From positions 40,734,001 through 40,798,000 of the forward strand of contig CM114271.1 in assembly GCA_050084515.1 (NCBI GenBank): 64,000 bases of DNA, in the 5' to 3' direction. Within the stretch, counting starts at the first letter, position 1. Every line of letters starts with the position of its first letter. Positions 1 to 64,000 of the stretch are shown here, in pieces. The translations under genes and the position numbers were made by a program. The notes under the pieces are model-generated. The model had not been told where the DNA came from. It was given only the letters and a program-made list of their open reading frames with translations, and did not search any database. Origin of the DNA: Blasia pusilla. Taxonomy: Eukaryota.

Positions 1-3000
1 TGATTCCTCATTCTCGTGGCTATGGCCGTTCCACATTTATGAACTGCTGGCTACATAGTACATACTGTATTTGGTGCCGAGCTTTCTCATGCTCCAGCTA
101 AAGCCGTAACGACAAAGCTCAACGGAATCGCAGAGCCGCACGGCTATGTCAACTTTAACAGGCCACGAGCTCCCACAACGGAGCGACTCAAGAGTCAAGA
201 CTAGTCTTAGACGGAGTGTTAGACTGCTCATTTCAGTCTTCAGTCAACTACTTCTCATCTGCCATCTTTGTACAGAGCTACAGACGACCCAATTGGGGGG
301 AATTCATAAAGTAGTAATTCGTTTCCATGGATTTCATAGACTGGTAATAGGTTTGGTAACTTTAGTATTTGATTGATTTGACCGTAACTAAACCGAGGAT
401 GAATAGGCGAGAGGCACAGACTGCACACATGCCCGGCGAGAATGAAAAAGTAACTTCGTCAATCAAATGCAACAGTAACTTGAACACGGGGGAACCTCTC
501 CACCATTAGTAGTGGTAAAGTGGTGGTGGAGACCACAGGCTCGATCCCGTCACGGATATGGGTAAAAGGATGCGATAAATGCTTCTTCTTTTCCCACAAG
601 CAATAAATGCTGTCGGTTCTGGGTTCCTCTGGGAGTCTAGAGTCGACGGAGTTTGGCCAAGCTCACTTCTGGATTTTTGTCCAATTTTTTAGTCGCTGTT
701 GCACAGTTGGAAACAGTTAGTGCGGGTTTTCACGTAGATTGACGAATTGGGAAAGACAACGCGCACGGTGCGCCACCGTACCGTCTGTGGATCTTCCATC
801 GACTCACAACCTGGATCCACCCTGCCCTTTGTAGACACCGGGATTCCTGCACAGGCAAGAGCGAAGAAAACCCGTGCCAAAGCTCCACAGATTCAAACCG
901 ACGTCAGGACTAGACGACGATATCCCGGAGGACGGAATACGCTCTCTTGGTCTGGCTGTTTTTTTATCAAGTGAGGAGGTCGCATCCCACCTCAGGTCAG
1001 ATTCAGGGCTGCTGGAATTTTCATTACCAAATGTGCCAGGCTTATTTCCCTTCTGAAGGCAAGCACACTCCCGCTCGTTCACTCTCCCGCATGCCCAAAA
1101 TTCGGGGATTACAAGACCTAACTCAAACCCGCTGCATACTTCTAGAGTTCATGTTCTCTCACATCTGGATGCAGTCCCTCAATTTCTAACCAAAGTGGAA
1201 CTCAAGACGTTCGCTCATGCCCTGAGGAAAGAGATTTGATGCAAACGGAACCAGTTCTAGTGACAATAATTTAACTTCGCATTAACTTCATTAAGCTTTC
1301 TACGAAGAATTCTCACGTGACATAATTTTATTTTAGGACATGAGGTGACCTAAATATGAAGAGGAGCCGCAGTTCCCTCCAAGTTAGTTACCATCCAGGC
1401 GCAAGGCCACGGACATTTCCGAGGGAAACTTGCACATGGCATCGGAATGGTAAAGGAGGAGCCGCTCGTGCGCTGAAAGCTCGGTTGTCTCTCCCACCAA
1501 AACTGGCTACGTCTACACATAGAGCAACAGGAATGCGAGAATATTTCCCTTTGACCGGATCTTTGGCTGCGATTCTCTCGCTAGACGGAATCAAACTGAA
1601 AGCTGTCTAGAATCCACGCAACGCTAAAGCGTTGGTCGTCTCGTGTACCTTAGTGCCGCAAAAGGTTAACTATTCTCCTGATCCTTTAACCCCGCCACGT
1701 CTGGGCCGTCAAATTCGTATTAGAAGTTGCAAAGAGAAACAAAAATCACAAGAATAGCTCCATTTGACCATATTGCTAATCGTCTATGATGGTCCCCTCA
1801 CGTAGTCTACATAAAATTAGTTTCCCATTCTGGTGCAGTAAATGTCGAAGGATGGACGGACCAGGAAGCAGATTCTGGTCAGTTGGTGGAACCTTGGTTG
1901 TCTCGCGGGACAACCGGAACTATTTCGAACCTTTGCAGACAGATGCTATGATTCTTCCGACGCGGAGAATAAACACAGTGCGAGAAGAAATGAGAACTTA
2001 CACCCTCCGAGTCGCCAAATTTTGGCCAAAACACGATGCGTGGTTGGCTTTGACCGAATCGTGAGTCGCGTACTAGGCGAAGCCAATTAGCAAATTAGCA
2101 GTTCTTTCCCATCCAAATTTGGAAGCCTCCAAGGCGCTCAGCATTGATCCAGAGGCCGATCAGCAGCCTTAGTGCTACGGTCGTCAAGTCGTTGGTTGTC
2201 TCTTTGTCTCTTCCTTGACTGCAATTCCCAGGGCAGAGCTCCGTTCGGGCCAGAGCTTGTAATGGAGGAGGAATCGGAAGATTCACCACGAACTGCAGGG
2301 AATCCTATGCCCGGTGAAGTCGACGCTCCACTTTCACCGCGGTCTTAGTCGAGACTAAATGCAGAGAGAGAAGGCGCAGGCGACATCTTTAATCAAGTGA
2401 AGAATCTAACACGGCCGAGAAAAGAAATCAGGCAGGACAGCATCCCATGATTCCCCTTCTCGTAAAGATAGAAAATCAGCTAAGAGTAGAGGAGAGGACA
2501 TGCCCCAGACCGGAGGGCTAAGAAAAGCAAGCGCGCAGGCCATTTACAGCAGATATTCCAAACTTCCCTACATTCTCCTTCCATGTTCTCCACGCCGGGT
2601 CTCCGCAAGCAGAAGGGACACCGCCATTACCTCTCGCATGCCAGTTGCTGCTTTCTCCTCCGTTGCTCGCCGAGCGCTCCAGTTCTCGGCGTTTCAGAGA
2701 AGAAGCCACTTCCATTGGCCCATTGAAGCGCATGAAATGAAACGAATCTCCTTTGCGTGCCACTACTTCGTCGGTGCACTCTCTTGTGGCCAACTGCCTC
2801 TCCACCGAAGCAGCACTCAACCGGCAAACAGGGGAAAAAGAATCAACCGTTACGAGCTCCAGGAGCCACGAAGCCATCCCACTGGCTCTCATCTGTATTA
2901 CTAACGAACGAAGTGCGATCGAACATACATGGCCAATTACTGCCGCATGTCATGTGCGCACTTGGCTCTTGAGGATATAGCCCAATGCGATTGATTCCTT

Positions 3001-5345
3001 CATTATATGTCAGCCCAATGAGATCGATTACTTCGAAACATGTAATCCCATTCTTCGCCAGCCGATCCATAGTCATTTTTAAGACCTGAATCTATATTAT
3101 TACGGGGAAAACACATCTTTTTTTAACACGTGAGATGAAAAGTTTTATGGAGAAAAGTTTGAATTGGTTTGCAATTAATTCCTTCCCTTCACAAAAAAGT
3201 TTTTAAAAAAAAGAGAGTTGGAAGAACTTACTTGTTTGTCATACTTGAATATGTCATTGCTCAATGCCATCGTGTTTGAATTGGACGAGTGATCTGAATG
3301 TTCAGCGTTTTTCCTAGTGTATGTTGAGTGCAACTCACACGACAATTCAAAAATTAGATCATTTGTCTTTGTCCTTACGAATGTCCTCTGCCTTGAAATA
3401 TTGTTTTGTGCAAGACTTGCCTCTCAATTTTCCAAATTGTTTCAATCGGCATGAATACTCTTGAAACCAACTCCATGTGCTACATGGAACAATTTTCCTA
3501 GCATCCCCACCCTAGGTTAAATTTCCTCACCAGCATGCAAGAGTCAAGAGATAGGCAAAGCATAATAATAAAATGAGTTTTATAGCATCCAAGCTCACAT
3601 TCCTGAACCGTACTAATGGTATGTTCCACTCCTCCATTCCCTCCCTCAATCACCAACCTAGACATCTTAATTCTTGTCATCTTGAAAACTCTTCTAAAGA
3701 GAAGTGCCAATAGAAACGTACCGGTTCTGGGTGGCTTTGCTTAGATTTCGTGTAAAAAATCCGGTCGAATTTCTGAAATACCGCCCAAGGACACGTGATG
3801 AAGGAGGGGGGAAAAAAAAAAAAAACCATCCAAAACCAGGTTTCCTTTTTAAAGGCTCCCACCTAGGACGGGAGAAAGAGGCATCCTTGTGCTCGTCAAA
3901 GACAAAAGCAATAAGAGTGAACTCGCGGAAATGGGTTGCCCTACAAATGATGCCTGCAAATGGAAAACGTCCACGATTTATGAAGTCCTAGAGTGCTAAG
4001 ACGGACGTTGGGACATACGAAGGGTAGTTCTCTCTTGGGAAGGGAAATCTTTGCTCCAAATATCCTTACGATTTAGAAGATCATTTTGATTCAGGTGGAA
4101 AGTCGAGCTGATTTGTAATATATAGGTGTGTTGGATTAGAAATATGTTTCAAGCAAAAATCTCGGAGAGAAAGAAACCCAACCCATAACATTCATAAGGG
4201 GTAGAAATATAATTTCCCAACCTTCTGTACTGTGGTAAAACCCCAACAGTAATCCAAACACCACCAATGCATCGCAGCATAGTCAATTTCCCCACTTATA
4301 ACCGACCAACCACGTCTTAAGTTAACGCATCCACTCATAACCTCATAACCACCTTCAATAACGAATTCTAGTACCATCCCAAACCACATTATGACATCCC
4401 CCCGTGGTCCCTCTTTCCAAATGTGGGAAACATAAAACCACATTGCTGGTCGAAAATGGGAAGTGCTGGAATCTTGGCGAATAATTAGATAATCTTGGTT
4501 TAAGACGTCTTAAAGTCGAAACTCGGGTTTCCTTCCTAATTACTTACTAATTCAGGTGAAGACACACAGCCATTCCCCTTATCATCCTCTCGGACCTCGC
4601 GAAATCCACACGCATATTAGTTGCTAATCAAGCATTAATTCCACTCCCATCCCGTTTTCCCGAGCCTTACCCTAAAAGCCAACAGGCGAAAATACCGTGA
4701 TAGTACCCGTGCAGCTCCAGTTCTCAGTACTCGGCAACGGTCCAACGGATGCTATCATTGGTATGCTAAGTCTGATATAAGTAACCCTGATGAGCGAACA
4801 TTCTCCTGTTCTGACCTCGGATCTAAAGGGAAATGCACTAGATTAGCGCGCTAATTCCGCATTAGATGCCTATCACTCCGCTCATGGACTTTCATCCTTT
4901 CCCAAGCCCAGGCCCCAATGCCCCATGGGCGATTAACAGTACGGTGATGCTCCCTTAGAGGACACACAAGATCTTCTTAGAGTTTCATTAACTCAGATGT
5001 TTAGGATGGATGATATAGTCGCTTACCGAACTAACGATTGTTAATGACCACGAGCTGCCATATTGTGGTGTGGCATCGATTAGCGTAACTTGCGTATTAG
5101 TAGCATGAGGATTTTCTCTATGCTCTCGTGACGAACGCTAAGTTTGTGGAACTCATCATCAGCAGGTAATGCAACTCCTACGTTAATTCACAGTTATTAA
5201 CTCTCCGTGGATGAGGGAGGAATTCTACTTGACCACGACAATTGCGAGAAGATTCGATGCGATTTCTTCACACCAGATTTACTAAAATATTATTTTTTCT
5301 TTAAATTACCTTTTATTTCACTTTCGAATATCACCAACTAAGATT

Positions 5346-5414
5346 CGACATTTTAATACGAACATACTTCCATATGGCCTCGCCCTATCGTAGTATATTC
5401 GTATTAAAATGTCG
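5346..5414. repeat. Inverted repeat / hairpin, 23-bp arms, 23-nt loop
   Basis: CGACATTTTAATACGAACATACT (5346-5368) vs AGTATATTCGTATTAAAATGTCG (5392-5414): reverse complements with one mismatch. Confidence 0.85.
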
Positions 5415-7584
5415 CTGGATGGATCCTTTAGTAAACATATAGGATCTACGAATGAAAACCCTTAGATAAAAATAAGGAGAAGTATTTACATTATTAGCAC
5501 TATTTTTCTACGACGGACAACTCAAGGGACAAGCGTTACTTCTGATGCCTTCTTTGTTCGACACGGGTATTTGAAATTAGGAATAAAAAATTGAAAATTA
5601 TCTAAAGAGATTAGTGCTTAACACAGCCATGGGGCAACTCAGTTGTTATTGCAGCGTCAATACGCTTTCGTGGCATTTTTAGATTTTCTTGCGTTTTCTA
5701 ATCGATAAAGTGTCTTTCCTATAATGAATTTATGCACAAGATACGTGGCTTCGAATGAACCATAGGGTCAAACATGATTTTTAACTTGAGTGATGAGCTC
5801 TATCTTCCTAGTGCCTATTCGTCCTCGGGTTAGGTGAAAGTCGGGTCAAACGGGGAAAGACACTTAGGCAAAACTGGATATCCAAACGTGTATTCGAACA
5901 CACTACCCACCATTTTGTAGTGGAAGTGGTTACCATTGTGCAACTATCTCCTCCACACTAGTAAGGAGAACATAACAACTTTATTTTTATTCCACGGAGG
6001 AATTCGGGAGAGGGATCAAGATTAACTAATTCAACCTTGGACTAAACCAACCTGGATATGAATAGACGTAAGGAACCTTGGATATCTCAAGTTTCAACAT
6101 TTTATTTTGTTAAGCCCCTTATACCATTTTGGTTGCCATATTGGTTGTTGAAGTTCCTCATCCTTTTATCCACAAAGACAGTTTATCTATCTCAGCAAGG
6201 ATTTATTTAGGTGTTTACTTAAGTGGCCCTTGGCCAACTTTCCTTGCTTAAGTGCTCCTCTTCTTAAATTTATTGCTTGAGCTTCCCCTTGACCTGCAAT
6301 ATCCCATGGACAACATTATGGTTCCCGAATGGTTCGGTAATTGCTCTAGTGGGGCCTCTATGCCACAGTCCACAGTTCTAACCACAATTGAAGTAGAACC
6401 ATGCAATTTGGCGGGAAACCCGTTTGAAGAGCGGGAGGAAGGATTCACAGGGTTTCCAAATAGACGCATCCTCAGCCTTCACCAAGTTTCTTCACTCATT
6501 TTCAAATAGATGCAAGCACATAAGCTCACGCACTTCAGTTCCAATGTCGCACCAACAGCAGAGGAGGCATGTTTCAACGTTGGCTAATTAAGATAGGGAA
6601 AGGAAATCAAATTCTTAATTTCCACCAACGTGAGTGAGTGTAAGGGTAGGGCAGATTCTTACGAATGAGTCCTGCCTTTACACATATCCAGCGTGCGCCT
6701 TCACTTGTAATACCCGCCGTGGTACATGCAACAAAACTATAGAACCTCAAAGCGATACTAGAGATTATCGTAACTATTTTTGCGGTGAGCAGGGATTTAT
6801 TTGGACATTGAAGTTTTTCCTACGATGTTTGGAGTTGGATGGCAAGGATACTGTGTCTCATAATCAGGAAGATTTCCCGAAATATATTGTTTGGTAAGGT
6901 GGTGACCTCATGGGCTTGAGCACTGTAGAGCAAGAATGTATGAGCATAGATGACCACATTTCGCATTTCAAGAGACAATCTGCTGGTGTGTGGATGTTTC
7001 TTGTGGAGCACAAACTCGGAGCCTCGGAAACTGTTGTTCAGGGAGCTCGGAGACATTTACCCTTATCATGCACCTCCCTTCCACAAGTATTAAACATCAG
7101 GGATTCATCCCACCATGTGGATTTCAATACCAGAGGTGATACCTAGTGCAGTAGTGTCTCTTGAGGATGCGACATCTCGTCTGAATATTAGCGGATCTTG
7201 GTAGACGAGGGATAAGTTGGGATAATATTAGACTTTTGTCCATGAAGGATGCCAACACCTCTTTGACAAAAGATTGAACATGGAACTCGAGGAACTTGAC
7301 ATTCATGTAGCTCTTGGTGATATTCTAAAAGAAGTAGAAGATTTAGACAAAAGTTTGGGTGACAATGGAGGAACAATGATAAAGCTATCAGCTGAAATGG
7401 AGAAACTCGCTATCAAACTAGTGCCTTTGAGCAATAGTGAGGCCCTAGTAGCAAACTCAGAAATCTTTTCAAAAGAGAAGATTGAAAGTATATTTTTTCA
7501 TCTCTATGGAGTGATGAGACAACCTATTGGTTCAAATAGACTTGTAGTTGTAAAGCATGAGCATGAATTTGTAATGCCCTTATG

Positions 7585-8233
7585 CAAGGTTGCACATTGA
7601 CAAAGTCCGTGTCTTATATCCGTTACATGTCCGTGCGGGCCCGGGTACCCTAGGCCCGCACCAAGCCCGCCCTAGGCCGAGCTGTGGGCCACGACCTGAG
7701 ACCGCACCCGTTGCGTGGCCCGCAGCTCGGCCTAGGGCGGGCTCCAAGGGGCAGGCCCATGCAAAAGGCCTGCCCTAAGCCTGCACCCAGTGCCCACAAT
7801 GTTGGCTCGAGGCCCGCATCGAGATCGCCATGCGGACTCTAGGCGATGGCTCAAGGCCCGCAAAAATTGGTCTGCCATACTGAAAGGTGGTCCACTGGAC
7901 CAAATTAAGCAGGCCTCAAGCCGGAATTGTGGGCCCTAGGTGCAGGCTTAGGGTGGGCCTCAAGCTTGTGCCTGCCTGGTCATAGCCTGCGCCCAACCTG
8001 CCCTCGCCGCACGCCTGCTTGCCCTAGCCCGCATTTGCCAACCCTGGGCTTGCACGTGTTTGACCTAGCCCTAGCCCAACCCAGCCTCGGTCATGCAATG
8101 GGTGCGCGCTCCGTCAGCCCGGGTCTAGGTGGTGGACTTCAGGCGGGCTCGGGTGCGGGCTGAGCATGTCCGAGAACATGTCAGGAATTTTCTGGGCATG
8201 TCCGCCAGACTTGTCCATTTCCATGCAACCTTG
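7585..8233 (+). mobile_element. Non-autonomous hAT-type element (MITE) with GC-rich interior
   Basis: Ends CAAGGTTGCA...TGCAACCTTG form a 10-bp TIR. Flanks CCCTTATG / TCCATATG match 6/8 as a degenerate TSD. Subterminal GTCC motifs are shared with the copies at 18.1-19.1 kb and 50.25 kb. Interior is rich in GGCCCG/CCTAGG. Confidence 0.75.
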
Positions 8234-9759
8234 TCCATATGTTTTGGTGTAAAGATTGGCGACTATTCTGTACCACATCATGATTTGCAATGCAAGGAAT
8301 TAGTATTATTTGCGCCTATCTTGTGAATGCTAGCTAGTATTGTGTATGCCGGCTACTAATGTAAATTTCAGATGGCTAATTTTTTTGGACAAAGTCGATA
8401 ACACTTCACATACACATAAGTCCATTGCTTTATTTTTGATTTTTTTTCAATGCAATCTCGGATTGCATCGCAAGACGTTTATGTGATGCAAACTAATGGG
8501 AAGGGACATATACGAAACTACAAATGTTATGGCTAAAGAGCCGCAGGTTATATGACTAAATAGCCAAAGGTTTAGAAATTTCTGCATGGAAATCTTGAAT
8601 GGACTTGGAATTCCTTGAAGCTGATTCTTGCAAGCCCGCCATTGTACGCAATAACTCCTCCCATCCACTCTTCTTGTCAAATCCCGACACTCCTAAGTGT
8701 TTGAAGAGTTGTGCTCTTTCCAAGATAAGACTTGCATGCCGGTCCTCCAAAACTTCCACGTATTTGTCAACTCTAGCTGTTGTTTGTTTAGAAAAATGGA
8801 TCTTATCCTCCCAACACTCCAAATGGACAACATCTTCCGCAAGAAATCCCAAGTGATTCATCTTTAAGTGGATAATTTTCTCATCAATGAGAAATCCTCC
8901 TCGTGCCAAGGCATGCTCCTCCTATGGTACTTCATTGTCACCTTCTCCCACTACTCCCTATATGCAAGAAAGGCATATCCTTGATCAGTAACCATCATGT
9001 GGGTAGATCTTGCCATATCATTCATTCCGTCCATTTTTCACTCCATCTACAGGTGCAGGTGATTGATGTATGTCGGTTTTAGTGTCATTCAGATTTAACT
9101 TAGGGGATGTAGCATCCTTCTTGTCATGCTCCCCTGCTTCACTCTCTACCAAATGAACGACACAAACATTGGAGTTCTCAACTACCTTGTTCTCTCCAGT
9201 ATTGAGTTCTTCAGATGATGCCCTTGATGACCTCATCTATTATCTTCTATGTGTTCAATCACACCATCCTCACATACGGGTTCTCCTTGGAATACTCCAG
9301 CAGTGGATTTCTCTCCACCTTCATTTAGCCTTGGAGCTGAAGGGTACCCAGATATCTCATCCTCAACTAGTAGATCTCTCCCAAGGGCAGGCTCTGTTGC
9401 TATGATACGCAACCGTAAAATGGATGACTTCGCACGTCGAGCTCCACTAGGAGCAGTCGAAGTCTGCACCACCCATAAATAGAACAAAAAATTTCATAAT
9501 CCTCTCTTCACAAGGATTTTCTCACTAAGCAGCGACTAAGTGAATCTTCCGAGCAGAAGGAATGCATGGCACCTACTAACAGTATGCACAACACTTATAA
9601 ATAGTATCACACAGTACCACCTTAAGTTTATGTATACGATAGTAACCTAGATTGCCGTTGATTCTCGAGAATCAAAGAGTTTGGTCTCTTGGGCAATCAC
9701 GGGTTCACCTTGTGAAATTTTGAATGCTGCAACAATTACCATCAAAGAGTGAGCATTTC

Positions 9760-10860
9760 ATAGTGATGTCAAACATGCCCACATGTAATATACAAAGGGT
9801 GAGATAAACCCTAATACTTACATGTGGATCTGAAGTTACAGCATAGTTTGATAATGTGGTTAAATCAACCTCTTGCTTGATGGTTGCAACAATTGTAGTG
9901 GCCACCTAGTATACACATATGAAGCCCAAATATCCTAGAATCAATTCCTTTTAAGTATATGAGAAGTGAAAAGCTTTACTGTTTAGGGCCTGATATTAGC
10001 CAGCGAGCTTGGTATTAGCTACGGGCCTAATATTCATCACCGGCTTAGAATTAGCCATGAGGCCTGCTATTAGGCTCCGGATACCTACATTAGCTGCGGC
10101 ACTTAAAACAAGAATTTTCTGAAGTGGCCTAAGTAGTCTGTCGCTTGGTATTATCCACGAGGCTTGCTTTTAGGCGTTGCAAATTCATATTATCCGCGGC
10201 ACTTAATATTAGCCACTCGACCTTCTTGTTCTTTGAATCACATGCATCCAAGCCAACAACCTTCTGCACATAAGGAATAATGGACTTCACGGCCGATGGA
10301 TAAATAAATAATCTCTTACACGTCGCAGATTTGGAGTCCCACACATCCCAAGCAAGAGTGGCAAGGGGGTCAGCTTCTTTCACTGCCTCCATGAACGAAG
10401 GAATCAAGTGGAAACCTATTCTTTCTCCCCCATTCATCCAATCTCGGTAAATTTCTTTGCATCTCCAAGAAAGAAGGGAAGTAAGTTTTTTATACGTTTG
10501 TGCAAGAACTTCTACAAGGATACCTACCAGAATGATTGGTTGATTTACAACCCTATCTGCTAATACCATTGATAACCACTTTGCCTTGTGGGTAGAGCCC
10601 CTCCAGGTATGAATGTGACCCGGACATGTGTGCTTCAAGTTACAGTTACACACACTTATCTTACATAAGCCTGAATTTTCGTGTCATTGACAACATACCC
10701 TCCATTCGCAAATCTTATCTTTACAAGGTGTAGTTGTTTACCCAGCAAACTCACCACATGCTCCATTCCTTGCCATAGCAACTCTGCTTCTATCATGCAA
10801 TGTCTTGCCTTGCTTTCTCCTTTTGTCCATGCGGACGTCCAAGCTTATTGTTGGTTCATT
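9760..10860 (-). pseudogene. Decayed Mutator-like (MULE/MuDR) transposase
   Basis: ORF 10129-10653 contains 'HTC', 'KRLFIYPSA' and 'VVGLDACDSK', resembling the MULE F.R.F...(V/I)GLDACH region with the first catalytic Asp. A possible SWIM-like 'EVDL...' remnant lies near 9870. Stops and frameshifts present. Boundaries approximate. Confidence 0.6.
9985..10217. repeat. Degenerate ~18-19 bp tandem repeat (TATTAGCCnCGGGC-like) interrupting the MULE ORF
   Basis: Recurrent TATTAGCC/TATTAGCT/TATTATCC cores at short spacing. GCGGCACTTAA occurs twice (~10097 and ~10196). Confidence 0.6.
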
Positions 10861-12200
10861 GCACAAATTTTAAAAAAATGGCTGGTTAATTCCATGTAAA
10901 CTTGAGCCCAAAGTATCCTCACGATCATCTCCTACTACTACATATATCCTTGCTAAAAATCCACATAATTCCACGTGGAACTACCAATATATTCTCCATT
11001 AGAGTATTACATCCCTTAAAAAGACATTGGGATTTTTTTAACTCTACACAAAATCTTTCTAGTAGATGTGTCTCTTCAATGATGGGCTTCTACTTCTTGT
11101 ATGTCTTGAGATCAACATACACTCTCACCAAGTTAACACCTTGTTGGAAACAAAATGCAATTAACCTCTTAGTCTCTTTGGGGCCAAGAGGCTCTTTGAG
11201 GCTTTGCAAGAGGGAGTTTCAAAGGGGCATGGAACTTGGGGCTCTATTCGTTTGAAAACTCTCTTACATAATCTTTGTAATTCCAAGGTCAAGTCATGGA
11301 ATCCATCCATATCCCTTGAAATGTATGATCGTCTCTTCTCTAATAGCCATGTCTCTCTTATTGCTATGTTAAAGTCAATCCTGGGATTGACTCTTTGTCT
11401 CTTGGCGTTATCACTCAACGCCATTTGATTACCCCCTCCCCCCTTGAAGACTTAAGCCCCACTAAACATATAGCTTGGAGAAGGAAGATAGGAAGACTTT
11501 ATATATAACCCAAAAAAAAAAATGAGACTACATACGTCAAAATACGGAGGAAGTACCAAAAGGATAACAATTGGCAAAGCTATAACAATAGTTTGGTCTA
11601 CGTTGACGTGAAGGATGGAATGTGGGATCTATGTTTATGGTTTAGCACTCAAAGGGAATATATGTGCGTTCAGATAAGTTTCCTTGACTATCTCCACATC
11701 CCTAATGTGATAAGGAAAGCTAATGAAACACATTTAAAATCTAGGTGATGAATAAAAAATCTCAAGATCACCAAACAAGTTCAGTGTCGCAAGAGACTAC
11801 CACACTCACAACCTCTCACCTAAAGTGGAATAAATTAGAATTTGTTTCACACACAACAAGGAGCGCAAATATCCAAGTTGGCCATAAACAAAATCTAACT
11901 ATCTCTAAATGCACGCAACAGATTTCCCAAAAATTTCTAGCACTCGTGAAAGCCCGAAGCTCTCAAGGCACCAATAGAAATTTGAAGCTTGATGCAAGAC
12001 TCGTCCCACTCTCAAAGAAAAGGAGGTAAGCATGAAGGAAATGAGATGAAGGGTCTTATACTTCACTTCTAAGCATTTTTTGGCTCACTTGTGGGCCTTT
12101 TGCTTATAGGTTTATGTTTTAAACACACTTGAGGTGTTGGGAAGGATAGAAGTGGGTTTATACCTAGACTCAACGAATCATAGCACGTCATGTATCCATG

Positions 12201-12608
12201 CAAGATTTGTAGGACGTCGGCCAATTGCGGGCCCGGAGGACAAATGGCGGGTTACCACATGGTAGCATGTATGTCGTCGGGAGGCAAAGGGGCATGACCC
12301 TTGCGGGCTTTGTGAGGGCCTCTTGCGGGCTCAGTGCGAGTTGGACGTGACCAATGGGGACGGTCTGACTTCAAAGCAACTTGGAAGGGCATGCGCCGTG
12401 TGGGCCTAATAGGGGTTCGACTCATCTATGACGTGAGACCCAATTGGCCCAACTCGAGCTAGAAATCGAGCAACACAGCGGGTCATTGCAGAGAGGCGTA
12501 AGTTAGTCGAGCAAGGGCATATTGTGCAGGCAACGCGGCCTGCACGGACATTATTGTCCTTGGACGGACGTAAGTCCGCAAATGTGTACATGTCCTCGTG
12601 CAACCTTT
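12201..12608 (-). mobile_element. Degraded hAT-type MITE copy (GC-rich subtype)
   Basis: Minus strand from 12608 reads AAAGGTTGCACGAGGAC...GGACTTACGTCCGT...ATGTCCGTGCAGGCC, matching the left end of the 7585 element. The other end and the TSD are unclear. Confidence 0.45.
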
Positions 12609-15600
12609 TCCTTGGTAGTAGTAAGCCGCTACAAGATCTGGTGACTCAAGTCTGACATGAGATGCTTGAGCTCTCAATATCAATTGGTCAACGTTAATCT
12701 TCTAGGGAGTTGTTGGTGGTGGGGGGCATAGATTGTAGAACCAGATTTTGATCTTAGCAACAAGCATACAAATATCCACCCATCTCATCCTCAAAGGATG
12801 TGCATGCATGTATTTCTTGAAGATGAAGCCCCATTGGGATGTAATACTTGCCCTTTGAGCGTTGAAGTACACCCTCTGTGACTTCTGCTTGAGAGCTTTG
12901 CAATCCATCAGACTCGTAAATGAGTCACAAACTTAGTAGTTTCATCTTCCCAAAGTCCGAAATAATTACAAACCTCAAAAGTCACACAAGTACAACATTG
13001 TGAGTCGTTTGGGAGTCCCCAAAGTCAAAAAAATAGAAATTTGTAAGTGTGAATATACGCAAATCATTGCAACTCCCTATGTTCATAAAAGACTCGTAAG
13101 AGGCTCTCAACGAATTCGCAAACTCAAAATGCTATCGATTAGAAATTGCCTCATATTTTATTGATCATCCCAAGATTAGGCAATAATACATTTAGTTTTT
13201 GTCCTATTGTACGTAACAAATTCATCGCCATTTTTTTATCTCACATTCCCCTATTTTAGGATGAGTTTAGAGGATAGGTGGAGGAGAAGGAAAAAGGGGG
13301 AGTTTTTGCATCTCTCCAAAGTTACAAAACAATTCGAGTCTCAAAACTCTACAAACCAAACATTGCAAGTAAGTTGCAAAAATCCAAAATAAAAGAATTT
13401 TGAATTTGAAATTTTTAACTAATTTTACCATGTATGTTAAATTTATGCAATATTTATTAATCTAAACTAGTATATGTCTACTAGGGAACTAGTAAACATA
13501 TAACTAAACTAGTAAACTAGGGAATTAAAGATAATGGATAGTTTTGAATTACCGCATCATTATTATGTAATTAAATGATTTAACCTCCTCATCTATTTTA
13601 AAACTATCTCCATCCTAGTACAACAATAATATAGATGGCAGCTCATTATAAATTGATTTGAATTAATGGTGTTAAATAAAACAAATCTCCTAAGATTGCA
13701 AGATTTTGCAATTATCACGTGGATTGCTATTGGTAACATTCTATTCACGATTTATTTTAACGAGAATATTTTAACGATGCTGGCTCAGACAGTCATAAAA
13801 TTTGGGTGGAATGGTGACTTGGGATTCGTAAAAGAGGAACTTTCGCTTGAGGGCCCTTTCTGCGTTCCAAGAACAAGGGAGTCACACTCAATTCTGTCGC
13901 GAGTAACGGATTGATATGTTGCATTAGCATTAAGAACTAAATGCGATTCACTAATGTATCGTTGACGTCCTATTTCCAGAAAAAAACCATTGACTTATTT
14001 TCTATTATTTTAGTATTTGACCTGATCATGGCCCGGTATGATGTTTAATACAGAAGCGAAATTCGGTTTTGTATAAATTAGGAGGCCATAGGGTTTTCAT
14101 TTCTTCCCAAGATAGATATTTCGATTTGATGAAATATATTAGAGTGATCCGTAGTTTTGGGAAAAAGACCCTACCTTATTATAGGAAAAACGAATGTCGG
14201 TTGCAAACTCGCTTCGCGTGATAAGAATGAGCTAATCCGTGATACTAAATACTAATACTCATCCACGTCCGACTCTTAGACAAATTTAGCTTATGCTGCC
14301 ACCGCATTAGCAAAGTACCTGTCATGGTCGCCCGCAACGAGTGTGGAGTCTGTGGACACCTGCACGGTCATCTTACGCGGGTGGCCAAGGCCCCAGCGGT
14401 AGCGGAGATCGGTGACTGGTCCACGCAAACCGACCGGACCACAACTCAGCTCGCCGGTTATCGGGAACGGGTATTCCCGTGAAGCTGGCTAATCTTCATC
14501 GTTGCCGACATACATCGGGAAGTTTAGAAGAAAACCGAAGAGAAATGAAAGCCGTCCGCTCGGAGTTTTAGAAAATCTCCGCCCGTTTTATGACAATATG
14601 ACAATCGCCGTTGCCTGAACGGACTCCGGTAAAGAGAGTTACCGGAGCGCTGATCTTGCCCGTCTCTCTTCGGAGTCCCTCCACCGGTTTAGGTCAGGAG
14701 ACCGTGTCTCTCCGCCCGCTCAATTCTCCAGCTCTCCTTCCGGCCTGCCCAGCTCGGCTCCAGTTTATTCAAAAAGAATATACACTTTAATAGAAACTGG
14801 GATGGAAAATCCATCGGATACAAAGGAGGGGGGCATAGAGAGCCAAAAACCCCGCGGGCCCCGAAGAGACAGAAGGGGCCTCCCCCCTCCACTTTATTCC
14901 GTTATCATTGCGCTCTGTTACTAGGTCTGCCGCTCACGCAACGTCAGCACGCGGGGTGACTTGACGGAAAGGCACAGGTGAAGGTTGGTCGGGAAAATGC
15001 TTAAGTGAACAGAAAAGAATAGAAACCAGTGTCCGGAGAGAAAGTAACTAACAAACGTGTGGAGGACACGTGGATAGGAAAAAAAAGGGCGTGTCTCTAG
15101 TAGCCGTAAACCGTAAAGAAAAGAAATGCGCGCGCGGGCCCTCTATCGATTCAACTCGGTCGCGTCCCTTCCGCAAATCCAAATCTTTAAATTTTCCTGT
15201 GAGCCCCCCTTCTGAATAGTCAAGAACACTAGAACCCCCGGACCGGCCACTCACAGTGTCCCACTGTTTTCTGCTCCGAGAGATCCCTGTTCGTCGTGCC
15301 GCTAGATAGCCGGTTTGGGCTTCACTAGGTAATTTGGGGTTCTTTTGAATGGACGACTAAATGCCGCTATTAGGAGGAGGGGGGTGAGTGAGTCCAAACT
15401 TCGACCGTCGATTGTTCCATCCATCTCCGCGAAGCGACCGTCGTTTGGCAGTCACCGGGTCGTCTCCTTTCGCGCTTGCGGTCGGTTCGGCGCGATCGCT
15501 CACGGAAGGAGCTTTTCACTCACCAACGGACTCCTACTAGGAGCAAACTCTGCCATCCTGTAAGATCGCATCCGCGAGCCTCACGCAGACGGAGAGATCT

Positions 15601-18309
15601 CCCTTTCCAAAGGAAATCCTTCCAATCACGATCATGTGAGTCGCCTTTCGGCAACACATTGCGATAATGTGTGGATGCGATCTAAGAATCTAAAGAGCTG
15701 CTCACGGTAAAATCGTGGGGGATTTCCTAAGGAGAAAATGACAAGGTTTATCCAATCTCACAAATGTTATTGTCTAGAATCAGATACAATATTTAGTCCT
15801 TTTCTTTGTGTGAATGTGAAAGTGGGCACCGTCCTTCTCTCGACTATTCTACGAAACCGGAGGCGTAGAGTGAAGGGAAGAATCACAAACTCAGAGCGTA
15901 AAACAACGCATTATTACACATACTAGTGGGCAGCCCCCGGAAATTGTTTTCTTGTTGCCCACGGAGGGGAAACTCTTTGGTTGCCACATGTCAAAGAATG
16001 GTTTACGAATCAAGAAAACACTATCAGGAAAATGTGAAAAAAATGTCAGGAAAAAATTATTTCGCAAAGGTTTCTTTCCAAATATTACGGAATTAGTATT
16101 GCAATGGGAGATTAAATTTTAAAAAAACAACACCTCCATAAAAATGACCTACACATATCCTCATTCAATGATGGAATATCTAGTAAGGTACATGCTACGT
16201 GGCCGTGACCTAGATTGGGTTCACCACGCAAATCGATCTAAACCAGATCTGGTTGGGATGCGAAGGCGGAATCCTAACAGCTGAATCCCAACACATAATG
16301 TTCCATAACGACCACGTCAAAGGTAACCCCATGGACACACGAAACTATCTGAATGGGGTTACAAGCTAGAACCAGATACGTTTGTGAGACTCTTGAAACT
16401 CTCCATCCACTCGTCTAAATAGTCCCCCTTCCACCCAATTCATGCCAGCTCCATAGCTATGCAAATTCACTTCGCATTAAGGGATCCGGCCACCATTGTT
16501 ATGGTGATCATGAGCTCAATCAATCGATGCACCTTACGAAAAGGTTTTCCGTTGTCGACACTCCAATCGTGTATTTCTGGTTGCATCCTTTTCTTTTATT
16601 AGATTTCTTCGTCACTCTGGATATTAGATTCTTCGTGTCCCCCCGCCCTACACCAACCTATATTAATTAAGGGGACAACTCTTTATATTATTGCCTCATA
16701 GACCGTGTGTACTCACGGGTGTCACCGTGTGACACAAGAGAATGGAACAGTATAAACTAGGGTCTAAAGAATTTAATCAGAATGGGGTGGGAGACTAAAG
16801 AATAAAAAATGGGGACCTCCACTTCCACGAGTTTCCTCTTGACACCAACGATTCGCTCACAATGAGTTGTGACAATGCTCTCCTTCCTAAAAGTGTCTCT
16901 ATACGACATTATTATATACGACCATATTATGAGGAATGGCCACCAGATATACATATGTAAGGGATTGCGTCTTTGTCATTCTCTTACTCCGACCATGCGT
17001 GTCAATACTATTCTTATGTTTCCGTATAAGTGGGGCTGGAATATTGGAGGCGGAGGCGCACTCCGAGATTCATAAGGATAATATAAGTTAGTGGATGCAT
17101 CATTATTTTAGACATGTATTGGCGATGGATGCACCATTTTCCTAGATTCATGCGTAAGAAAAAGCGTGAATGTATAGTTTAAGCAATCTCTACAAAATTA
17201 TTAATACTAGATTCTATTTTTAAGTCTGGTCTAATCTAAGTTAATGACAATGAGCATAAGAAAAGCGAAAAAAATATAGAAAGGAGTGGGGACCGACTAG
17301 GGTACTTGGATTTAAAATTTAATCCAAACCTAATCATTTTAGAAAGCTTGGCAACCCACTATTCTCATCTCGACTCAAAAACGAACATTCCTGAGAGAAA
17401 AATACGAAGACATGGGTATCGTCATTGGGTGGTACTATCACAAGGACCAAGGAAGGCTAGAAGAAAACACGCTCCACTTTACGTTTATTAACGGCATTAA
17501 TAGATACTAATAATTTATTCTTGCTTGATCATTGGAAATAAAAAGACTCATATGGATGATGATAGCTGTAAATTGAAGGTCTAAATATTTTTTTAAATAA
17601 AATTAACCATTGTGCAGCCACTAAAACGGATGGAGAAAAGAACAACTAAATTTTTTTCCCTATAAATAGTCTAGATGGAAAAAAAATATTTTAGAGACCC
17701 TAATAATAAAAATATGAATTTCTAATGATGTATCAAATTCAGTTATATTTAATTTTTTTAAAATATTTAAATTAAATTTAAAAATCAAAATTTAAAAAAA
17801 TCATTCATTTTGATCAATTTTAATCTCAAATAGAGATTACTTTTTTCTCCCCATCAAGCTTCAAAATTAAAAATAGGGTAGAAATATAATTTATTTCATT
17901 ATTTTGAAAAATAATCATTATCCCAATATTTTTTATTATCCTCTCTTATTTTTTTCCCAAAATGAAATTTAATTTTCCCTTCACACTAAACTTGAAAATT
18001 AAATTTTGAACCAAATTTATGGGCTGAATCTTTTTAAGAAATTGATTTTCAAAAGAGCAAACATAATAAACATAACGGAGACTTTCGAAGATTTCCTTGG
18101 GAATTTTTTGGAATTGTATCATTCATGAATTATTATTCTTCAAGGTTGCATGTAAGGAAAATCAATGTCCATGTTCATGAACTTATGTCCATCCTATGAA
18201 AAATATAATTTTAAGAGACCTCAATAAAACGTAGGTCATGAAAAATCCGTCTTATGGAAAGGACTCGTCCATGTCGGTCTCACATCCCTCTTCTTGCTCA
18301 TCTTTCTTC

Positions 18310-18953
18310 TATATTTACAAAAGATGGATTAAATTGTCTAAAGGATGAACATGGACGGACAACTGTGGACATGTCGAAGGACATGGATTGCAAGAGGTGC
18401 AAGGTTGCATGTGGAATAACTTGCAAGTGTCCATCTTATGTCCGTCTTATGGAAAGAATTCTCCGTATGGGCCCCACCTTTCTCTTCTTTCTCATTCCCC
18501 TTACTTGCCTTCATGTTCCATACTCCCCCTTTTTTCCTCCCTCCTCCCTCATTGCTCCTCTCATCCTTGCATTGCCTTCCATCATGGACTAAAAGTGTGG
18601 GTCCCACCTCTTGTAACCAATGTCCGTGGATATTTCCAGACTTTCCCGTCCATGTCCATCCTAAGGAAGGACTTGTCCGTTTTTGTGCAACCATGAAGAG
18701 GTGGGTCCCACACTTATAGCTCGTAGTAGAAGGCAATGTAGGGGTGAGTAGAGCAATAAGGAGGGAAAGAAGTGGAAGTGGAATAAGGAAGAAATAAGAA
18801 TGTGCGGAACATGTAGGCAAGTAAGGGGGGTCTTGGGAGGATAAGAAGAAGGGGAACGTGGGGCCTATATGGATAAGTCCTTTCATAGAACGGATGTAAG
18901 TCTATCGACATTGACATGTTCACGAACACACACTTTGTTCATATGCAAAGTTG
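18310..18953 (-). mobile_element. hAT-type MITE, middle copy in inverted orientation
   Basis: Contains reverse-complement family motifs (GGTCCCACACTTATAG; AGGCAAGTAAGGG; GTGGGGCC). Termini are degenerate. Flanks CTTTCTTC / CTTGCCTC match 6/8. Confidence 0.65.
18400..18695 (+). mobile_element. hAT-type MITE, innermost copy (296 bp)
   Basis: CAAGGTTGCA...TGCAACCATG termini. Perfect TSD AAGAGGTG (18392-18399 and 18696-18703). Co-linear with the copy at 50251-50562. Confidence 0.9.
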
Positions 18954-20449
18954 CTTGCCTCCATGATCCGCACTTTCTCATTTCTTCCTCTGCCTATCTC
19001 CACTCCCTCCCTTCTTATTGCATGGTCTGCCCTTTCCTTGGCTTCCACCATGAGCTATAAGTGTGAGCTCTACCTCTTGTAATCCAAGTGGACATGTCCA
19101 AACTTGTGTGTTCATGGGATGGACTTGTCGATTTTGTACAACCATATTATTCTTGGATTTAAAAATAAAAACATGAATAATATATAATTATTAAAACCTT
19201 TCCCTCATTCTCCTTTTCTTCTTATTGTAGGCTCATTTTAATTTTATTTAAAAGCTCCATCAACTAGCTCTATAAACAATTGTCCTAGATGATACTCTTT
19301 CATTGGTCTTCCAAATGAGCTACATCCTCAACATTAAGATTATATGCAATTATAATTAGAGAAGGAAAAAAAACTCTTGTTTATCATTTGACCTTGTAAT
19401 ATAGAAAGAAAGGGATATTCTGCACTATGCAAATCTCAAAATTTTCCATCATTTATTATTTTCTCGTTGCTATGAAGAAGAGAAATGTGGGGCTTTTAAA
19501 GAAAAAGATACATAATTTGATATGCAAGATTTTTTTCGTTATTCCAGAATTTTGAAAGTTATTTACCAATATAAAAAGATAGAAGATTCCTTTCAAAACT
19601 GGTTCAGAACTTCTGCATCATTTATTTAAAAATATAGGGTTAGTACCTTAGCAAGGTCCGAAAGTAGTAAAAAAAAGCTGCGATAAGAAAATGAATAAAA
19701 CCAAAAATTTTGAGTTATGTTCGGAAGCCAGGTACACTGAATTAACGACGACGGGCTACGGTGGGGTGGAGCCGTGGAGGCTTCCCACTTGGCAGAGTCC
19801 GTTTGGGAAGGCCATCGACGGGGTCGCCAACTCACCCGGTTATGAGCACGGGGAGGCGTGTCGCGCCGTCGGCGATTGCAGCCGTCCGGCAGAGCAATTT
19901 GCTCGTGAGAGCTGTGACAGAAGACAAAACAGGCGTCAGGAAAACCGGTTACGTGCAAGGGTCTAGGGGTGTCTAGGTCTAGTCTAGTGTGATCATCATT
20001 GGCTCGCTCGCCCGTCCGTCCTGTCCTGGGCCGGGCCTCAAGGGTGTGAGACTGTGCGTACCCAGCCCGTGAAGAACTGCTGAAGGTGTATGCATTTGTT
20101 TCTACTAGTCATGTGTGAACATCAGCGGTGAGCGAGGGAGCCGCTCAGCTGACGGGAGGACACGCTACGTGTCGGGGTCACAAAACGCAGTGCAATAAGG
20201 GTGTCAAAGTGGGTCTTACGGACTCCCGTGTGCCCGTTCCCGTGTCCCGTGTCCCGTCGTAATATAAAAAGTGGACATAGTTGATGACCCTTGGGTATGA
20301 ATTTTCGATTGGTAGTTTTCATTACGTGAGCAAATAATACTTTCCTCGTAAAGTATACGATTTGACTTTAAAAAAATTCACACTATTATGGGGTCTCACA
20401 ACCCCTCGTAGAGACGTGATGTTGTTATCCTACTCATGTTCGTGTGGAA

Positions 20450-20890
20450 CTGAAGCCCTTTGAAGGGGGGGCATATTCACTTGAGTTCGACCTCCCTTTG
20501 AGCAAGTACTAATTCTCCTGCATTCTACCTGCATTCGGTCGAATGCTCATTCACTTCTGGTTAATAACTTCCCTTTAAACCAGTACTTATCCACCTATAC
20601 TCGACCTGCATTTGATGGAGTGCTTATTCGCGTTTATATTGAACCTCCCTTTGTGCGAGAGCATATTCACTAATATCCAACCCGTCTTTGGAGGATTGCG
20701 TGTTGAATAATTATACTCAACTTCCATCTGAATTGGTGGCTCATTCGGGTGTTACATTCAACCTCCCTTTCAGCTTCAGGATATTCGATTCCATTCGACC
20801 CCCTTTCAAGGAGTGCTTATTCACCAATTATATTCAGCCTCCCTTTGGAGGAATTATTTTTCTCTCAATATTCTAACCCCGTTGAGACAG
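20450..20890. repeat. Degenerate ~40-bp minisatellite
   Basis: Recurring TATTC(A/G)ACCTCCCTTTG..GAGTGCTTATTCAC-like units at about 40-bp spacing, roughly 10 copies by eye. Confidence 0.6.
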
Positions 20891-23800
20891 ACTGCGTGCC
20901 CTCTCATTTCTTCGAAATTTCTCTCCAAAGATTGTCAAACTTGCCATAATAAGATGAACACTATATTTATCCTCTATGCCTTGGGGTTTTGGGCTCCATC
21001 GATCCCAAGGCTACTTGTCAACGATTTCTTTCTTTCATTTCAGTTAGGAAGGGACATCGGGACAAAATCCAAATTTTGATGGGGAGAGTGATTTTATCCA
21101 CCCTAGATTTGCAGCAACCGTTACGTATGGAATGGTGCCTTCATTGCTCGAAACGAACAACGAATTTTAACATCCATTTGCAACCACCCAAGTGCATTAT
21201 CTGTTCGCTTTCCAGGAGTAAATACCGCAAAACAATCACTGGGAAGAGACCATCGGACTACAATTAGGCTGGAAGATGAACGAAAGAGCCGCGAAGAGGC
21301 AAGATGATTAAACGAATGGAAGAAAAAATTCCTGGGAATAGATTTTGGACACACAACGCTAACCACCGCGAAGGTGGGAAAAGTATAGATGTGATATATA
21401 TATATATATGAAATTTGACGGAGGTCCATTTGTAGCACGGCCATATTCCCATGTCGTAAAATCCATCTACACTATGACCATTCTAGAACCATAAATGTGG
21501 GTAAAATAGTTTTCCATTCTAGAACCATAAGACGGGATGCCATTGATCCGACATCGGGTGTATTTATTCATTTGGAAATTTTGCTCGGAGGTAAAAGAAG
21601 GGTCGTTCGAGAAACACTAAAAGTGAGTAGGAAAAAAATTTCTCTAAATAAAATCCACTTTATTATTAAACGCAAGAGCTCGTAGGGATCTATGAGGCAA
21701 TTTTGTGGCTCTTCGGGCCACTAAAAATAACTCAAGAAACTATCCGAGAAAATCGGTAGTTCAAATAATATTTTGGTGTCATTTGAGTCGAACGAGGATG
21801 CGGATATATTTGAGATTATTTAATTTCGAAAATTTTGAAACATTCCGGATTAAATAATAACTCTTTATATAATTAAAAGAGGATGACACGTATATATTTT
21901 GGTTTTCTCTCGTTAACAGATTAAATTACCATAACATAATTTAACGATGGAGACGGCTTTCTCACGGACGATTTTTCATCCAGCTACGCACCGGCGTTAT
22001 ACTGGTACTTTTAATTAATGTTATCCCAGTTAGAGGAACTAACAAACCCCGTGGACCCTATCAAACAGTTACCGGGTAAACACAGCGCAAGGCTACTAGA
22101 CTGGTTGGTAATAGCGTATAAGGAGAAGAGAGCCGTAAAGTCGAGGACTGGGAGATGCATGCACATACGCACTTTGCCTTTTAGGGTAAGTCAAGCCAGC
22201 TCAACCACACCACCACTCTCGACTCGGTATTTAGCGCGTCTACATTGTCGTGTCGTTGGACGTTTCTCAGTCAACTTAAAGGTTTTAATTTTCTTGCTTT
22301 GAAAAGAATGACGGACAGTTGGAATAACCGATCGTGCTTCGTACCCCTCCGTTTCCCTTCCATTGTCGGCCATCTTTTGTCCCGGATGGGTCACTTTCTC
22401 CGTCGGGGGATCGTTGTTTTCCACTTCGTTTTTTTCCCTATGTCATCCCATTGGGCCTCTGGGACTTCTAACCATCCCTGGCACGATCCCTCCCAGTTCT
22501 CCTGAGCCTTTCTTTTCGTCAGTTTATTCGGTATTTCATTCCCTAATTCTTATTTGGATTTCTTTTTGTCTTCTCTGTCGTTATTTGGTCTAATAATTGC
22601 ATTCCGTTTTCTGCTCATATTTTAGTTCTTACTTTCTTTTGAATGGCTGTTCCATTTTTTCAGAGTTGACTTCAAATCATGTGTTGATATCAAAACAACA
22701 CAATAGAAAATTAAAGAAAGGACCCAAAGCGGAGAGAATCTAGACGCAAGTAAGAGATTACAATTTCATTTCCTCCTTAGATGAGGAGACGAGACACATG
22801 TCGCTCTCGGGAAAGAGTGTGTGTCTATGTATATGTGACGTGTTTATGTATCCATATACAAGGACATGGCTGGTGCGTGACCCACGTGTAGAAACTGAAA
22901 AAACATGGAGATAATGAAACGCTCACATGCAAAGACACATCGTTGCATCGTCGACATTGTGCTCTTCAAAAGTGAGCTGAATTGGCTTTTCTGGCGTTCA
23001 CATGTAGGGGCGTCAATTGGGTCATAAGAATGATCTCTCTCGAAATTAGCACAGCGGTTGGAAGGTAAGAGGGTGATGTTTAAGGCCCGCACAAACGATG
23101 GAAGCGGTAGGCTTAGCGAAAGACAAGGAGAAAAGGGAAAAGTGCGCGTAATCAAAGTGGTGCACTAATCGCGCTTTCTCTCTCTTTCGGAACGCCTCAT
23201 CATGGTGGACTTCTCGATGCAAGATCCTTCCCGGTGACATTCTCGATGCGAGATCTCTTGCCTACACACACTCTAGGACGGCAAAAACATCCATGAAAAG
23301 AAACAAAAGGGGGGCCCTCGAACTCTTGAAAGAAAAACGAAAAATCCGTGTGACCAAACGATAACACCATTTTAAAACCACTACAACTAAGTCGTATGCA
23401 TCTCGTGTTTTGGAAAAGCGCCTTTCCAAAACACAAAGTTCGTCGAATAGATTCCATGGAATCCAATTTGAAAGAATAATTTTATAAATAATGGTTTCAT
23501 TTTGAATCTAGTGGATTCTTGTATCTCCTTTCTCTCCGATCATATGAGCATTACATTTTCTCTTTCTCTCGAGTACACTATGCTATGCTCAACGAATAGA
23601 TGTGAGCGAGCATGATTTGTCCGCTCTCATGTTTGATCCTTAGTCATATCTACGTCCCTTAAGGAGCCCATGTTGAGTGCAAGTGTGCTTGGAAGAGTTT
23701 AGGTCTCGCCGTCTCTTGTAAACCACTTCTTATGAATGACCTCCTACCCATCCTTGTCCAACACCAAATGCACTAAATGGGGTTCGAGGAACGCGTAGAT

Positions 23801-24214
23801 GAACAAGGATGTAAGAAGTGGACGAGGAGGAGAGTATACTAGAAGAGACGAAAACTTGTCGAATATACATGTGGTCTAGGTGGATTGATGAGTCGACGCC
23901 ATTTTGTCGAGAAGATAGTTCAGTTATGTAGTGAGACACGCCACATAACTTTTGGGCACTTACATGTGTTCATCATTCCCTCTTCTCGTTTTCTTCTGAG
24001 GAATTTATAGCATTCGGGTTAAACTTATTGATAGGCTGGTTCATTTTCCTTTGCAGGTTTCCGATTATTTTTTCCTCTTTTCGGATTTCTTTCTATAATA
24101 AAATGGAGGGGAAAAAAACTCATAAAGTTTTCCAAGATGCCAAAGGTTGAACCCTATTACGGCTTCTCTTGGGAATCTCACGAGAATTATTCGTTCGCTC
24201 GAAAGGAAGCGGTC

Positions 24215-24267
24215 CAGGTTACCTCACCCGAGTTTACCTTACAGGTAAACTCGGGTGAGGTGACCTG
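24215..24267. repeat. Near-perfect palindrome, 25-bp arms, 3-nt loop
   Basis: CAGGTTACCTCACCCGAGTTTACCT-TAC-AGGTAAACTCGGGTGAGGTGACCTG, one mismatch (G:U-compatible on the + strand). Confidence 0.9.
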
Positions 24268-25760
24268 AGGTCAGTTGAACCTGGGCGACGAGGGTTGGGA
24301 GGCGGCCAACGCTAAGCGCGTAAGAGTTCATAAGGGATAACAAATACAGGGCAGAAATTGATTAATTCCCTAGATCGTGGCCATGACTTGATGCTCTTAT
24401 TGTGCGTCTCATAGCGACGAAGCTGCAGTAAAAAAGCTCTCACATTGATTTTGATCCTCTACCAATCCGACGCGTGTACTTTTTCAATAACTCGAACATC
24501 TATCCAACTAATGAATAGAATAATTACCCATAATTTTTCCATCCGAGAACGGACTTCAAACGCATGCTGCCGATGGCCGGGTTTACTTTTGAAGTTCACG
24601 CCGTTACCGGGGAAATTCACCCCCACTATGGACGGCCAGGATGCGATTTCGGCGTATCTATGGTCGCCCGCTGCGTAGCGGTGCTTCTCCGGTTTCGAGG
24701 CCGTCTTCGGAGGTGAGTACGACCCTATGGGACCTTAAAAGACCCCTTCCTAGACTCCACACTCATCTCATCGCTTTAGACTCGACTCCGCTTCGACTTT
24801 CTTTCTCTCTTCCGCTTCCGCTCTCAACTCCTCTGATTCTCCACTCAATTTTCACTTCCACTCTTCCTGCACCTTCCTTCACGAGGTGCTTCTTCCTCCG
24901 AGCCTTCAGTGTACTTCAGTTTAGCTCAGTTCAGTTCAGCCCAGCCCAGTCTCGAGTCGAGTGAGACGGAGCCGCTTGAGAGACGGAGCTCGTACCTCTC
25001 TCGTCTCGTTCGGGTCCACGATTCAGTGAATGAGCGAACGAGGGATCGAATTGAGTAAGAAACGGAAGTCGTGTATACCCAGAGTGTTTCCTAGAGAGCT
25101 ACCCGGTGAGGATTCTGGTCACAAGACGTTCGTTCTCGAAGAGGGTACGAGTTCGTATTGACAATTGGCCCTCTTGGTCGAGAGATAGGGGAGAGTTTTA
25201 GAAGAAACCATATCTAGACATATATCTGAGCGGCTGCTCCTTCTGATATAGGGTATAATTAGGTGTATCACATGCCTCAAGCAAACTGTTCATCTAGTTC
25301 CTTTAATTTGTGAACGAGCCTCCTCAAGAGTCGAGTGTTCCGTACTAAGATTTGTTTAAAAGCATTTGCTTACCACCTTTCCAAATCCCGGAGTCCACGG
25401 TAATTGAAGTCGAGCATCGTGTTAGAGTTTGACCTTCCTCTGTTTCTTAGAACTGGAAATGCAGGGATTGAGCCCGGAAACTGCCAATTCTGTATTCCAG
25501 TAATTTACTCACCCAAGACATTGGCTCAAATGCAGAGCGGTTGTTAATCCGACCTTGTGCATTGACTACCGCAGCCATCTGATCCAATAAACTTCAGTGA
25601 GTGTGTAGTTTATTAGTCCAAACGAGTTTACGAGCTCGAGAAATCTTTGACGAGCTCAGTATTCCACTTTCATTTGTTCCTGAACAGAGATACTACACCC
25701 TCAGATTCAAGAGAGCCGACAGCTTCAGCCTTTAGGTTCATCCTCCAGTTTCAAGTCATC

Positions 25761-27383
25761 ATGGCAGTCTCGAGTCCAGCAGTGGCAGTTCCTCCATGCG
25801 AGGCCAAATTGCACTCCTTCCACAGCGGCAAGAACGCTCCGCCGCATCAGACTCAGACTGGTTTGTGGGAGACGTATGGGGAGAATGGGAGCGCAGGTGA
25901 CCTCGGTCTGGTGTCCATGGTGCCATCGATGGACCATCAGCAGCAGCAGGAGCGGGAGCAGGCTGCTGCGGGAATCCTGCATTATTCAATGCATCCTTCG
26001 ACTTCGGGATTGTCTCGCAATGAGTCATTCGACTCTGTCACCTCGAAGGACTCATGCACGCCATCCTTCTCGACTGGATCTCCGGTAACAGTGCTTCTAC
26101 CTGAGGCATACTCCAGCGGTACTTCCTCAATGGGCTTGTTCTCCACGAGCATGTCTACTCACGGGTGGGCAAACCCTCAGATTAGCAGCAAGAAGTCCAG
26201 CCCGGAGCACGAGGACGAGTCCGTGCACGAACTTTGGATGCATCAGGAGCAGTTCGTTGCCCACTGCGACCAATTTCTCGCATCCCCGGGACGGGGAACC
26301 TTCTCGTCATTGATGCCCGAATTGACTTACAGATATGACGATCAGGGCTGTGTGAACAACAGCAACGACTTCTCGTCAGTGACCGATCTGGAATGCCTGG
26401 TGCCATCGTCCCACCAAACGCACATTTCCACCACATCGTGCTCTCCAATTCCAAACGAGTCCCAGCAGCAAGCGACCAAATCACCGGAGTCCGTCGGCAA
26501 CACCGTCCACAGCTCTATGCAGCAGCAGGATTTATGCCAGGAGTTCCTCGTCGTCTGCGATGGAACATACTCCGAGCAGACTCCTCCCACCGTCTGCAAC
26601 TCCGGCGTCAACCAAAGATCCGAATCTTCATCGCTGTTGTCTCCGCCGTCCGCGAGGCGCCGTCTGAGCTGGTCAGAATACCAGCTGCCGGAGCGATGCA
26701 ACCAAGGCCCTTCATTGATCCCGGAGAGCCTCCAATTCAATGGCTTCAGCTCTCAGGCATACGATCGCCGCCTACTGGAGAATAACTCCATGAACGACAT
26801 TCAGTACCGCGGCGGTAGTCAAGAGAATGGCGGCAGTCTGAAGCGGCCCTACTCCGCGATGCAATCGACTTGCAGCATGTCCACTTCTGCGGCGGCCACG
26901 GGCCAAAGCTCTTTCCTGAATTTCGGAGCGGGAGGAGCGCCGAAGGTTAATATCAATCAGGCTGCGAGCAACCACCAGCAAGACGCGGCCGCATTGAGCG
27001 CGTTGCTGTACAAGACGCAAGGGAGCGAGCTGATGCAACAGATGCAGCAGGCGCAGGGAACGAGCAGCTCGGATTCAGCTCGGCAAATGCCGCCCCCGAA
27101 GCTGCGCAGGAGGCACGGCACCGCCACTGATCCGCAGAGCATTGCCGCCCGCACGCGGAGGGAGAGATTCAGCGACCGTATACGCATTCTGCAGAGCCTG
27201 GTCCCCAATGGCGAGCGCTTGGACACGGTGTCCATGCTGGGCCACACTTTGGAGTATGTGCGCTTCCTGCAACATCAAGTGTGGCAGCTGTACAATGGCA
27301 ACGACGACGCCGGAGTGTTGCCCGATTCGGAGTGTCGGGAAAAGTGGAAGGAGTTCATGGACGCGCAAACGGTGATGGCTTGA
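25761..27383 (+). CDS. bHLH transcription factor, subfamily-VIII-like (RSL/HECATE/LAX1-related), intronless, ~540 aa
   Basis: First ATG at 25761 (the ORF track starts at an upstream TTG). Long Ser/Gln-rich N-terminus. C-terminal '[55 protein letters not shown]' fits the plant (A/S)TDPQS.AAR.RRE.....L..LVP.G...D...ML....Y..FL pattern. Confidence 0.92.
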
Positions 27384-28431
27384 AGAATTACCCTAGAGTC
27401 GTGCAATTAATTTAACCATGATGATGGAGAGAGAACATTTAGTCACTGAATTTTAGAAATTTTTGAAAGCTGATCCATCCCATCGATCGATTGATGAAAA
27501 TGCTAGCATGTTCGTGATGGAGATAGATGAAATTAGATGAGGTGCATGCCACACAGACACTTCTTCAGGCTGTCCAGATGATAAGGAGCTTCTCCAGGCT
27601 GAAAAGGTTTCTACGGTACGGCGGAAGCTGCAAGCAAGTCGACCCAGTTGACCGTTGGTTCATTCATGATCAGCATGCCACAATTTTTTCGACAAACTAC
27701 ATTCATTGAGAGGTGTACAGCAGAGGTCCTGGGAAGCATTCGACGATCGAGCGGCGCTAGACGTCCGACGTCGACCCAACCCGATACTGAATTGGTTTCT
27801 CACCAACATTTGGGTACGTGCGGCACCTGGGCTCCACCAACGTTAATTAGCCCTTAATTGGCCCTGCTCAGAAGCGCTAGACTCCTTCGACGCCGTCAAT
27901 TGACAGACTGCTTCCTTAACAACGTCACTGTCAGCTCAAGCTGGCTGCAAACAGTGCTGGAGGTCGAAGAGTCCGAGCTTCTGAACAGGCCCTACAGTGG
28001 TGGAGCAAGCAAGGTGCCGAACGTTCCAAACAAGACAGGGCAGATCCTGTGTTACTCTTTAAAAGTTAGCTCAAACAAGCGCAATGATTTATGTACAAGG
28101 TTCCATGGATAGCCAGCCCGCCAGCAAACCGCCTGATTGTAAATATGTACAAAGTTGGTCAGCCCTCGTCCATCCAACAAGGAATAGCCTTGTGAGTGAT
28201 GATAACCATCTGATCTCTTACACATACAGACAGGTAGAGAAGAAACCTTTATTCTTTCAGGTTTCGGGGCTGGCCCCTGTACATTTTACGATCCACACAA
28301 TCAATGCAAAGAATTGAAATCCATCCTGCCTATCTCGCGAGTCATTTCCAACAGCCCTTTGTGCATGCTTGCAATTGTATGTATCCTTCATTCATGACGA
28401 CGTACATTTGGCTCTCACTTGCGTCTTTTCG

Positions 28432-28434
<3 letters not shown>

Positions 28435-28482
<48 letters not shown>
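28435..28482. repeat. (TC)24 microsatellite
   Basis: Uninterrupted TC run. Confidence 0.97.
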
Positions 28483-28487
<5 letters not shown>

Positions 28488-31400
28488 TTCAGTTAGAGTT
28501 AAGCACTTTAATTTCTTTGCTGAGCTTCAGATGCATGCAAACGTTGTGTGTGTCACCTCCATTGCGGTGCTTGACGGTGCTTGCGACTATTGTCGTGAGT
28601 TCACTGCCCAGAGGAGGAGCGCTGTCTCCTCTGGTCCGCGCTACTCCCTCGCGTATCGAGCGACAGGTGGAGTCACGCCTGGTCTCGAGGAGATACGGCG
28701 AAGTCAACTCTTCTCGAGACTGGAGTTCAGCTTCTGCCGTCTTGTCATTCGTGTGATAGATGAATATCACGATGGATGCAGTTTCGTTCGCAGCGGAGGT
28801 ACGTGACTCGCCCTCATGAATGGTCAAAATTGCTGTGCAACTTAGGAAGCGGAGCTCATACGGTTCTGCGTAGATGTTTTATATTCCATGGATCGGAAAC
28901 GTTCGGTGCGCACCAGGGGGTACGTGAGTTAGCGTTATAATTGTCACCATCACCCATCCCATGGACCGGAGCTTCAGCTGTATTGTGCACATTTTTGTGT
29001 ATGTCTTCATGACATTGGACAAATTTGCTTCGCACTAGTTAGTAAGTCATATCTTTGTGGTCTCAATGTCTGCGTGCAAAAGGACCCGTGTTTCTGCAGT
29101 CGTGCTGACATTTGTGTATGTCTGACGGGATGAAGTTTCGTCCCGAGAGACCGGTAAGCTGTTCTTTTGGCCACAACCTCTTCACCAAGGGATCAGAGCT
29201 TCGGAGATAACCGTTCTGAGCATACTTCCTCATGAATGCCATGGTCACGCTTAGACATTCATTTCGTTCGCAGCGGTGAGTTAAATCCCTATGATCACAT
29301 TCTACCATGTGGTGCAAAGGGACCAGAGCTTCTGAAGTAACCGTTATGACCACATGTATTAACATGCGTATGTCTCGTTTCACCGGGATTTGACAAACAA
29401 GTTCGGTACTTCCACTCTCCAGGGAGAAATGTGAGTTATCCCTTTGTGATCACAATCTCTGTGCGCAGAGAACTATAGTCTGTTCGTGTCGTCATATGCT
29501 GATATATGTAAGAAAGACGTTTCTCCTCGAATGTGTCGAACGTCAAAACTGCAGCACTTCAGGAGTGATATCTCCAAAATGTCCGTCTTGAAGTCAGTCG
29601 ACTGACCCCCGTTAAAGTGTGTGATCCAGAGGGCAGATCATCTGAAAAAGTTGTGAAGTTGTGATAGTTCAGACGGTGAAACGTAATTTCGATCCTAACC
29701 GGCCCCGATGTCTTCCACAGAGTTTGTACGTACGTGTTATTCCTAGCTCCGGGTGACTATGCTCTCACAGGTATACTCACCATGACACTTGACGCATGCA
29801 ACTGGAGTGGAGCTGGTGAAATCGAAGATGCTTAAGCGATACGACTACATGATAACCCTAAGGAGATGATAGTGGTGTGGGTCAGCGTATTGATGGCCAT
29901 GCACAAAATGAATTTATCGCAATTTTAGACATCGGCCAGCGCTTCAGCCACTCGTTATCAGGCGTACAAGTACATCGAGCACGAGTATTTCTAAACGGGG
30001 TTTTCTTGGCAAGTTCCTCGAGAAGCTTACACGTCGAGAATTTGTTAAACGTACGTACGTAGAGTTTGGGCCAGTGAGGAAATACAAGTACAGTGTAGAG
30101 ACTTGGGAAGCTCCTAGGTGGCACTGGCAAGTTCTTAGCCAGTAGCCATACCTATGTTTGACAGATAATATCCATCGATTCCAGGAGCTTGCCATACAAG
30201 TGGTGCCTCCTTTGGTTGAGCAATCTTCGGTGCTCTATGAATTCTAATATCTAATATTCTGGCCAACTCAGTTTCGTCAGCATTCGTTGTTCTGCGCTCG
30301 ATGCTACTGCACTGGTTACATTGAGCGCTGCGGTTCTCATTCCACCTCTTTAATTAGCAAGTACTGCAACTCGATCGGTTGATAACACGAAACTTGGCGC
30401 GCTACATTGAGCGGTGAAAATTTAGAAGTCGGGAGTTAAATTGGGGCTTCACAATGACAAGGTTGCAAGCGCACGGAACGATCGATCTCCGGCACTGCAA
30501 GTAGGCCGCGCTTTGAGGCAGCCTCATCGGTGAACAATGTTCTTACACTGAAGCTCCCCTGCCATATCTGTAGGAGTCCGAGCTCGTACAGGTTCAACAC
30601 ACATGCAGTTTCTACCTCGAGTGGCGCATAATTTTAAATGAGCTTGACGGGAGTGTGTATGCGAGGCGAGGTTGCATCGATATGGATAATAAATTTCTTG
30701 ATCGGTGGGACATATCTATGGAGCGATTTTGTCGACGTCGAGAGTAGTAAGCGAAATAATGCGCAGGTTGGGAAAGAATTGGAAGAGGGCCCACCTTCCT
30801 AACCGAAAGTCTTGAAGGTATCGATAGGACTGAAAACATGCTTGTTCGTGCATTGACTTCGCGATCTGGACTGCCAAGTGATTAAAACGAGCTCCGGAAA
30901 GGAGATGCGTAAAGTCAGATTTGAAGAGTCGGTCATTTTTTAGGGTGATACATGTTACCTGCATAAAATTTGGCTTACGATGAGATGAGGAGTTGTTCAT
31001 TCCCCTCTATCGACCAGGCCTCATCAATTGCCTTGTCCATTTCGACTGTTGTTAGATCCCTTTCTGCTGATCGAACGCAAGAGTCGTGAGTCGTACGAGT
31101 ATTGTTGCTTCGGATATCCTTTGATCCGAAGTATCGGCTACACCGATGCCGGCGGAATTGCAGGTTCCAAGAAACCGACGCGGATCATACGAGTAGTCGT
31201 ACCCCTACGAGCTCGAGGTGACTTCGCTTCGAGTCCCCATCGATCGCTGACTTCGAGTCCTCCCCGATCGCCGAATGCATTTTACGCACTCTTTCTTGTA
31301 AACGAAGTCTAATGAAGTGCAAGCGATCAAACTCAAGGTAGCTACATTTACCCCTTGCAAGTTAAGGTAAGGTACCTAATTAATTTCGGCGTTCATCTGG

Positions 31401-34400
31401 AACGGCTGTTGAACACCGTGGGCATCGTTCTTGGACCCTGCTATGATTTCCTCCCATGTGAATTTGCAGCTACCTCGAAGATTCTTTGTTTTAAACTGAC
31501 CTCCCTCCCTCATGCTAGGCTTTCCGATCGCGACAACATAACTCCAGCGTTTCGGATCCGTGGGTGAACGTACCTACCTTACTGGGCAAGCTTACTAGGC
31601 AGTCCGGAGCAACGTTTAACCCGGGCGTGAACTCCTTGTAGATGTACCGGGCCGTCGACATTAAGGGTACTATAGTGCGGGGAGGTCCCTGGAGACTTGC
31701 TTGAGCCTTGAGCGGCAGCATGCTCCAGAAATGTCCTAGATAATCGTGACACGGTGACCTACTTAATCCAAGGTACGTTTCCTTCGCAACTATGTAACGA
31801 ACGCTCGTCAAGGATCCCGATGGATCTCTTATCTACAACTTGTTGTATGAATGGTCTTGGATATCGATCAATCAGTACGAGCTAGTAATGAGGAGGTCTA
31901 TCCAAAATATTCTCCGATCGAAGGGTAGGATGTGCTCAAGCCCGAGAAACATATTGTAATGCTCTCCTACATCGACGAGATCGAAGAGGAGCTGCTAAAA
32001 TTAGTCCCCCGTGGACGGACCGGACCGGCAGGGAAGAGAAATTATTAAAAAACGTCGCAACCGACCATGAAATCTTCCCTAGCCTCCAGAGCAGGAACAG
32101 TGATCGCGACATCCTCGCTCTCAATCGCAATCACGAGTAGAACAGCGGCTGGAATAGCCCGCAAATAACAGCTCAGTTAGAAGTGCGGACATGTGCAGTA
32201 TCTTTGCAGTCGATATCGGGGCCGACGGGCTATATTTAGGTCGACGTTAGGTTAGAATCTACAGCGCCTTCAGACTTTCCTCCGTCAGAAGCTCTAGCAC
32301 GCGATCGAACTGTAAAATAATTAATGAAATCGCGCGCGCGCGCGTTTGGAGTACTCTCAGCGCGGAACCGAAGGCGTTTAGGGTGGTCATCCACGGTTTG
32401 ACAACTTGCTTCTCTCGAGAGAGACCGGTAAGCTGGACTACGTACGCAAACTCGGAACAGCGCTGTCACAGGGAGACTGTCGAAATTATGTAAAACGCCC
32501 GAGCTCACTAGACTAGCTATATGCGAGTAGTAGGGTTTAGGTGAAATCGAGTTCGTTCAACAACGAGACTAAGTGTGCTTTTCGTCAAGATAACTGTAGT
32601 TGAATTTTTCGTTGAACGTTCAAGTAAATAGAATCCATGCTTATTGCCAAGCTCTAGCCGTGACCCAGGCCAGGACTCGAGAGGTTGAATGGTGATAACG
32701 CGGACAGATCATGACAACCTAGCTTGGAATAGTCAACATGCTTAGACCGGTACTGCGTCCGGGTCTACGCGAAGCAGTTAGAAGAGACTGTATTCACATG
32801 GACGATCTTCCGGTGACCGTGTCTTCGAATCGATCCAGCTCTCGTCAGAAGAGGGGACCATGGCAGGGATAGTGACGCCGGTTTACGTTGTAAGAAAATC
32901 TCACCTTCGGGAATTCTCCCCGAAGCTTTGACCCAGATCCACTGTAGCTCCAAGCTGGCCTGGCATCGACAGCGACGCTAAGCATAAAGCATGTAGGGTC
33001 GCCAATTTCACCAGGTTTTGGCACAAACACTTTATTGTTTCGCAAATTCCAATTAATGCGCACACAGTTTTTGACAAGCTCTAGACACTTCGAGTCTTCG
33101 AGCCTTCCCGACCGACGTCCCGAACCTAGTCCAGTTAAACCGGATCAGACAACCACCGACTTCTAGCTATCCCAAGTCTCTAACACGTACCCTTCGATCG
33201 CTGAACCAGCGCTCACGAGGGAACATACTACACCGTCTCTTCCCTCTCGTCACCTGAAGCCCCGAAGCTCTTCAGATAGTACTGGAAAGGAATGAAATCT
33301 TCATCTCTCTGGTCGACGGTACGATATCTGAAATGTCGACCGGCGTTAACTTTGATCGAGCTCTAGAGCTTTCAGTTTCCAGTAGCGACAGGTGGACTCG
33401 AGTTATTAATGTTTCAAAAAGTGATTCCGTGTATCCCCATGGGAATTCTCTCTAGAGAACGCACGGTCCAAGTGGTACTGCTGCTACAGAGTTCTTGTCC
33501 ATCAATTGTCTCTAGCCAGCCTGAGACATATCTATAGTACTTAGATTACAGCGGGCCTCAAGGGCTCTTCGATTTAACAGTCAGGTGGTGCAGGCCCCGG
33601 GCGCTCTTGACGCGAAGATGAAATATTTACTTTGCTCTCGAAATCTAGAAATTCTTGAACCCTCGAGGTCGATCTGGTTTTCGTATGCATGTCTGCATGT
33701 TACAGCTCCTGACCACCTGTGTTCCAAGTTGCATCATCTTTGAGGAGGCCCACTCTGCTTGACAAGCCAGTACGCACCAGATATTCAGAAGATTGCAAGG
33801 GATCACACCAGGAGTCCTCTGTAGACCTCAAGGGCGAAATCCCTACCGCATTGGGAGCCCGGTCTCGTCGTCTGCGTGACGAGGTCTAGGTCTTGCACTG
33901 GTCGCCTAAGTTTCAAATTTTGAAGTCCATCCATAAGCCCTGGAGCGTATATGTGCACACTGCGAGTGCTGTAGATTTTCCAAGGAGACCGCAGTTATAC
34001 CCGAGGACTGGAATGCTTGAGCTCCACGGACGGAAACAAATCCTCGACAGACAGGCTAAGGTTAGTCTGTCTTTGGATGAAAATCCACAGTCAGTCGTAG
34101 AGCGGGGATGCTTAAGTTTCAGGTGCCGGGGCGAGCGCGGCCGCAGTAATCTACCTGTAGGTATCTATCACACACGGATGCCGATACCTGACAGATCTAG
34201 AAAGACCACAGTGAACAAGCAGTCCGAGATAAAAGCACGAGGGGCCTCGGGAATGGCGTCGGAGCGTCAGAGTCACTCGACCACCAACAGAAACATGCAC
34301 CGGCAATGCGCTCTAGCAGTCAAGTGTGAGGAGGGCGTCAAAAGTAGCTCCAGCGCCTTCACGAATGAGGTAAAGCTTGCGACTGCTTGCAGTGCCTTGA

Positions 34401-36800
34401 ACAAGCAGGGTGAAAAGAAAAAAACTGTCTAGATCATAGTCTAATCTGAGAAGTGTGATCGGTACACGACCCAAAGCCCTAAAAGGAATATTTTATTGGT
34501 TGTCTAGAGCTAAAAGTTGATGACAATGCATCGATCGGTGCGTGAGAGTACGTCTTGTGCGTATTAAACTGAGGTCGTGCCTGTGATGCATACCGATCAG
34601 TAAAGAAGGCAGAGAGCTAGTGGGATCCCACTGTCACATCCGTCCAAGGCTCACTCTGAGGTGCACTGCCTCGAGGCGCTCGAGCGCAAGCAGTCGTGCA
34701 CGTACACATTCCGATCCCTTCGACAACAATCGATCAGATAGCTTTTCATCATAACAGGTCTCATCACAGGTGAAAACGCAACATGTGCAAATGTAAGGCG
34801 TTTCTGCTCCCACGATTCTCTAGCTTAATTTCTAGCCAGGCCGATTCTACCGATGCATTGGCATTTGCACCCATCCGATCAGGTTGTATGTAATTATATC
34901 GAGTGAATGTACTCGAGCCTTTTAAAAACGTGTCGAAGAAAGAGAAAATGATTGCTCCAAATTTTGCCCACATGTTTAGTATAAACTGGCTCTGGGATGC
35001 CCCCTTTGCAAGTAGTCATGATTCCATTGGCGCTTTCTCACATAGTTTATGCATAGTTTTCTCATGGACGAATAGATATGTAGGCCTAGAGAGAGATCAC
35101 GAATCCAGGACATGCCCTTGGAAGCTCCTCATTTCACACACTTGCTCAGTCGGAAATGTCCATTCCTCTTGTACTATTCCACTGCCAATAGATCTGGGCG
35201 AACGATCCTGTCATTGGGTTCAGATCCAGACAAGTCTACACTCCCTTAATACGTCTCGTCATCATGTCTGATCATGTCCATGCACACGGCTCACTGTGAA
35301 TAACTTCGCCACTCGAGGGGTGGGGTCGTAGTGAGGCGGGTGATTGGATTTTCCCAGCCGGATGATTCGATTTGTCCTTTTCTACGTCGCGCCCATCTCT
35401 CAGCTATCTCGCGCGATCTCTCCTCATCGGGAGAGCAGTTGAGCAGCATCGGATCGATATCGTATAATAATACCGTTCGAACTTCGCTCTTCGATCGTCC
35501 GTCCGAGAGAAAGAATGAATTGTTGCCGCTGCTGCTGAGCCCAGGTTGAAAGATCGCGAATGTGGCGATGCCAGCTGTGCGTCGAGACAACCCGGGTCGT
35601 AGAATCGATCCTTGCATTTCCGGGACCGGCACGACGTTTTGGCTTTATGGCTTTTGCTGCCGTCCACCCGACTGCCACTGGACTTCGGGCTCCAATAGGC
35701 ACTTCTCGCGACATACACAATTGTCGCGCGCGCGCGCGCACTGTGCGCGAACTAGGTCGTCTTCTACACTGTGCGGCTGCCGCAGCGCAAACGGTCCATG
35801 CGATCGGGCATTTCACAACGGACTCGTACTTCTTAAGTCACAGAACAGTACATTCTCCGCCCGTTTAATCCACATATCCGCAAATGCGATCATTTAGTAC
35901 GTCTCGATCGATGTTCGACCGCACATGTATTGATCCGATTCATGCGCTTAAGTGGGATTGCGGTGGTTTCTCGTCGCGGGATCCGTCAATCCGGAGGCTC
36001 CCTCTAACGTCGGCATTTACGAACCCGCGTTTGAGTGAACCAGAATTCCGGTCACTGAATGGTCGAGATCTGCACCGCCGCTGCTGCAGCAGCGCACGAG
36101 CCTGTGGTTGACTGGGCTACAGTAGTCCTCGTTTGGGTCCAGCCTACTCCGGTCCCGGGGTCTGTCTTCTTCTGTTTGTCTGTCCGCTCCGCTCCGCTCC
36201 GGTCTGGTCCCCAGAGCCTTGAGAAGAAACTTCACCAACGGCACGAGAGTTACTTTCGATCGGTTGACTCTCCGTACGTGCATGAGTCGAGGGAGGGAAC
36301 GGCTTGCTTCCTTGTGAGGCGAAGCCTGGGCCGGCGAGCATCGTAGTTTCGGAGAGGACGTATCTCATCGCGTACAGTACATACAGCAGACGAGGCCAAC
36401 GTCAACGAGGAATTTGTCCTTTAGGGTAAGAGCCAAGGCCGAAGAACGCCTGGGGCACACGCTTGCGGTTGACAGGCTGTCGCTGCCCGACCTCGGGCAC
36501 GAGCCGGAACGGCATGTGTGCCGTAGATGGTCTTTCTCGATCCCCGAGCTCCTTGTTTTTCGTCTGCTCTTGCTGCGATCTGTGTGAATCGTTCCGTCCC
36601 GGCTTCGTGCTTGTGCTTCTTCCCTCTTTCGCTTTCTCGCATCTCTACTATCCATGATGTTGTGTCCTGGCGGAGAAGAAACCACCACTGCCCCTTCCAC
36701 TGAAAGAATCTCGCCTTCTCTCTCATCGATCTTCTCCTCTGGTCAGCCAGACGAGACGAACGACAGCCTTGTGGATCTAATGGCTTCTTCTCGCACAGTG

Positions 36801-36857
36801 CCGCCGCCGCCTCCTCCTCCTCCTCCTCCTCCTCCTCCCCCTCTTCCTCCTCCTCTT
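36801..36857. repeat. (CCG)3(CCT)n trinucleotide tract
   Basis: Read directly. It explains the poly-Pro and poly-Arg in the short ORFs here. Confidence 0.9.
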
Positions 36858-38299
36858 GTCGCCTAATGCGGGAGCGCTCCCGCTCATGGTGGGGGGGGAG
36901 GGCGACGCGAGGAGAGACGACGAACGAGCACTCTCGCTCTCCTCAGCATGATCGATCCTTCTCCTTCCACTGCCTATTTTCGGTGCCGGAGGCATCTGTC
37001 GATTGCGTTTCCCCTGACCATGGCAGAGGTTAGAGAGCGTGGTGGCCCAGACATGTAGATTCGCCCGCACCTCAGAGCGGAGGAGGAGCTGCGGAATATC
37101 TCTTCCTCTTCAATCAGAGCTCGATCGCGATTCCCGATCGTGCTCGAGTTTTAAATTCTCTACGCAGTTTTTCAACTCGACCGCTGGCAACACTGGGAAG
37201 TGCGTGTGTCAAGCACGAGAGCAAACAAAACAAACGATCTACTGCCTCGCGACAACTTCTTTCGTCTCCTCTCCTCTCTTCTTCCCTCCTCCTTTCCGAA
37301 TTGCACAAGCAAACGCGGGCTAGAAGATCCCGCGCTCGTCATTAATGAAGTACAAAAATCTTTCCTTTCGTCATTTTACAAGGATCCCCACGCACTTCGA
37401 TTCGTACATTCTACCTTCTTTTCATGTCATTTTGTTCATGCGGCACTAAGAATAATGGCTTTGTAGCAATTTTCAAGAAAATAGCAAGTGTGGTATTTAT
37501 ATTATTTATTAAGGTGAGAAAATTATTACAAGGAGAAAAAAATTTACAATAATCAAATTTTTGTGAATGAAAGTTTCATTGTTATTAATTGATGATATTA
37601 TAATTTAGACGGGTAATCTCTTTTTTTTTACTCCTACTATTTTCGAAAATAGTATGTTACATTTACTAAAATTAGAATGGATTTTGGATTTTTTTCATCT
37701 TATTGAAATTTGGGACACTTGATCATCCAAGTGTATGTAAGTTTCTTGCAAAATTTCAATGAAAATTGACGTGTGACAAAAAGAGAAGAAATAGATAAGT
37801 GAATTTTTGACCTGCACGATTATTCCTTCGAAGGACAAAGATCTATTCATCTGTCATCGTGTTCGAGTTTGTAATCGTCATGTGCAATGTGGGCCACTTC
37901 ATCATCCAAGTGTATCCAAGCTTCAAGCAAGATTTCAACGAAATTGGAGATAAGGCCAAAAGCCCAAAAATGGCTTAGTGGATTGTCGACCAGCGCGATA
38001 AAACCTTGTAAGGAAAGAGGGTGTGTCCATTTCTCTCATCTTCTTCAATTTTTTTCCCCACAAATCCTATCTTGACATTCAACTTTCTCTCTTTTGGTGT
38101 TTTGGAAAGTGTCTAATATAACTTCCTAACAAAAGATTTTGGAAACTAAAAGTATAGCAAATTTTTCTCTCTTGAAAATGGTACTTTTCAATTTGAGCTT
38201 CCATGTAAAACATTGTTTTATTATTAAGAATGTTACAAAAAAGAATGTGTACAATACTCTTTACGAAACAAGTTCCCTAACATCACCAATCATTCTACT

Positions 38300-39016
38300 A
38301 CTCTAGGTCGTCTCTCCAAATTCTCATGACTTCGACACATCTATCTCACATGTGGGCATCGTTGGTTGTCTCGGCAACATTGATAGTGTATGCAATGCCT
38401 CCGACAAGGTAAACGAGTGGGGAACTCTCGCTTGTCGCCCATCGGTCTCCTCCTTTGGGTCTATCTCCATCCCACCTCTCGATGGCTCAGTCACTCTCAT
38501 AGCACCCTAAGTCATCATTGCAACAGCCTCTACCTGAGCTCCACTACACACAAATCCCATGCTAGAGAAATCCTCTCCTTTCTCTTGATAAGAATTGGAA
38601 GCGCCACCCAAAGTAGATGCTCTCGGGTTCAAATCTATCCCCGGTTCATGGCCGCCATCCTCTGCTCCAATTGATCGATGCATGAGAGAAGCGCCGCCTC
38701 CGATGTACGCGCTCCATCTCCTCTAGCAGTTGGTGGACCTCTACCACCACAACCAAAATCTCCACGACCTCCACTAGACAAACGCTCCTAGGCCCTTGGC
38801 CTACCTCTAAACATGCCTCTCGACCAAGATTGAAACACTAGACACTTGTCTCTAGTGTGATCATATCGATGGCAATGGTCACACTTCAACTATGGTGGGG
38901 CCGTTCTAGGTGGCTCATAAGCAATCCAAGGTGCCCTCAGCCTTCTACCATATTGTGGGAAGTCCCTTTGCCTATGGGGCCCACCATACATCCAACAAGC
39001 CATCATCGGTCCCTCT
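38300..39016 (-). pseudogene. 3' part of gag of a host Ty3/gypsy-type element (zinc knuckles)
   Basis: Minus strand 38883-38842 encodes CDHCHRYDHTRDKC, a perfect CX2CX4HX4C. A degenerate knuckle CWMYGGPHRQRDF lies at ~38960-38998. RVPHSFTLSE at ~38400-38430 is homologous to RLPQSFTLSE in the nested element. Confidence 0.75.
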
Positions 39017-39017
39017 T

Positions 39018-39563
39018 GCTCTCTCACACACTCATTCTCTCTTTATAAAATAAGATCCAATCTCTCTCACGACACCATAGTTCTCACATGTGTGCACTCT
39101 CACATGTCTCTCTCAATGTCAAACCAAACCCACTCTCTTAATGAGAGTCTTGGGTTACACACACAAGGCAAGCAAGACCATAGCTTCGCCGCCTCATGCC
39201 AAGAGGTTCAACAAAGAGAGAATGAGTTCTTAAGCTCTCTATCCTTGAGGTATATCCCTCCCCTCTCCCAAGCTCTTTCCATGGTAACCTATGCTTCCAA
39301 GTCACCTCCTTGGCTCTTGACCTCATGTAGGAGGTCAAGTTCCACTTACCAAAAATAGAAATTTGATCATCTACTCAAAATGGTACTTACCTAAAATAGT
39401 AAGTTCCTCAATATGGCTCCAAATGAGTCGAAACGAAAGGGAAACTTGCTCTCTCAAGTTTCCTAGGGCCTGAGTAGGTCATCCTCGACCTACTGAGGGT
39501 GTCCTCTACTACTCACGAAGGCACTCTACTATATCTCACCGATCTATCCTAAAAGACGTGATA
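39018..39563 (-). repeat. 3' LTR (possibly truncated at its left end)
   Basis: Aligns to 47561-48182. Its minus-strand start is TATCACGTC vs TGTCACGTC in the other copy. Confidence 0.85.
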
Positions 39564-39877
39564 GCTATCGTGCGCATATACATCGTTACATAATATACAT
39601 CGTTGTCACCAAACACACACACAAACACGCACGATCCCATGCTTACTCATGGCATCCAAACGAGACAAAAAGTACCAAAATATCTCCAATCGCCTCCCTA
39701 GCTGGTGGTCAGGTCCCTCTAACTCCAAATAGCCATCTATCCCTACCTACCATGATATACATCTCTCGGACGCTAAGAGGAGCAAGAAGGCCGGGTGCTC
39801 ATTAGGCCCCATCGTTAGTCGCCTTCTTGTCATCCATGTCACAGACACAAGTCGGAATATAGAACTACCTACTCTAT

Positions 39878-40020
39878 GTACATCTGAGACACATCCATCA
39901 TCCCTCAGGAACCCTAGTGAGAGGTGGCGTCAAACATGCCATATGCCATCCTCTCGAATACCCATCACAGACTAGCATAGTGGCTGCATCACGGGCGGAA
40001 CCACACAACATACACCGAAA
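39878..40020 (-). pseudogene. PHD finger at the C-terminus of the integrase
   Basis: CMLCGSARDAATMLVCDG(Y)SRGWHMACLTPPLTRVPEG*WMCLRC: C4-H-C3 spacing with one Cys->Tyr change and an in-frame TGA before the final W.C..C. Confidence 0.88.
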
Positions 40021-41200
40021 GCTTGCAGGAACTACTGCTAAGCTCAAATCAAATGTACCGTCAATGTTTGAAAGATGACATGGCGCACACTTACGCACAT
40101 GGTCCTTCCAAACCATATCATCGCGTCCCTCCAATAAGAGAACATCGGATAGCAAAACCTCACGCACTCTCAAGATGGTACGCCCTGCAATCACATCCAA
40201 CGTTGTGGGTGCCGTCTGCTACAAGTAGACATGGTCTCCCTCATGAAACCTCCGGATAGTAGGTCGATAACCACCTCTCCGAATAGTCGCATACCTCAAC
40301 GTATCCCGATGTTGCGCAATCGCCAAGTTCTCAAACGCCATGGGCATCACTCTCCGAAACAACTCAGCCCTCTGAGAACATGCTCGCATCCATACATCAG
40401 GGTCATCAAGGTTCAACACCTCACCAACATCTCGATGAATGATCGCAGGTAAATCTCGCTCTTGGCCATAAAGCAACAAGTACGGTGAGAAAGACGCTAA
40501 GGATGCATGCCTGTTGAATCTGTATCTCATCACCAACCATGGCAACTAAAGATCCCAATCTCCTAGGTGACCTCTCTTCAAGCCATACTTGTGTAGTCCT
40601 CTCTTCACCGTATGCACAACCCGCTCTGCTAGTCCATCCGCCTCAGGATGATCTCGCAAAGTAGTGCGGTGGTCGATCAGTGCCTGATCACACAAGGCTT
40701 GAAACTCCTCGCGGAACTCTGTACCCTGGTCTATCAACACCTCAACAGGTGCGCCGTAATGACTCAGCACTCGATCTAGGAAGGCATACGTTACTCCCTC
40801 ACTCGCTTTATCAGGCAATGCAACCAACTCTATCCACTTTGAGAAGTGCTCAACCATCACCAACACATAACGACTATGATGCTCCGTCAAAGGCAAAGGT
40901 CTTGCAAAATCCAAACTCCATCTATAACCTAAACCCATGATCGAAAGTGGATGCAACTGTGGAGTGAGAGCATTGAACGATGCTCGAGCTTGATCACACA
41001 CCATGCATGTGGCAACAAACTGTTGAACGTCAATGTGCATGCCTCGCCACCACTACTGAATCTGGAGCAAGTTGTACGTCCGCTTCACTCCAAAATGATC
41101 CAACTCCTCGTGGGCATGATGCACCAAACATGCTCTCTTCAAAGGATGAGGCACTACACGCACTCTACCATCCTCCCACACTCACAACATATGTGTTCCC
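40020..41200 (-). pseudogene. Retrotransposon integrase
   Basis: HH-CC zinc finger (HHELGHFG...CMVC) and DDE triad WSLDFA / LIDQG / GLAER in ORF 40546-41040, continuing in 40219-40545. Confidence 0.92.
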
Positions 41201-41509
41201 TCCCACCGGAACCGTCTCGCTCGATGTAGGATCCGATCCCGCTCTCTAGCACCCATTGTGCTCGCAAGGCTGCCAGTATGCAGGTATTCCAAGACCACTC
41301 CATCGTCGTGAATGTCTCAGCCACCTGTCGTCTCCTCACCGGTCTTTGGATCTAAGGACTCTCCATCAGACCTCGCCATCAAGGTCTCAGTAATCTGGCT
41401 CTCCATAGCCAACAAGCCCAAATAGGCTGACGCATGCCATCCTGGCACCAACTCCTCATCACTCTCACCATGCCAACGAGCTCCAATCGAATCTTGCTGA
41501 CTCGGGCAT

Positions 41510-42100
41510 GAGTTACGGCTCAAACCATCTGCATCTTGGTTGAGCGTCACAGGTCTATGCACCACCTGGAAGTCATACTCTTGCAACAAATGAGCCCACC
41601 TCACAAGCTTCCTTGTAAGCTTGTCCGACCTCATCAACCACTTAAGTGGTTGATGATCACTAATGATGGTAAAGGGATTGCCGAATAGATAACATGTGAA
41701 ATATGCGACAGCCCATATTGCATCCAAGCACTCACCCTCATACAAGCTATACTTCGTCTCTACAACGTTGTTCAAGCGACTATTGTAAGCCACCATGAAC
41801 TCTCTACCATCATCGTCATGCTAGGTGAGCACAGCTCCAAGCCCCAATATGCTCCAATCGGTATGCAACTGGAAAGGACGCCCCTTGATCGGTCTCCTCA
41901 ATATGGGAATCCGTCCTTGAGCATCTAAAATGCTCTCTTCTGCTCATCTCCCCAGTGCCACTCCTGGTCCACCTTGGTCAGCAAGGTCAACGGCTTTGCA
42001 ATCGAACAAAAAACCCTTGACGTACCGTCGATAGAAGTTCGCCAATCGCATGAATGCACGAACCCGACTCACATCTGTAGGGCGTGGAATGCGTGAAATA
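41510..42100 (-). pseudogene. RT connection and RNase H
   Basis: RPFQLHTDWS..GLGAVL, VAYNSR, EGECL.AIWAV, SDHQPLKWL, ADGLSR motifs. Frameshifted. Confidence 0.9.
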
Positions 42101-42117
42101 ACCTCTACCTTCATCTA

Positions 42118-43065
42118 CTACACACCAAAGCCCCTTGAGTATATCGTATGACCCAGGTACTTAATGTGGTCGTAGAAGAACTTGCACTTGTCTGTATGTA
42201 GCTTCAACCCATGTAACAGCAATCGTCGAAATACCTCTTGTAGATGTCGCTCATGCTCATCAACTGTGGCGCTAAACACTACAATGTCATCAATATAACA
42301 CCTACCAAAATCCAGACCTGCCAAGGTCCTATCCTTGACCCTCTGAAACTCAGCCAGGGCATTCTTTAACCCAAATGGTAAGAATTGCCACTGGTACAAG
42401 CAGTCCTTCCTGTGAGGATCGATGCCCCAAAATATCATCTTCTGCCTATCCTCCAATCTGATAAGCAGTTGATGATATCCGGCTAGAAGATCTAACGAAC
42501 TGAAGACCTTTGCATGCCCAATAGCATCAAAGATCTCCTCAAGAGTGAGCATGGCATACCTATCGGACTTTTTTTTTCGATTGATAGGTTGGTAATCTCC
42601 ACACATCTGCCTATCCGTCCAGTTGTCATGCACATCCTTCTTGGCGGGCATGATAATGGCAGATGCATACTCTCCATGCGACATCTCCACTAGTCCTGCG
42701 CCAACCAAGTCTTGGCTCCTACTCTGAATGAGAGGCGTGTCCATGTCACTATACCTGTAGGTTCGTCGGAAGATCGGCGTGTCACTCGACAACTCAATGC
42801 GGATCCCTGGATCCTTCAGCGTACCCAAATCATGCATACTAAATGCAAAACAGCTCCTATAACTCCTAAGGAACTGGTGTATCCGACGCCGCTCTCCTCC
42901 TGTCAACTTAGGGCTCATATCTGCCTCCCAAGTCTCCATCGTGACTACGGTATGACTCTCCGGTGTGGATTTTGGTGGTTGGTATGGTGCAACCCCGTCT
43001 TGAAAAATAGAAGTCTCATCTCCACATGCAGTATTTGGAACCACGCTCGATGTTGTGGCCATCAT
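42118..43065 (-). pseudogene. Reverse transcriptase (gypsy type)
   Basis: MCGDYQPIN, FSSLDLLAGYHQ, LPFGLKNA, CYIDDIVVFS, KCKF...YLGH motifs in a 315-aa ORF. Confidence 0.96.
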
Positions 43066-43249
43066 CTCCTCGCGTACGTGCTAAACATCCCAAGAAGTCC
43101 AAGGGTGTCTCTCCCGATCATCCCTGGTGTGTCGATCTCCTTGGGTCTTGCCCCTAGTCACTACCTCAATCGTCTTGGTAGGCATGGGGCTCACCAACTC
43201 AACTTTTTTTATTTGTTGCATCCTCAAACGTTGCTCAGCTACTCCTAAG

Positions 43250-44170
43250 CTAAAAATCCATGTCACGCAGTTCAGGTCCAACGCCTGACCCAAGACATGA
43301 CGTCGTGATATCTCTGATAGTGACAGTACCGCCATCACTCCTGTGGGGAATCCCATCGCTTGCTCTCGCTCATCGGCGTTGGGCTCCATCAACCTCTGTA
43401 CCTGGTCATCCCAAACCAAGCTAGGTCCGGCCTCCTTGAATGCATAGGAAGCGATAAAACTCACCAATGTGGGAAAGGCTGCTCGTGGCATGCCATCCTT
43501 GTTGACTAAAGTCATTGGCGGTTGATCATCGTGCCTCACTGCTTGTGATCGACCGCCCGGATCCAATATAGAATCCACCAAAAATCGGAGGGACGCTCCA
43601 CTCTTGCATAAGCCCTCCGCAACACCTCATGTGGTACCAAGTTGGTCCATCATCTAGAACCTACACTCGTCACATCTAACAACAATACCGGGCCGATCCA
43701 TGCGCACACCTAATGTGCACTTGTCACCACGCGGGACCTCGAATCGCCCAAAATCGGAACATTCTCCAAAATGTATGCTGGAGAACGAGCCTGATGCTCC
43801 TGTAAATGTTGCAAGATCCACATCATCTCCCAAAACAACCTGGGCCGAGTGTCAGGTAACCCGCTACCTTGTCCAGCATTTGATTGGCCCTGACACGGCC
43901 AACCAGCAATGACCAAGTGTATGGTCCCTACCCGCTCCAAGTCGTGCGTCCCCAACAATGAAATATCCCTCGATAGGGAACTCTGGTAATCTTGAATGGC
44001 GGACGCATACAACAAGTCGGGAAAATGGAGGCGTAACAGCGCCATATGGTGAAGTCAACCGCGCCTCGAAACATCATCAATCTCCACATACAGGTACTAC
44101 TGCACGCGCACTCCCGCCTAACCCAGTGCTGATCCCTCCAAAGAGATCCAACACCCGAATACCCTTCTCT
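43250..44170 (-). pseudogene. C5-cytosine DNA methyltransferase domain inside pol
   Basis: Motif I IRVLDLFGGISTG; II YLYVEID; III DISLL; IV IAGWPCQGQSNAG (catalytic Cys codon 43895-43893); V DTRPRLF; VI YILENV; LLDVTSVGSR*WTNL (motif VIII core missing); TRD FPTL; IX EREQAMGFP; X RRHVLGQALD. All are in canonical order. Confidence 0.93.
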
Positions 44171-44589
44171 GGAATGCACCACACAATAAGGTTGGTGTCC
44201 AAAAGGGTCATAGCTGCACTCCTACCTACTTGGAGTTCCTCTGATCCGTCACACTCTAGTGCAAATGTCTCACTCCACGCAGTCTGCACATGCTCAGTGG
44301 CTAAGCGTCGAAGCTCCTTAGTCGAGCCCCAAAGCGGCACCTCTCCTCCACGGATTGCTACGGCTACCATGACACTCATCTTCATAGAAATGTCAAGAAC
44401 AGGAGTATCCTCTGCATGGACATGTCCCTCAATCAAATCACTAAGCCAAGTGATGGCACTACTAAATGCTGCTAAGGTCGCCATCTCTCCTGGTCGTCGC
44501 TCGATCACTCCACCTGTGAATCGAACGGGTAATGAGCTAAGGCGCCCATCATCTGTCTGCCATCGTGGTCTGTAAGAGGCTGACTCCTC

Positions 44590-44900
44590 CCAGTAATCCA
44601 GGGAAAACCCCATCGGGTATAATATTGCTCCACCAACCAAGACATCGTAGGACTCTTCATCAGTCACTATCACCTTGGCTCACACCACAGACTCATCTGT
44701 AGGATGTCCCAGGAAAATCCTCACCACGACCTCCTGTTGGGTGATATACTGTGTGGTATTCGCTCCACCCAAGGATGTCTGTATCCAAAATAGACAACGC
44801 TCCACATCGGCTCTCGTCAAGCTCAATCCTCTGAATGACGCATTCCCCAACATCAAGGGTTGTGTTTCTCAATCCAACAAGACGCACTGCGAACTAAAAG
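44590..44900 (-). pseudogene. Aspartic protease (degenerate)
   Basis: CVLLD*ETQPLMLG (degenerate D-S/T-G active site) at ~44850-44890 and C-terminal YDVLVGG at ~44630-44650. Confidence 0.7.
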
Positions 44901-45029
44901 ATCTACCTCTTGGACTCACCAACTGGAAGACCTCTCCCCGGTTATCCAACAAAACAACACCAGGAGAAGCCATGGCATGCTCTATTGCGGGTCTAGCGGG
45001 CATCTCCACCATCCTAGCACCCGCAGCCT

Positions 45030-45850
45030 GCTATGAATCTGACGTGGACGGCCCGAGCATTAGCTCCAAGGACAGGACCATCATCCCCTCTGCAATCACC
45101 TCTGAACGTGATACATGTACTCCATCTCCATGCTCACATAGCGTAGCAGCCAGCCAAAAAACCTCGGCGAGCGTACCTCCCAACCTCATAACATCGGAAG
45201 CAGAAAATAAAGAAGCGCGGTACACAACGGTGGCCGCCCCCAACAATTTGCTTGACACATGCCCCTCCTGAGCATCATCAATAGAAGTCGTCACACTCAC
45301 TTCTCCCATTGCCCTCCGTGCCTGCACACCAACAACATCACAAACTCTCCAAGAACTCTAATCATGACCCATCGATGGGGTCCTCATCGCTCGGACAACG
45401 TGAAAGATTGAGGAAGCCTGGTCTCTTTCTTGGCTTCCCCTCGCTGTGGATCCAACTCTGCAGCTACTCCACGCGTCACAACTACGGCAGCCACCATTTA
45501 CAGCATGGAACATACCGTTCCATGCTGTAAACAAGTTGAACTCTCTAGAGTTCCTAGCCTGCTATGAGTCACACCAACTCTTAAACTCCGCAATGAAGTC
45601 ATGTAGCTCTATGATGCCTACAACACTCGAAAACCTACGTAATCCTCTACCCCGGTCGTCAATCTTGTACGCCCAACTGGTAGGATCACTCAATGTGTAC
45701 GGTGGATCACTAACACACTCCTCTACACACTCCCCCTCATCTGAAGATGACATAGAAGGAGATCGAGGCAGTCTCTCACGTGGAGACCCTCGAAACCTCG
45801 CACCACCCTGGGTAAACCCTCCAGAGCTACTCTCAGGTCCATTACCTCGC
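45030..45850 (-). pseudogene. gag, internally deleted
   Basis: FSSVVGIIELHDFIAEFKSWCDS*QARNSREFNLFTAWNGMF is homologous to the host gag at ~48880-49030. It is followed after only ~80 bp by RLPQSFTLSE. No zinc knuckle is retained. Confidence 0.7.
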
Positions 45851-46841
45851 TTCTCAAAATCCTGAAAGGACGCCGTGATGGCCCTCGTGCCCCTCTCACA
45901 AAATCACTCTAAATCTCACGAGTAATCCCTCAATCACTCAAACTAAACATGCGGCACTCAATCTACACTCTTTCATTGAGACGTGTGTTGTGCGGCAACA
46001 AGCAGCGTGGTGCAAAAATCAACTGATCTATCGTCTCATCGACAAACCATCCTCAACTCTAGACATCGCACAATGGTCTATGTCTCCTAAACCCATACAT
46101 CATCAATACTCCTAGCATCAGCACAAAACCCAATATCCCAAATAACTTCCCAATACCCGAAAATCCCTCATACGTGCAGGGTAAGAGACCAGAATGGGTA
46201 ACTTGATAATAATGTCGATGTTGATCCTCGGAAACTGTAAATCTCAACCCCAACTCAGTCGTGGAGACAACTCCTCCAGTCAGCAAGTCGTACTCCTCTT
46301 GTACTGACGCTGCTCAAACCTCCTCGATGTGTGGTGCAAGTCCAACGGTCTGGTGCGGCACTGGCGGCACGGAACGGCTACAAACGGCACGGCACTCGGG
46401 AATGGGATGCGGCACTCGGCGGCATAACCTCCTCAATCAGCAATTCACATGCTCTGCTCCTTAATGGAGAAGCGGCTCCGCGATCGAGACGGTGCGGTGC
46501 GGCGAGGAGCGGCACGGCGCACCAATCGACGGCGCGTTGCGGCTACGGGCGTCACAGCATGGTACTCGATCATCATTGAGCGGCTACAAATCACAACATA
46601 GCAACATGAAATAAAAACTCAAACACCATAACCCGAGATCACCTGCCATCACTGGTTGATGACGAAACTGCAATGACGGTGGCGGCCAAACCAAAGTACG
46701 TGGTGGCGGCGCAAGTCAGAGAATCAACGATGGTCGTGGAAGACCCTAAACTCCTTAATGGCAAAAATGGAAATCAAGGGTGGACAACGACTGAACGCAG
46801 CTCTAAGCAGCGCTAGGTGGAGGCGGCAGCCAACGGTGGAC

Positions 46842-47000
46842 GGTGGACCGTTGACGGCGATGGTTGACCGTTGATGGTGACGGCGGACGATTGATGGTGA
46901 GGATTGACCGTTGATGGTGAGGATTGACCGTTGACTATAGAGTTGACCGTAAACGGTGATGGTTGATAGTCGACAGTGAAGGTTGGCCGTTGACGGTGAC
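46842..47000. repeat. ~20-bp tandem repeat (GGATTGACCGTTGATGGTGA-like), ~8 copies
   Basis: Repeated TTGACCGTTGA cores at 20-bp period in the element's leader or LTR region. Confidence 0.8.
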
Positions 47001-47560
47001 TATGACGGCGACAGCCGCCGCCAGCGCGGCGGCTGGTTTAGGGTTTGAACAATTTAACCCTAAAAATTGCCTAGCAATGGCAGTTTTGCAAGATTGACCA
47101 TAACTTTTTGCTCACACTCCAAATTTTGCACCATTTTTTGCACATTATGCACAGCTTCACGATCAACGACAACGTCAAAAAATATTTGGAATTGGACATT
47201 CCAGTAAAAACTGATGGGGACTATCGTAAAACCCAATGTCTCTTTCTCCTACACAAAATTGGGCAGCGCTTCCGCGCTGATTTCTCCCAACAAAAATGTA
47301 AAACCTATGAAAACAAAAATCTGCAAGCTACATGGTGCTCTCGAGAGCACCGGCATGGAGCAATCCGCCCCCAAATTCAATTCCTATTGAAAATTGGGCA
47401 GCGCTTCCGCGTGCCACTCTCCCGTACAAAAAATCAGCAAAGCAAAACAGAAAATGCGCACTGCTCTTGCTTCGGTGAGCACTCCCATGAGCCATGAAGC
47501 GGGGAACACCGTCCCCCAACCTCCACCAAACATCGAGCAACCAGCAAGCTCCCCCGTGAA

Positions 47561-48182
47561 GCTCTCTCACATACTCATTCTCTCTTTGTAAAATAAGATC
47601 CAATCTCTCTCACAACACCATAGTTCTCACATGTGTGCACTCTCACATGTCTCTCTCAATGTCAAACCAAACCCACTCTCCTAATGAGAGGCTTGGGTTA
47701 CACACACAAGGCAAGCAAGACCATAGCTCCGCCCCCTCATGCCAAGAGGTTCAACAAAGAGAGAATGAGTTCTTAAGCTCTCTCTCCTTGAGGTATAATC
47801 CACCCCTCTCAAATACTCATTCTCTCTTTGTAAAATAAGATCCAATCTCTCTCACAACACCATAGTTCCCACATGTGTGCACTCTCCCAAGCTCTCTCCA
47901 TGGTAACCTATGCTTCCAAGTCACCTCCTTGGCTCTTGACCTCATGTAGAAGGTCACGGGCCACTTACCAAAAATAGAAATTTGATCATATACTCAAAAT
48001 GGTACTTACCTAAAATAGTAAGTTCCTCAATATGGCTCCAAATGAGCCGAAACGAAGGGGAAACCTGCTCTCTCAGGTTTCTCGAGGCCTCGGGAGGTCA
48101 TCCTTGACCTATTGAGCCTGTTCTATAGTACTCACAAAGGAGCTCTGGTAGATCTCATCGATCTATCCTAAAAGACGTGACA
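47561..48182 (-). repeat. 5' LTR (portion alignable to the 3' LTR)
   Basis: Minus strand begins TGTCACGTCTTTTAGG at 48182. Contains a 76-bp insertion (47811-47886) absent from the other LTR. Confidence 0.85.
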
Positions 48183-49100
48183 AGGCTCACAATACTCACC
48201 ATGCTCTCTGGGCACACCGGCCTGCTCCCATGGTATTGGTGCACATTGAGGCACTTGTGGGGCTACTACTACTTGTGGGGTTACTACTACTTGTGGATCC
48301 ATCAAATCTCAAGAAAATCATGTGGTCACCACCTGCTCCTCACTCATGTTGGGCTCAATCCGCTTAGACAACTCGAAGACCAACTTCAATGTGAGCGTCG
48401 TTATGTGAAGCGACGTCGCATCTTGGACTCTCCTCCGTAGCTCCCAATCCAGAACTCCGTACCAATACTGTATTGACTGCACCTAAATTACTCCATATAT
48501 AGCAATGATCAGTCGACGCATATGCTTGAACGCCTGGCTCAGACTCTCACTCGATCTCCGATGAAAATCCTGTAGACTCTTCAGATTGTCAATCCGCACG
48601 CCCTAGTAGCTCTAGCCAACTGTTGAAAGAACTCAACCATCCAACTATAAGTAGATGGTGCTCTAGCACCATAGATCTCTGCCACCTCACCGCCCTCACT
48701 ACCATCATCTCCATCTAGTCCCAAGGTTGATGGTGTAGGTCTCTCCCCTCTCACTATCCCATCATATGCCTCGTGGCCACTAGTGAACAAATATACACGT
48801 TGGAGCCTAATAAATCCTCGAGGCATCAATCTCTACTGAATGTAAAGACCATATTTTCATGTAGTCATCCATTGTAGGATCCTCTAAATGCTGGAGCAAA
48901 CCCTTTCACGCCTCAAAAGGGTTGAACTGCGTAGGGGCTCGTATCTCCTAAAAGTCGCGCCATGTGTCCAATTCCTAGATGAAATCATCTAAGTCGATGG
49001 TGTCTCTCGCACCCGAGAAATAATGTATGCCCCAATCGCTCATGTCGTCGATCTCCTTCCAGGTGATAGTCTCTATTTGTGATCTTGTCACCGGGCCCAT
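48183..49100 (-). pseudogene. 5' part of gag of the host retroelement
   Basis: Minus strand ~49030-48880 reads FSGARDTIDLDDFI*ELDTWRDF*EIRAPTQFNPFEA*KGLLQHLE, alignable to the nested element's gag. Confidence 0.7.
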
Positions 49101-49525
49101 TTTCTAGTGACGATGATCAAACCACTGATGGGAGTCGGGGTGGTTCCTCACTCAAAACCCCTCGATACCTCACTCCACTCCGTGTAAATCCACTACCATT
49201 GCTCAAACTACCCCGTTCTTTTGAACATTGGAAGAACGTCGTGATAACAACCTTGGCTCAACTCAAGCACCTGGACTCACTAAGAGTCTCCCACACTCCT
49301 CACTAGCTCACCTACGCTAATGACAATCCCGTGATGACACATCCGGATAACGTAAATTCAACACTCTGGCTCACCATGAGCCTCTCAAACTAGCTCACTT
49401 AAGTTACTAACACACTCTCGGATCATACACCCGGCCCCTAATTGGGAAACCGTCCTACATCCACAAACATGCTACACATACAAGGAGTCTACACTTATCA
49501 TCATGGCTACATCCATCTAGCCAAG

Positions 49526-50840
49526 TGTCGTGACCCTCATAACCAAACAAATACCAAACAGACACTCAACGAAACATCACAACTTTAGTGAGTTCCCTCC
49601 TCGATGATTGCATTTTGGAGAGGTCTTTTGGAAAAGTCCAAGAGACAAAATGCGCAATACAGTTTGTGTGTTTCATGCGTTTATGGTCGCGACCAAGAAA
49701 CCTGCACCAAATGCGAACCAAGACTTGAGATGAGTTGAGTCTAGGAAGGTTGGTTATCAACTTGCCAAAGAGGTGAGAACGAGATTTGAAATGCGACTAG
49801 CATTTGGGGATTTTGACTGTGTTTTGGACCATAACGTTTAGTCCCAAGATTGCGTTTGGGACAAGTAAGGTGGCGTTGGAAATTTTACACCAAGACGATT
49901 ACAATGCACCAAAGATATTAGAAAATGCTGAAGCAGAGCTTGAGATATTTTCCAAAAATGATTGCAAGAGGAGTCAGGTCGAGGGCCAAACTGAGGGGCC
50001 CGACTGTCTTTCCTCAAAGTTAGGGGAAGGTCGGAGATCTCCTGAATTACTAGTAAGGGGAAGTGTCTCCAAGGATTCTTGGAACTCGAACTCCACTTTG
50101 AGCACCGAATGGGAGTTTGGCGTTGGAAACCCAAACCTGATCCAAGGGAGTGGATTTTGTAAGCCATACTTGGATTCCAACCCGTGACTCATCTTTGTGA
50201 GTCGCAATTAGGGGCTCATTGGATGTCCATTGGACAGTTGGGACCGCCAGCAAGGTTGCATGTGGATAAAGCCCGTGTCCGTGGACTTATGTCCGTTCTA
50301 TGGAAGGACTTGTCCATATGGGCCCCACCTTTTCCTTCTTTCTCCTTCCCCTTACTTGCCTTCGTGTTCCATGCTCCCCCGATTCTTCCTCCCTCCATCT
50401 CCACTCCCTCCTCCTTCATTGATCCACTTATCCTTGCCTTGCCTTCCATCATGGATTATAAGTGTGGGTCCCACCTCTTGGAACCCATGTCCATAGACAT
50501 GTTCAAACTTGTCTGTCCATGACCTTCCTAAGGAAGGATTTGTCAATTTTTATGCAACCATAACCGCCAAGCGTGCAAACGCAGTTTGAGGTTCCTGAAC
50601 CAACCAAAAAGTTTGTCCCAAATCTTGAAAGACTTGCCTCTATTGTAAACCGTGAAACTAGGAAGGTTGAGCTTGATGAGAGGCCGAGTCGAGAACTTGG
50701 AAGCTTAGAACACTAATTGACCCAGACCCGACTAACGTGAGTGTGTGTTTGGGTGCAGATCAGGATTGAGAGCATGTCCTACTGAATGCATGCTTCTGCA
50801 ACACTAAAGATTTACGTTCAAGGAGAGTAGGCGCACGACA
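49526..50840. repeat. Candidate LTR (host element or solo LTR), interrupted by a MITE
   Basis: TG...CA ends with a 7-bp terminal inverted repeat TGTCGTG / CACGACA. Lies upstream of the host gag on the minus strand. No second copy in the window. Confidence 0.45.
50251..50562 (+). mobile_element. hAT-type MITE (312 bp)
   Basis: CAAGGTTGCA...TGCAACCATA termini. TSD ACCGCCAG / ACCGCCAA (7/8). Co-linear with 18400-18695. Confidence 0.88.
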
Positions 50841-51893
50841 CATCTAGCCTAAGCTCTACCTGGTACCCAACACCCTCAATAACACGAGAAAAGTGCGAGA
50901 AAAGGGACTTGAATGGGTACTCTAAACACACACGTCATCATTCTAGAGCATGGTCAACCCTAACTACTCCATGTGGTGCGGCAACTTCGGTGGCACAACC
51001 CTCTCCTTGAACGAACAACACGTCAATCCTCCTATCAACATATGCAGACTACCCTTCGGTATCGACGTGTATGTCTCCACCTCTAGCACTCCCTCGCAAA
51101 CTCTCGTCGCGGATCACCCATCTCAACACATACCGATCAACCAAGTGCTAACACCTCGAAACTCTATCAATCAACTCTCACTCAGGAGCAACTCCTATTG
51201 GCTAGCAAATCTCACCACCAATTGTAATCCCTCTCTAGAACCACCATGGCGCAAAAACTATCTCCTACCTTGTCTGACCCATGCTACCACGTTGGTCCAA
51301 CCTACCAAGGCCAACTAATAATCGCGTAGTTATTCTGCCTCGTAACTCTTACCCAACCCTGTACCACGGAAACCTTGTCACGTGCAATACTACAGCTACC
51401 CGCCTACAAGGGATGCTCTAATTTCCTTTGATGAGGCCCTCCTTGTTTACTTAGCTTGCTTCGTTGCTACCTCATCCACATCACCTACGTCGCCACGTCC
51501 CATCTTTAACTCCGTCTTGCTCAATTCCTTGTGCATCCTGCGTGGCAGCTACTCTCAACTTGCTTAGCTCCATGCCTTTCTCAACATGAGTGTCCTATTC
51601 TCCTTCTCATTTTTTCCCAAATGTAAAACTAATTTCCTCTCAAAACTAAAATTTAAATTTCGTTTGCATGAACCTTGAAAAGATGATTTTAAATTTTCAA
51701 ATGAGGAAGATTAAAAAAAATGAAAGAGACACTAGTAGATTTTATCGGGGAAGATGTTTGAATTTGAGTTAATTATAATTAAAACCTTACCCATTCTTGT
51801 TTTCTGCTTAGTAAAGGGTAAAGTTAAAAAAATCATGAATTCATGAGAAATTTGATAGGAGTCTTCAAAGTTTATCAATTAGTAAACAAATTC

Positions 51894-52123
51894 ACTCATT
51901 TTGATCCAAAGTTTGTCTCAAAATATTCTTAATTTCAAGCTTTAGTTGCGAGGGATTTTTTAAGAATATTTTGAGACAAACTCATGCTTGATTTTATTCA
52001 ATATTCAATCATGGCATGTATATTTTATGCCATGAATTAATCTCAAAATATTCTTAATTTCAAGCTTTAGTTGCAAGGGATTTTTTAAGAATATTTTGAG
52101 ACAAACTTTGGATCAAAATGAGT
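51894..52123. repeat. Composite inverted + direct repeat
   Basis: Perfect 39-bp inverted arms 51894-51932 / 52085-52123, plus a 67-bp direct repeat 51916-51982 / 52041-52107 (1 mismatch). Confidence 0.88.
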
Positions 52124-52348
52124 CCTCAAAATGATTACACTTTATTCATTGTGTGTCCTCAAAATGAATCTTTTCCCTTCCAAAAGAGATTAAATGACAT
52201 ATTTCTAATGTATTATGTAATTTCCCTTCCAAAATTAGCTCAAAATTAAAAAAAATCGTTTTTTCCTAAATGTTGAGATAATAATTTTAATTTATAAAAT
52301 AATAAAATGAACTGATAAGGAAAAATAATAAAAAATTTGAGATTCGAT

Positions 52349-52373
52349 ACTTGTCCATTTTTGTGCAACCATG
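52349..52373 (+). mobile_element. Orphan right terminus of the hAT MITE family
   Basis: ACTTGTCCATTTTTGTGCAACCATG is nearly identical to the end of 18400-18695. No matching left end seen. Confidence 0.6.
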
Positions 52374-55300
52374 CCCCCAGCCCACTCTCTTCATGGTATG
52401 GGCCCAATTAGATCCCTCCCCGTAACATTAAACCAGAACCACTGGATTCAAATAAGCGATATGTTACTATGAACATGTTGGGAGGATAAATGTAGACTGT
52501 TAATGATTTTGGATGGCATGGTTTGACCCTTTATTGGAGGATTGTTGGGAAGAAGTTGTGAGTCATATTTTTAAAAGATATTAGAAATTCAAAATATGAG
52601 ATATATGAATAATCTCAACTATTTAATATCCATATTCTGAATTTTTTAACTTTTTGGATGATGATTCTTATCAATAATTTTCTAAGAATTGAGTATTTAA
52701 AAAGAAGATGAAGATTCAAGAGTTATACCTCAGTTTTGGCAATCTACTCTTTAACCATTGATTTCTATTTTATCTAGTTCCTAGATTCCATAAAATTTTC
52801 AGTTCGGGATTTTGGAGACAAACATAAGATTATGTATTGTGGTAATTCATGATGATTAAAATCAAGATGTCTCACAATTTCTTTTTGAATGTTCTAAGAA
52901 TATAAAGAAATTTAATTCTTCAAAGGTAATTCTCTTAATTTTCAAAGTTGTGATCTTGAGAGTTTTTCTTGGAGAAATCGACCTAAGGAAATCTTTCTAT
53001 GATTTTTTTTCCTTCTTTGAATCTCTGAAATTTTCAATTCAGAAAAATAAAGCACAAAAATATTGAGACTATTCCTTCGTGCCCAAAATATGAACAAAAT
53101 CTTTAGAAGAGTGACATCTAAAGTACTAGACACTATATGGTAATATCTCGAAAGAGTTGGCGGTAACTAAAACCTTTGTAGTTGTCATATTACATGCTAC
53201 AAAGTACGTTCCTAGTGGGACAACTTTTGGATGAAGGGAAGTTCATTTCAAATAAAAATATTCATTCTACTCTTTATTTTAATTTTTCAAAATATTTTTC
53301 TTTATTAGGAATATATCTCATTCGATGTAACCAAGTCTGATCATGATGCTACTAAAATTGGTTAAATTTTGGTACCATGGAGAAAATGAATTGTGATAAT
53401 AATCACTACTTTATGGGAGTTCCTTCCAATATATCAAATAGAAATATACGGCATTATTAAAATCGTTTATTTCGAATATTTCCTAGGTATCCCAAGCCAA
53501 TCATCATTGCTCGTAAGGAAAGTGATTAAATTTTTGGAACTCGACGAAAAAGAAGTGTCTTCATAATAAACACCTTCCAATGCGAATTAAAATTTATGAA
53601 ACCTTATCGGGATTCCATACCCAAGATCATGACAAGAATCCCGTTCTTGCAAAGGTCAAACTTAGTAAATGGCGTCTTTTTTTTCCTTTTTTTCTTTAAA
53701 AACTATCTTATTCGTTATAGTTCCAACACATCATGCACCCCGGCGGCCCCCATGCCCGAGGCAAAGAAAAGAGACACACACCAAACAACCCCTCTCTACT
53801 ATAGTGGAAGGAACAAAAAGAGGAGGAGGGACAAATCCATAATGAAACCCTTAGGAAAGTTGATGGGAGAAGAAGTAGAGCACCATATGACGTGAGTGGA
53901 AGAAGAAAAACAAAACTAACCAAGCCCTAAGAAAAGAAACGAGGTAGAAATATGGGTAGAAAGTAAACTACGGCAGCATCCATCCAATAAGAAGGAAGCA
54001 TCTAAATACTATAGGTGGCCAAGAAAAGAAGAGAGGGAGAGGAGAGGAGAAGAGAAGATCCCTCATCGTCAACAAGCGTTTCTCGAGGCAAAATGGATCT
54101 CCCAAGTCCCTAGATACCGTGTTGCATTTGACAATAATATCTTTTCCCGATGAGTGACGGGATCGTCGGGATGGCAGTGATCGGTGGTATCTTGTCCAAA
54201 TGGAAGTGATCAACTCATTCCGCCGCACCTGCAAACGAGAAAACGAACACATTTCCATCCACTTTACCGTTGCTATTCCGCCAACCACACTAGCGAGGTT
54301 CTGGCCACTTTACCGTTAGTATTCCTCCATCTATACGAATCGAACGACACGGGTCTCCTTGCGCGAGAAGACCCATGTTGAATGGTTTAACGAGGAAAAA
54401 TTATGTCCTTTAGACGTGAAACCTTATGAAATATGGTTTCTTAATGTGTTTGGACCACCGTGAAAGTTTACATATGCGTGGCACGGGTGTGCATGAAGTG
54501 GCTCTACGAACAACAACACGTAGTGATCGCTGCCATACTATGTGGCCTTCATATGTTGGTGGACTCTTAGTTCTCGGCTCTTGGTCTTTCACGTCTCCCT
54601 TGTGAGTGGCCGACTCCCTTCTTGTTTCACTTTTCCGATAGGACCGAAGAGAATCAATGCCTTCGATGAGAATTGCGTCCGTTTCAGGAGGTTTTGTTTG
54701 GAATGCCATTTCACTTTTCCCATGGACCTCAGAGAAAGCGTTGTTGAATGAAAGAGCTTCGAGGCAGCTCCTCATAGGTCATGAAACGAAGGACATCTAA
54801 AAGAGTGCCATTTGTTCACATTTGCTCCTCACAAAACAACCGGCTTGTTTATGCATTCAAAGAATCATTCCAATTTTCAAAAGGGTGTCCCACAAGAGGC
54901 GAACTGCCATGAGAACTCGGCGATGAAGCCTTAAGCCTATCTCGATAAACACTTGAAGTAAAACTGCCCAACTGCCGATGAAATAGGAACGTGATCTCCA
55001 AGTGGAGCCCATCTCTAGACTACCAAACCCTTAAGTTGATGAAATTGATAGCGCGAATATCTATCACGCGAAATTCGAGGACCGAACTTCCAAGCTCCGC
55101 GTGTTGGGGCGTCGCTTGATTTCCGCGTGTTTTGCGTATGCTTTGCAGCGGCTTCCGGATGGTCATGTTCCCAAAGATGGACAAGGAGAGGACGGACTGA
55201 AGTCCATAACAACTAGTGTAGGATGGTCAAGGCTTGAACTTGGCTCCGAAGTCCAAAAGCTTGTAGAATTCGCGGCGGCACACGGACTCTCAGTGAAGCC

Positions 55301-57655
55301 CACCGGAGACGTGTAAAAGCTAACAAGCGAGAGAAATTAGCCCATGGAAGTAGGAGTTGCTTACGCGTCGATGTCGATCAGCCCGTCAACTGCCATCGGA
55401 GCTCACCCACGATCTCCGCTACGCTACGACGTTCAACCCGACGATTCCATGAAAGCGTCCAACAGGTACAACCTAACAGCGCGGTTCAAACCGTTCTACG
55501 CACAACTCCACGAAAATTCACCATAATCTAAACGGGATAAGTACCCCGTTTTCTTCTATGAGTGTTCAATTTTACATCATTTTTAGTCTATTATAATTGG
55601 AGTATTCTAATTGAAAAAATCGATTTCACGTAGCAATTTCCTCTCCTTTTCATTCCTTCAATTAAATATTCCTAAATTTCATAAATTAATACCTGATTCT
55701 GAAATTATTTATGAGAAGTAATGTGTACTTCGTAGACATAGATAAAAAAAAGACCTGACACCGCCCCAGACAGGGTCAGCTTTTAACCGCCCTAATATTG
55801 TAGAACATATGTGTGCTAGAATGCAGATGAACTCTTGGAGACTCTGACCAAAGTCCACTGTTCAACACCAATCCAAGGCCACGCACTTCCACAGCAGTGC
55901 AAGACGACTTTGACAATCCTCGCCGGACAGGATCTGTGACATCAGTGCCCAGCCCTGGTGAGCACACCTTCCACTGCCATCTCGTTGTGGGCGCTCATCA
56001 CGAGACGCTAGCGCGTTTGTTCACGTCCACTATGATTGCCTGCGTCACACGTCCATCAATGCATGGAGTTTCTCGAATTTCGACCATCCGGTCAGCTGTG
56101 GATATGGATGGGACCCTGCAGCTTCCGAGGCGGGCTCGGGCTGTCCAGGTGCAATCCAGCCCCAAGATCAGTTGAACGGAAGTAAGCCAAACACCAACTC
56201 CAATGCATTAGGCATGCAGGCAGCCAGACAAACATTCTTGCAGCATGTGAAAAATATACGGAACGGGAAGAAGACTGACTTGGTCATAACCCAGGTTCGT
56301 TATGTTTGTCAGGCCGACTGACATGAATGTGTATGCACTACAAGCAGATAATCGCTCGTCCTCCGTCATCTCACGAGAAATTATCAGTCGGACTTGGGAA
56401 AAGAAACACAACATCCAAACTTTTCATTAGGTTGGGAAGAATCATTCCACTATGTTGGGCGCATAGTGAAACAACGGATGCTGCTGCTGCTTTCCATCTG
56501 TGCTCTTTGAAACAAGGAGTATAACACTTGGTTTCATTCCTACTTTCTATGATACACTGCCATCTGAAAACATGGCCTTCAAAATACGCTCGACTGAGCT
56601 TTCTCCAGGACGAGGCCTGGCTATCAATAAATTAAGAGCGGTGTAAACATTAACATATACTACAGCCTTCGAAGTTGAATACCAACTTCCGAATAATATG
56701 TATCCTAGGAATCTTATCTGAACACCCATAGGCCAGAAGACGTCACTGCTAAACAATACACCATCAACTACTTCTTTGATATGAATAAAATTTACAAAAG
56801 CGGCGTAACTGAAACCCAACATGGGATCATGACAACTGGTAATAGGACGTAGAGGGGGTGGTGTGAAGCACTAGTAAATTTTTTAAAAACTATGCCACCT
56901 ACCACACACACCAAAGAATGAATTTGCATTACAACATGAAAGACGATGGTCGCCTGAGGCCGAGGCTAAATACACTCCAAGGATCCATCCAAAAACAAGA
57001 AATTGTAGGAAGGACTGTTGACTGATGAACTTTGTGCAAGTCTCAAGCCATCCATGAGCCTCTGGCATGGGAGCCCTCTTAATTGGAATGGAGATACCCA
57101 CTTCAAAGCCCATCTTTCAAGACTGCTGGTGTTGTGACTGATCAGAGAAGCAAAGAGAATCCAACCAAAACCCACTTCATACACGAGAAAATACAACTAT
57201 TGAAGCCGTAGTCTCCGTGTCAACAAAACCACTGCAACAGCGCGCCCCACAAATCACCGTTAATGCTGTCCATTTCTTGTGTAAGACTTCTTGGGATAGA
57301 CAGATGCAAGTCTCCGATTCTGAGTCATGAACATCCAATTGGCTCTTCCTTCGACAGGGACCTGAAAGTTCATGGCATGTGAACATCCGGACAAGCAACG
57401 ATGACTGGTCAGTTACATCAGTTGATGAGTCTCGAAAAGGGATTGTGCCAAAAAATCTGAGTTTGCACTGCGACCCATAGCCTTGAACATCGGAAAAGGT
57501 GACTCCCAAAACTAGACCAGACATCCAGCGCAGCTACAAAACGTACCAGTAATGAGTCAAATGAAACTAAACGAACATCTGGATCTAAAACTCGCAAAAT
57601 GCTTGAGACTACGGTGAAACCCACCTCGTGAGCATCTCGAACATCTACACACTCT

Positions 57656-57757
57656 TCAAGCTTTAGAGCTCCCAAAGATTGAAGACACAGATTGAGAACA
57701 CCACAGAAAAATTGAGAGAGGAAATGTCGAGTCGCTGATATCATCCTCCGTGATTAT
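57656..57757 (-). CDS. Acidic repeat protein, predicted last exon (IITEDDISDSTFPLSIFLWCSQSVSSIFGSSKA*)
   Basis: TTGCAG acceptor ending at 57758, phase-0 compatible with the GAA|GTAAGT donor at 57904. 34 codons to TGA at 57658-57656. Confidence 0.65.
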   Translation of the reverse strand: MITEDDISDSTFPLSIFLWCSQSVSSIFGSSKA

Positions 57758-57904
57758 CTGCAAAATATTCAGGCATTCTCACGATAAGTAATGTTGCTAC
57801 CAAACCACACTAGTTACACCACTTTAGAAGTGTTTGCTCTCCACGAGGGGAATCGCTAGATAGTTTGAAGGGGAGCTTCTCTCCATACAAAATTCAACAC
57901 TTAC

Positions 57905-58905
57905 TTCATGTTTTGGTGGTTTCGTTACGACGGACTTCGGAGGAGTGGATGTTGCGGCAGGACGGCGGTCTTGCTCAGACACCATTCTCCAATCCTCGAC
58001 TGCAGAAGGCCCCTCATGCTCGACGAGTGTTGATTCAGATTTCTGTAGGACGGCGGTGATGAAGTCACCGGACATTGATCCTTTAATGCTCGCCGGTGCA
58101 GAACTGTCACCTACCTCACCTTGTCGGACGATCTGGACTTCTGCTGGATTTCTTACAAGAGCCTCGGAATCCACATCGTTACCTTGCTGGACTTCCAAGC
58201 CTGAGGCAGGAGGGCCAAGACTGCCTTCTGAAGAGAGATCAGTAGCAGTTAATGCTGCACTTCCTTCCAAAATATGAATCGCGGCTCCACACTCAACATT
58301 ACTGGGTCCATCGGAAATTTCCGTCACTAGACTTTCTTGTGTCAAGTCTGTATGCAGAACCCGCGTTTCACAGACAAGCTCTCCTGCAGATTCGACAGTC
58401 TTCTTTGTGTTTGGACTGCTAAAAGAGGTCATTTTCACTGATTCAGCTGGCCAATCTTTAACGATAATGTGCTTCTCTGCAATATCTTCAGACCCACTGA
58501 GATCCTGAGGACCCATGATACAAGAATCACTTTCTGAAAAGCAAGCGACACTCTCAACAGAAGACTGGTCGTTAGATTCGCTAGAGTTGCCAACTGCCGG
58601 CCCAAATCTCAGAGTGGCATTGGACACATCTTCAGAGTTCTTCAGAAACACATCGCTGGTGTCCAACTTATCCTTGGTCTGATTTTCACCATCATCTAAT
58701 CTCTCTGTGCCCTCGCTTACACTATTCGACAAGATATTTGTAGATGAGTCGTCTTCTTGGGCATAACCTGCCACACTTTCCTCTGGAAGCTCACTCAACT
58801 CGCTTTCATCGATGACAGTGATGACTCTCTCTGAAGTATTCCACTCTTCATCTTCTTGCACCTCCTTTTCGAATGGACTCTCTTCTTGAGGCATATCTGC
58901 GTTCC
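57905..58905 (-). CDS. Acidic repeat protein, internal exon
   Basis: Within the 363-aa E/D/S-rich ORF. TGTAG acceptor ending at 58906 and strong GTAAGT donor at 57904. Confidence 0.8.
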
Positions 58906-58955
58906 CTACAGTCACGAAGAAAGAATATTGGCAAATAGTTTACTTCTTGACTAAC

Positions 58956-60555
58956 GTCCTAACCCGACAAGGTGTCCAACATCACTCATAGCAATCAAAT
59001 TATTGTTGGAGATTTTCAATGAATGGAAATCTTCATTACCTGGTTCGTCGACTGGAGCAGCCTCGGTGCCACGAATTTCTGCTCGTAAAGTTTCCACCAA
59101 TTTCCCGTGTAATTGAACGTCATCAATTGCACTGACTTTCTCGCAAGGGCTCTCCTCATTTTGGTCTTTTTCTGGAATCGTTTCCTCAACTGCTGAGACC
59201 TCTGTCCTGATCTGAGTATGGAAATGAATTGAGGCCTCGCCAATTTCTTTGTCCTGAAAGACCTTCTCATCCATTTCAGGTCTTCTCTCCAGAACTGTTA
59301 CTTCAGATACTAAATCGTCTGGTTCCATCCCCTCTTCTTCCCCAACATCGGCTGATGATGATTGTCTTAGAGCTATATCTTCTCCCTTCTCTGGGATATT
59401 GCTTGCGACTCCTGAATCTGGAGTTCCGTTTTCTACCGTTACACCTGACTCTGCCAAATCATCAACCAGTCGAGTGCTCTTAACTTGCCATTCCTCTTGG
59501 TTTCCTCCAATTTTAGAGCTCCCTCCTGAGTTATCTGACTCAATACTAGAAATATGTGAGATTGTCTCATCTGACAGCCCTGCCACGGATAGAGTAACTA
59601 AGCCATCTCCAGCAGCTGTTTCTGAGTCTGAGATGACCTCTGGCTTCTCTCTTTTGTCTACAGTTTCAAAACTCCCCAGCATCTCCTGTGCTTCGGAGAC
59701 ATTTTCCAAGTTTGCATTCGCTTTCAGAGAGGTCAAAAGACTGTGTTCTCTGGCATTTCTAGCCACACCTCCAAAAGTCCCAAACTCATCCTCAGAAGCG
59801 CTCACGTCTGCCATGGCTGGCAATTCAAGGGCCTCATCAACTGTGTCTTCTGCACTTCCACTATTTTCTCCATGATTTCTTTCTGCCTCTTGTGAACCTG
59901 TACCACTATACGTCTCAGTTGGAGCGATAACTAGAGGCACTTCACCCTCGCCTTCCATCTCCACACCAATTAAGAGCATACTTTCAACCTCTGCGAAATC
60001 TTTTGGAGCCTCCATCTGTGAAGTTCCATCACTACCCACATCATCTTTGCTGACACTGTCGACTACCTCTCGTTCTCCTTCAAGGTTTAGGCATTCCTCT
60101 AATCCCGTTGAAATCAAGCTATCAAGTTTGGCTGAATCTTCTACATTCTTCAGGTCAGTCACCAGGGCGGAATCTTGTGTCTGTGACTCCGTAGTCGTAT
60201 GCTGAGTTAAATCTGCGACCTCAATTTCCACCCCAGGCAGATCCGCTTTGTCATTGAAGGTGAAATCATCTACTTCAATGTCCTTTGGAACGTGTGTCTC
60301 GGCAACCATTTGCAGGGTCCCATCATGTACCCGTGAAACTAGAGGAGTGATTTCTGCAGGATCTTGTGGAATCTCTGATGCTCCTGGGACAGAATGGCCT
60401 GGAGAACTTAACTCAGTAGCAGCCCCCAGACCCTGCTCTTCGACTCCAACCTCCGCACTTTCATGCTTCTCACCTGCACTTTCCCAATCACTGCCTTTAT
60501 TAAATCGGTATAGATTACCTTCCACAAAATCCAAATTCAAAACTTCTGAACCAGC
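58956..60555 (-). CDS. Acidic repeat protein, internal exon (boundaries approximate)
   Basis: Within the 550-aa E/D/S-rich ORF. Several phase-1 AG acceptors at ~60545-60590 and phase-1 GT donors at ~58955 or ~58986. Confidence 0.78.
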
Positions 60556-60930
60556 TATGCCCGAGCACGAATTTGTTAATAAGAAACCTGGGTGAGGTGA
60601 CAAAATAAGAATTACGCAACCTGAGCCAATCCCAACTCATCACGCAAGTAGTCCAGGTTGGCACACTGACAGTGTACCATTTTTTCTACAAATCAGGGAG
60701 GATTAAGAGTACCTCTACATAAGCTAGAACAAATAGGAACACCGATTTTCAGAAGAAGTCTCAGAACAAGAGAAGAACTTAGGAGTAAGCAAGATAAATT
60801 TAATCTGTTGGCTTTCGGAGTCCACTGAGAAAAGGGGCGAACAGACAGCCAAAAGTTTGGACGCAAAAACGAAAGAACCAACCTCCTAGCGAGTTGAGGA
60901 AACATATATACATTCCATCTGCAGATACAC

Positions 60931-63900
60931 CTTTTGATTCACTACATTTGATTTTCCCTTCCGACTGCAACTTACCCCCATCCGGCAGAGTCTCTCCGTG
61001 TTCATATATTGACACCCCACCGGAAGGCAACATAGGTTCAGTTGAGACTTGTTCCTCTCTTTCAAGAAGAGATTGCTCTCTCTCAAGTGAGCTCGTTGCA
61101 TTCCTGTCAGGTGAGGTTTCAGCTTCCCTTTCTGCTGCGTCAGGCATAGAAGCAACTTCACATTCATCTGCTGATATCAAGAATTTCATCTCAGCTAAGC
61201 CTGCCGTCTCAACCCCTAATCCAACAAGTTCGGCTGGAAAGTCAGATCCCTCTTCACATTGCTCGTCTAAACTCTCGTTAATGTCAATCAAAATAGGAGA
61301 TTCATTTTCTTTTCGATCCGATTCTCCAGCCTCAGCCTCCAAGTTCTCACTCTTGTCAACTAACGTGGGGAAGTCAACTGCTCTCACATCCGATCCCGTG
61401 GCTCTAGATTCCAGGTTGTGACTCATGTCAACAATCTCAGTGATTTCATCCGCTGCTTTAAGGTCAAATGATCGGCCCTCAACTTCCAAGTTTTCAGCTA
61501 CAGAACTGACTACAGTTTCCAATTTATTATTACTTTCAATCGTAGTATTAGATTCATATGGTGCAACCAGCGCTCGTCCTTCAGCATCCAAGTTCTCCTT
61601 GTTATCAAATGTGATCGCAAATTCATCTGTTAGGAGAGCTGACGCTTGCACTTCATCTCCCAAGTTCCATTTCCTGTCAAGTAAACTGGAAGATTCATCT
61701 GCTGTCACATCTGATACTACGGCTCCAGTCACCAAGTTCTCATTCCTGTTGCTTATAATAGCAGAATCATTAGCTGTCACTTCTAATGCTCCAGCTCCAG
61801 CTCCCAAATTCTCCTCTCTATCAACTCTGGTTTCAGATTCATCCTCTGTGACGGATGATGATCCCGCTTCGAATTCCAACCTCTCCTTCCTGTCCCTTGT
61901 GATCTCAGAATGATCTGCTTTGACATCAGATACGTTTGATCCTCCCAGTTCACTTTCCACGTTCTGAGTGCTGTCAAACATAATTGGAGTCTCTTCTTCT
62001 TTCGACACGTATGGCGCTCCAGCTTCAGCGTCCAGGTTTTCAATAGGGCTAGATGAAGTGGGAAACTCATCTTCTCGGACTTCGACTTCCAGGTTCTCCT
62101 TCATGTCGTCCTCGGTCGGAGATTCGTCCTCTCTCACATCTGATCCACCTTCAGCTTCCCAGACCTCAGTTCTGTCAAACGAAGTGGAAGATTCATCTTG
62201 TGCCAGGACTGATGGTCGGACGTTTGTCTCCGACTTCTCATTTACGCCATCCAGAATATCGGAATCCTCTGCAACTAAATCTGACGCTGTAGCTTCAGCT
62301 TCCGAGTTCCTCACCCTGTCAACGACTATCTCAGATTCATCTTCTGTTACATCTGATGTCACCCCAGTTACCAAGTTCTCATTACCATCAGCCAAAGAGG
62401 GAGATTCATCTGCTTGTACATCTGGTACTCCAACTACTGTCTCGAAATTTTCAGCCGTGTCACCTGTGACGACAGGTTCACCTGATGCCATATCTGGTGC
62501 TAACACGTCACCTTCCGAGCTCGGAGCTTCAGCTTCCAATTCCACTTTCTCATCTACCAAAGCAGGAATTTCATCTTCTCTCGCAACTGACAATCCCAAT
62601 TCGGTTTCCAGCTTCTCTTCCCTGTCAACTGTGATTTCAGATACACTTCTTGTGCCATCAAATCCTACCACTTCGGCGTCCGAATTCTCTTTCAGGTCTC
62701 CAATGATTTCAGGATCATCTACTCTGACATCTGAGGTTTCTAATTCTCTCCATACACTTTCCACGTACCGAGGGCCGTCCTTAACAACAGAAGACTCGTC
62801 TTTCGATAGTAAAGCTTCAGCCTCCGGGTTCTCTGTCAAACTAGCTGAATTGGGAAAATCCTTTCCTCGGACATCTGCTCCACTCGCTTCCGAGCTCTCC
62901 ATCCTATCAACTGAAGCACGAGAGTTATCTTCTTTCACGTCTGATGCTTCAGATTGAGCTTCCAAATCCTCCTTCATGTCAACTACGATCTCAGTTTCAT
63001 CTTTCGCTCCTGCTATTTCCTCAAAAATTTCAATCTTGTCACCTTCAAGGACAGACTCACCCAATGTCGAATCTGATGCCGACACTTCATCGTTCAAGTT
63101 TTGAATCCCGTCAACTTCACCTGGGCATTCACCGACGCTCACATCTAGTGCTCTGGTTTCAAATCCCAAGGTCTCAACCATATCAGATGTAAGAGGAGAA
63201 TCATCGTCTTGCATACTTGATGCTCTCACTTCAGCTTCCAAGTGCTCCTTCCCGTCTACTGGAGTCAGAGATTCATCCTCTTTCGCACCTGATGCTCCTA
63301 CTCCAGATTCCGGATTCTCCTCCTGGTCAACTGGCGTTCCAGATTCATCCACTCTCACCTTGGATGATACCACCTCCCCTTCCAAGTTCTCCTTCGTGTA
63401 CCAAGTGACCTCGGAATCAACCACTTTGACATCTGATACTTCTGATTCTTCCCGTTCACTTCCCACGTTTTGAGCGCTCTCAAGTGCACTAGGAGACTCA
63501 TTTTTCGGCACATCCGATGCTCCAGCCTCAGCCGCCAAGTTGTCGGTTCCACAAGTTGGAAGAGAATCATCTTCTCCAACATCTAATGCCATCTCTTCAG
63601 CTTCCAAGTTCTCTTTTCTGTCAACTGAGGTCGGGGATTCCCCATCTATCGCATGTGAAGCTCTAGCTTCAACCTCCAAGTCCTCCTCCCCGTCGACTAC
63701 GGTCTGAGATTCGTCAGGTACGACATCTGATGCGCCCTCTTCAGCTTCCAAGTCCTCGTTCCTGTCGACTGAGGTGGAAGATTCACTCACCGTGACATCT
63801 GACGGCCGGATTTCAGCTTCCAAATCCTCATCCCTGTCGACTGAATCGGGAAATTCATCTGCTTGGACATCTAAAGCTCCGCCTTCTGTTTCCAAGGTTC

Positions 63901-64000
63901 CATTCCTGCCATTTATGGAGACAGACTCATCTGCAGTCACATCTGATGCTCCCACTTCTCGGACTTCCGATGCACCAGAGTCATCTTCCAAGTTCTCCAC
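60931..64000 (-). CDS. Acidic repeat protein, large exon with ~24-aa repeats (open at window edge)
   Basis: More than 1000 codons without a stop. Repeat unit like ENLEAEAGASDVTEDESPTSVDRK. Candidate phase-1 donor AAAG|GTGTAT at 60930. Confidence 0.88.

What the first reader, a model, noticed from the sequence alone, without database searches (positions are those of the whole stretch)
39878..40020. PHD finger rather than chromodomain on the integrase: reader plus writer in one element
Seen: a C4HC3 PHD with the typical PPL..VPEG.W.C..C ending directly follows the integrase C-terminus. Known: PHD fingers commonly read the H3 N-terminus and H3K4 state, and chromoviruses use a C-terminal chromodomain for targeting. 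Inference: a PHD plus a DNMT in one polyprotein echoes the ADD(PHD-like) + MTase logic of DNMT3. It could couple integration-site choice to de novo methylation.
Basis: partly seen in the sequence, partly recalled or inferred. Interest (0 to 1): 0.72.

Follow-up and report, generated by a model that had tools for sequence, protein, structure and literature searches.

The report
PHD-tipped integrase in methyltransferase-carrying retrotransposon
A broken copy of a common liverwort jumping gene ends its integrase in a histone-reading zinc finger and also carries a DNA methyltransferase, but a built-in leaky stop codon and separate losses in relatives suggest the two parts work independently rather than as one reader-writer unit.

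Summary
The PHD is real (PF00628, 38 bits) and ends the integrase frame. In this decayed copy the fourth ligand is Tyr and a stop interrupts it; 23 of 30 best genomic matches keep all eight ligands without a stop. The host is a liverwort. The element (gag-PR-DNMT3-like-RT-RH-IN-PHD) fits the KnitGypsy-Dnmt3 kind, and its clade also occurs in chlorophytes and Closterium. The finger resembles readers of unmethylated H3K4. ADD-like coupling is not supported. An in-frame TAG in a readthrough context lies between DNMT and RT in 24 of 25 covered copies (the window is the exception), so most DNMT would be made without PHD. Relatives also keep PHD after DNMT loss or inactivation, and keep DNMT after PHD loss. 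PHD on Gypsy polyproteins and reader-plus-writer retroelements are in print, and this scan noted the same pairing in two other genomes. Not found in my searches: the leaky stop; split repeats (A1…B1A2B2) combined with TG…CA ends, 4-bp target duplications and a palindromic CA-GC-TG junction; and algal relatives with an added amino-methyltransferase-like domain. Verdict: new variant of a known kind.

The parts
39880..40014 (-). PHD finger at the integrase C-terminus (fourth ligand Tyr, internal stop at 39900-39898 in this copy)
   Evidence: PF00628 38.2 bits; translation and coordinates; intact in most other copies
39874..39876 (-). family-wide stop ending the pol frame one residue after the last PHD cysteine
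   Evidence: 25 of 26 covering copies; coordinates
40660..40926 (-). integrase core (rve, DDE)
   Evidence: PF00665 E 3.6e-12
40981..41130 (-). integrase zinc-binding H2C2 domain
   Evidence: PF17921 E 3.4e-12
41575..41880 (-). RNase H
   Evidence: PF17917 E 2e-27
42142..42606 (-). reverse transcriptase
   Evidence: PF00078 E 2.9e-22
42976..42984 (-). site of the family's in-frame TAG followed by CAA CCA (CAR-YYA readthrough context) between DNMT and RT; this copy alone has a sense codon here
   Evidence: TAG in 24 of 25 covered copies, 23 with CAACCA; found by a stop tally over 1468 codons
43276..44145 (-). DNMT3-like C5 cytosine methyltransferase domain (motifs I, IV, VI, VIII, X; frameshifted and interrupted in this copy)
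   Evidence: PF00145 E 2.8e-8; all 29 PDB hits of another copy are DNMT3A/B/C; motif coordinates
44600..44960 (-). aspartic protease region (approximate; broken here)
   Evidence: matches other copies and the named protease region of relatives
47590..48182 (-). 5' repeat A1, beginning TG at 48182 (inner end approximate; carries an 84-nt internal duplication)
39566..39693 (-). repeat B1 (128 nt), about 180 nt after the PHD stop
39562..39567 (-). B1/A2 junction, a decayed form of the family's CA-GC-TG palindrome
39018..39563 (-). repeat A2 plus a short stretch matching the sequence after A1; the terminal B2 and the right target duplication are missing in this copy

Best explanation
The PHD is the last domain of the integrase of a Ty3/Gypsy-type element of the Gypsy-DNMT3 kind. 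It most likely tethers the integration complex to nucleosomes by binding the N-terminal tail of histone H3 that is unmethylated at K4 (or with K4 little sensed), steering insertion away from H3K4me3 promoters. The methyltransferase works separately. In this family it ends the first frame (gag-PR-DNMT), which stops at a leaky UAG, so it is made at Gag-like levels, probably packaged in the particle, and most plausibly methylates the element's own cDNA. RT-RH-IN-PHD is made only by readthrough. Shown: domain order, conservation of the finger, the conserved stop and its context, integrase-type ends, separate losses in relatives, sense transcription of the family. Inferred: histone binding and its specificity, targeting, readthrough itself, the DNMT substrate.
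For: Finger under selection: pairwise dN/dS among 28 copies is 0.37 for PHD, 0.37 for IN core, 0.48 for RT and DNMT, 0.76 for the DNMT-RT linker. The ligands are kept from this liverwort to chlorophytes. Best PDB matches are CHD4, PHF12, Lid/KDM5 PHD1, DPF3, BHC80, ATXR5, AIRE and UHRF1; several of these are described as unmodified-H3K4 readers (PMC3241642 passages). In 180 parsed clade PHDs the position two before the His is Gly in 166 and Trp in 0 (that this is the aromatic-cage position is recalled), and Asp follows the third Cys in 164. Stop: TAG in 24 of 25 covered copies, against 221 stop cells in 35,054 overall. A stop followed by CAR-Y sits at the homologous place in 16 of 33 scoreable metagenome loci, all in the 72-83% group. 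CAR YYA after UAG is the plant readthrough signal (PMC2754532, PMC5397192 passages). Independent losses. Catalytic Cys and Glu are kept in 166 of 179 DNMT domains. Sense reads cover the whole element.
Against: No binding or insertion map was tested. This family lacks an acidic residue within six positions before the first Cys (1 of 30 copies), a feature of unmodified-K4 readers, although 132 of 180 clade PHDs have one within five positions. The stop is a sublineage trait: 17 of 33 loci (the 50-58% group) lack it, 6 with no stop at all in that gap, and only 2 of the 16 match strict CAR-YYA. Isolated KnitGypsy-Dnmt3 DNMT showed no activity in yeast (the authors call this inconclusive; PMC5890265). 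Co-retention of both domains is high (64 of 69).
Confidence: 0.6

Rival explanations
1. ADD-like coupling: the PHD recruits or switches on the element's DNMT at the chosen site, so integration and de novo methylation are linked. Most plausible in the chlorophyte subclade, where DNMT lies directly upstream of integrase.
For: Both domains are ancestral in the clade and co-occur in 64 of 69 scoreable relatives. The PHD class matches what ADD reads (recalled). In 137 chlorophyte-type proteins DNMT ends a median 211 residues before the IN core, so one mature DNMT-IN-PHD protein is possible there. A readthrough product would hold both domains.
Against: In this family DNMT lies before RT, about 1,090 codons from the PHD and on the other side of a conserved stop. 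PHD is kept without DNMT or with a dead DNMT, and DNMT is kept without PHD. The finger resembles KDM5/CHD4-type PHDs; no DNMT3 or ATRX chain is among the best 60 of 86 PDB hits shown.
Confidence: 0.15
2. The PHD is needed but does not read histones: it binds a host factor or DNA, or stabilises the integration complex.
For: Purifying selection shows function, not ligand. The family lacks the acidic residue just before the first Cys. Some basal relatives have strongly diverged Cys/His arrays (P0077, P0316).
Against: The residues expected to hold H3 Arg2 and Ala1 are conserved: Asp after the third Cys in 164 of 180, and the P-x-G before the last Trp in 142 and 134 of 180 (their roles are recalled). 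The best solved relatives are H3 readers.
Confidence: 0.2
3. The PHD is a passenger with no present function.
For: It has been lost in at least one subclade, and the window copy is broken.
Against: dN/dS 0.37 among copies; all eight ligands kept across chlorophytes and this liverwort.
Confidence: 0.05

Closest known systems
KnitGypsy-Dnmt3 of Klebsormidium nitens (PMC5890265; abstract, passages, section 3 parts 3-4 and a supplement text search seen; figures not seen)
   Same: DNMT3-like domain in a Gypsy Pol frame; DIRS-like repeat structure with Gypsy domains; purifying selection on the DNMT.
   Different: The text never mentions a PHD, a leaky stop, target duplications or the junction (Fig. 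4c not seen). It treats the capture as specific to the K. nitens lineage, whereas this clade includes a liverwort, Closterium and chlorophytes. No K. nitens sequence was compared.
Gypsy-7a_cRei of Chlamydomonas reinhardtii (10.1101/2022.06.16.496473; passages and section 17 read)
   Same: [quoted passage not shown]
   Different: Conventional LTRs, no DNMT named in the text; the PHD position was not seen and its relation to this clade was not tested.
EpiLTRs of Cymbomonas and Euglena (10.64898/2026.05.21.726589; parts 1-3 of 5 and passages read, supplements closed)
   Same: Chromatin reader plus DNA methyltransferases in one LTR element.
   Different: Their reader is a chromodomain and their DNMT is sister to DNMT4.
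Chromoviruses (PMC6317226, PMC6673714; passages)
   Same: Histone reader at the integrase C-terminus, probably for targeting.
   Different: PHD instead of chromodomain, a separate RT-RH-IN clade, split repeats.
Ngaro/PAT tyrosine-recombinase elements (PMC8547959; passages)
   Same: A1-[ORFs]-B1A2B2 split direct repeats.
   Different: This element has a DDE integrase, TG…CA ends and 4-bp target duplications, not a tyrosine recombinase.
DNMT3 ADD-MTase module (recalled)
   Same: Reader of unmethylated H3K4 and de novo MTase in one gene.
   Different: Not adjacent, separated by RT-RH-IN and a stop; canonical C4HC3 PHD rather than an ADD fold.

Membership tests
PHD finger (PF00628) | Pfam score above the curated cut-off | tested here: met
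   38.2 bits for the window, 47.4 bits for copy L003; cut-off 24
PHD finger (PF00628) | eight C4HC3 ligands in one open frame, in the window copy | tested here: not met
   seven of eight ligands and an internal stop
PHD finger (PF00628) | eight C4HC3 ligands in one open frame, in the family | tested here: met
   23 of 30 best matches
unmethylated-H3K4 PHD readers | no aromatic-cage Trp | tested here: met
   0 of 180 clade PHDs have Trp two before the His; Gly in 29 of 30 G000 copies; the position is recalled
unmethylated-H3K4 PHD readers | [quoted passage not shown] | tested here: inconclusive
   1 of 30 G000 copies within six residues, 29 of 30 at 7-12 residues; 132 of 180 in the clade within five
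unmethylated-H3K4 PHD readers | binding to H3 1-10 lost on K4 methylation | not testable with these tools
   needs a binding assay
Gypsy-DNMT3 (KnitGypsy-Dnmt3 kind) | DNMT3-like domain with catalytic motifs in the Pol region | tested here: met
   all 29 PDB hits are DNMT3A/B/C; DNMT in sense in 17 of 20 long copies
Gypsy-DNMT3 (KnitGypsy-Dnmt3 kind) | DIRS-like repeat structure with Gypsy domains | tested here: met
   B1-A2-B2 in 23 of 27 copies; PR-RT-RH-IN order
Gypsy-DNMT3 (KnitGypsy-Dnmt3 kind) | groups with the K. nitens element in a tree | not tested
   no named K. nitens sequence came back or 61
Ty3/Gypsy LTR retrotransposon | PR-RT-RH-IN order, TG…CA ends, target duplication | tested here: met
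   4-bp duplication perfect in 13 of 14 copies with both ends, one mismatch in the other
Ty3/Gypsy LTR retrotransposon | two complete LTRs flanking the coding region | tested here: not met
   the 5' end carries only A; B is duplicated at the 3' end
Ty3/Gypsy LTR retrotransposon | primer binding site and polypurine tract | not tested
   no host tRNA set was searched
chromovirus | chromodomain at the integrase C-terminus | tested here: not met
   no PF00385 at E<=0.1; the frame ends after the PHD in 25 of 26 copies
Ngaro/PAT (DIRS order) | split direct repeats A1-ORFs-B1A2B2 | tested here: met
Ngaro/PAT (DIRS order) | tyrosine recombinase instead of rve integrase | tested here: not met
   rve and H2C2 present; 4-bp duplications
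DNMT3 ADD-MTase module | reader adjacent to the MTase in one polypeptide (recalled) | tested here: not met
   about 1,090 codons apart with a conserved stop between
EpiLTR | chromodomain plus DAM plus DNMT | tested here: not met
   the window family has neither chromodomain nor coding room after the PHD

The most novel reading that the evidence does not exclude
This is a green-lineage-wide, largely unrecognised clade of integrase retroelements that replicate like DIRS/Ngaro elements. Split repeats template a circular cDNA, and integrase cuts the palindromic CA-GC-TG junction on both strands to give two ready-processed ends and a 4-bp duplication. A DNMT3 made at Gag level through a leaky stop methylates the cDNA inside the particle, while the scarce IN-PHD places it on H3K4-unmethylated nucleosomes. 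In the chlorophyte branch DNMT3, integrase, PHD and an amino-methyltransferase sit in one stretch and could act as a true reader-writer integrase.
Probability: 0.3. Interest if true: 0.75.

Novelty: new variant of a known kind. Interest (0 to 1): 0.45.

Why it matters
The PHD itself is a known type of add-on. The family matters for three reasons. First, it is a high-copy, transcribed DNMT3-carrying retrotransposon in a land plant, which makes the open question of what retrotransposon DNMTs methylate testable in liverworts and green algae. Second, the leaky stop predicts that the methyltransferase is an abundant particle protein rather than an integrase partner. Third, split repeats with integrase-type ends point to a replication route between DIRS and LTR elements, and they would defeat LTR finders that need paired LTRs, which may explain (inference) why passage searches of the REXdb paper found no mention of PHD or methyltransferase.

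Tried and rejected
Predicted complex of DNMT with PHD from the relative P0006: no verdict (score 0.00, alignment not used); no evidence either way. Single-sequence fold of a PHD copy: pLDDT 40, not used. Foldseek of the IN-PHD-tail model listed only integrases; the wide search reached the tail. The RT-RH homologue search was crowded by multi-copy gene models from unrelated hosts, which were used only as outgroups. RNA structure after the leaky stop: z -1.14, nothing special. The look-up of sequencing runs listed no holder on record as RNA; three raw RNA runs were laid instead. Four metagenome loci scored DNMT-minus. Two are internal deletions, one is 5'-truncated and one has a gap over that region, so none was counted as a DNMT-less lineage. 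P0007, P0207, P0219, P0220, P0230-P0232 and similar proteins start just before RT and cannot be scored for DNMT. P0074, P0280 and P0283 show only weak DNMT remnants and were left unscored. Insertion targeting could not be tested: 7 of 14 5' flanks match other fetched loci or the window, with no genome baseline. Cluster look-ups gave no organism names for ten close relatives. Scan look-ups by place, sequence and a second word set found nothing. Chromovirus, DIRS and EpiLTR membership rejected (see membership tests).

Full report
Observation. The minus strand at 40014-39880 encodes a PHD finger (PF00628, 38.2 bits, cut-off 24) in the frame of the integrase zinc-binding and core domains. One residue and a stop follow it. 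A PHD-spaced pattern occurs once in the window and in 0 of 30 triplet shuffles. This copy is decayed: the fourth ligand is Tyr, a stop interrupts the finger, two more stops lie between it and the integrase core, and the DNMT is frameshifted. So 'C4HC3 directly after IN' is true of the family rather than of this copy.

Family in the host genome. The IN C-terminus plus PHD gave 150 scored matches at 79-86% identity besides the window's own (149 others), out of 14,942 first-look candidates. A DNMT query gave 116 scored of 16,799. These are lower bounds, not copy numbers. In the 30 best matches (window included), 24 show all eight ligands, 23 of them without an internal stop, and 7 have one open frame from the IN core through the finger. 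Of 20 copies fetched as 10-kb stretches, 17 have the DNMT in sense between PR and RT, 1 has it inverted, and 2 lack that region. None of these 20 had an open frame over 786 codons. All 29 PDB hits for the DNMT are DNMT3A/B/C. Pairwise dN/dS among 28 copies is 0.37 for PHD, 0.37 for IN core, 0.48 for RT and DNMT and 0.76 for the DNMT-RT linker. A neighbouring bHLH gene matches Marchantia (52%) and Riccia (41-44%) best, so the host is a liverwort. Three stranded RNA-seq runs from one study laid 5,578-6,027 reads each, from 10-12 million records read, along the whole coding region, mostly on one strand (element sense if the library is of the usual kind) and mostly 85-95% alike. This shows family-level transcription in an organism labelled like the best holders; it was not shown to be the window's species.

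Ends. The element does not have paired LTRs. It reads TG[A1, 514 nt]…ORFs…[B1, 128 nt]-2 nt-[A2][B2]CA. B1-A2-B2 is present in 23 of 27 copies. Among 14 copies with both ends, 13 have a perfect 4-bp target duplication and one has a single mismatch. In the 18 of 27 copies where my pattern found the internal junction, the spacer is always two bases: GC 8, AC 6, GT 3, TC 1. AC and GT are what cytosine deamination of CA-GC-TG on either strand would give (inference). The same layout, junction and 4-bp duplication appear in metagenome loci down to about 51% protein identity: 5 of 6 distinct loci with both ends are perfect and one has a mismatch. A1/A2 divergence is 0.010-0.068 in the 8 copies my filter kept, with C-to-T-type differences at 13 of 152 CG, 9 of 117 CHG and 53 of 1,649 CHH sites. 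The window copy lacks B2. A1-ORFs-B1A2B2 is the Ngaro layout (PMC8547959, passages), and KnitGypsy-Dnmt3 is described as having DIRS-like repeats with Gypsy domains (PMC5890265). A cut after CA on both strands of the palindrome would give two processed integrase ends; integrase cleavage of a palindromic circle junction is reported for foamy virus (PMC1180852, abstract only). That route is inference.

A leaky stop splits writer from reader. A tally of stops over 1,468 homologous codons found two near-fixed ones: the end of the PHD, and one between DNMT and RT. The latter is TAG in 24 of 25 covered copies (3 of 28 not covered), 23 followed by CAA CCA; only the window has a sense codon there (42984-42982). 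CAR YYA after UAG is the TMV-type readthrough signal in plants (PMC2754532 and PMC5397192, passages). Among 33 scoreable metagenome loci, 16 (all 72-83% identical) have an in-frame stop followed by CAR-Y at the homologous place, though only 2 match strict CAR-YYA. The other 17 (50-58%) do not, and 6 of them have no stop in that gap. Some loci repeat the same insertion, so they are not all independent. The near-intact L083 has a 1,369-codon frame ending in DNMT, a single TAG, then a 1,047-codon RT-RH-IN-PHD frame. In this sublineage DNMT therefore belongs to the abundant first product and PHD only to the readthrough product (inferred; readthrough was not measured).

Relatives. An IN+PHD search listed 120 of 266 hits; 115 have a DNMT-like domain by a profile built here, although precomputed Pfam marks only a minority. 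Named hosts are Haematococcus, Tetrabaena, Pleodorina, Chlamydomonas eustigma and Scenedesmus, and, in an RT-RH search, Closterium. A search with RH-IN only gave 150 hits. I dropped 39 as outgroups or multi-copy models and 42 as too short to score. Of the remaining 69, 64 have both domains, 3 scored DNMT without PHD (one of these has a diverged PHD and one looks broken) and 2 have PHD without DNMT. In an RT-RH-IN tree of 131 of 192 eligible proteins these form one clade (support 0.95-0.98). Basal members have DNMT before RT plus PHD, and a derived group has DNMT between RH and IN. PHD is missing from a Closterium-containing subclade (support 1.00) and from P0089, whose DNMTs keep the catalytic residues. 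DNMT is missing from P0045/P0084, P0261 and P0248, and lacks the catalytic Cys or Glu in 12 database proteins; all of these keep PHD. Of 179 DNMT domains, 166 keep both residues. The pairing is thus ancestral and usually retained, but separable in both directions.

What the finger reads. The best of 86 PDB matches are CHD4, PHF12, Lid/KDM5 PHD1, KAT6A, DPF3, BHC80, ATXR5, AIRE and UHRF1. Readers of unmodified H3K4 lack the aromatic cage and have acidic residues before the first Cys and a hydrophobic residue before the third (PMC3241642, passages). In 180 of 215 clade PHDs that my pattern parsed, the position two before the His (the cage Trp position, recalled) is never Trp, the residue before the third Cys is hydrophobic in 177, Asp follows it in 164, and 132 have an acid within five residues before the first Cys. 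The host family has that acid within six residues in only 1 of 30 copies, so K4 may be weakly sensed. Binding was not tested.

Mechanism. Best explanation (0.6): the PHD tethers integrase to nucleosomes without H3K4me3, while the DNMT acts apart, probably on the element's own cDNA, as the 2018 paper proposed for DIRS-encoded DNMTs. Rivals: a non-histone role (0.2), ADD-like coupling (0.15, most plausible in the chlorophyte arrangement), passenger (0.05).

What is known. DNMT3 in Gypsy Pol: PMC5890265 (its text and three supplementary text files do not mention PHD; figures not seen). PHD in Gypsy polyproteins: Gypsy-7a_cRei (10.1101/2022.06.16.496473, section 17), called a common accessory domain in Chlamydomonas (PMC8557442, passages) and widespread (PMC6673714 and 10.1101/2021.11.30.470311, passages). 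Perez-Alegre 2005 and Kapitonov and Jurka 2003 were seen only as citations. Reader-plus-writer elements: EpiLTRs (10.64898/2026.05.21.726589, parts 1-3 of 5; its supplements are closed and could list these algal elements). PMC12344493 (passages) adds nothing on PHD. Passage searches of the REXdb paper, whose set required paired LTRs, found no PHD or methyltransferase (PMC6317226). This scan noted the PHD-plus-DNMT pairing in two other genomes. Searches found no paper on the PHD-DNMT3 pairing, the leaky stop, or split repeats with target duplications in a Gypsy element; subscription journals, Repbase reports and theses are not covered.

Verdict. The extra findings (leaky stop, split repeats with integrase ends, green-lineage range) make it a new variant. 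Interest 0.45.

Noticed in passing
P0011, P0012, P0019, P0046, P0341 and others: Many chlorophyte-type relatives carry, after the PHD, a small beta domain and a Rossmann-fold domain most like amino (N6-adenine-type) methyltransferases (123 of 233 ingroup proteins have both PHD and this tail by my profile; best non-integrase match Z 11.7, rmsd 3.4, 144 aligned). This gives DNMT3 + IN + PHD + amino-MTase in one frame.
   Followed up: partly
tree of RT-RH-IN and of DNMT: DNMT sits before RT in basal members and between RNase H and integrase in a derived, mostly chlorophyte group; distances in the two trees correlate (Spearman 0.65), consistent with one capture and a later move.
   Followed up: partly
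P0008, P0009, P0010, P0013, P0028, P0041, P0069, P0233: Two groups (named members from Pleodorina and Tetrabaena) keep a DNMT-like domain without the catalytic residues, next to an intact PHD.
   Followed up: partly
L033:1954-8717: Eight RNA reads in three runs skip 6,762 bases with CT..AC ends (GT-AG on the element strand), joining the 5' region to the integrase core; a spliced RNA or a deleted copy.
   Followed up: no
L073 and L075: Internally deleted derivatives that run from repeat A1 straight into the end of RT, with the same breakpoint; possibly a non-autonomous subfamily keeping RH-IN-PHD.
   Followed up: partly
L032, L043, L044 5' flanks: Three of 14 copies have 5' flanks that match many other copies of the family, as expected if they inserted into older copies.
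   Followed up: no
window 57824-64000, minus strand: Three long open frames (371, 561 and over 1066 codons) with acidic 72-nt (24-residue) repeats and no Pfam match.
   Followed up: no
window 25617-27383, plus strand: bHLH transcription factor gene, best match MpBHLH33 of Marchantia polymorpha at 52%.
   Followed up: yes
window 46839-46997: 20-nt tandem repeat array in the element's 5' region.
   Followed up: no
window 50286-50561 and 18435-18694: A second, older repeat family flanks the element on the right and recurs 32 kb away.
   Followed up: no
P0004, P0057: P0004 has a second PHD near its N-terminus; P0057 has an SH3 and a weak chromodomain after the PHD, perhaps a fused gene model.
   Followed up: no

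Follow-up and report, generated by a model that had tools for sequence, protein, structure and literature searches.

A DNMT3-type cytosine methyltransferase domain in a dead copy of a high-copy liverwort Ty3/gypsy retrotransposon family

The locus

The stretch of DNA considered here, the window, is 64 kb long and carries on its minus strand a decayed LTR retrotransposon, element A, that is nested within an older copy of the same family, copy B. Following the coding strand from 5′ to 3′, the features are these.

48177..49031 (−): older copy B, same family, N-terminal part of gag (Marchantia Gag residues about 10-301)
about 39019-48180 (−): element A, decayed Ty3/gypsy LTR element, 9.2 kb
47562..48180 (−): 5′ LTR of A, from direct repeats; inner end possibly 47523
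45649..47561 (−): leader, 5′ LTR to gag; contains a tandem array of 20-nt units, 46833-46999
45390..45648 (−): Gag remnant, internally deleted, from tblastn against Marchantia Gag
44620..45255 (−): aspartic protease region, from protease Pfam matches in relatives P0058 and L035 ORF1
44191..44619 (−): conserved protease-DNMT linker, with no Pfam match
43246..44190 (−): DNMT3-type C5 cytosine methyltransferase domain, motifs I to X in order, PF00145
42982..43245 (−): variable tail 3′ of the DNMT
42118..42981 (−): start of the downstream frame and reverse transcriptase (RT), RVT_1 E 1.7e-23
41317..41820 (−): RNase H, RT_RNaseH E 1.6e-21
40219..41052 (−): integrase with zinc-binding tail, core and C-terminal part, rve E 1.3e-13, Integrase_H2C2 E 1.1e-4
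39880..40218 (−): PHD finger at the integrase C-terminus, PHD E 9.5e-6 (PHD E 2.6e-10 in the intact L035 ORF2)
39019..39561 (−): 3′ LTR of A, from direct repeats; outer end possibly 38981
38360..39018 (−): copy B, gag resumed (residues about 296-494), with a decayed CCHC knuckle

Element A has the protease, RT, RNase H and integrase order of Ty3/gypsy elements and is flanked by direct LTRs. The pair is 91.9% identical across 578 columns of a pairwise alignment, and its spacing of 8.5-8.6 kb agrees with the 8.7 kb found in two relatives, L028 and L043. LTR similarity stops at 47523 and 38981, which leaves the LTR ends uncertain by about 40 nt, and the approximately 40 nt of weaker similarity beyond each LTR could equally be chance extension. 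With the ends so placed and the LTRs 8% diverged, no matching 5-nt flanks were seen as a target-site duplication for A, and no primer-binding site was recognised in its leader. An 84-nt tandem duplication near 47806-47889 is private to this 5′ LTR, and reads from other copies skip the 84 nt. The Gag remnant joins Marchantia Gag residues 9-60 straight to residues 421-463 (tblastn), and many DNA reads diverge from the window copy at 45497/45506 within it. In the protease the serine of the D-S-G site is replaced by a stop (VLLD*ETQPLMLG, near 44869-44880). The domain that Pfam identifies after the integrase, in the window as in intact L035, is a PHD finger, and no chromodomain is seen in either. 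The only repeats around A are one plain direct pair, with no DIRS-like repeats in the window, and the same holds for L028 and L043. The insertion of A interrupts the gag of copy B, of which nothing further is present downstream of the resumed gag. There are no Rfam matches in the entire 64-kb window, and the CpG observed/expected ratio, with values of 0.70-0.80 for the element and 0.71-0.89 elsewhere in the window, is uninformative.

The host can be placed by a neighbouring bHLH gene at 25761-27383, which matches MpBHLH33 at 52% identity over 100% of its length and has 41-44% identity to Riccia and 40% to Calypogeia sequences. By this full-length match the host is a liverwort, in keeping with the bryophyte-like host suggested in the initial annotation, which was made from the letters of the window.

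The methyltransferase remnant

That annotation had placed a C5 methyltransferase between the protease and RT of a gypsy element, and the placement is borne out: a 114-aa piece at 43710-44054 (−) matches PF00145 (DNA_methylase) in a Pfam profile search with E 2.9e-10 and a score of 40.5 bits, the curated cut-off being 22, and RVT_1, RT_RNaseH, rve and PHD matches follow downstream. Motifs I, II, IV, VI, a remnant of VIII, IX and X can be read in order on the coding strand, as had been described, and the stop-to-stop ORF 44077-44679 (−) does hold the C-terminal stretch of the protease, YDVLVGGAILYPMG, together with motif I, VLDLFGGISTGLGG. Near 44120 there is a frameshift, and the second frame then gives YVEID (motif II), GWPCQG (IV), ENV (VI) and, as what is left of motif VIII, GSR*WTNL; a further frameshift near 43595 leads back to the first frame, with GFPTG (IX) and LGQALD (X). 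Five in-frame stops have their first bases at 44120, 44099, 44057, 43712 and 43652, and compared with the GSRAHRARLWWTNL of relatives six residues of the motif VIII core are lost. Motifs I, IV and VI are kept, while the core of VIII (RxR) is gone and the frame is broken.

With five stops, two frameshifts and the motif VIII core deletion, the copy is as dead as first supposed; the earlier list of lesions was right about the stops, the frameshift after motif I and the loss in motif VIII, but the second frameshift and the stop in the D-S-G site had been overlooked. Judged by its motifs, the family has a C5 methyltransferase domain, of which the window copy is a pseudogene. The pieces of the window domain are 53-62% identical to PF00145-bearing Marchantia and Sphagnum proteins.

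Relatives, copy number and transcription

The protease-DNMT-RT order is also present in Marchantia (P0171, P0174, P0192, P0201), Sphagnum (P0183), Closterium (P0065, P0079, P0115) and environmental proteins, and P0058 has the CCHC knuckle, protease and DNMT and lacks the RT part. The Marchantia DNMT stretch gives 27 matches, which include 17 named gene models of Marchantia, one Calypogeia and one Sphagnum sequence. The named relatives comprise liverworts, a moss and streptophyte algae. A metagenome scan yielded 427 relative-encoding stretches, of which 80 were kept, and all 80 match a Gag-protease-DNMT-RT query. One of the intact relatives, L035, shows no direct repeats that could be LTRs in its contig, probably because the contig ends too early. 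A tree of the DNMT domains, unrooted and built from the relatives found here with no named host DNMT3, DRM or DNMT1 among its rows, has the window in a starred clade of 18 rows (12 from Marchantia, Calypogeia, Sphagnum, three environmental and the window itself), and the sequences in it cluster according to element layout.

In the host species the family is high-copy: in DNA run X12, with reads of at least 85% likeness, the summed depth is 988-1553 in three DNMT bins against 0.7-3.1 in four flank bins (36500-38367), a difference of several hundred times. The DNMT stretch is probably transcribed in sense, as in three of three RNA-seq runs DNMT-bin depth is 18-48 with the first mate on the plus strand and 0.3-6 for the other strand, with zero depth in the flank bins at 37434-38367. 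In RNA run X15 the four likeness classes hold 3, 191, 1896 and 3711 reads, most of them less than 95% like the window copy, so what is seen is transcription of the family and not of an intact DNMT frame.

A window copy that is heavily rearranged, with its gag deletion and its nesting within another copy, and whose DNMT domain is broken could suggest a one-off capture of a piece of host DNMT, or a retrotransposon and a DNMT pseudogene adjoining by chance, but this is refuted by the protease-DNMT order and conserved linker common to four other genera (Marchantia, Calypogeia, Sphagnum and Closterium) and the fetched metagenome loci, by the read depth and by the agreement of tree grouping with element layout, and it retains practically no likelihood. 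The initial view that the domain is part of the polyprotein and no random insert stands in that it is inherited.

Affinity to DNMT3 and selection

Among characterised enzymes the domain appears closest to DNMT3, with its motif order unrearranged. All 29 matches of P0018 to solved structures (E up to 0.01) are to DNMT3A/B/C, and so are the first 29 of 50 matches of the intact L035 domain, with E from 6.6e-8 to 2.3e-5, below which rank M.HaeIII, M.HhaI, tobacco DRM, DRM2 and DNMT2. The window's own 114-aa piece gives no match to solved structures at E up to 0.01, and the DNMT3 label of the window copy consequently rests on its relatives. The mammalian DNMT3A/B/C, as best sequence matches, share the motif order, a SAAHRARYFWGNL-like motif VIII and the GFP of motif IX. 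In contrast to host DNMT3, no ADD or PWWP was found, and the domain lies in a retroelement frame free of introns.

Intact relatives retain what catalysis would need. L035 keeps GWPCQG, ENV and GSYAHRPR, with motifs I, IV, VI and VIII all present, and by a pattern count that is crude and strict, and so gives lower bounds only, the Pro-Cys of motif IV is in at least 66 of 75 rows and all five motifs are in at least 31 of 75. The ratio dN/dS between L035 and L038 is 0.114 over the 325 codons of the DNMT, below 1, while it is 0.108 for the protease, 0.30 for the linker and 0.44 for the tail; these values come from a single pair with dS about 1.4, close to saturation. For this one pair the DNMT domain is under purifying selection.

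Selection of this kind could also preserve the domain for something other than DNA methylation, either methylation of the element's RNA or service as a non-catalytic DNA-binding or dimerising module. As the DNMT belongs to the Gag-protease frame (see below) and would be made fused to RNA-packaging Gag, methylation of element RNA is conceivable. A non-catalytic module has a precedent in DNMT3L, which serves DNMT3A in this way. RNA methylation was raised for a LINE-borne DNMT by de Mendoza et al., and the domain of the Klebsormidium element gave no methylation in yeast, a result that the authors, in the text available to us, call inconclusive (PMC5890265). However, the catalytic motifs are kept in intact relatives, Pro-Cys included, the dN/dS of the DNMT is as low as that of the protease, and the nearest solved relatives are DNA enzymes, with DNMT2 far behind at E 0.5; a function other than DNA methylation is very unlikely. 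The stretch is very probably the methyltransferase domain of a dead copy of a high-copy liverwort Ty3/gypsy family in which a DNMT3-type domain is inherited and selected.

The stop codon between DNMT and RT

The intact relative L035 forms one frame of 2417 codons that is interrupted by a single TAG, and L038 does the same. When loci are anchored on the RT start, 41 of 56 carry a stop at one shared codon, TAG in 32 and TAA in 9, with CAA as the next codon, and 40 of the 56 have their DNMT and RT anchors in the same reading frame. The 41 are not independent, being mostly decayed copies that probably derive from few host genomes. In the window the homologous codon, 42984-42982, is TAC, followed by CAA CCA, from which it follows that the stop was lost in the window copy; L011 also has TAC CAA at this position. 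A further TAG, at 43083-43081, arose by decay in the window copy and is private to it. A more distant subfamily, represented by eight loci, lacks a stop at the DNMT/RT position, and many Marchantia gene models terminate shortly 3′ of the DNMT. In the window's subfamily, as its sequences are laid out, the DNMT ends an upstream Gag-protease-DNMT frame, which is new here. The initial annotation had embedded the DNMT in pol; this does not stand for the closest relatives, where it is C-terminal in that frame and a stop precedes RT.

The conservation of an in-frame TAG/TAA-CAA between the DNMT and the RT-RNase H-integrase-PHD part points to stop-codon readthrough, that is, to a DNMT/RT junction read through at a leaky stop. 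In gammaretroviruses gag-pol is expressed by readthrough at an in-frame stop. The tobamovirus-type signal is UAG CAR YYA (PMC3542737). There, as here, the next codon is CAA or CAG and an abundant upstream product is followed by the polymerase. The context in the 41 loci, CAA CCC (CCT in L068, CTC in L056), is off this consensus in its last letter, and an exact fit is confined to L017, L035 (TAG CAG TTA) and L038 (TAG CAA TCA). Unlike the tobamovirus and gammaretrovirus stops, the one considered here comes after protease and DNMT rather than after Gag, its context is mostly CAA CCC, and its readthrough is a prediction from sequence.

The downstream part could instead be expressed by termination and reinitiation, by initiation at an internal site, or by translation of a second RNA, whether separate or spliced. 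An ATG two codons past the stop in the 41 loci (TAG CAA CCC ATG) would suit reinitiation or an internal start, and gene callers do give separate RT-to-PHD proteins of about 1030-1080 residues. But this ATG is missing in L017, L035, L038, L068 and the window while the CAA or CAG codon is retained, the two frames are in register in the proportion given above, and TAG and TAA alternate at a position where the only sense codon is TAC, in two decayed copies. Expression by one of these other routes is quite unlikely, and readthrough is the reading adopted below.

Comparison with known systems

DNMT-carrying retrotransposons in print are, going by the accessible text of the two sources concerned, from dinoflagellates, one charophyte, the chlorophyte Cymbomonas and Euglena (PMC5890265; bioRxiv 10.64898/2026.05.21.726589). 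The kind to which the present family belongs is the Gypsy-DNMT3 of Klebsormidium, here extended to a land plant. KnitGypsy-Dnmt3 of the charophyte Klebsormidium nitens (de Mendoza et al. 2018, PMC5890265) is likewise a Ty3/gypsy element with an unrearranged DNMT3-type coding domain and a streptophyte host, and its domain is described there as being under purifying selection with Ka/Ks under 0.2. The present family differs in having a liverwort, a land plant, as its host, and in its LTRs, which are plain direct repeats where the figure legend of PMC5890265 describes a DIRS-like repeat arrangement. It differs further in a Gag-protease frame that closes with the DNMT, ahead of a conserved stop, and in the PHD finger placed behind the integrase; "PHD" as a word is absent from the accessible text of that paper. 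Compared with K. nitens retrotransposon proteins, the RT shows 38-40% identity. No DNMT-bearing protein of K. nitens turned up among the matches, and the two K. nitens RT proteins found, P0189 and P0190, contain no DNMT.

SymbioDIRS-Dnmt3 of Symbiodinium similarly has a DNMT3-type domain in a retroelement polyprotein, and is the one case for which de novo CG methylation has been shown, in yeast, but it belongs to the DIRS elements, has a tyrosine recombinase and resides in a dinoflagellate, and the authors, in the text accessible, consider its acquisition independent (PMC5890265). EpiLTRs of Cymbomonas and Euglena are LTR elements that also combine a cytosine DNMT with a chromatin reader. In Cymbomonas the DNMT is appended at the 3′ end of pol and the Euglena layout is structurally distinct, while in both hosts an adenine methylase and a chromodomain accompany a DNMT that falls beside DNMT4 and not DNMT3, according to the available portion of bioRxiv 10.64898/2026.05.21.726589. 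Chromoviruses have the same Gag-protease-RT-RNase H-integrase backbone with, likewise, a chromatin reader at the integrase C-terminus; the reader here is a PHD finger and not a chromodomain, and there is the additional DNMT.

For land plants no paper describing DNMT-bearing retrotransposons was found in the literature searched, and the accessible texts of PMC9033089, PMC11982613, PMC8616336 and PMC6453930 have nothing on them. The initial statement that such domains are not standard in land-plant LTR elements is right insofar as they are undescribed; they are not absent, since public Marchantia gene models already hold the family.

Possible function

The family layout would run LTR, Gag (CCHC), protease, linker, DNMT3, leaky stop, RT, RNase H, integrase, PHD finger, LTR. 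Most ribosomes would make Gag-protease-DNMT, and a minority would pass the stop and add RT-RNase H-integrase-PHD. The conserved stop accordingly predicts dosage, with DNMT made like Gag and RT by readthrough only. The protease may then free the DNMT, whose amounts in the particle or next to it would resemble those of Gag. In the least certain step, put forward tentatively, the DNMT would add de novo 5mC to the cDNA of its own element, or else to a newly inserted copy and the DNA around it, while the PHD finger of the integrase may steer insertion to histone H3 tails lacking K4 methylation. New copies could in this way land silent, do the host little harm, and persist.

Alternatively, the DNMT may act mainly in trans on the host genome, for instance to silence rival elements or genes of host defence, rather than on new DNA of the element itself. 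Hundreds of copies with transcripts that are probably sense, and a DNMT that from its frame and stop would be made in Gag-like amounts, would be compatible with this, and such effects are discussed for Symbiodinium by de Mendoza et al. in the text available (PMC5890265). Against it, K. nitens, which bears such elements, is described in the same text as having an ordinary plant-like methylome (PMC5890265), and action chiefly in trans has a small probability. For action on the element's own DNA, a more ambitious formulation, unlikely as a whole, is that bryophyte gypsy elements make DNMT3 at the end of an abundant Gag-protease-DNMT protein, with a programmed leaky stop before RT. On this view the enzyme, supplied by hundreds of transcribed copies, would genuinely contribute to de novo methylation in the cells of liverworts and would mark the element's cDNA or new insertions, the PHD finger would steer these to H3K4-unmethylated chromatin, and self-silencing would be a strategy that streptophyte elements have retained from a time before land plants arose.

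What the land-plant case brings is an element that carries the enzyme normally used to silence it, and that is abundant and transcribed. The enzyme might serve to mark the element's own cDNA, to select or mark targets, or to act on the host. With relatives in the genetically tractable model Marchantia, the purpose of a transposon-borne DNMT3 becomes directly testable. Surveys of plant DNMTs could, moreover, take the many Marchantia gene models of the family for methyltransferase genes of the host.

Anatomy and decay of element A

Element A, the dead Ty3/gypsy LTR element, has the minus strand as its coding strand, and stop-to-stop ORFs and three-frame translation were used to read it. Features of this element and of copy B, an older copy of the same family, are:

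47562-48180 and 39019-39561, minus: direct repeats taken as the LTRs of element A (91.9% identity, 578 aligned columns)
44077-44679, minus: ORF with the aspartic protease end YDVLVGGAILYPMG and motif I, VLDLFGGISTGLGG, of the C5 cytosine DNA methyltransferase (DNMT) domain (ORFs, translation)
43710-44054, minus: DNA_methylase, PF00145 (Pfam E 2.9e-10)
42984-42982, minus: TAC, then CAA CCA, homologue of a stop codon conserved in relatives
49031-48177, minus: copy B gag, same-family match to Marchantia Gag residues about 10-301
39021-38360, minus: copy B gag, same-family match to Marchantia Gag residues about 296-494

Some 140 residues of no known family separate the protease end from motif I. 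A frameshift near 44120 leads to another frame that carries YVEID, GWPCQG, ENV and GSR*WTNL, and a second near 43595 restores the first frame, with GFPTG and LGQALD; 3′ of the DNMT the Pfam domains are RVT_1, RT_RNaseH, rve with Integrase_H2C2, and a PHD finger. The ordered motifs and the PF00145 match, a search that the initial annotation had asked for, bear out its claim of a DNMT in a gypsy element between protease and reverse transcriptase (RT). It was also right that the copy is dead, as the domain has five stops, the two frameshifts and a loss of six residues that removes the motif VIII core, judged against GSRAHRARLWWTNL of relatives. The whole of element A is as dead as this domain: the protease D-S-G site is interrupted by a stop, Gag is internally deleted and there are 10 stops within the RT-to-PHD alignment. 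At 43581, the second frameshift site, 359 of 727 genomic reads have a one-base indel with respect to element A, and at the gag deletion site (45389-45390) many genomic reads are unlike it, so these lesions are private to element A or a subgroup.

The LTR spacing is ~8.5-8.6 kb compared to 8.7 kb in two related metagenome loci; a target-site duplication and a primer-binding site were looked for in element A and neither was found, the LTR ends being placed to ± ~40 nt. Since same-family gag flanks element A on both sides, it inserted within the gag of copy B, and the 64 kb window holds two copies of the family. Hundreds of genomic reads join 39689/39690, just inside the 3′ LTR, to 47589-47831 at the LTR inner end (39689 to 47589, for example, in 256 reads), an indication that in the host many family members have lost internal sequence or have LTRs arranged in tandem.

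An inherited domain in an abundant family

One-off capture of the DNMT by element A is ruled out by the domain order shared among relatives and by read depth, and the earlier view that the domain belongs to the element, and is no random insert, holds on the same grounds. The 114-aa DNMT piece of the window has 476 relatives (E up to 0.001) among 1.84 billion representative proteins, and the RT ORF is matched at E up to 1e-20 by 51 longer proteins, those named being from Calypogeia (70% identity), Marchantia, Sphagnum, Klebsormidium and Closterium. Local BLAST with window pieces, Pfam and name look-ups gave the order protease-linker-DNMT-RT in proteins of Marchantia (P0171, P0174, P0192, P0201), Sphagnum (P0183) and Closterium (P0065, P0079, P0115) and in several environmental proteins; Closterium P0058 is CCHC-protease-DNMT, without an RT part. 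With the P0171 DNMT stretch as query there were 27 matches (E up to 1e-8), 17 of them named Marchantia gene models, and a metagenome contig scan gave 427 stretches encoding a relative, the best 80 of which have about 69% DNA identity to the window.

Genomic reads of the host species label were placed on 36500-50500 of the window at a likeness of at least 85%. Summed depth is 988-1553 in the three DNMT bins and up to 2919 in the integrase bin, with depth 0.7-3.1 in four flank bins (36500-38367); read as a rough proxy for copy number, these depths give several hundred family members, a large share of which carry the DNMT stretch. Just 160 of the 139,706 reads placed have at least 99% likeness to element A and 3,640 have 95-99%, so element A is an old, private variant. 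Over 36500-50500 in the DNA run, A/T in the copy stands against G/C in the reads 717 times and the reverse 371 times, an excess of G-to-A and C-to-T changes in the copy that would be consistent with methylated cytosines having been deaminated.

The element is covered LTR to LTR in all three RNA-seq runs of the host species label, with zero reads in the flank bins 37434-38367. First mates are mostly on the plus strand (DNMT bins, depth 18-48 versus 0.3-6 on the other strand), from which we infer, contingent on library type, that the RNA derives from the minus strand, the sense strand of the element. Most RNA reads are less than 95% like element A and so the transcripts come from other copies; transcription is a family-level reading that does not imply an open DNMT frame in the transcribed copies. 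The flank bin 36967-37433 has an RNA depth of 4-5, all reads having the same four differences at 37279-37290, and this RNA was probably transcribed from another, similar locus.

A conserved stop between methyltransferase and reverse transcriptase

The related metagenome loci L035 and L038 are intact elements with 80% protein identity and the same layout. L035 is a single frame of 2417 codons with one internal TAG, before which 1369 codons specify Gag, protease and DNMT, and after which 1047 codons specify RT, RNase H, integrase and PHD finger. Motif-X and RT-start anchors are both present in 56 loci. They are in one frame in 40 of these, and in 41 of the 56, mostly decayed copies probably from few genomes and so few independent observations, TAG (32) or TAA (9) followed by CAA is exactly 25 codons 5′ of the RT-start anchor. 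The stops of L035 (TAG CAG TTA) and L038 (TAG CAA TCA) are seven codons further upstream than in these 41. The homologous codon of L011 is TAC, followed by CAA, four loci are rearranged, and a stop is lacking in eight, which belong to a subfamily further removed (about 42% identical). The window has a private TAG at 43083-43081, 33 codons 5′ of its homologous codon, that looks like decay. The DNMT had been taken as part of the polyprotein: it is in the same element, but in relatives the conserved stop puts it in the upstream Gag-protease frame. In Marchantia, many gene models with lengths of about 1150-1280 residues stop a few dozen residues past the DNMT, as expected if ORF1 terminates there.

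The tobamovirus-type leaky-stop signal is UAG CAR YYA and works with UAA too (PMC3542737). L017, L035 and L038 fit UAG CAR YYA exactly, and most of the 41 loci have CAA CCC after the stop, with the last letter off. From these sequences we infer stop-codon readthrough between DNMT and RT, under which DNMT output would be on the scale of Gag, and that of RT and integrase lower. In the 41 loci, which have an ATG two codons 3′ of the stop, the RT frame may instead be reached by reinitiation; that ATG is absent from L017, L035, L038, L068 and the window.

Methyltransferase type, selection and other layouts

Against solved structures, all 29 matches of the relative P0018 (E up to 0.01) are to DNMT3A, 3B and 3C, and its printed alignment runs from motif I to motif IX (GFP), the SAAHRARYFWGNL-like motif VIII included. 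The first 29 matches of the intact L035 DNMT are likewise DNMT3A/B/C (6.6e-8 to 2.3e-5), followed by M.HaeIII (5e-5), M.HhaI (2e-4), tobacco DRM (4e-3), DRM2 (0.026) and DNMT2 (0.5). Motif order in the family is unrearranged, whereas that of DRM is rearranged. The window's own 114-aa piece has no match to solved structures at E up to 0.01, and the label of DNMT3 type that it may be given is by its 53-62% identity to relatives.

dN/dS by region between L035 and L038 (Nei-Gojobori; single pair, dS near saturation)
DNMT (325 codons, dS 1.43): 0.114
Protease: 0.108
Linker: 0.30
Tail 3′ of DNMT: 0.44
RT, RNase H, integrase, PHD: 0.02-0.05

A dN/dS below 1, one of the checks that the initial annotation named, is found for the DNMT in this one near-saturated pair, in agreement with the Ka/Ks <0.2 given for Klebsormidium Gypsy-DNMT3 copies (PMC5890265).

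A quick IQ-TREE analysis (75 rows after removal of nine near-duplicates, 334 columns, SH-aLRT support only, midpoint drawing) puts the window DNMT in a starred clade with 17 other rows, 12 from Marchantia, one each from Calypogeia and Sphagnum, and three environmental. All 12 rows with the layout RT-RNaseH-DNMT-integrase are in one starred clade of 24 that has zero DNMT-before-RT rows, and such layout-matched clades imply that the domain diverged alongside its elements and was seldom swapped; with these relatives as its rows and no host DNMT3, the tree does not bear on the number of acquisitions. This second layout, in some cases with a PHD finger, is that of P0066, P0074, P0086, P0105, P0116, P0130, P0131, P0148 and P0150, from the chlorophyte Scenedesmus sp. 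PABB004 ('pol', P0105) and environmental contigs. In P0060 of Closterium sp. NIES-54, Pfam places a related DNMT together with a copia-type RT, RVT_2, and a retroviral SH3-like integrase segment, and P0162 of Closterium sp. NIES-53, in the same cluster, has DNMT and RT pieces (BLAST); either a DNMT-bearing Ty1/copia element or a chimeric gene model could account for this. An environmental protein of 1457 aa, P0108, joins RT and C5 DNMT to a Dam-like adenine methylase, and resembles the dual-methylase elements of bioRxiv 10.64898/2026.05.21.726589. Mesostigma viride, an early-branching streptophyte alga, has a related DNMT near the C-terminus of P0034 (890 residues) and P0296 (1155), models without RT.

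Possible function and known relatives

Element A itself is a fossil and the interest is in its family. The L035 PHD finger (Pfam E 2.6e-10) has as its nearest solved counterparts those of CHD4, PHF12, PHF21A, KDM5A/B, ATXR5, KAT6A, DPF3, UHRF1 and AIRE, most of which bind the H3 tail with K4 unmethylated; by analogy, a lead is that the family's finger may read K4-unmethylated H3. Chromoviruses have a chromodomain at the corresponding site. Alongside the observed anatomy, conservation, copy number, transcription and stop, a mechanism can be envisaged in which Gag-protease-DNMT would be the main product, readthrough would append the replication enzymes and the protease would release the DNMT. 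A tentative suggestion, somewhat against the odds, is that the DNMT then methylates newly made element DNA or the place where it inserts, and that the PHD finger directs integration into silent chromatin.

Elements of this kind are already known from Klebsormidium nitens, as Gypsy-DNMT3 (PMC5890265). Self-methylation of cDNA was put forward for them by de Mendoza et al.; de novo CG methylation was demonstrated only for dinoflagellate DIRS domains, and the Klebsormidium domain gave no methylation, a result its authors considered inconclusive (PMC5890265). The liverwort family has plain LTRs in contrast to the DIRS-like repeat arrangement of the published Klebsormidium description, and it differs further from the text of that description in its PHD finger and in the stop placing DNMT in the upstream frame (PMC5890265). 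A full-text literature search, which covered few subscription journals so that an earlier mention is possible, gave no land-plant description of such elements.

Neighboring genes

A single-exon bHLH gene at 25761-27383 (plus) matches Marchantia polymorpha MpBHLH33 from end to end at 52% identity, with 41-44% identity to Riccia and 40% to Calypogeia and lower identity or coverage in mosses and ferns, and these sequence matches place the host among liverworts, as a species other than those matched. On the minus strand, 57824-64000 has very long open frames (371, 561 and 1066 aa; the third is cut by the window end) that encode an acidic, repetitive Ser/Glu/Asp-rich protein.
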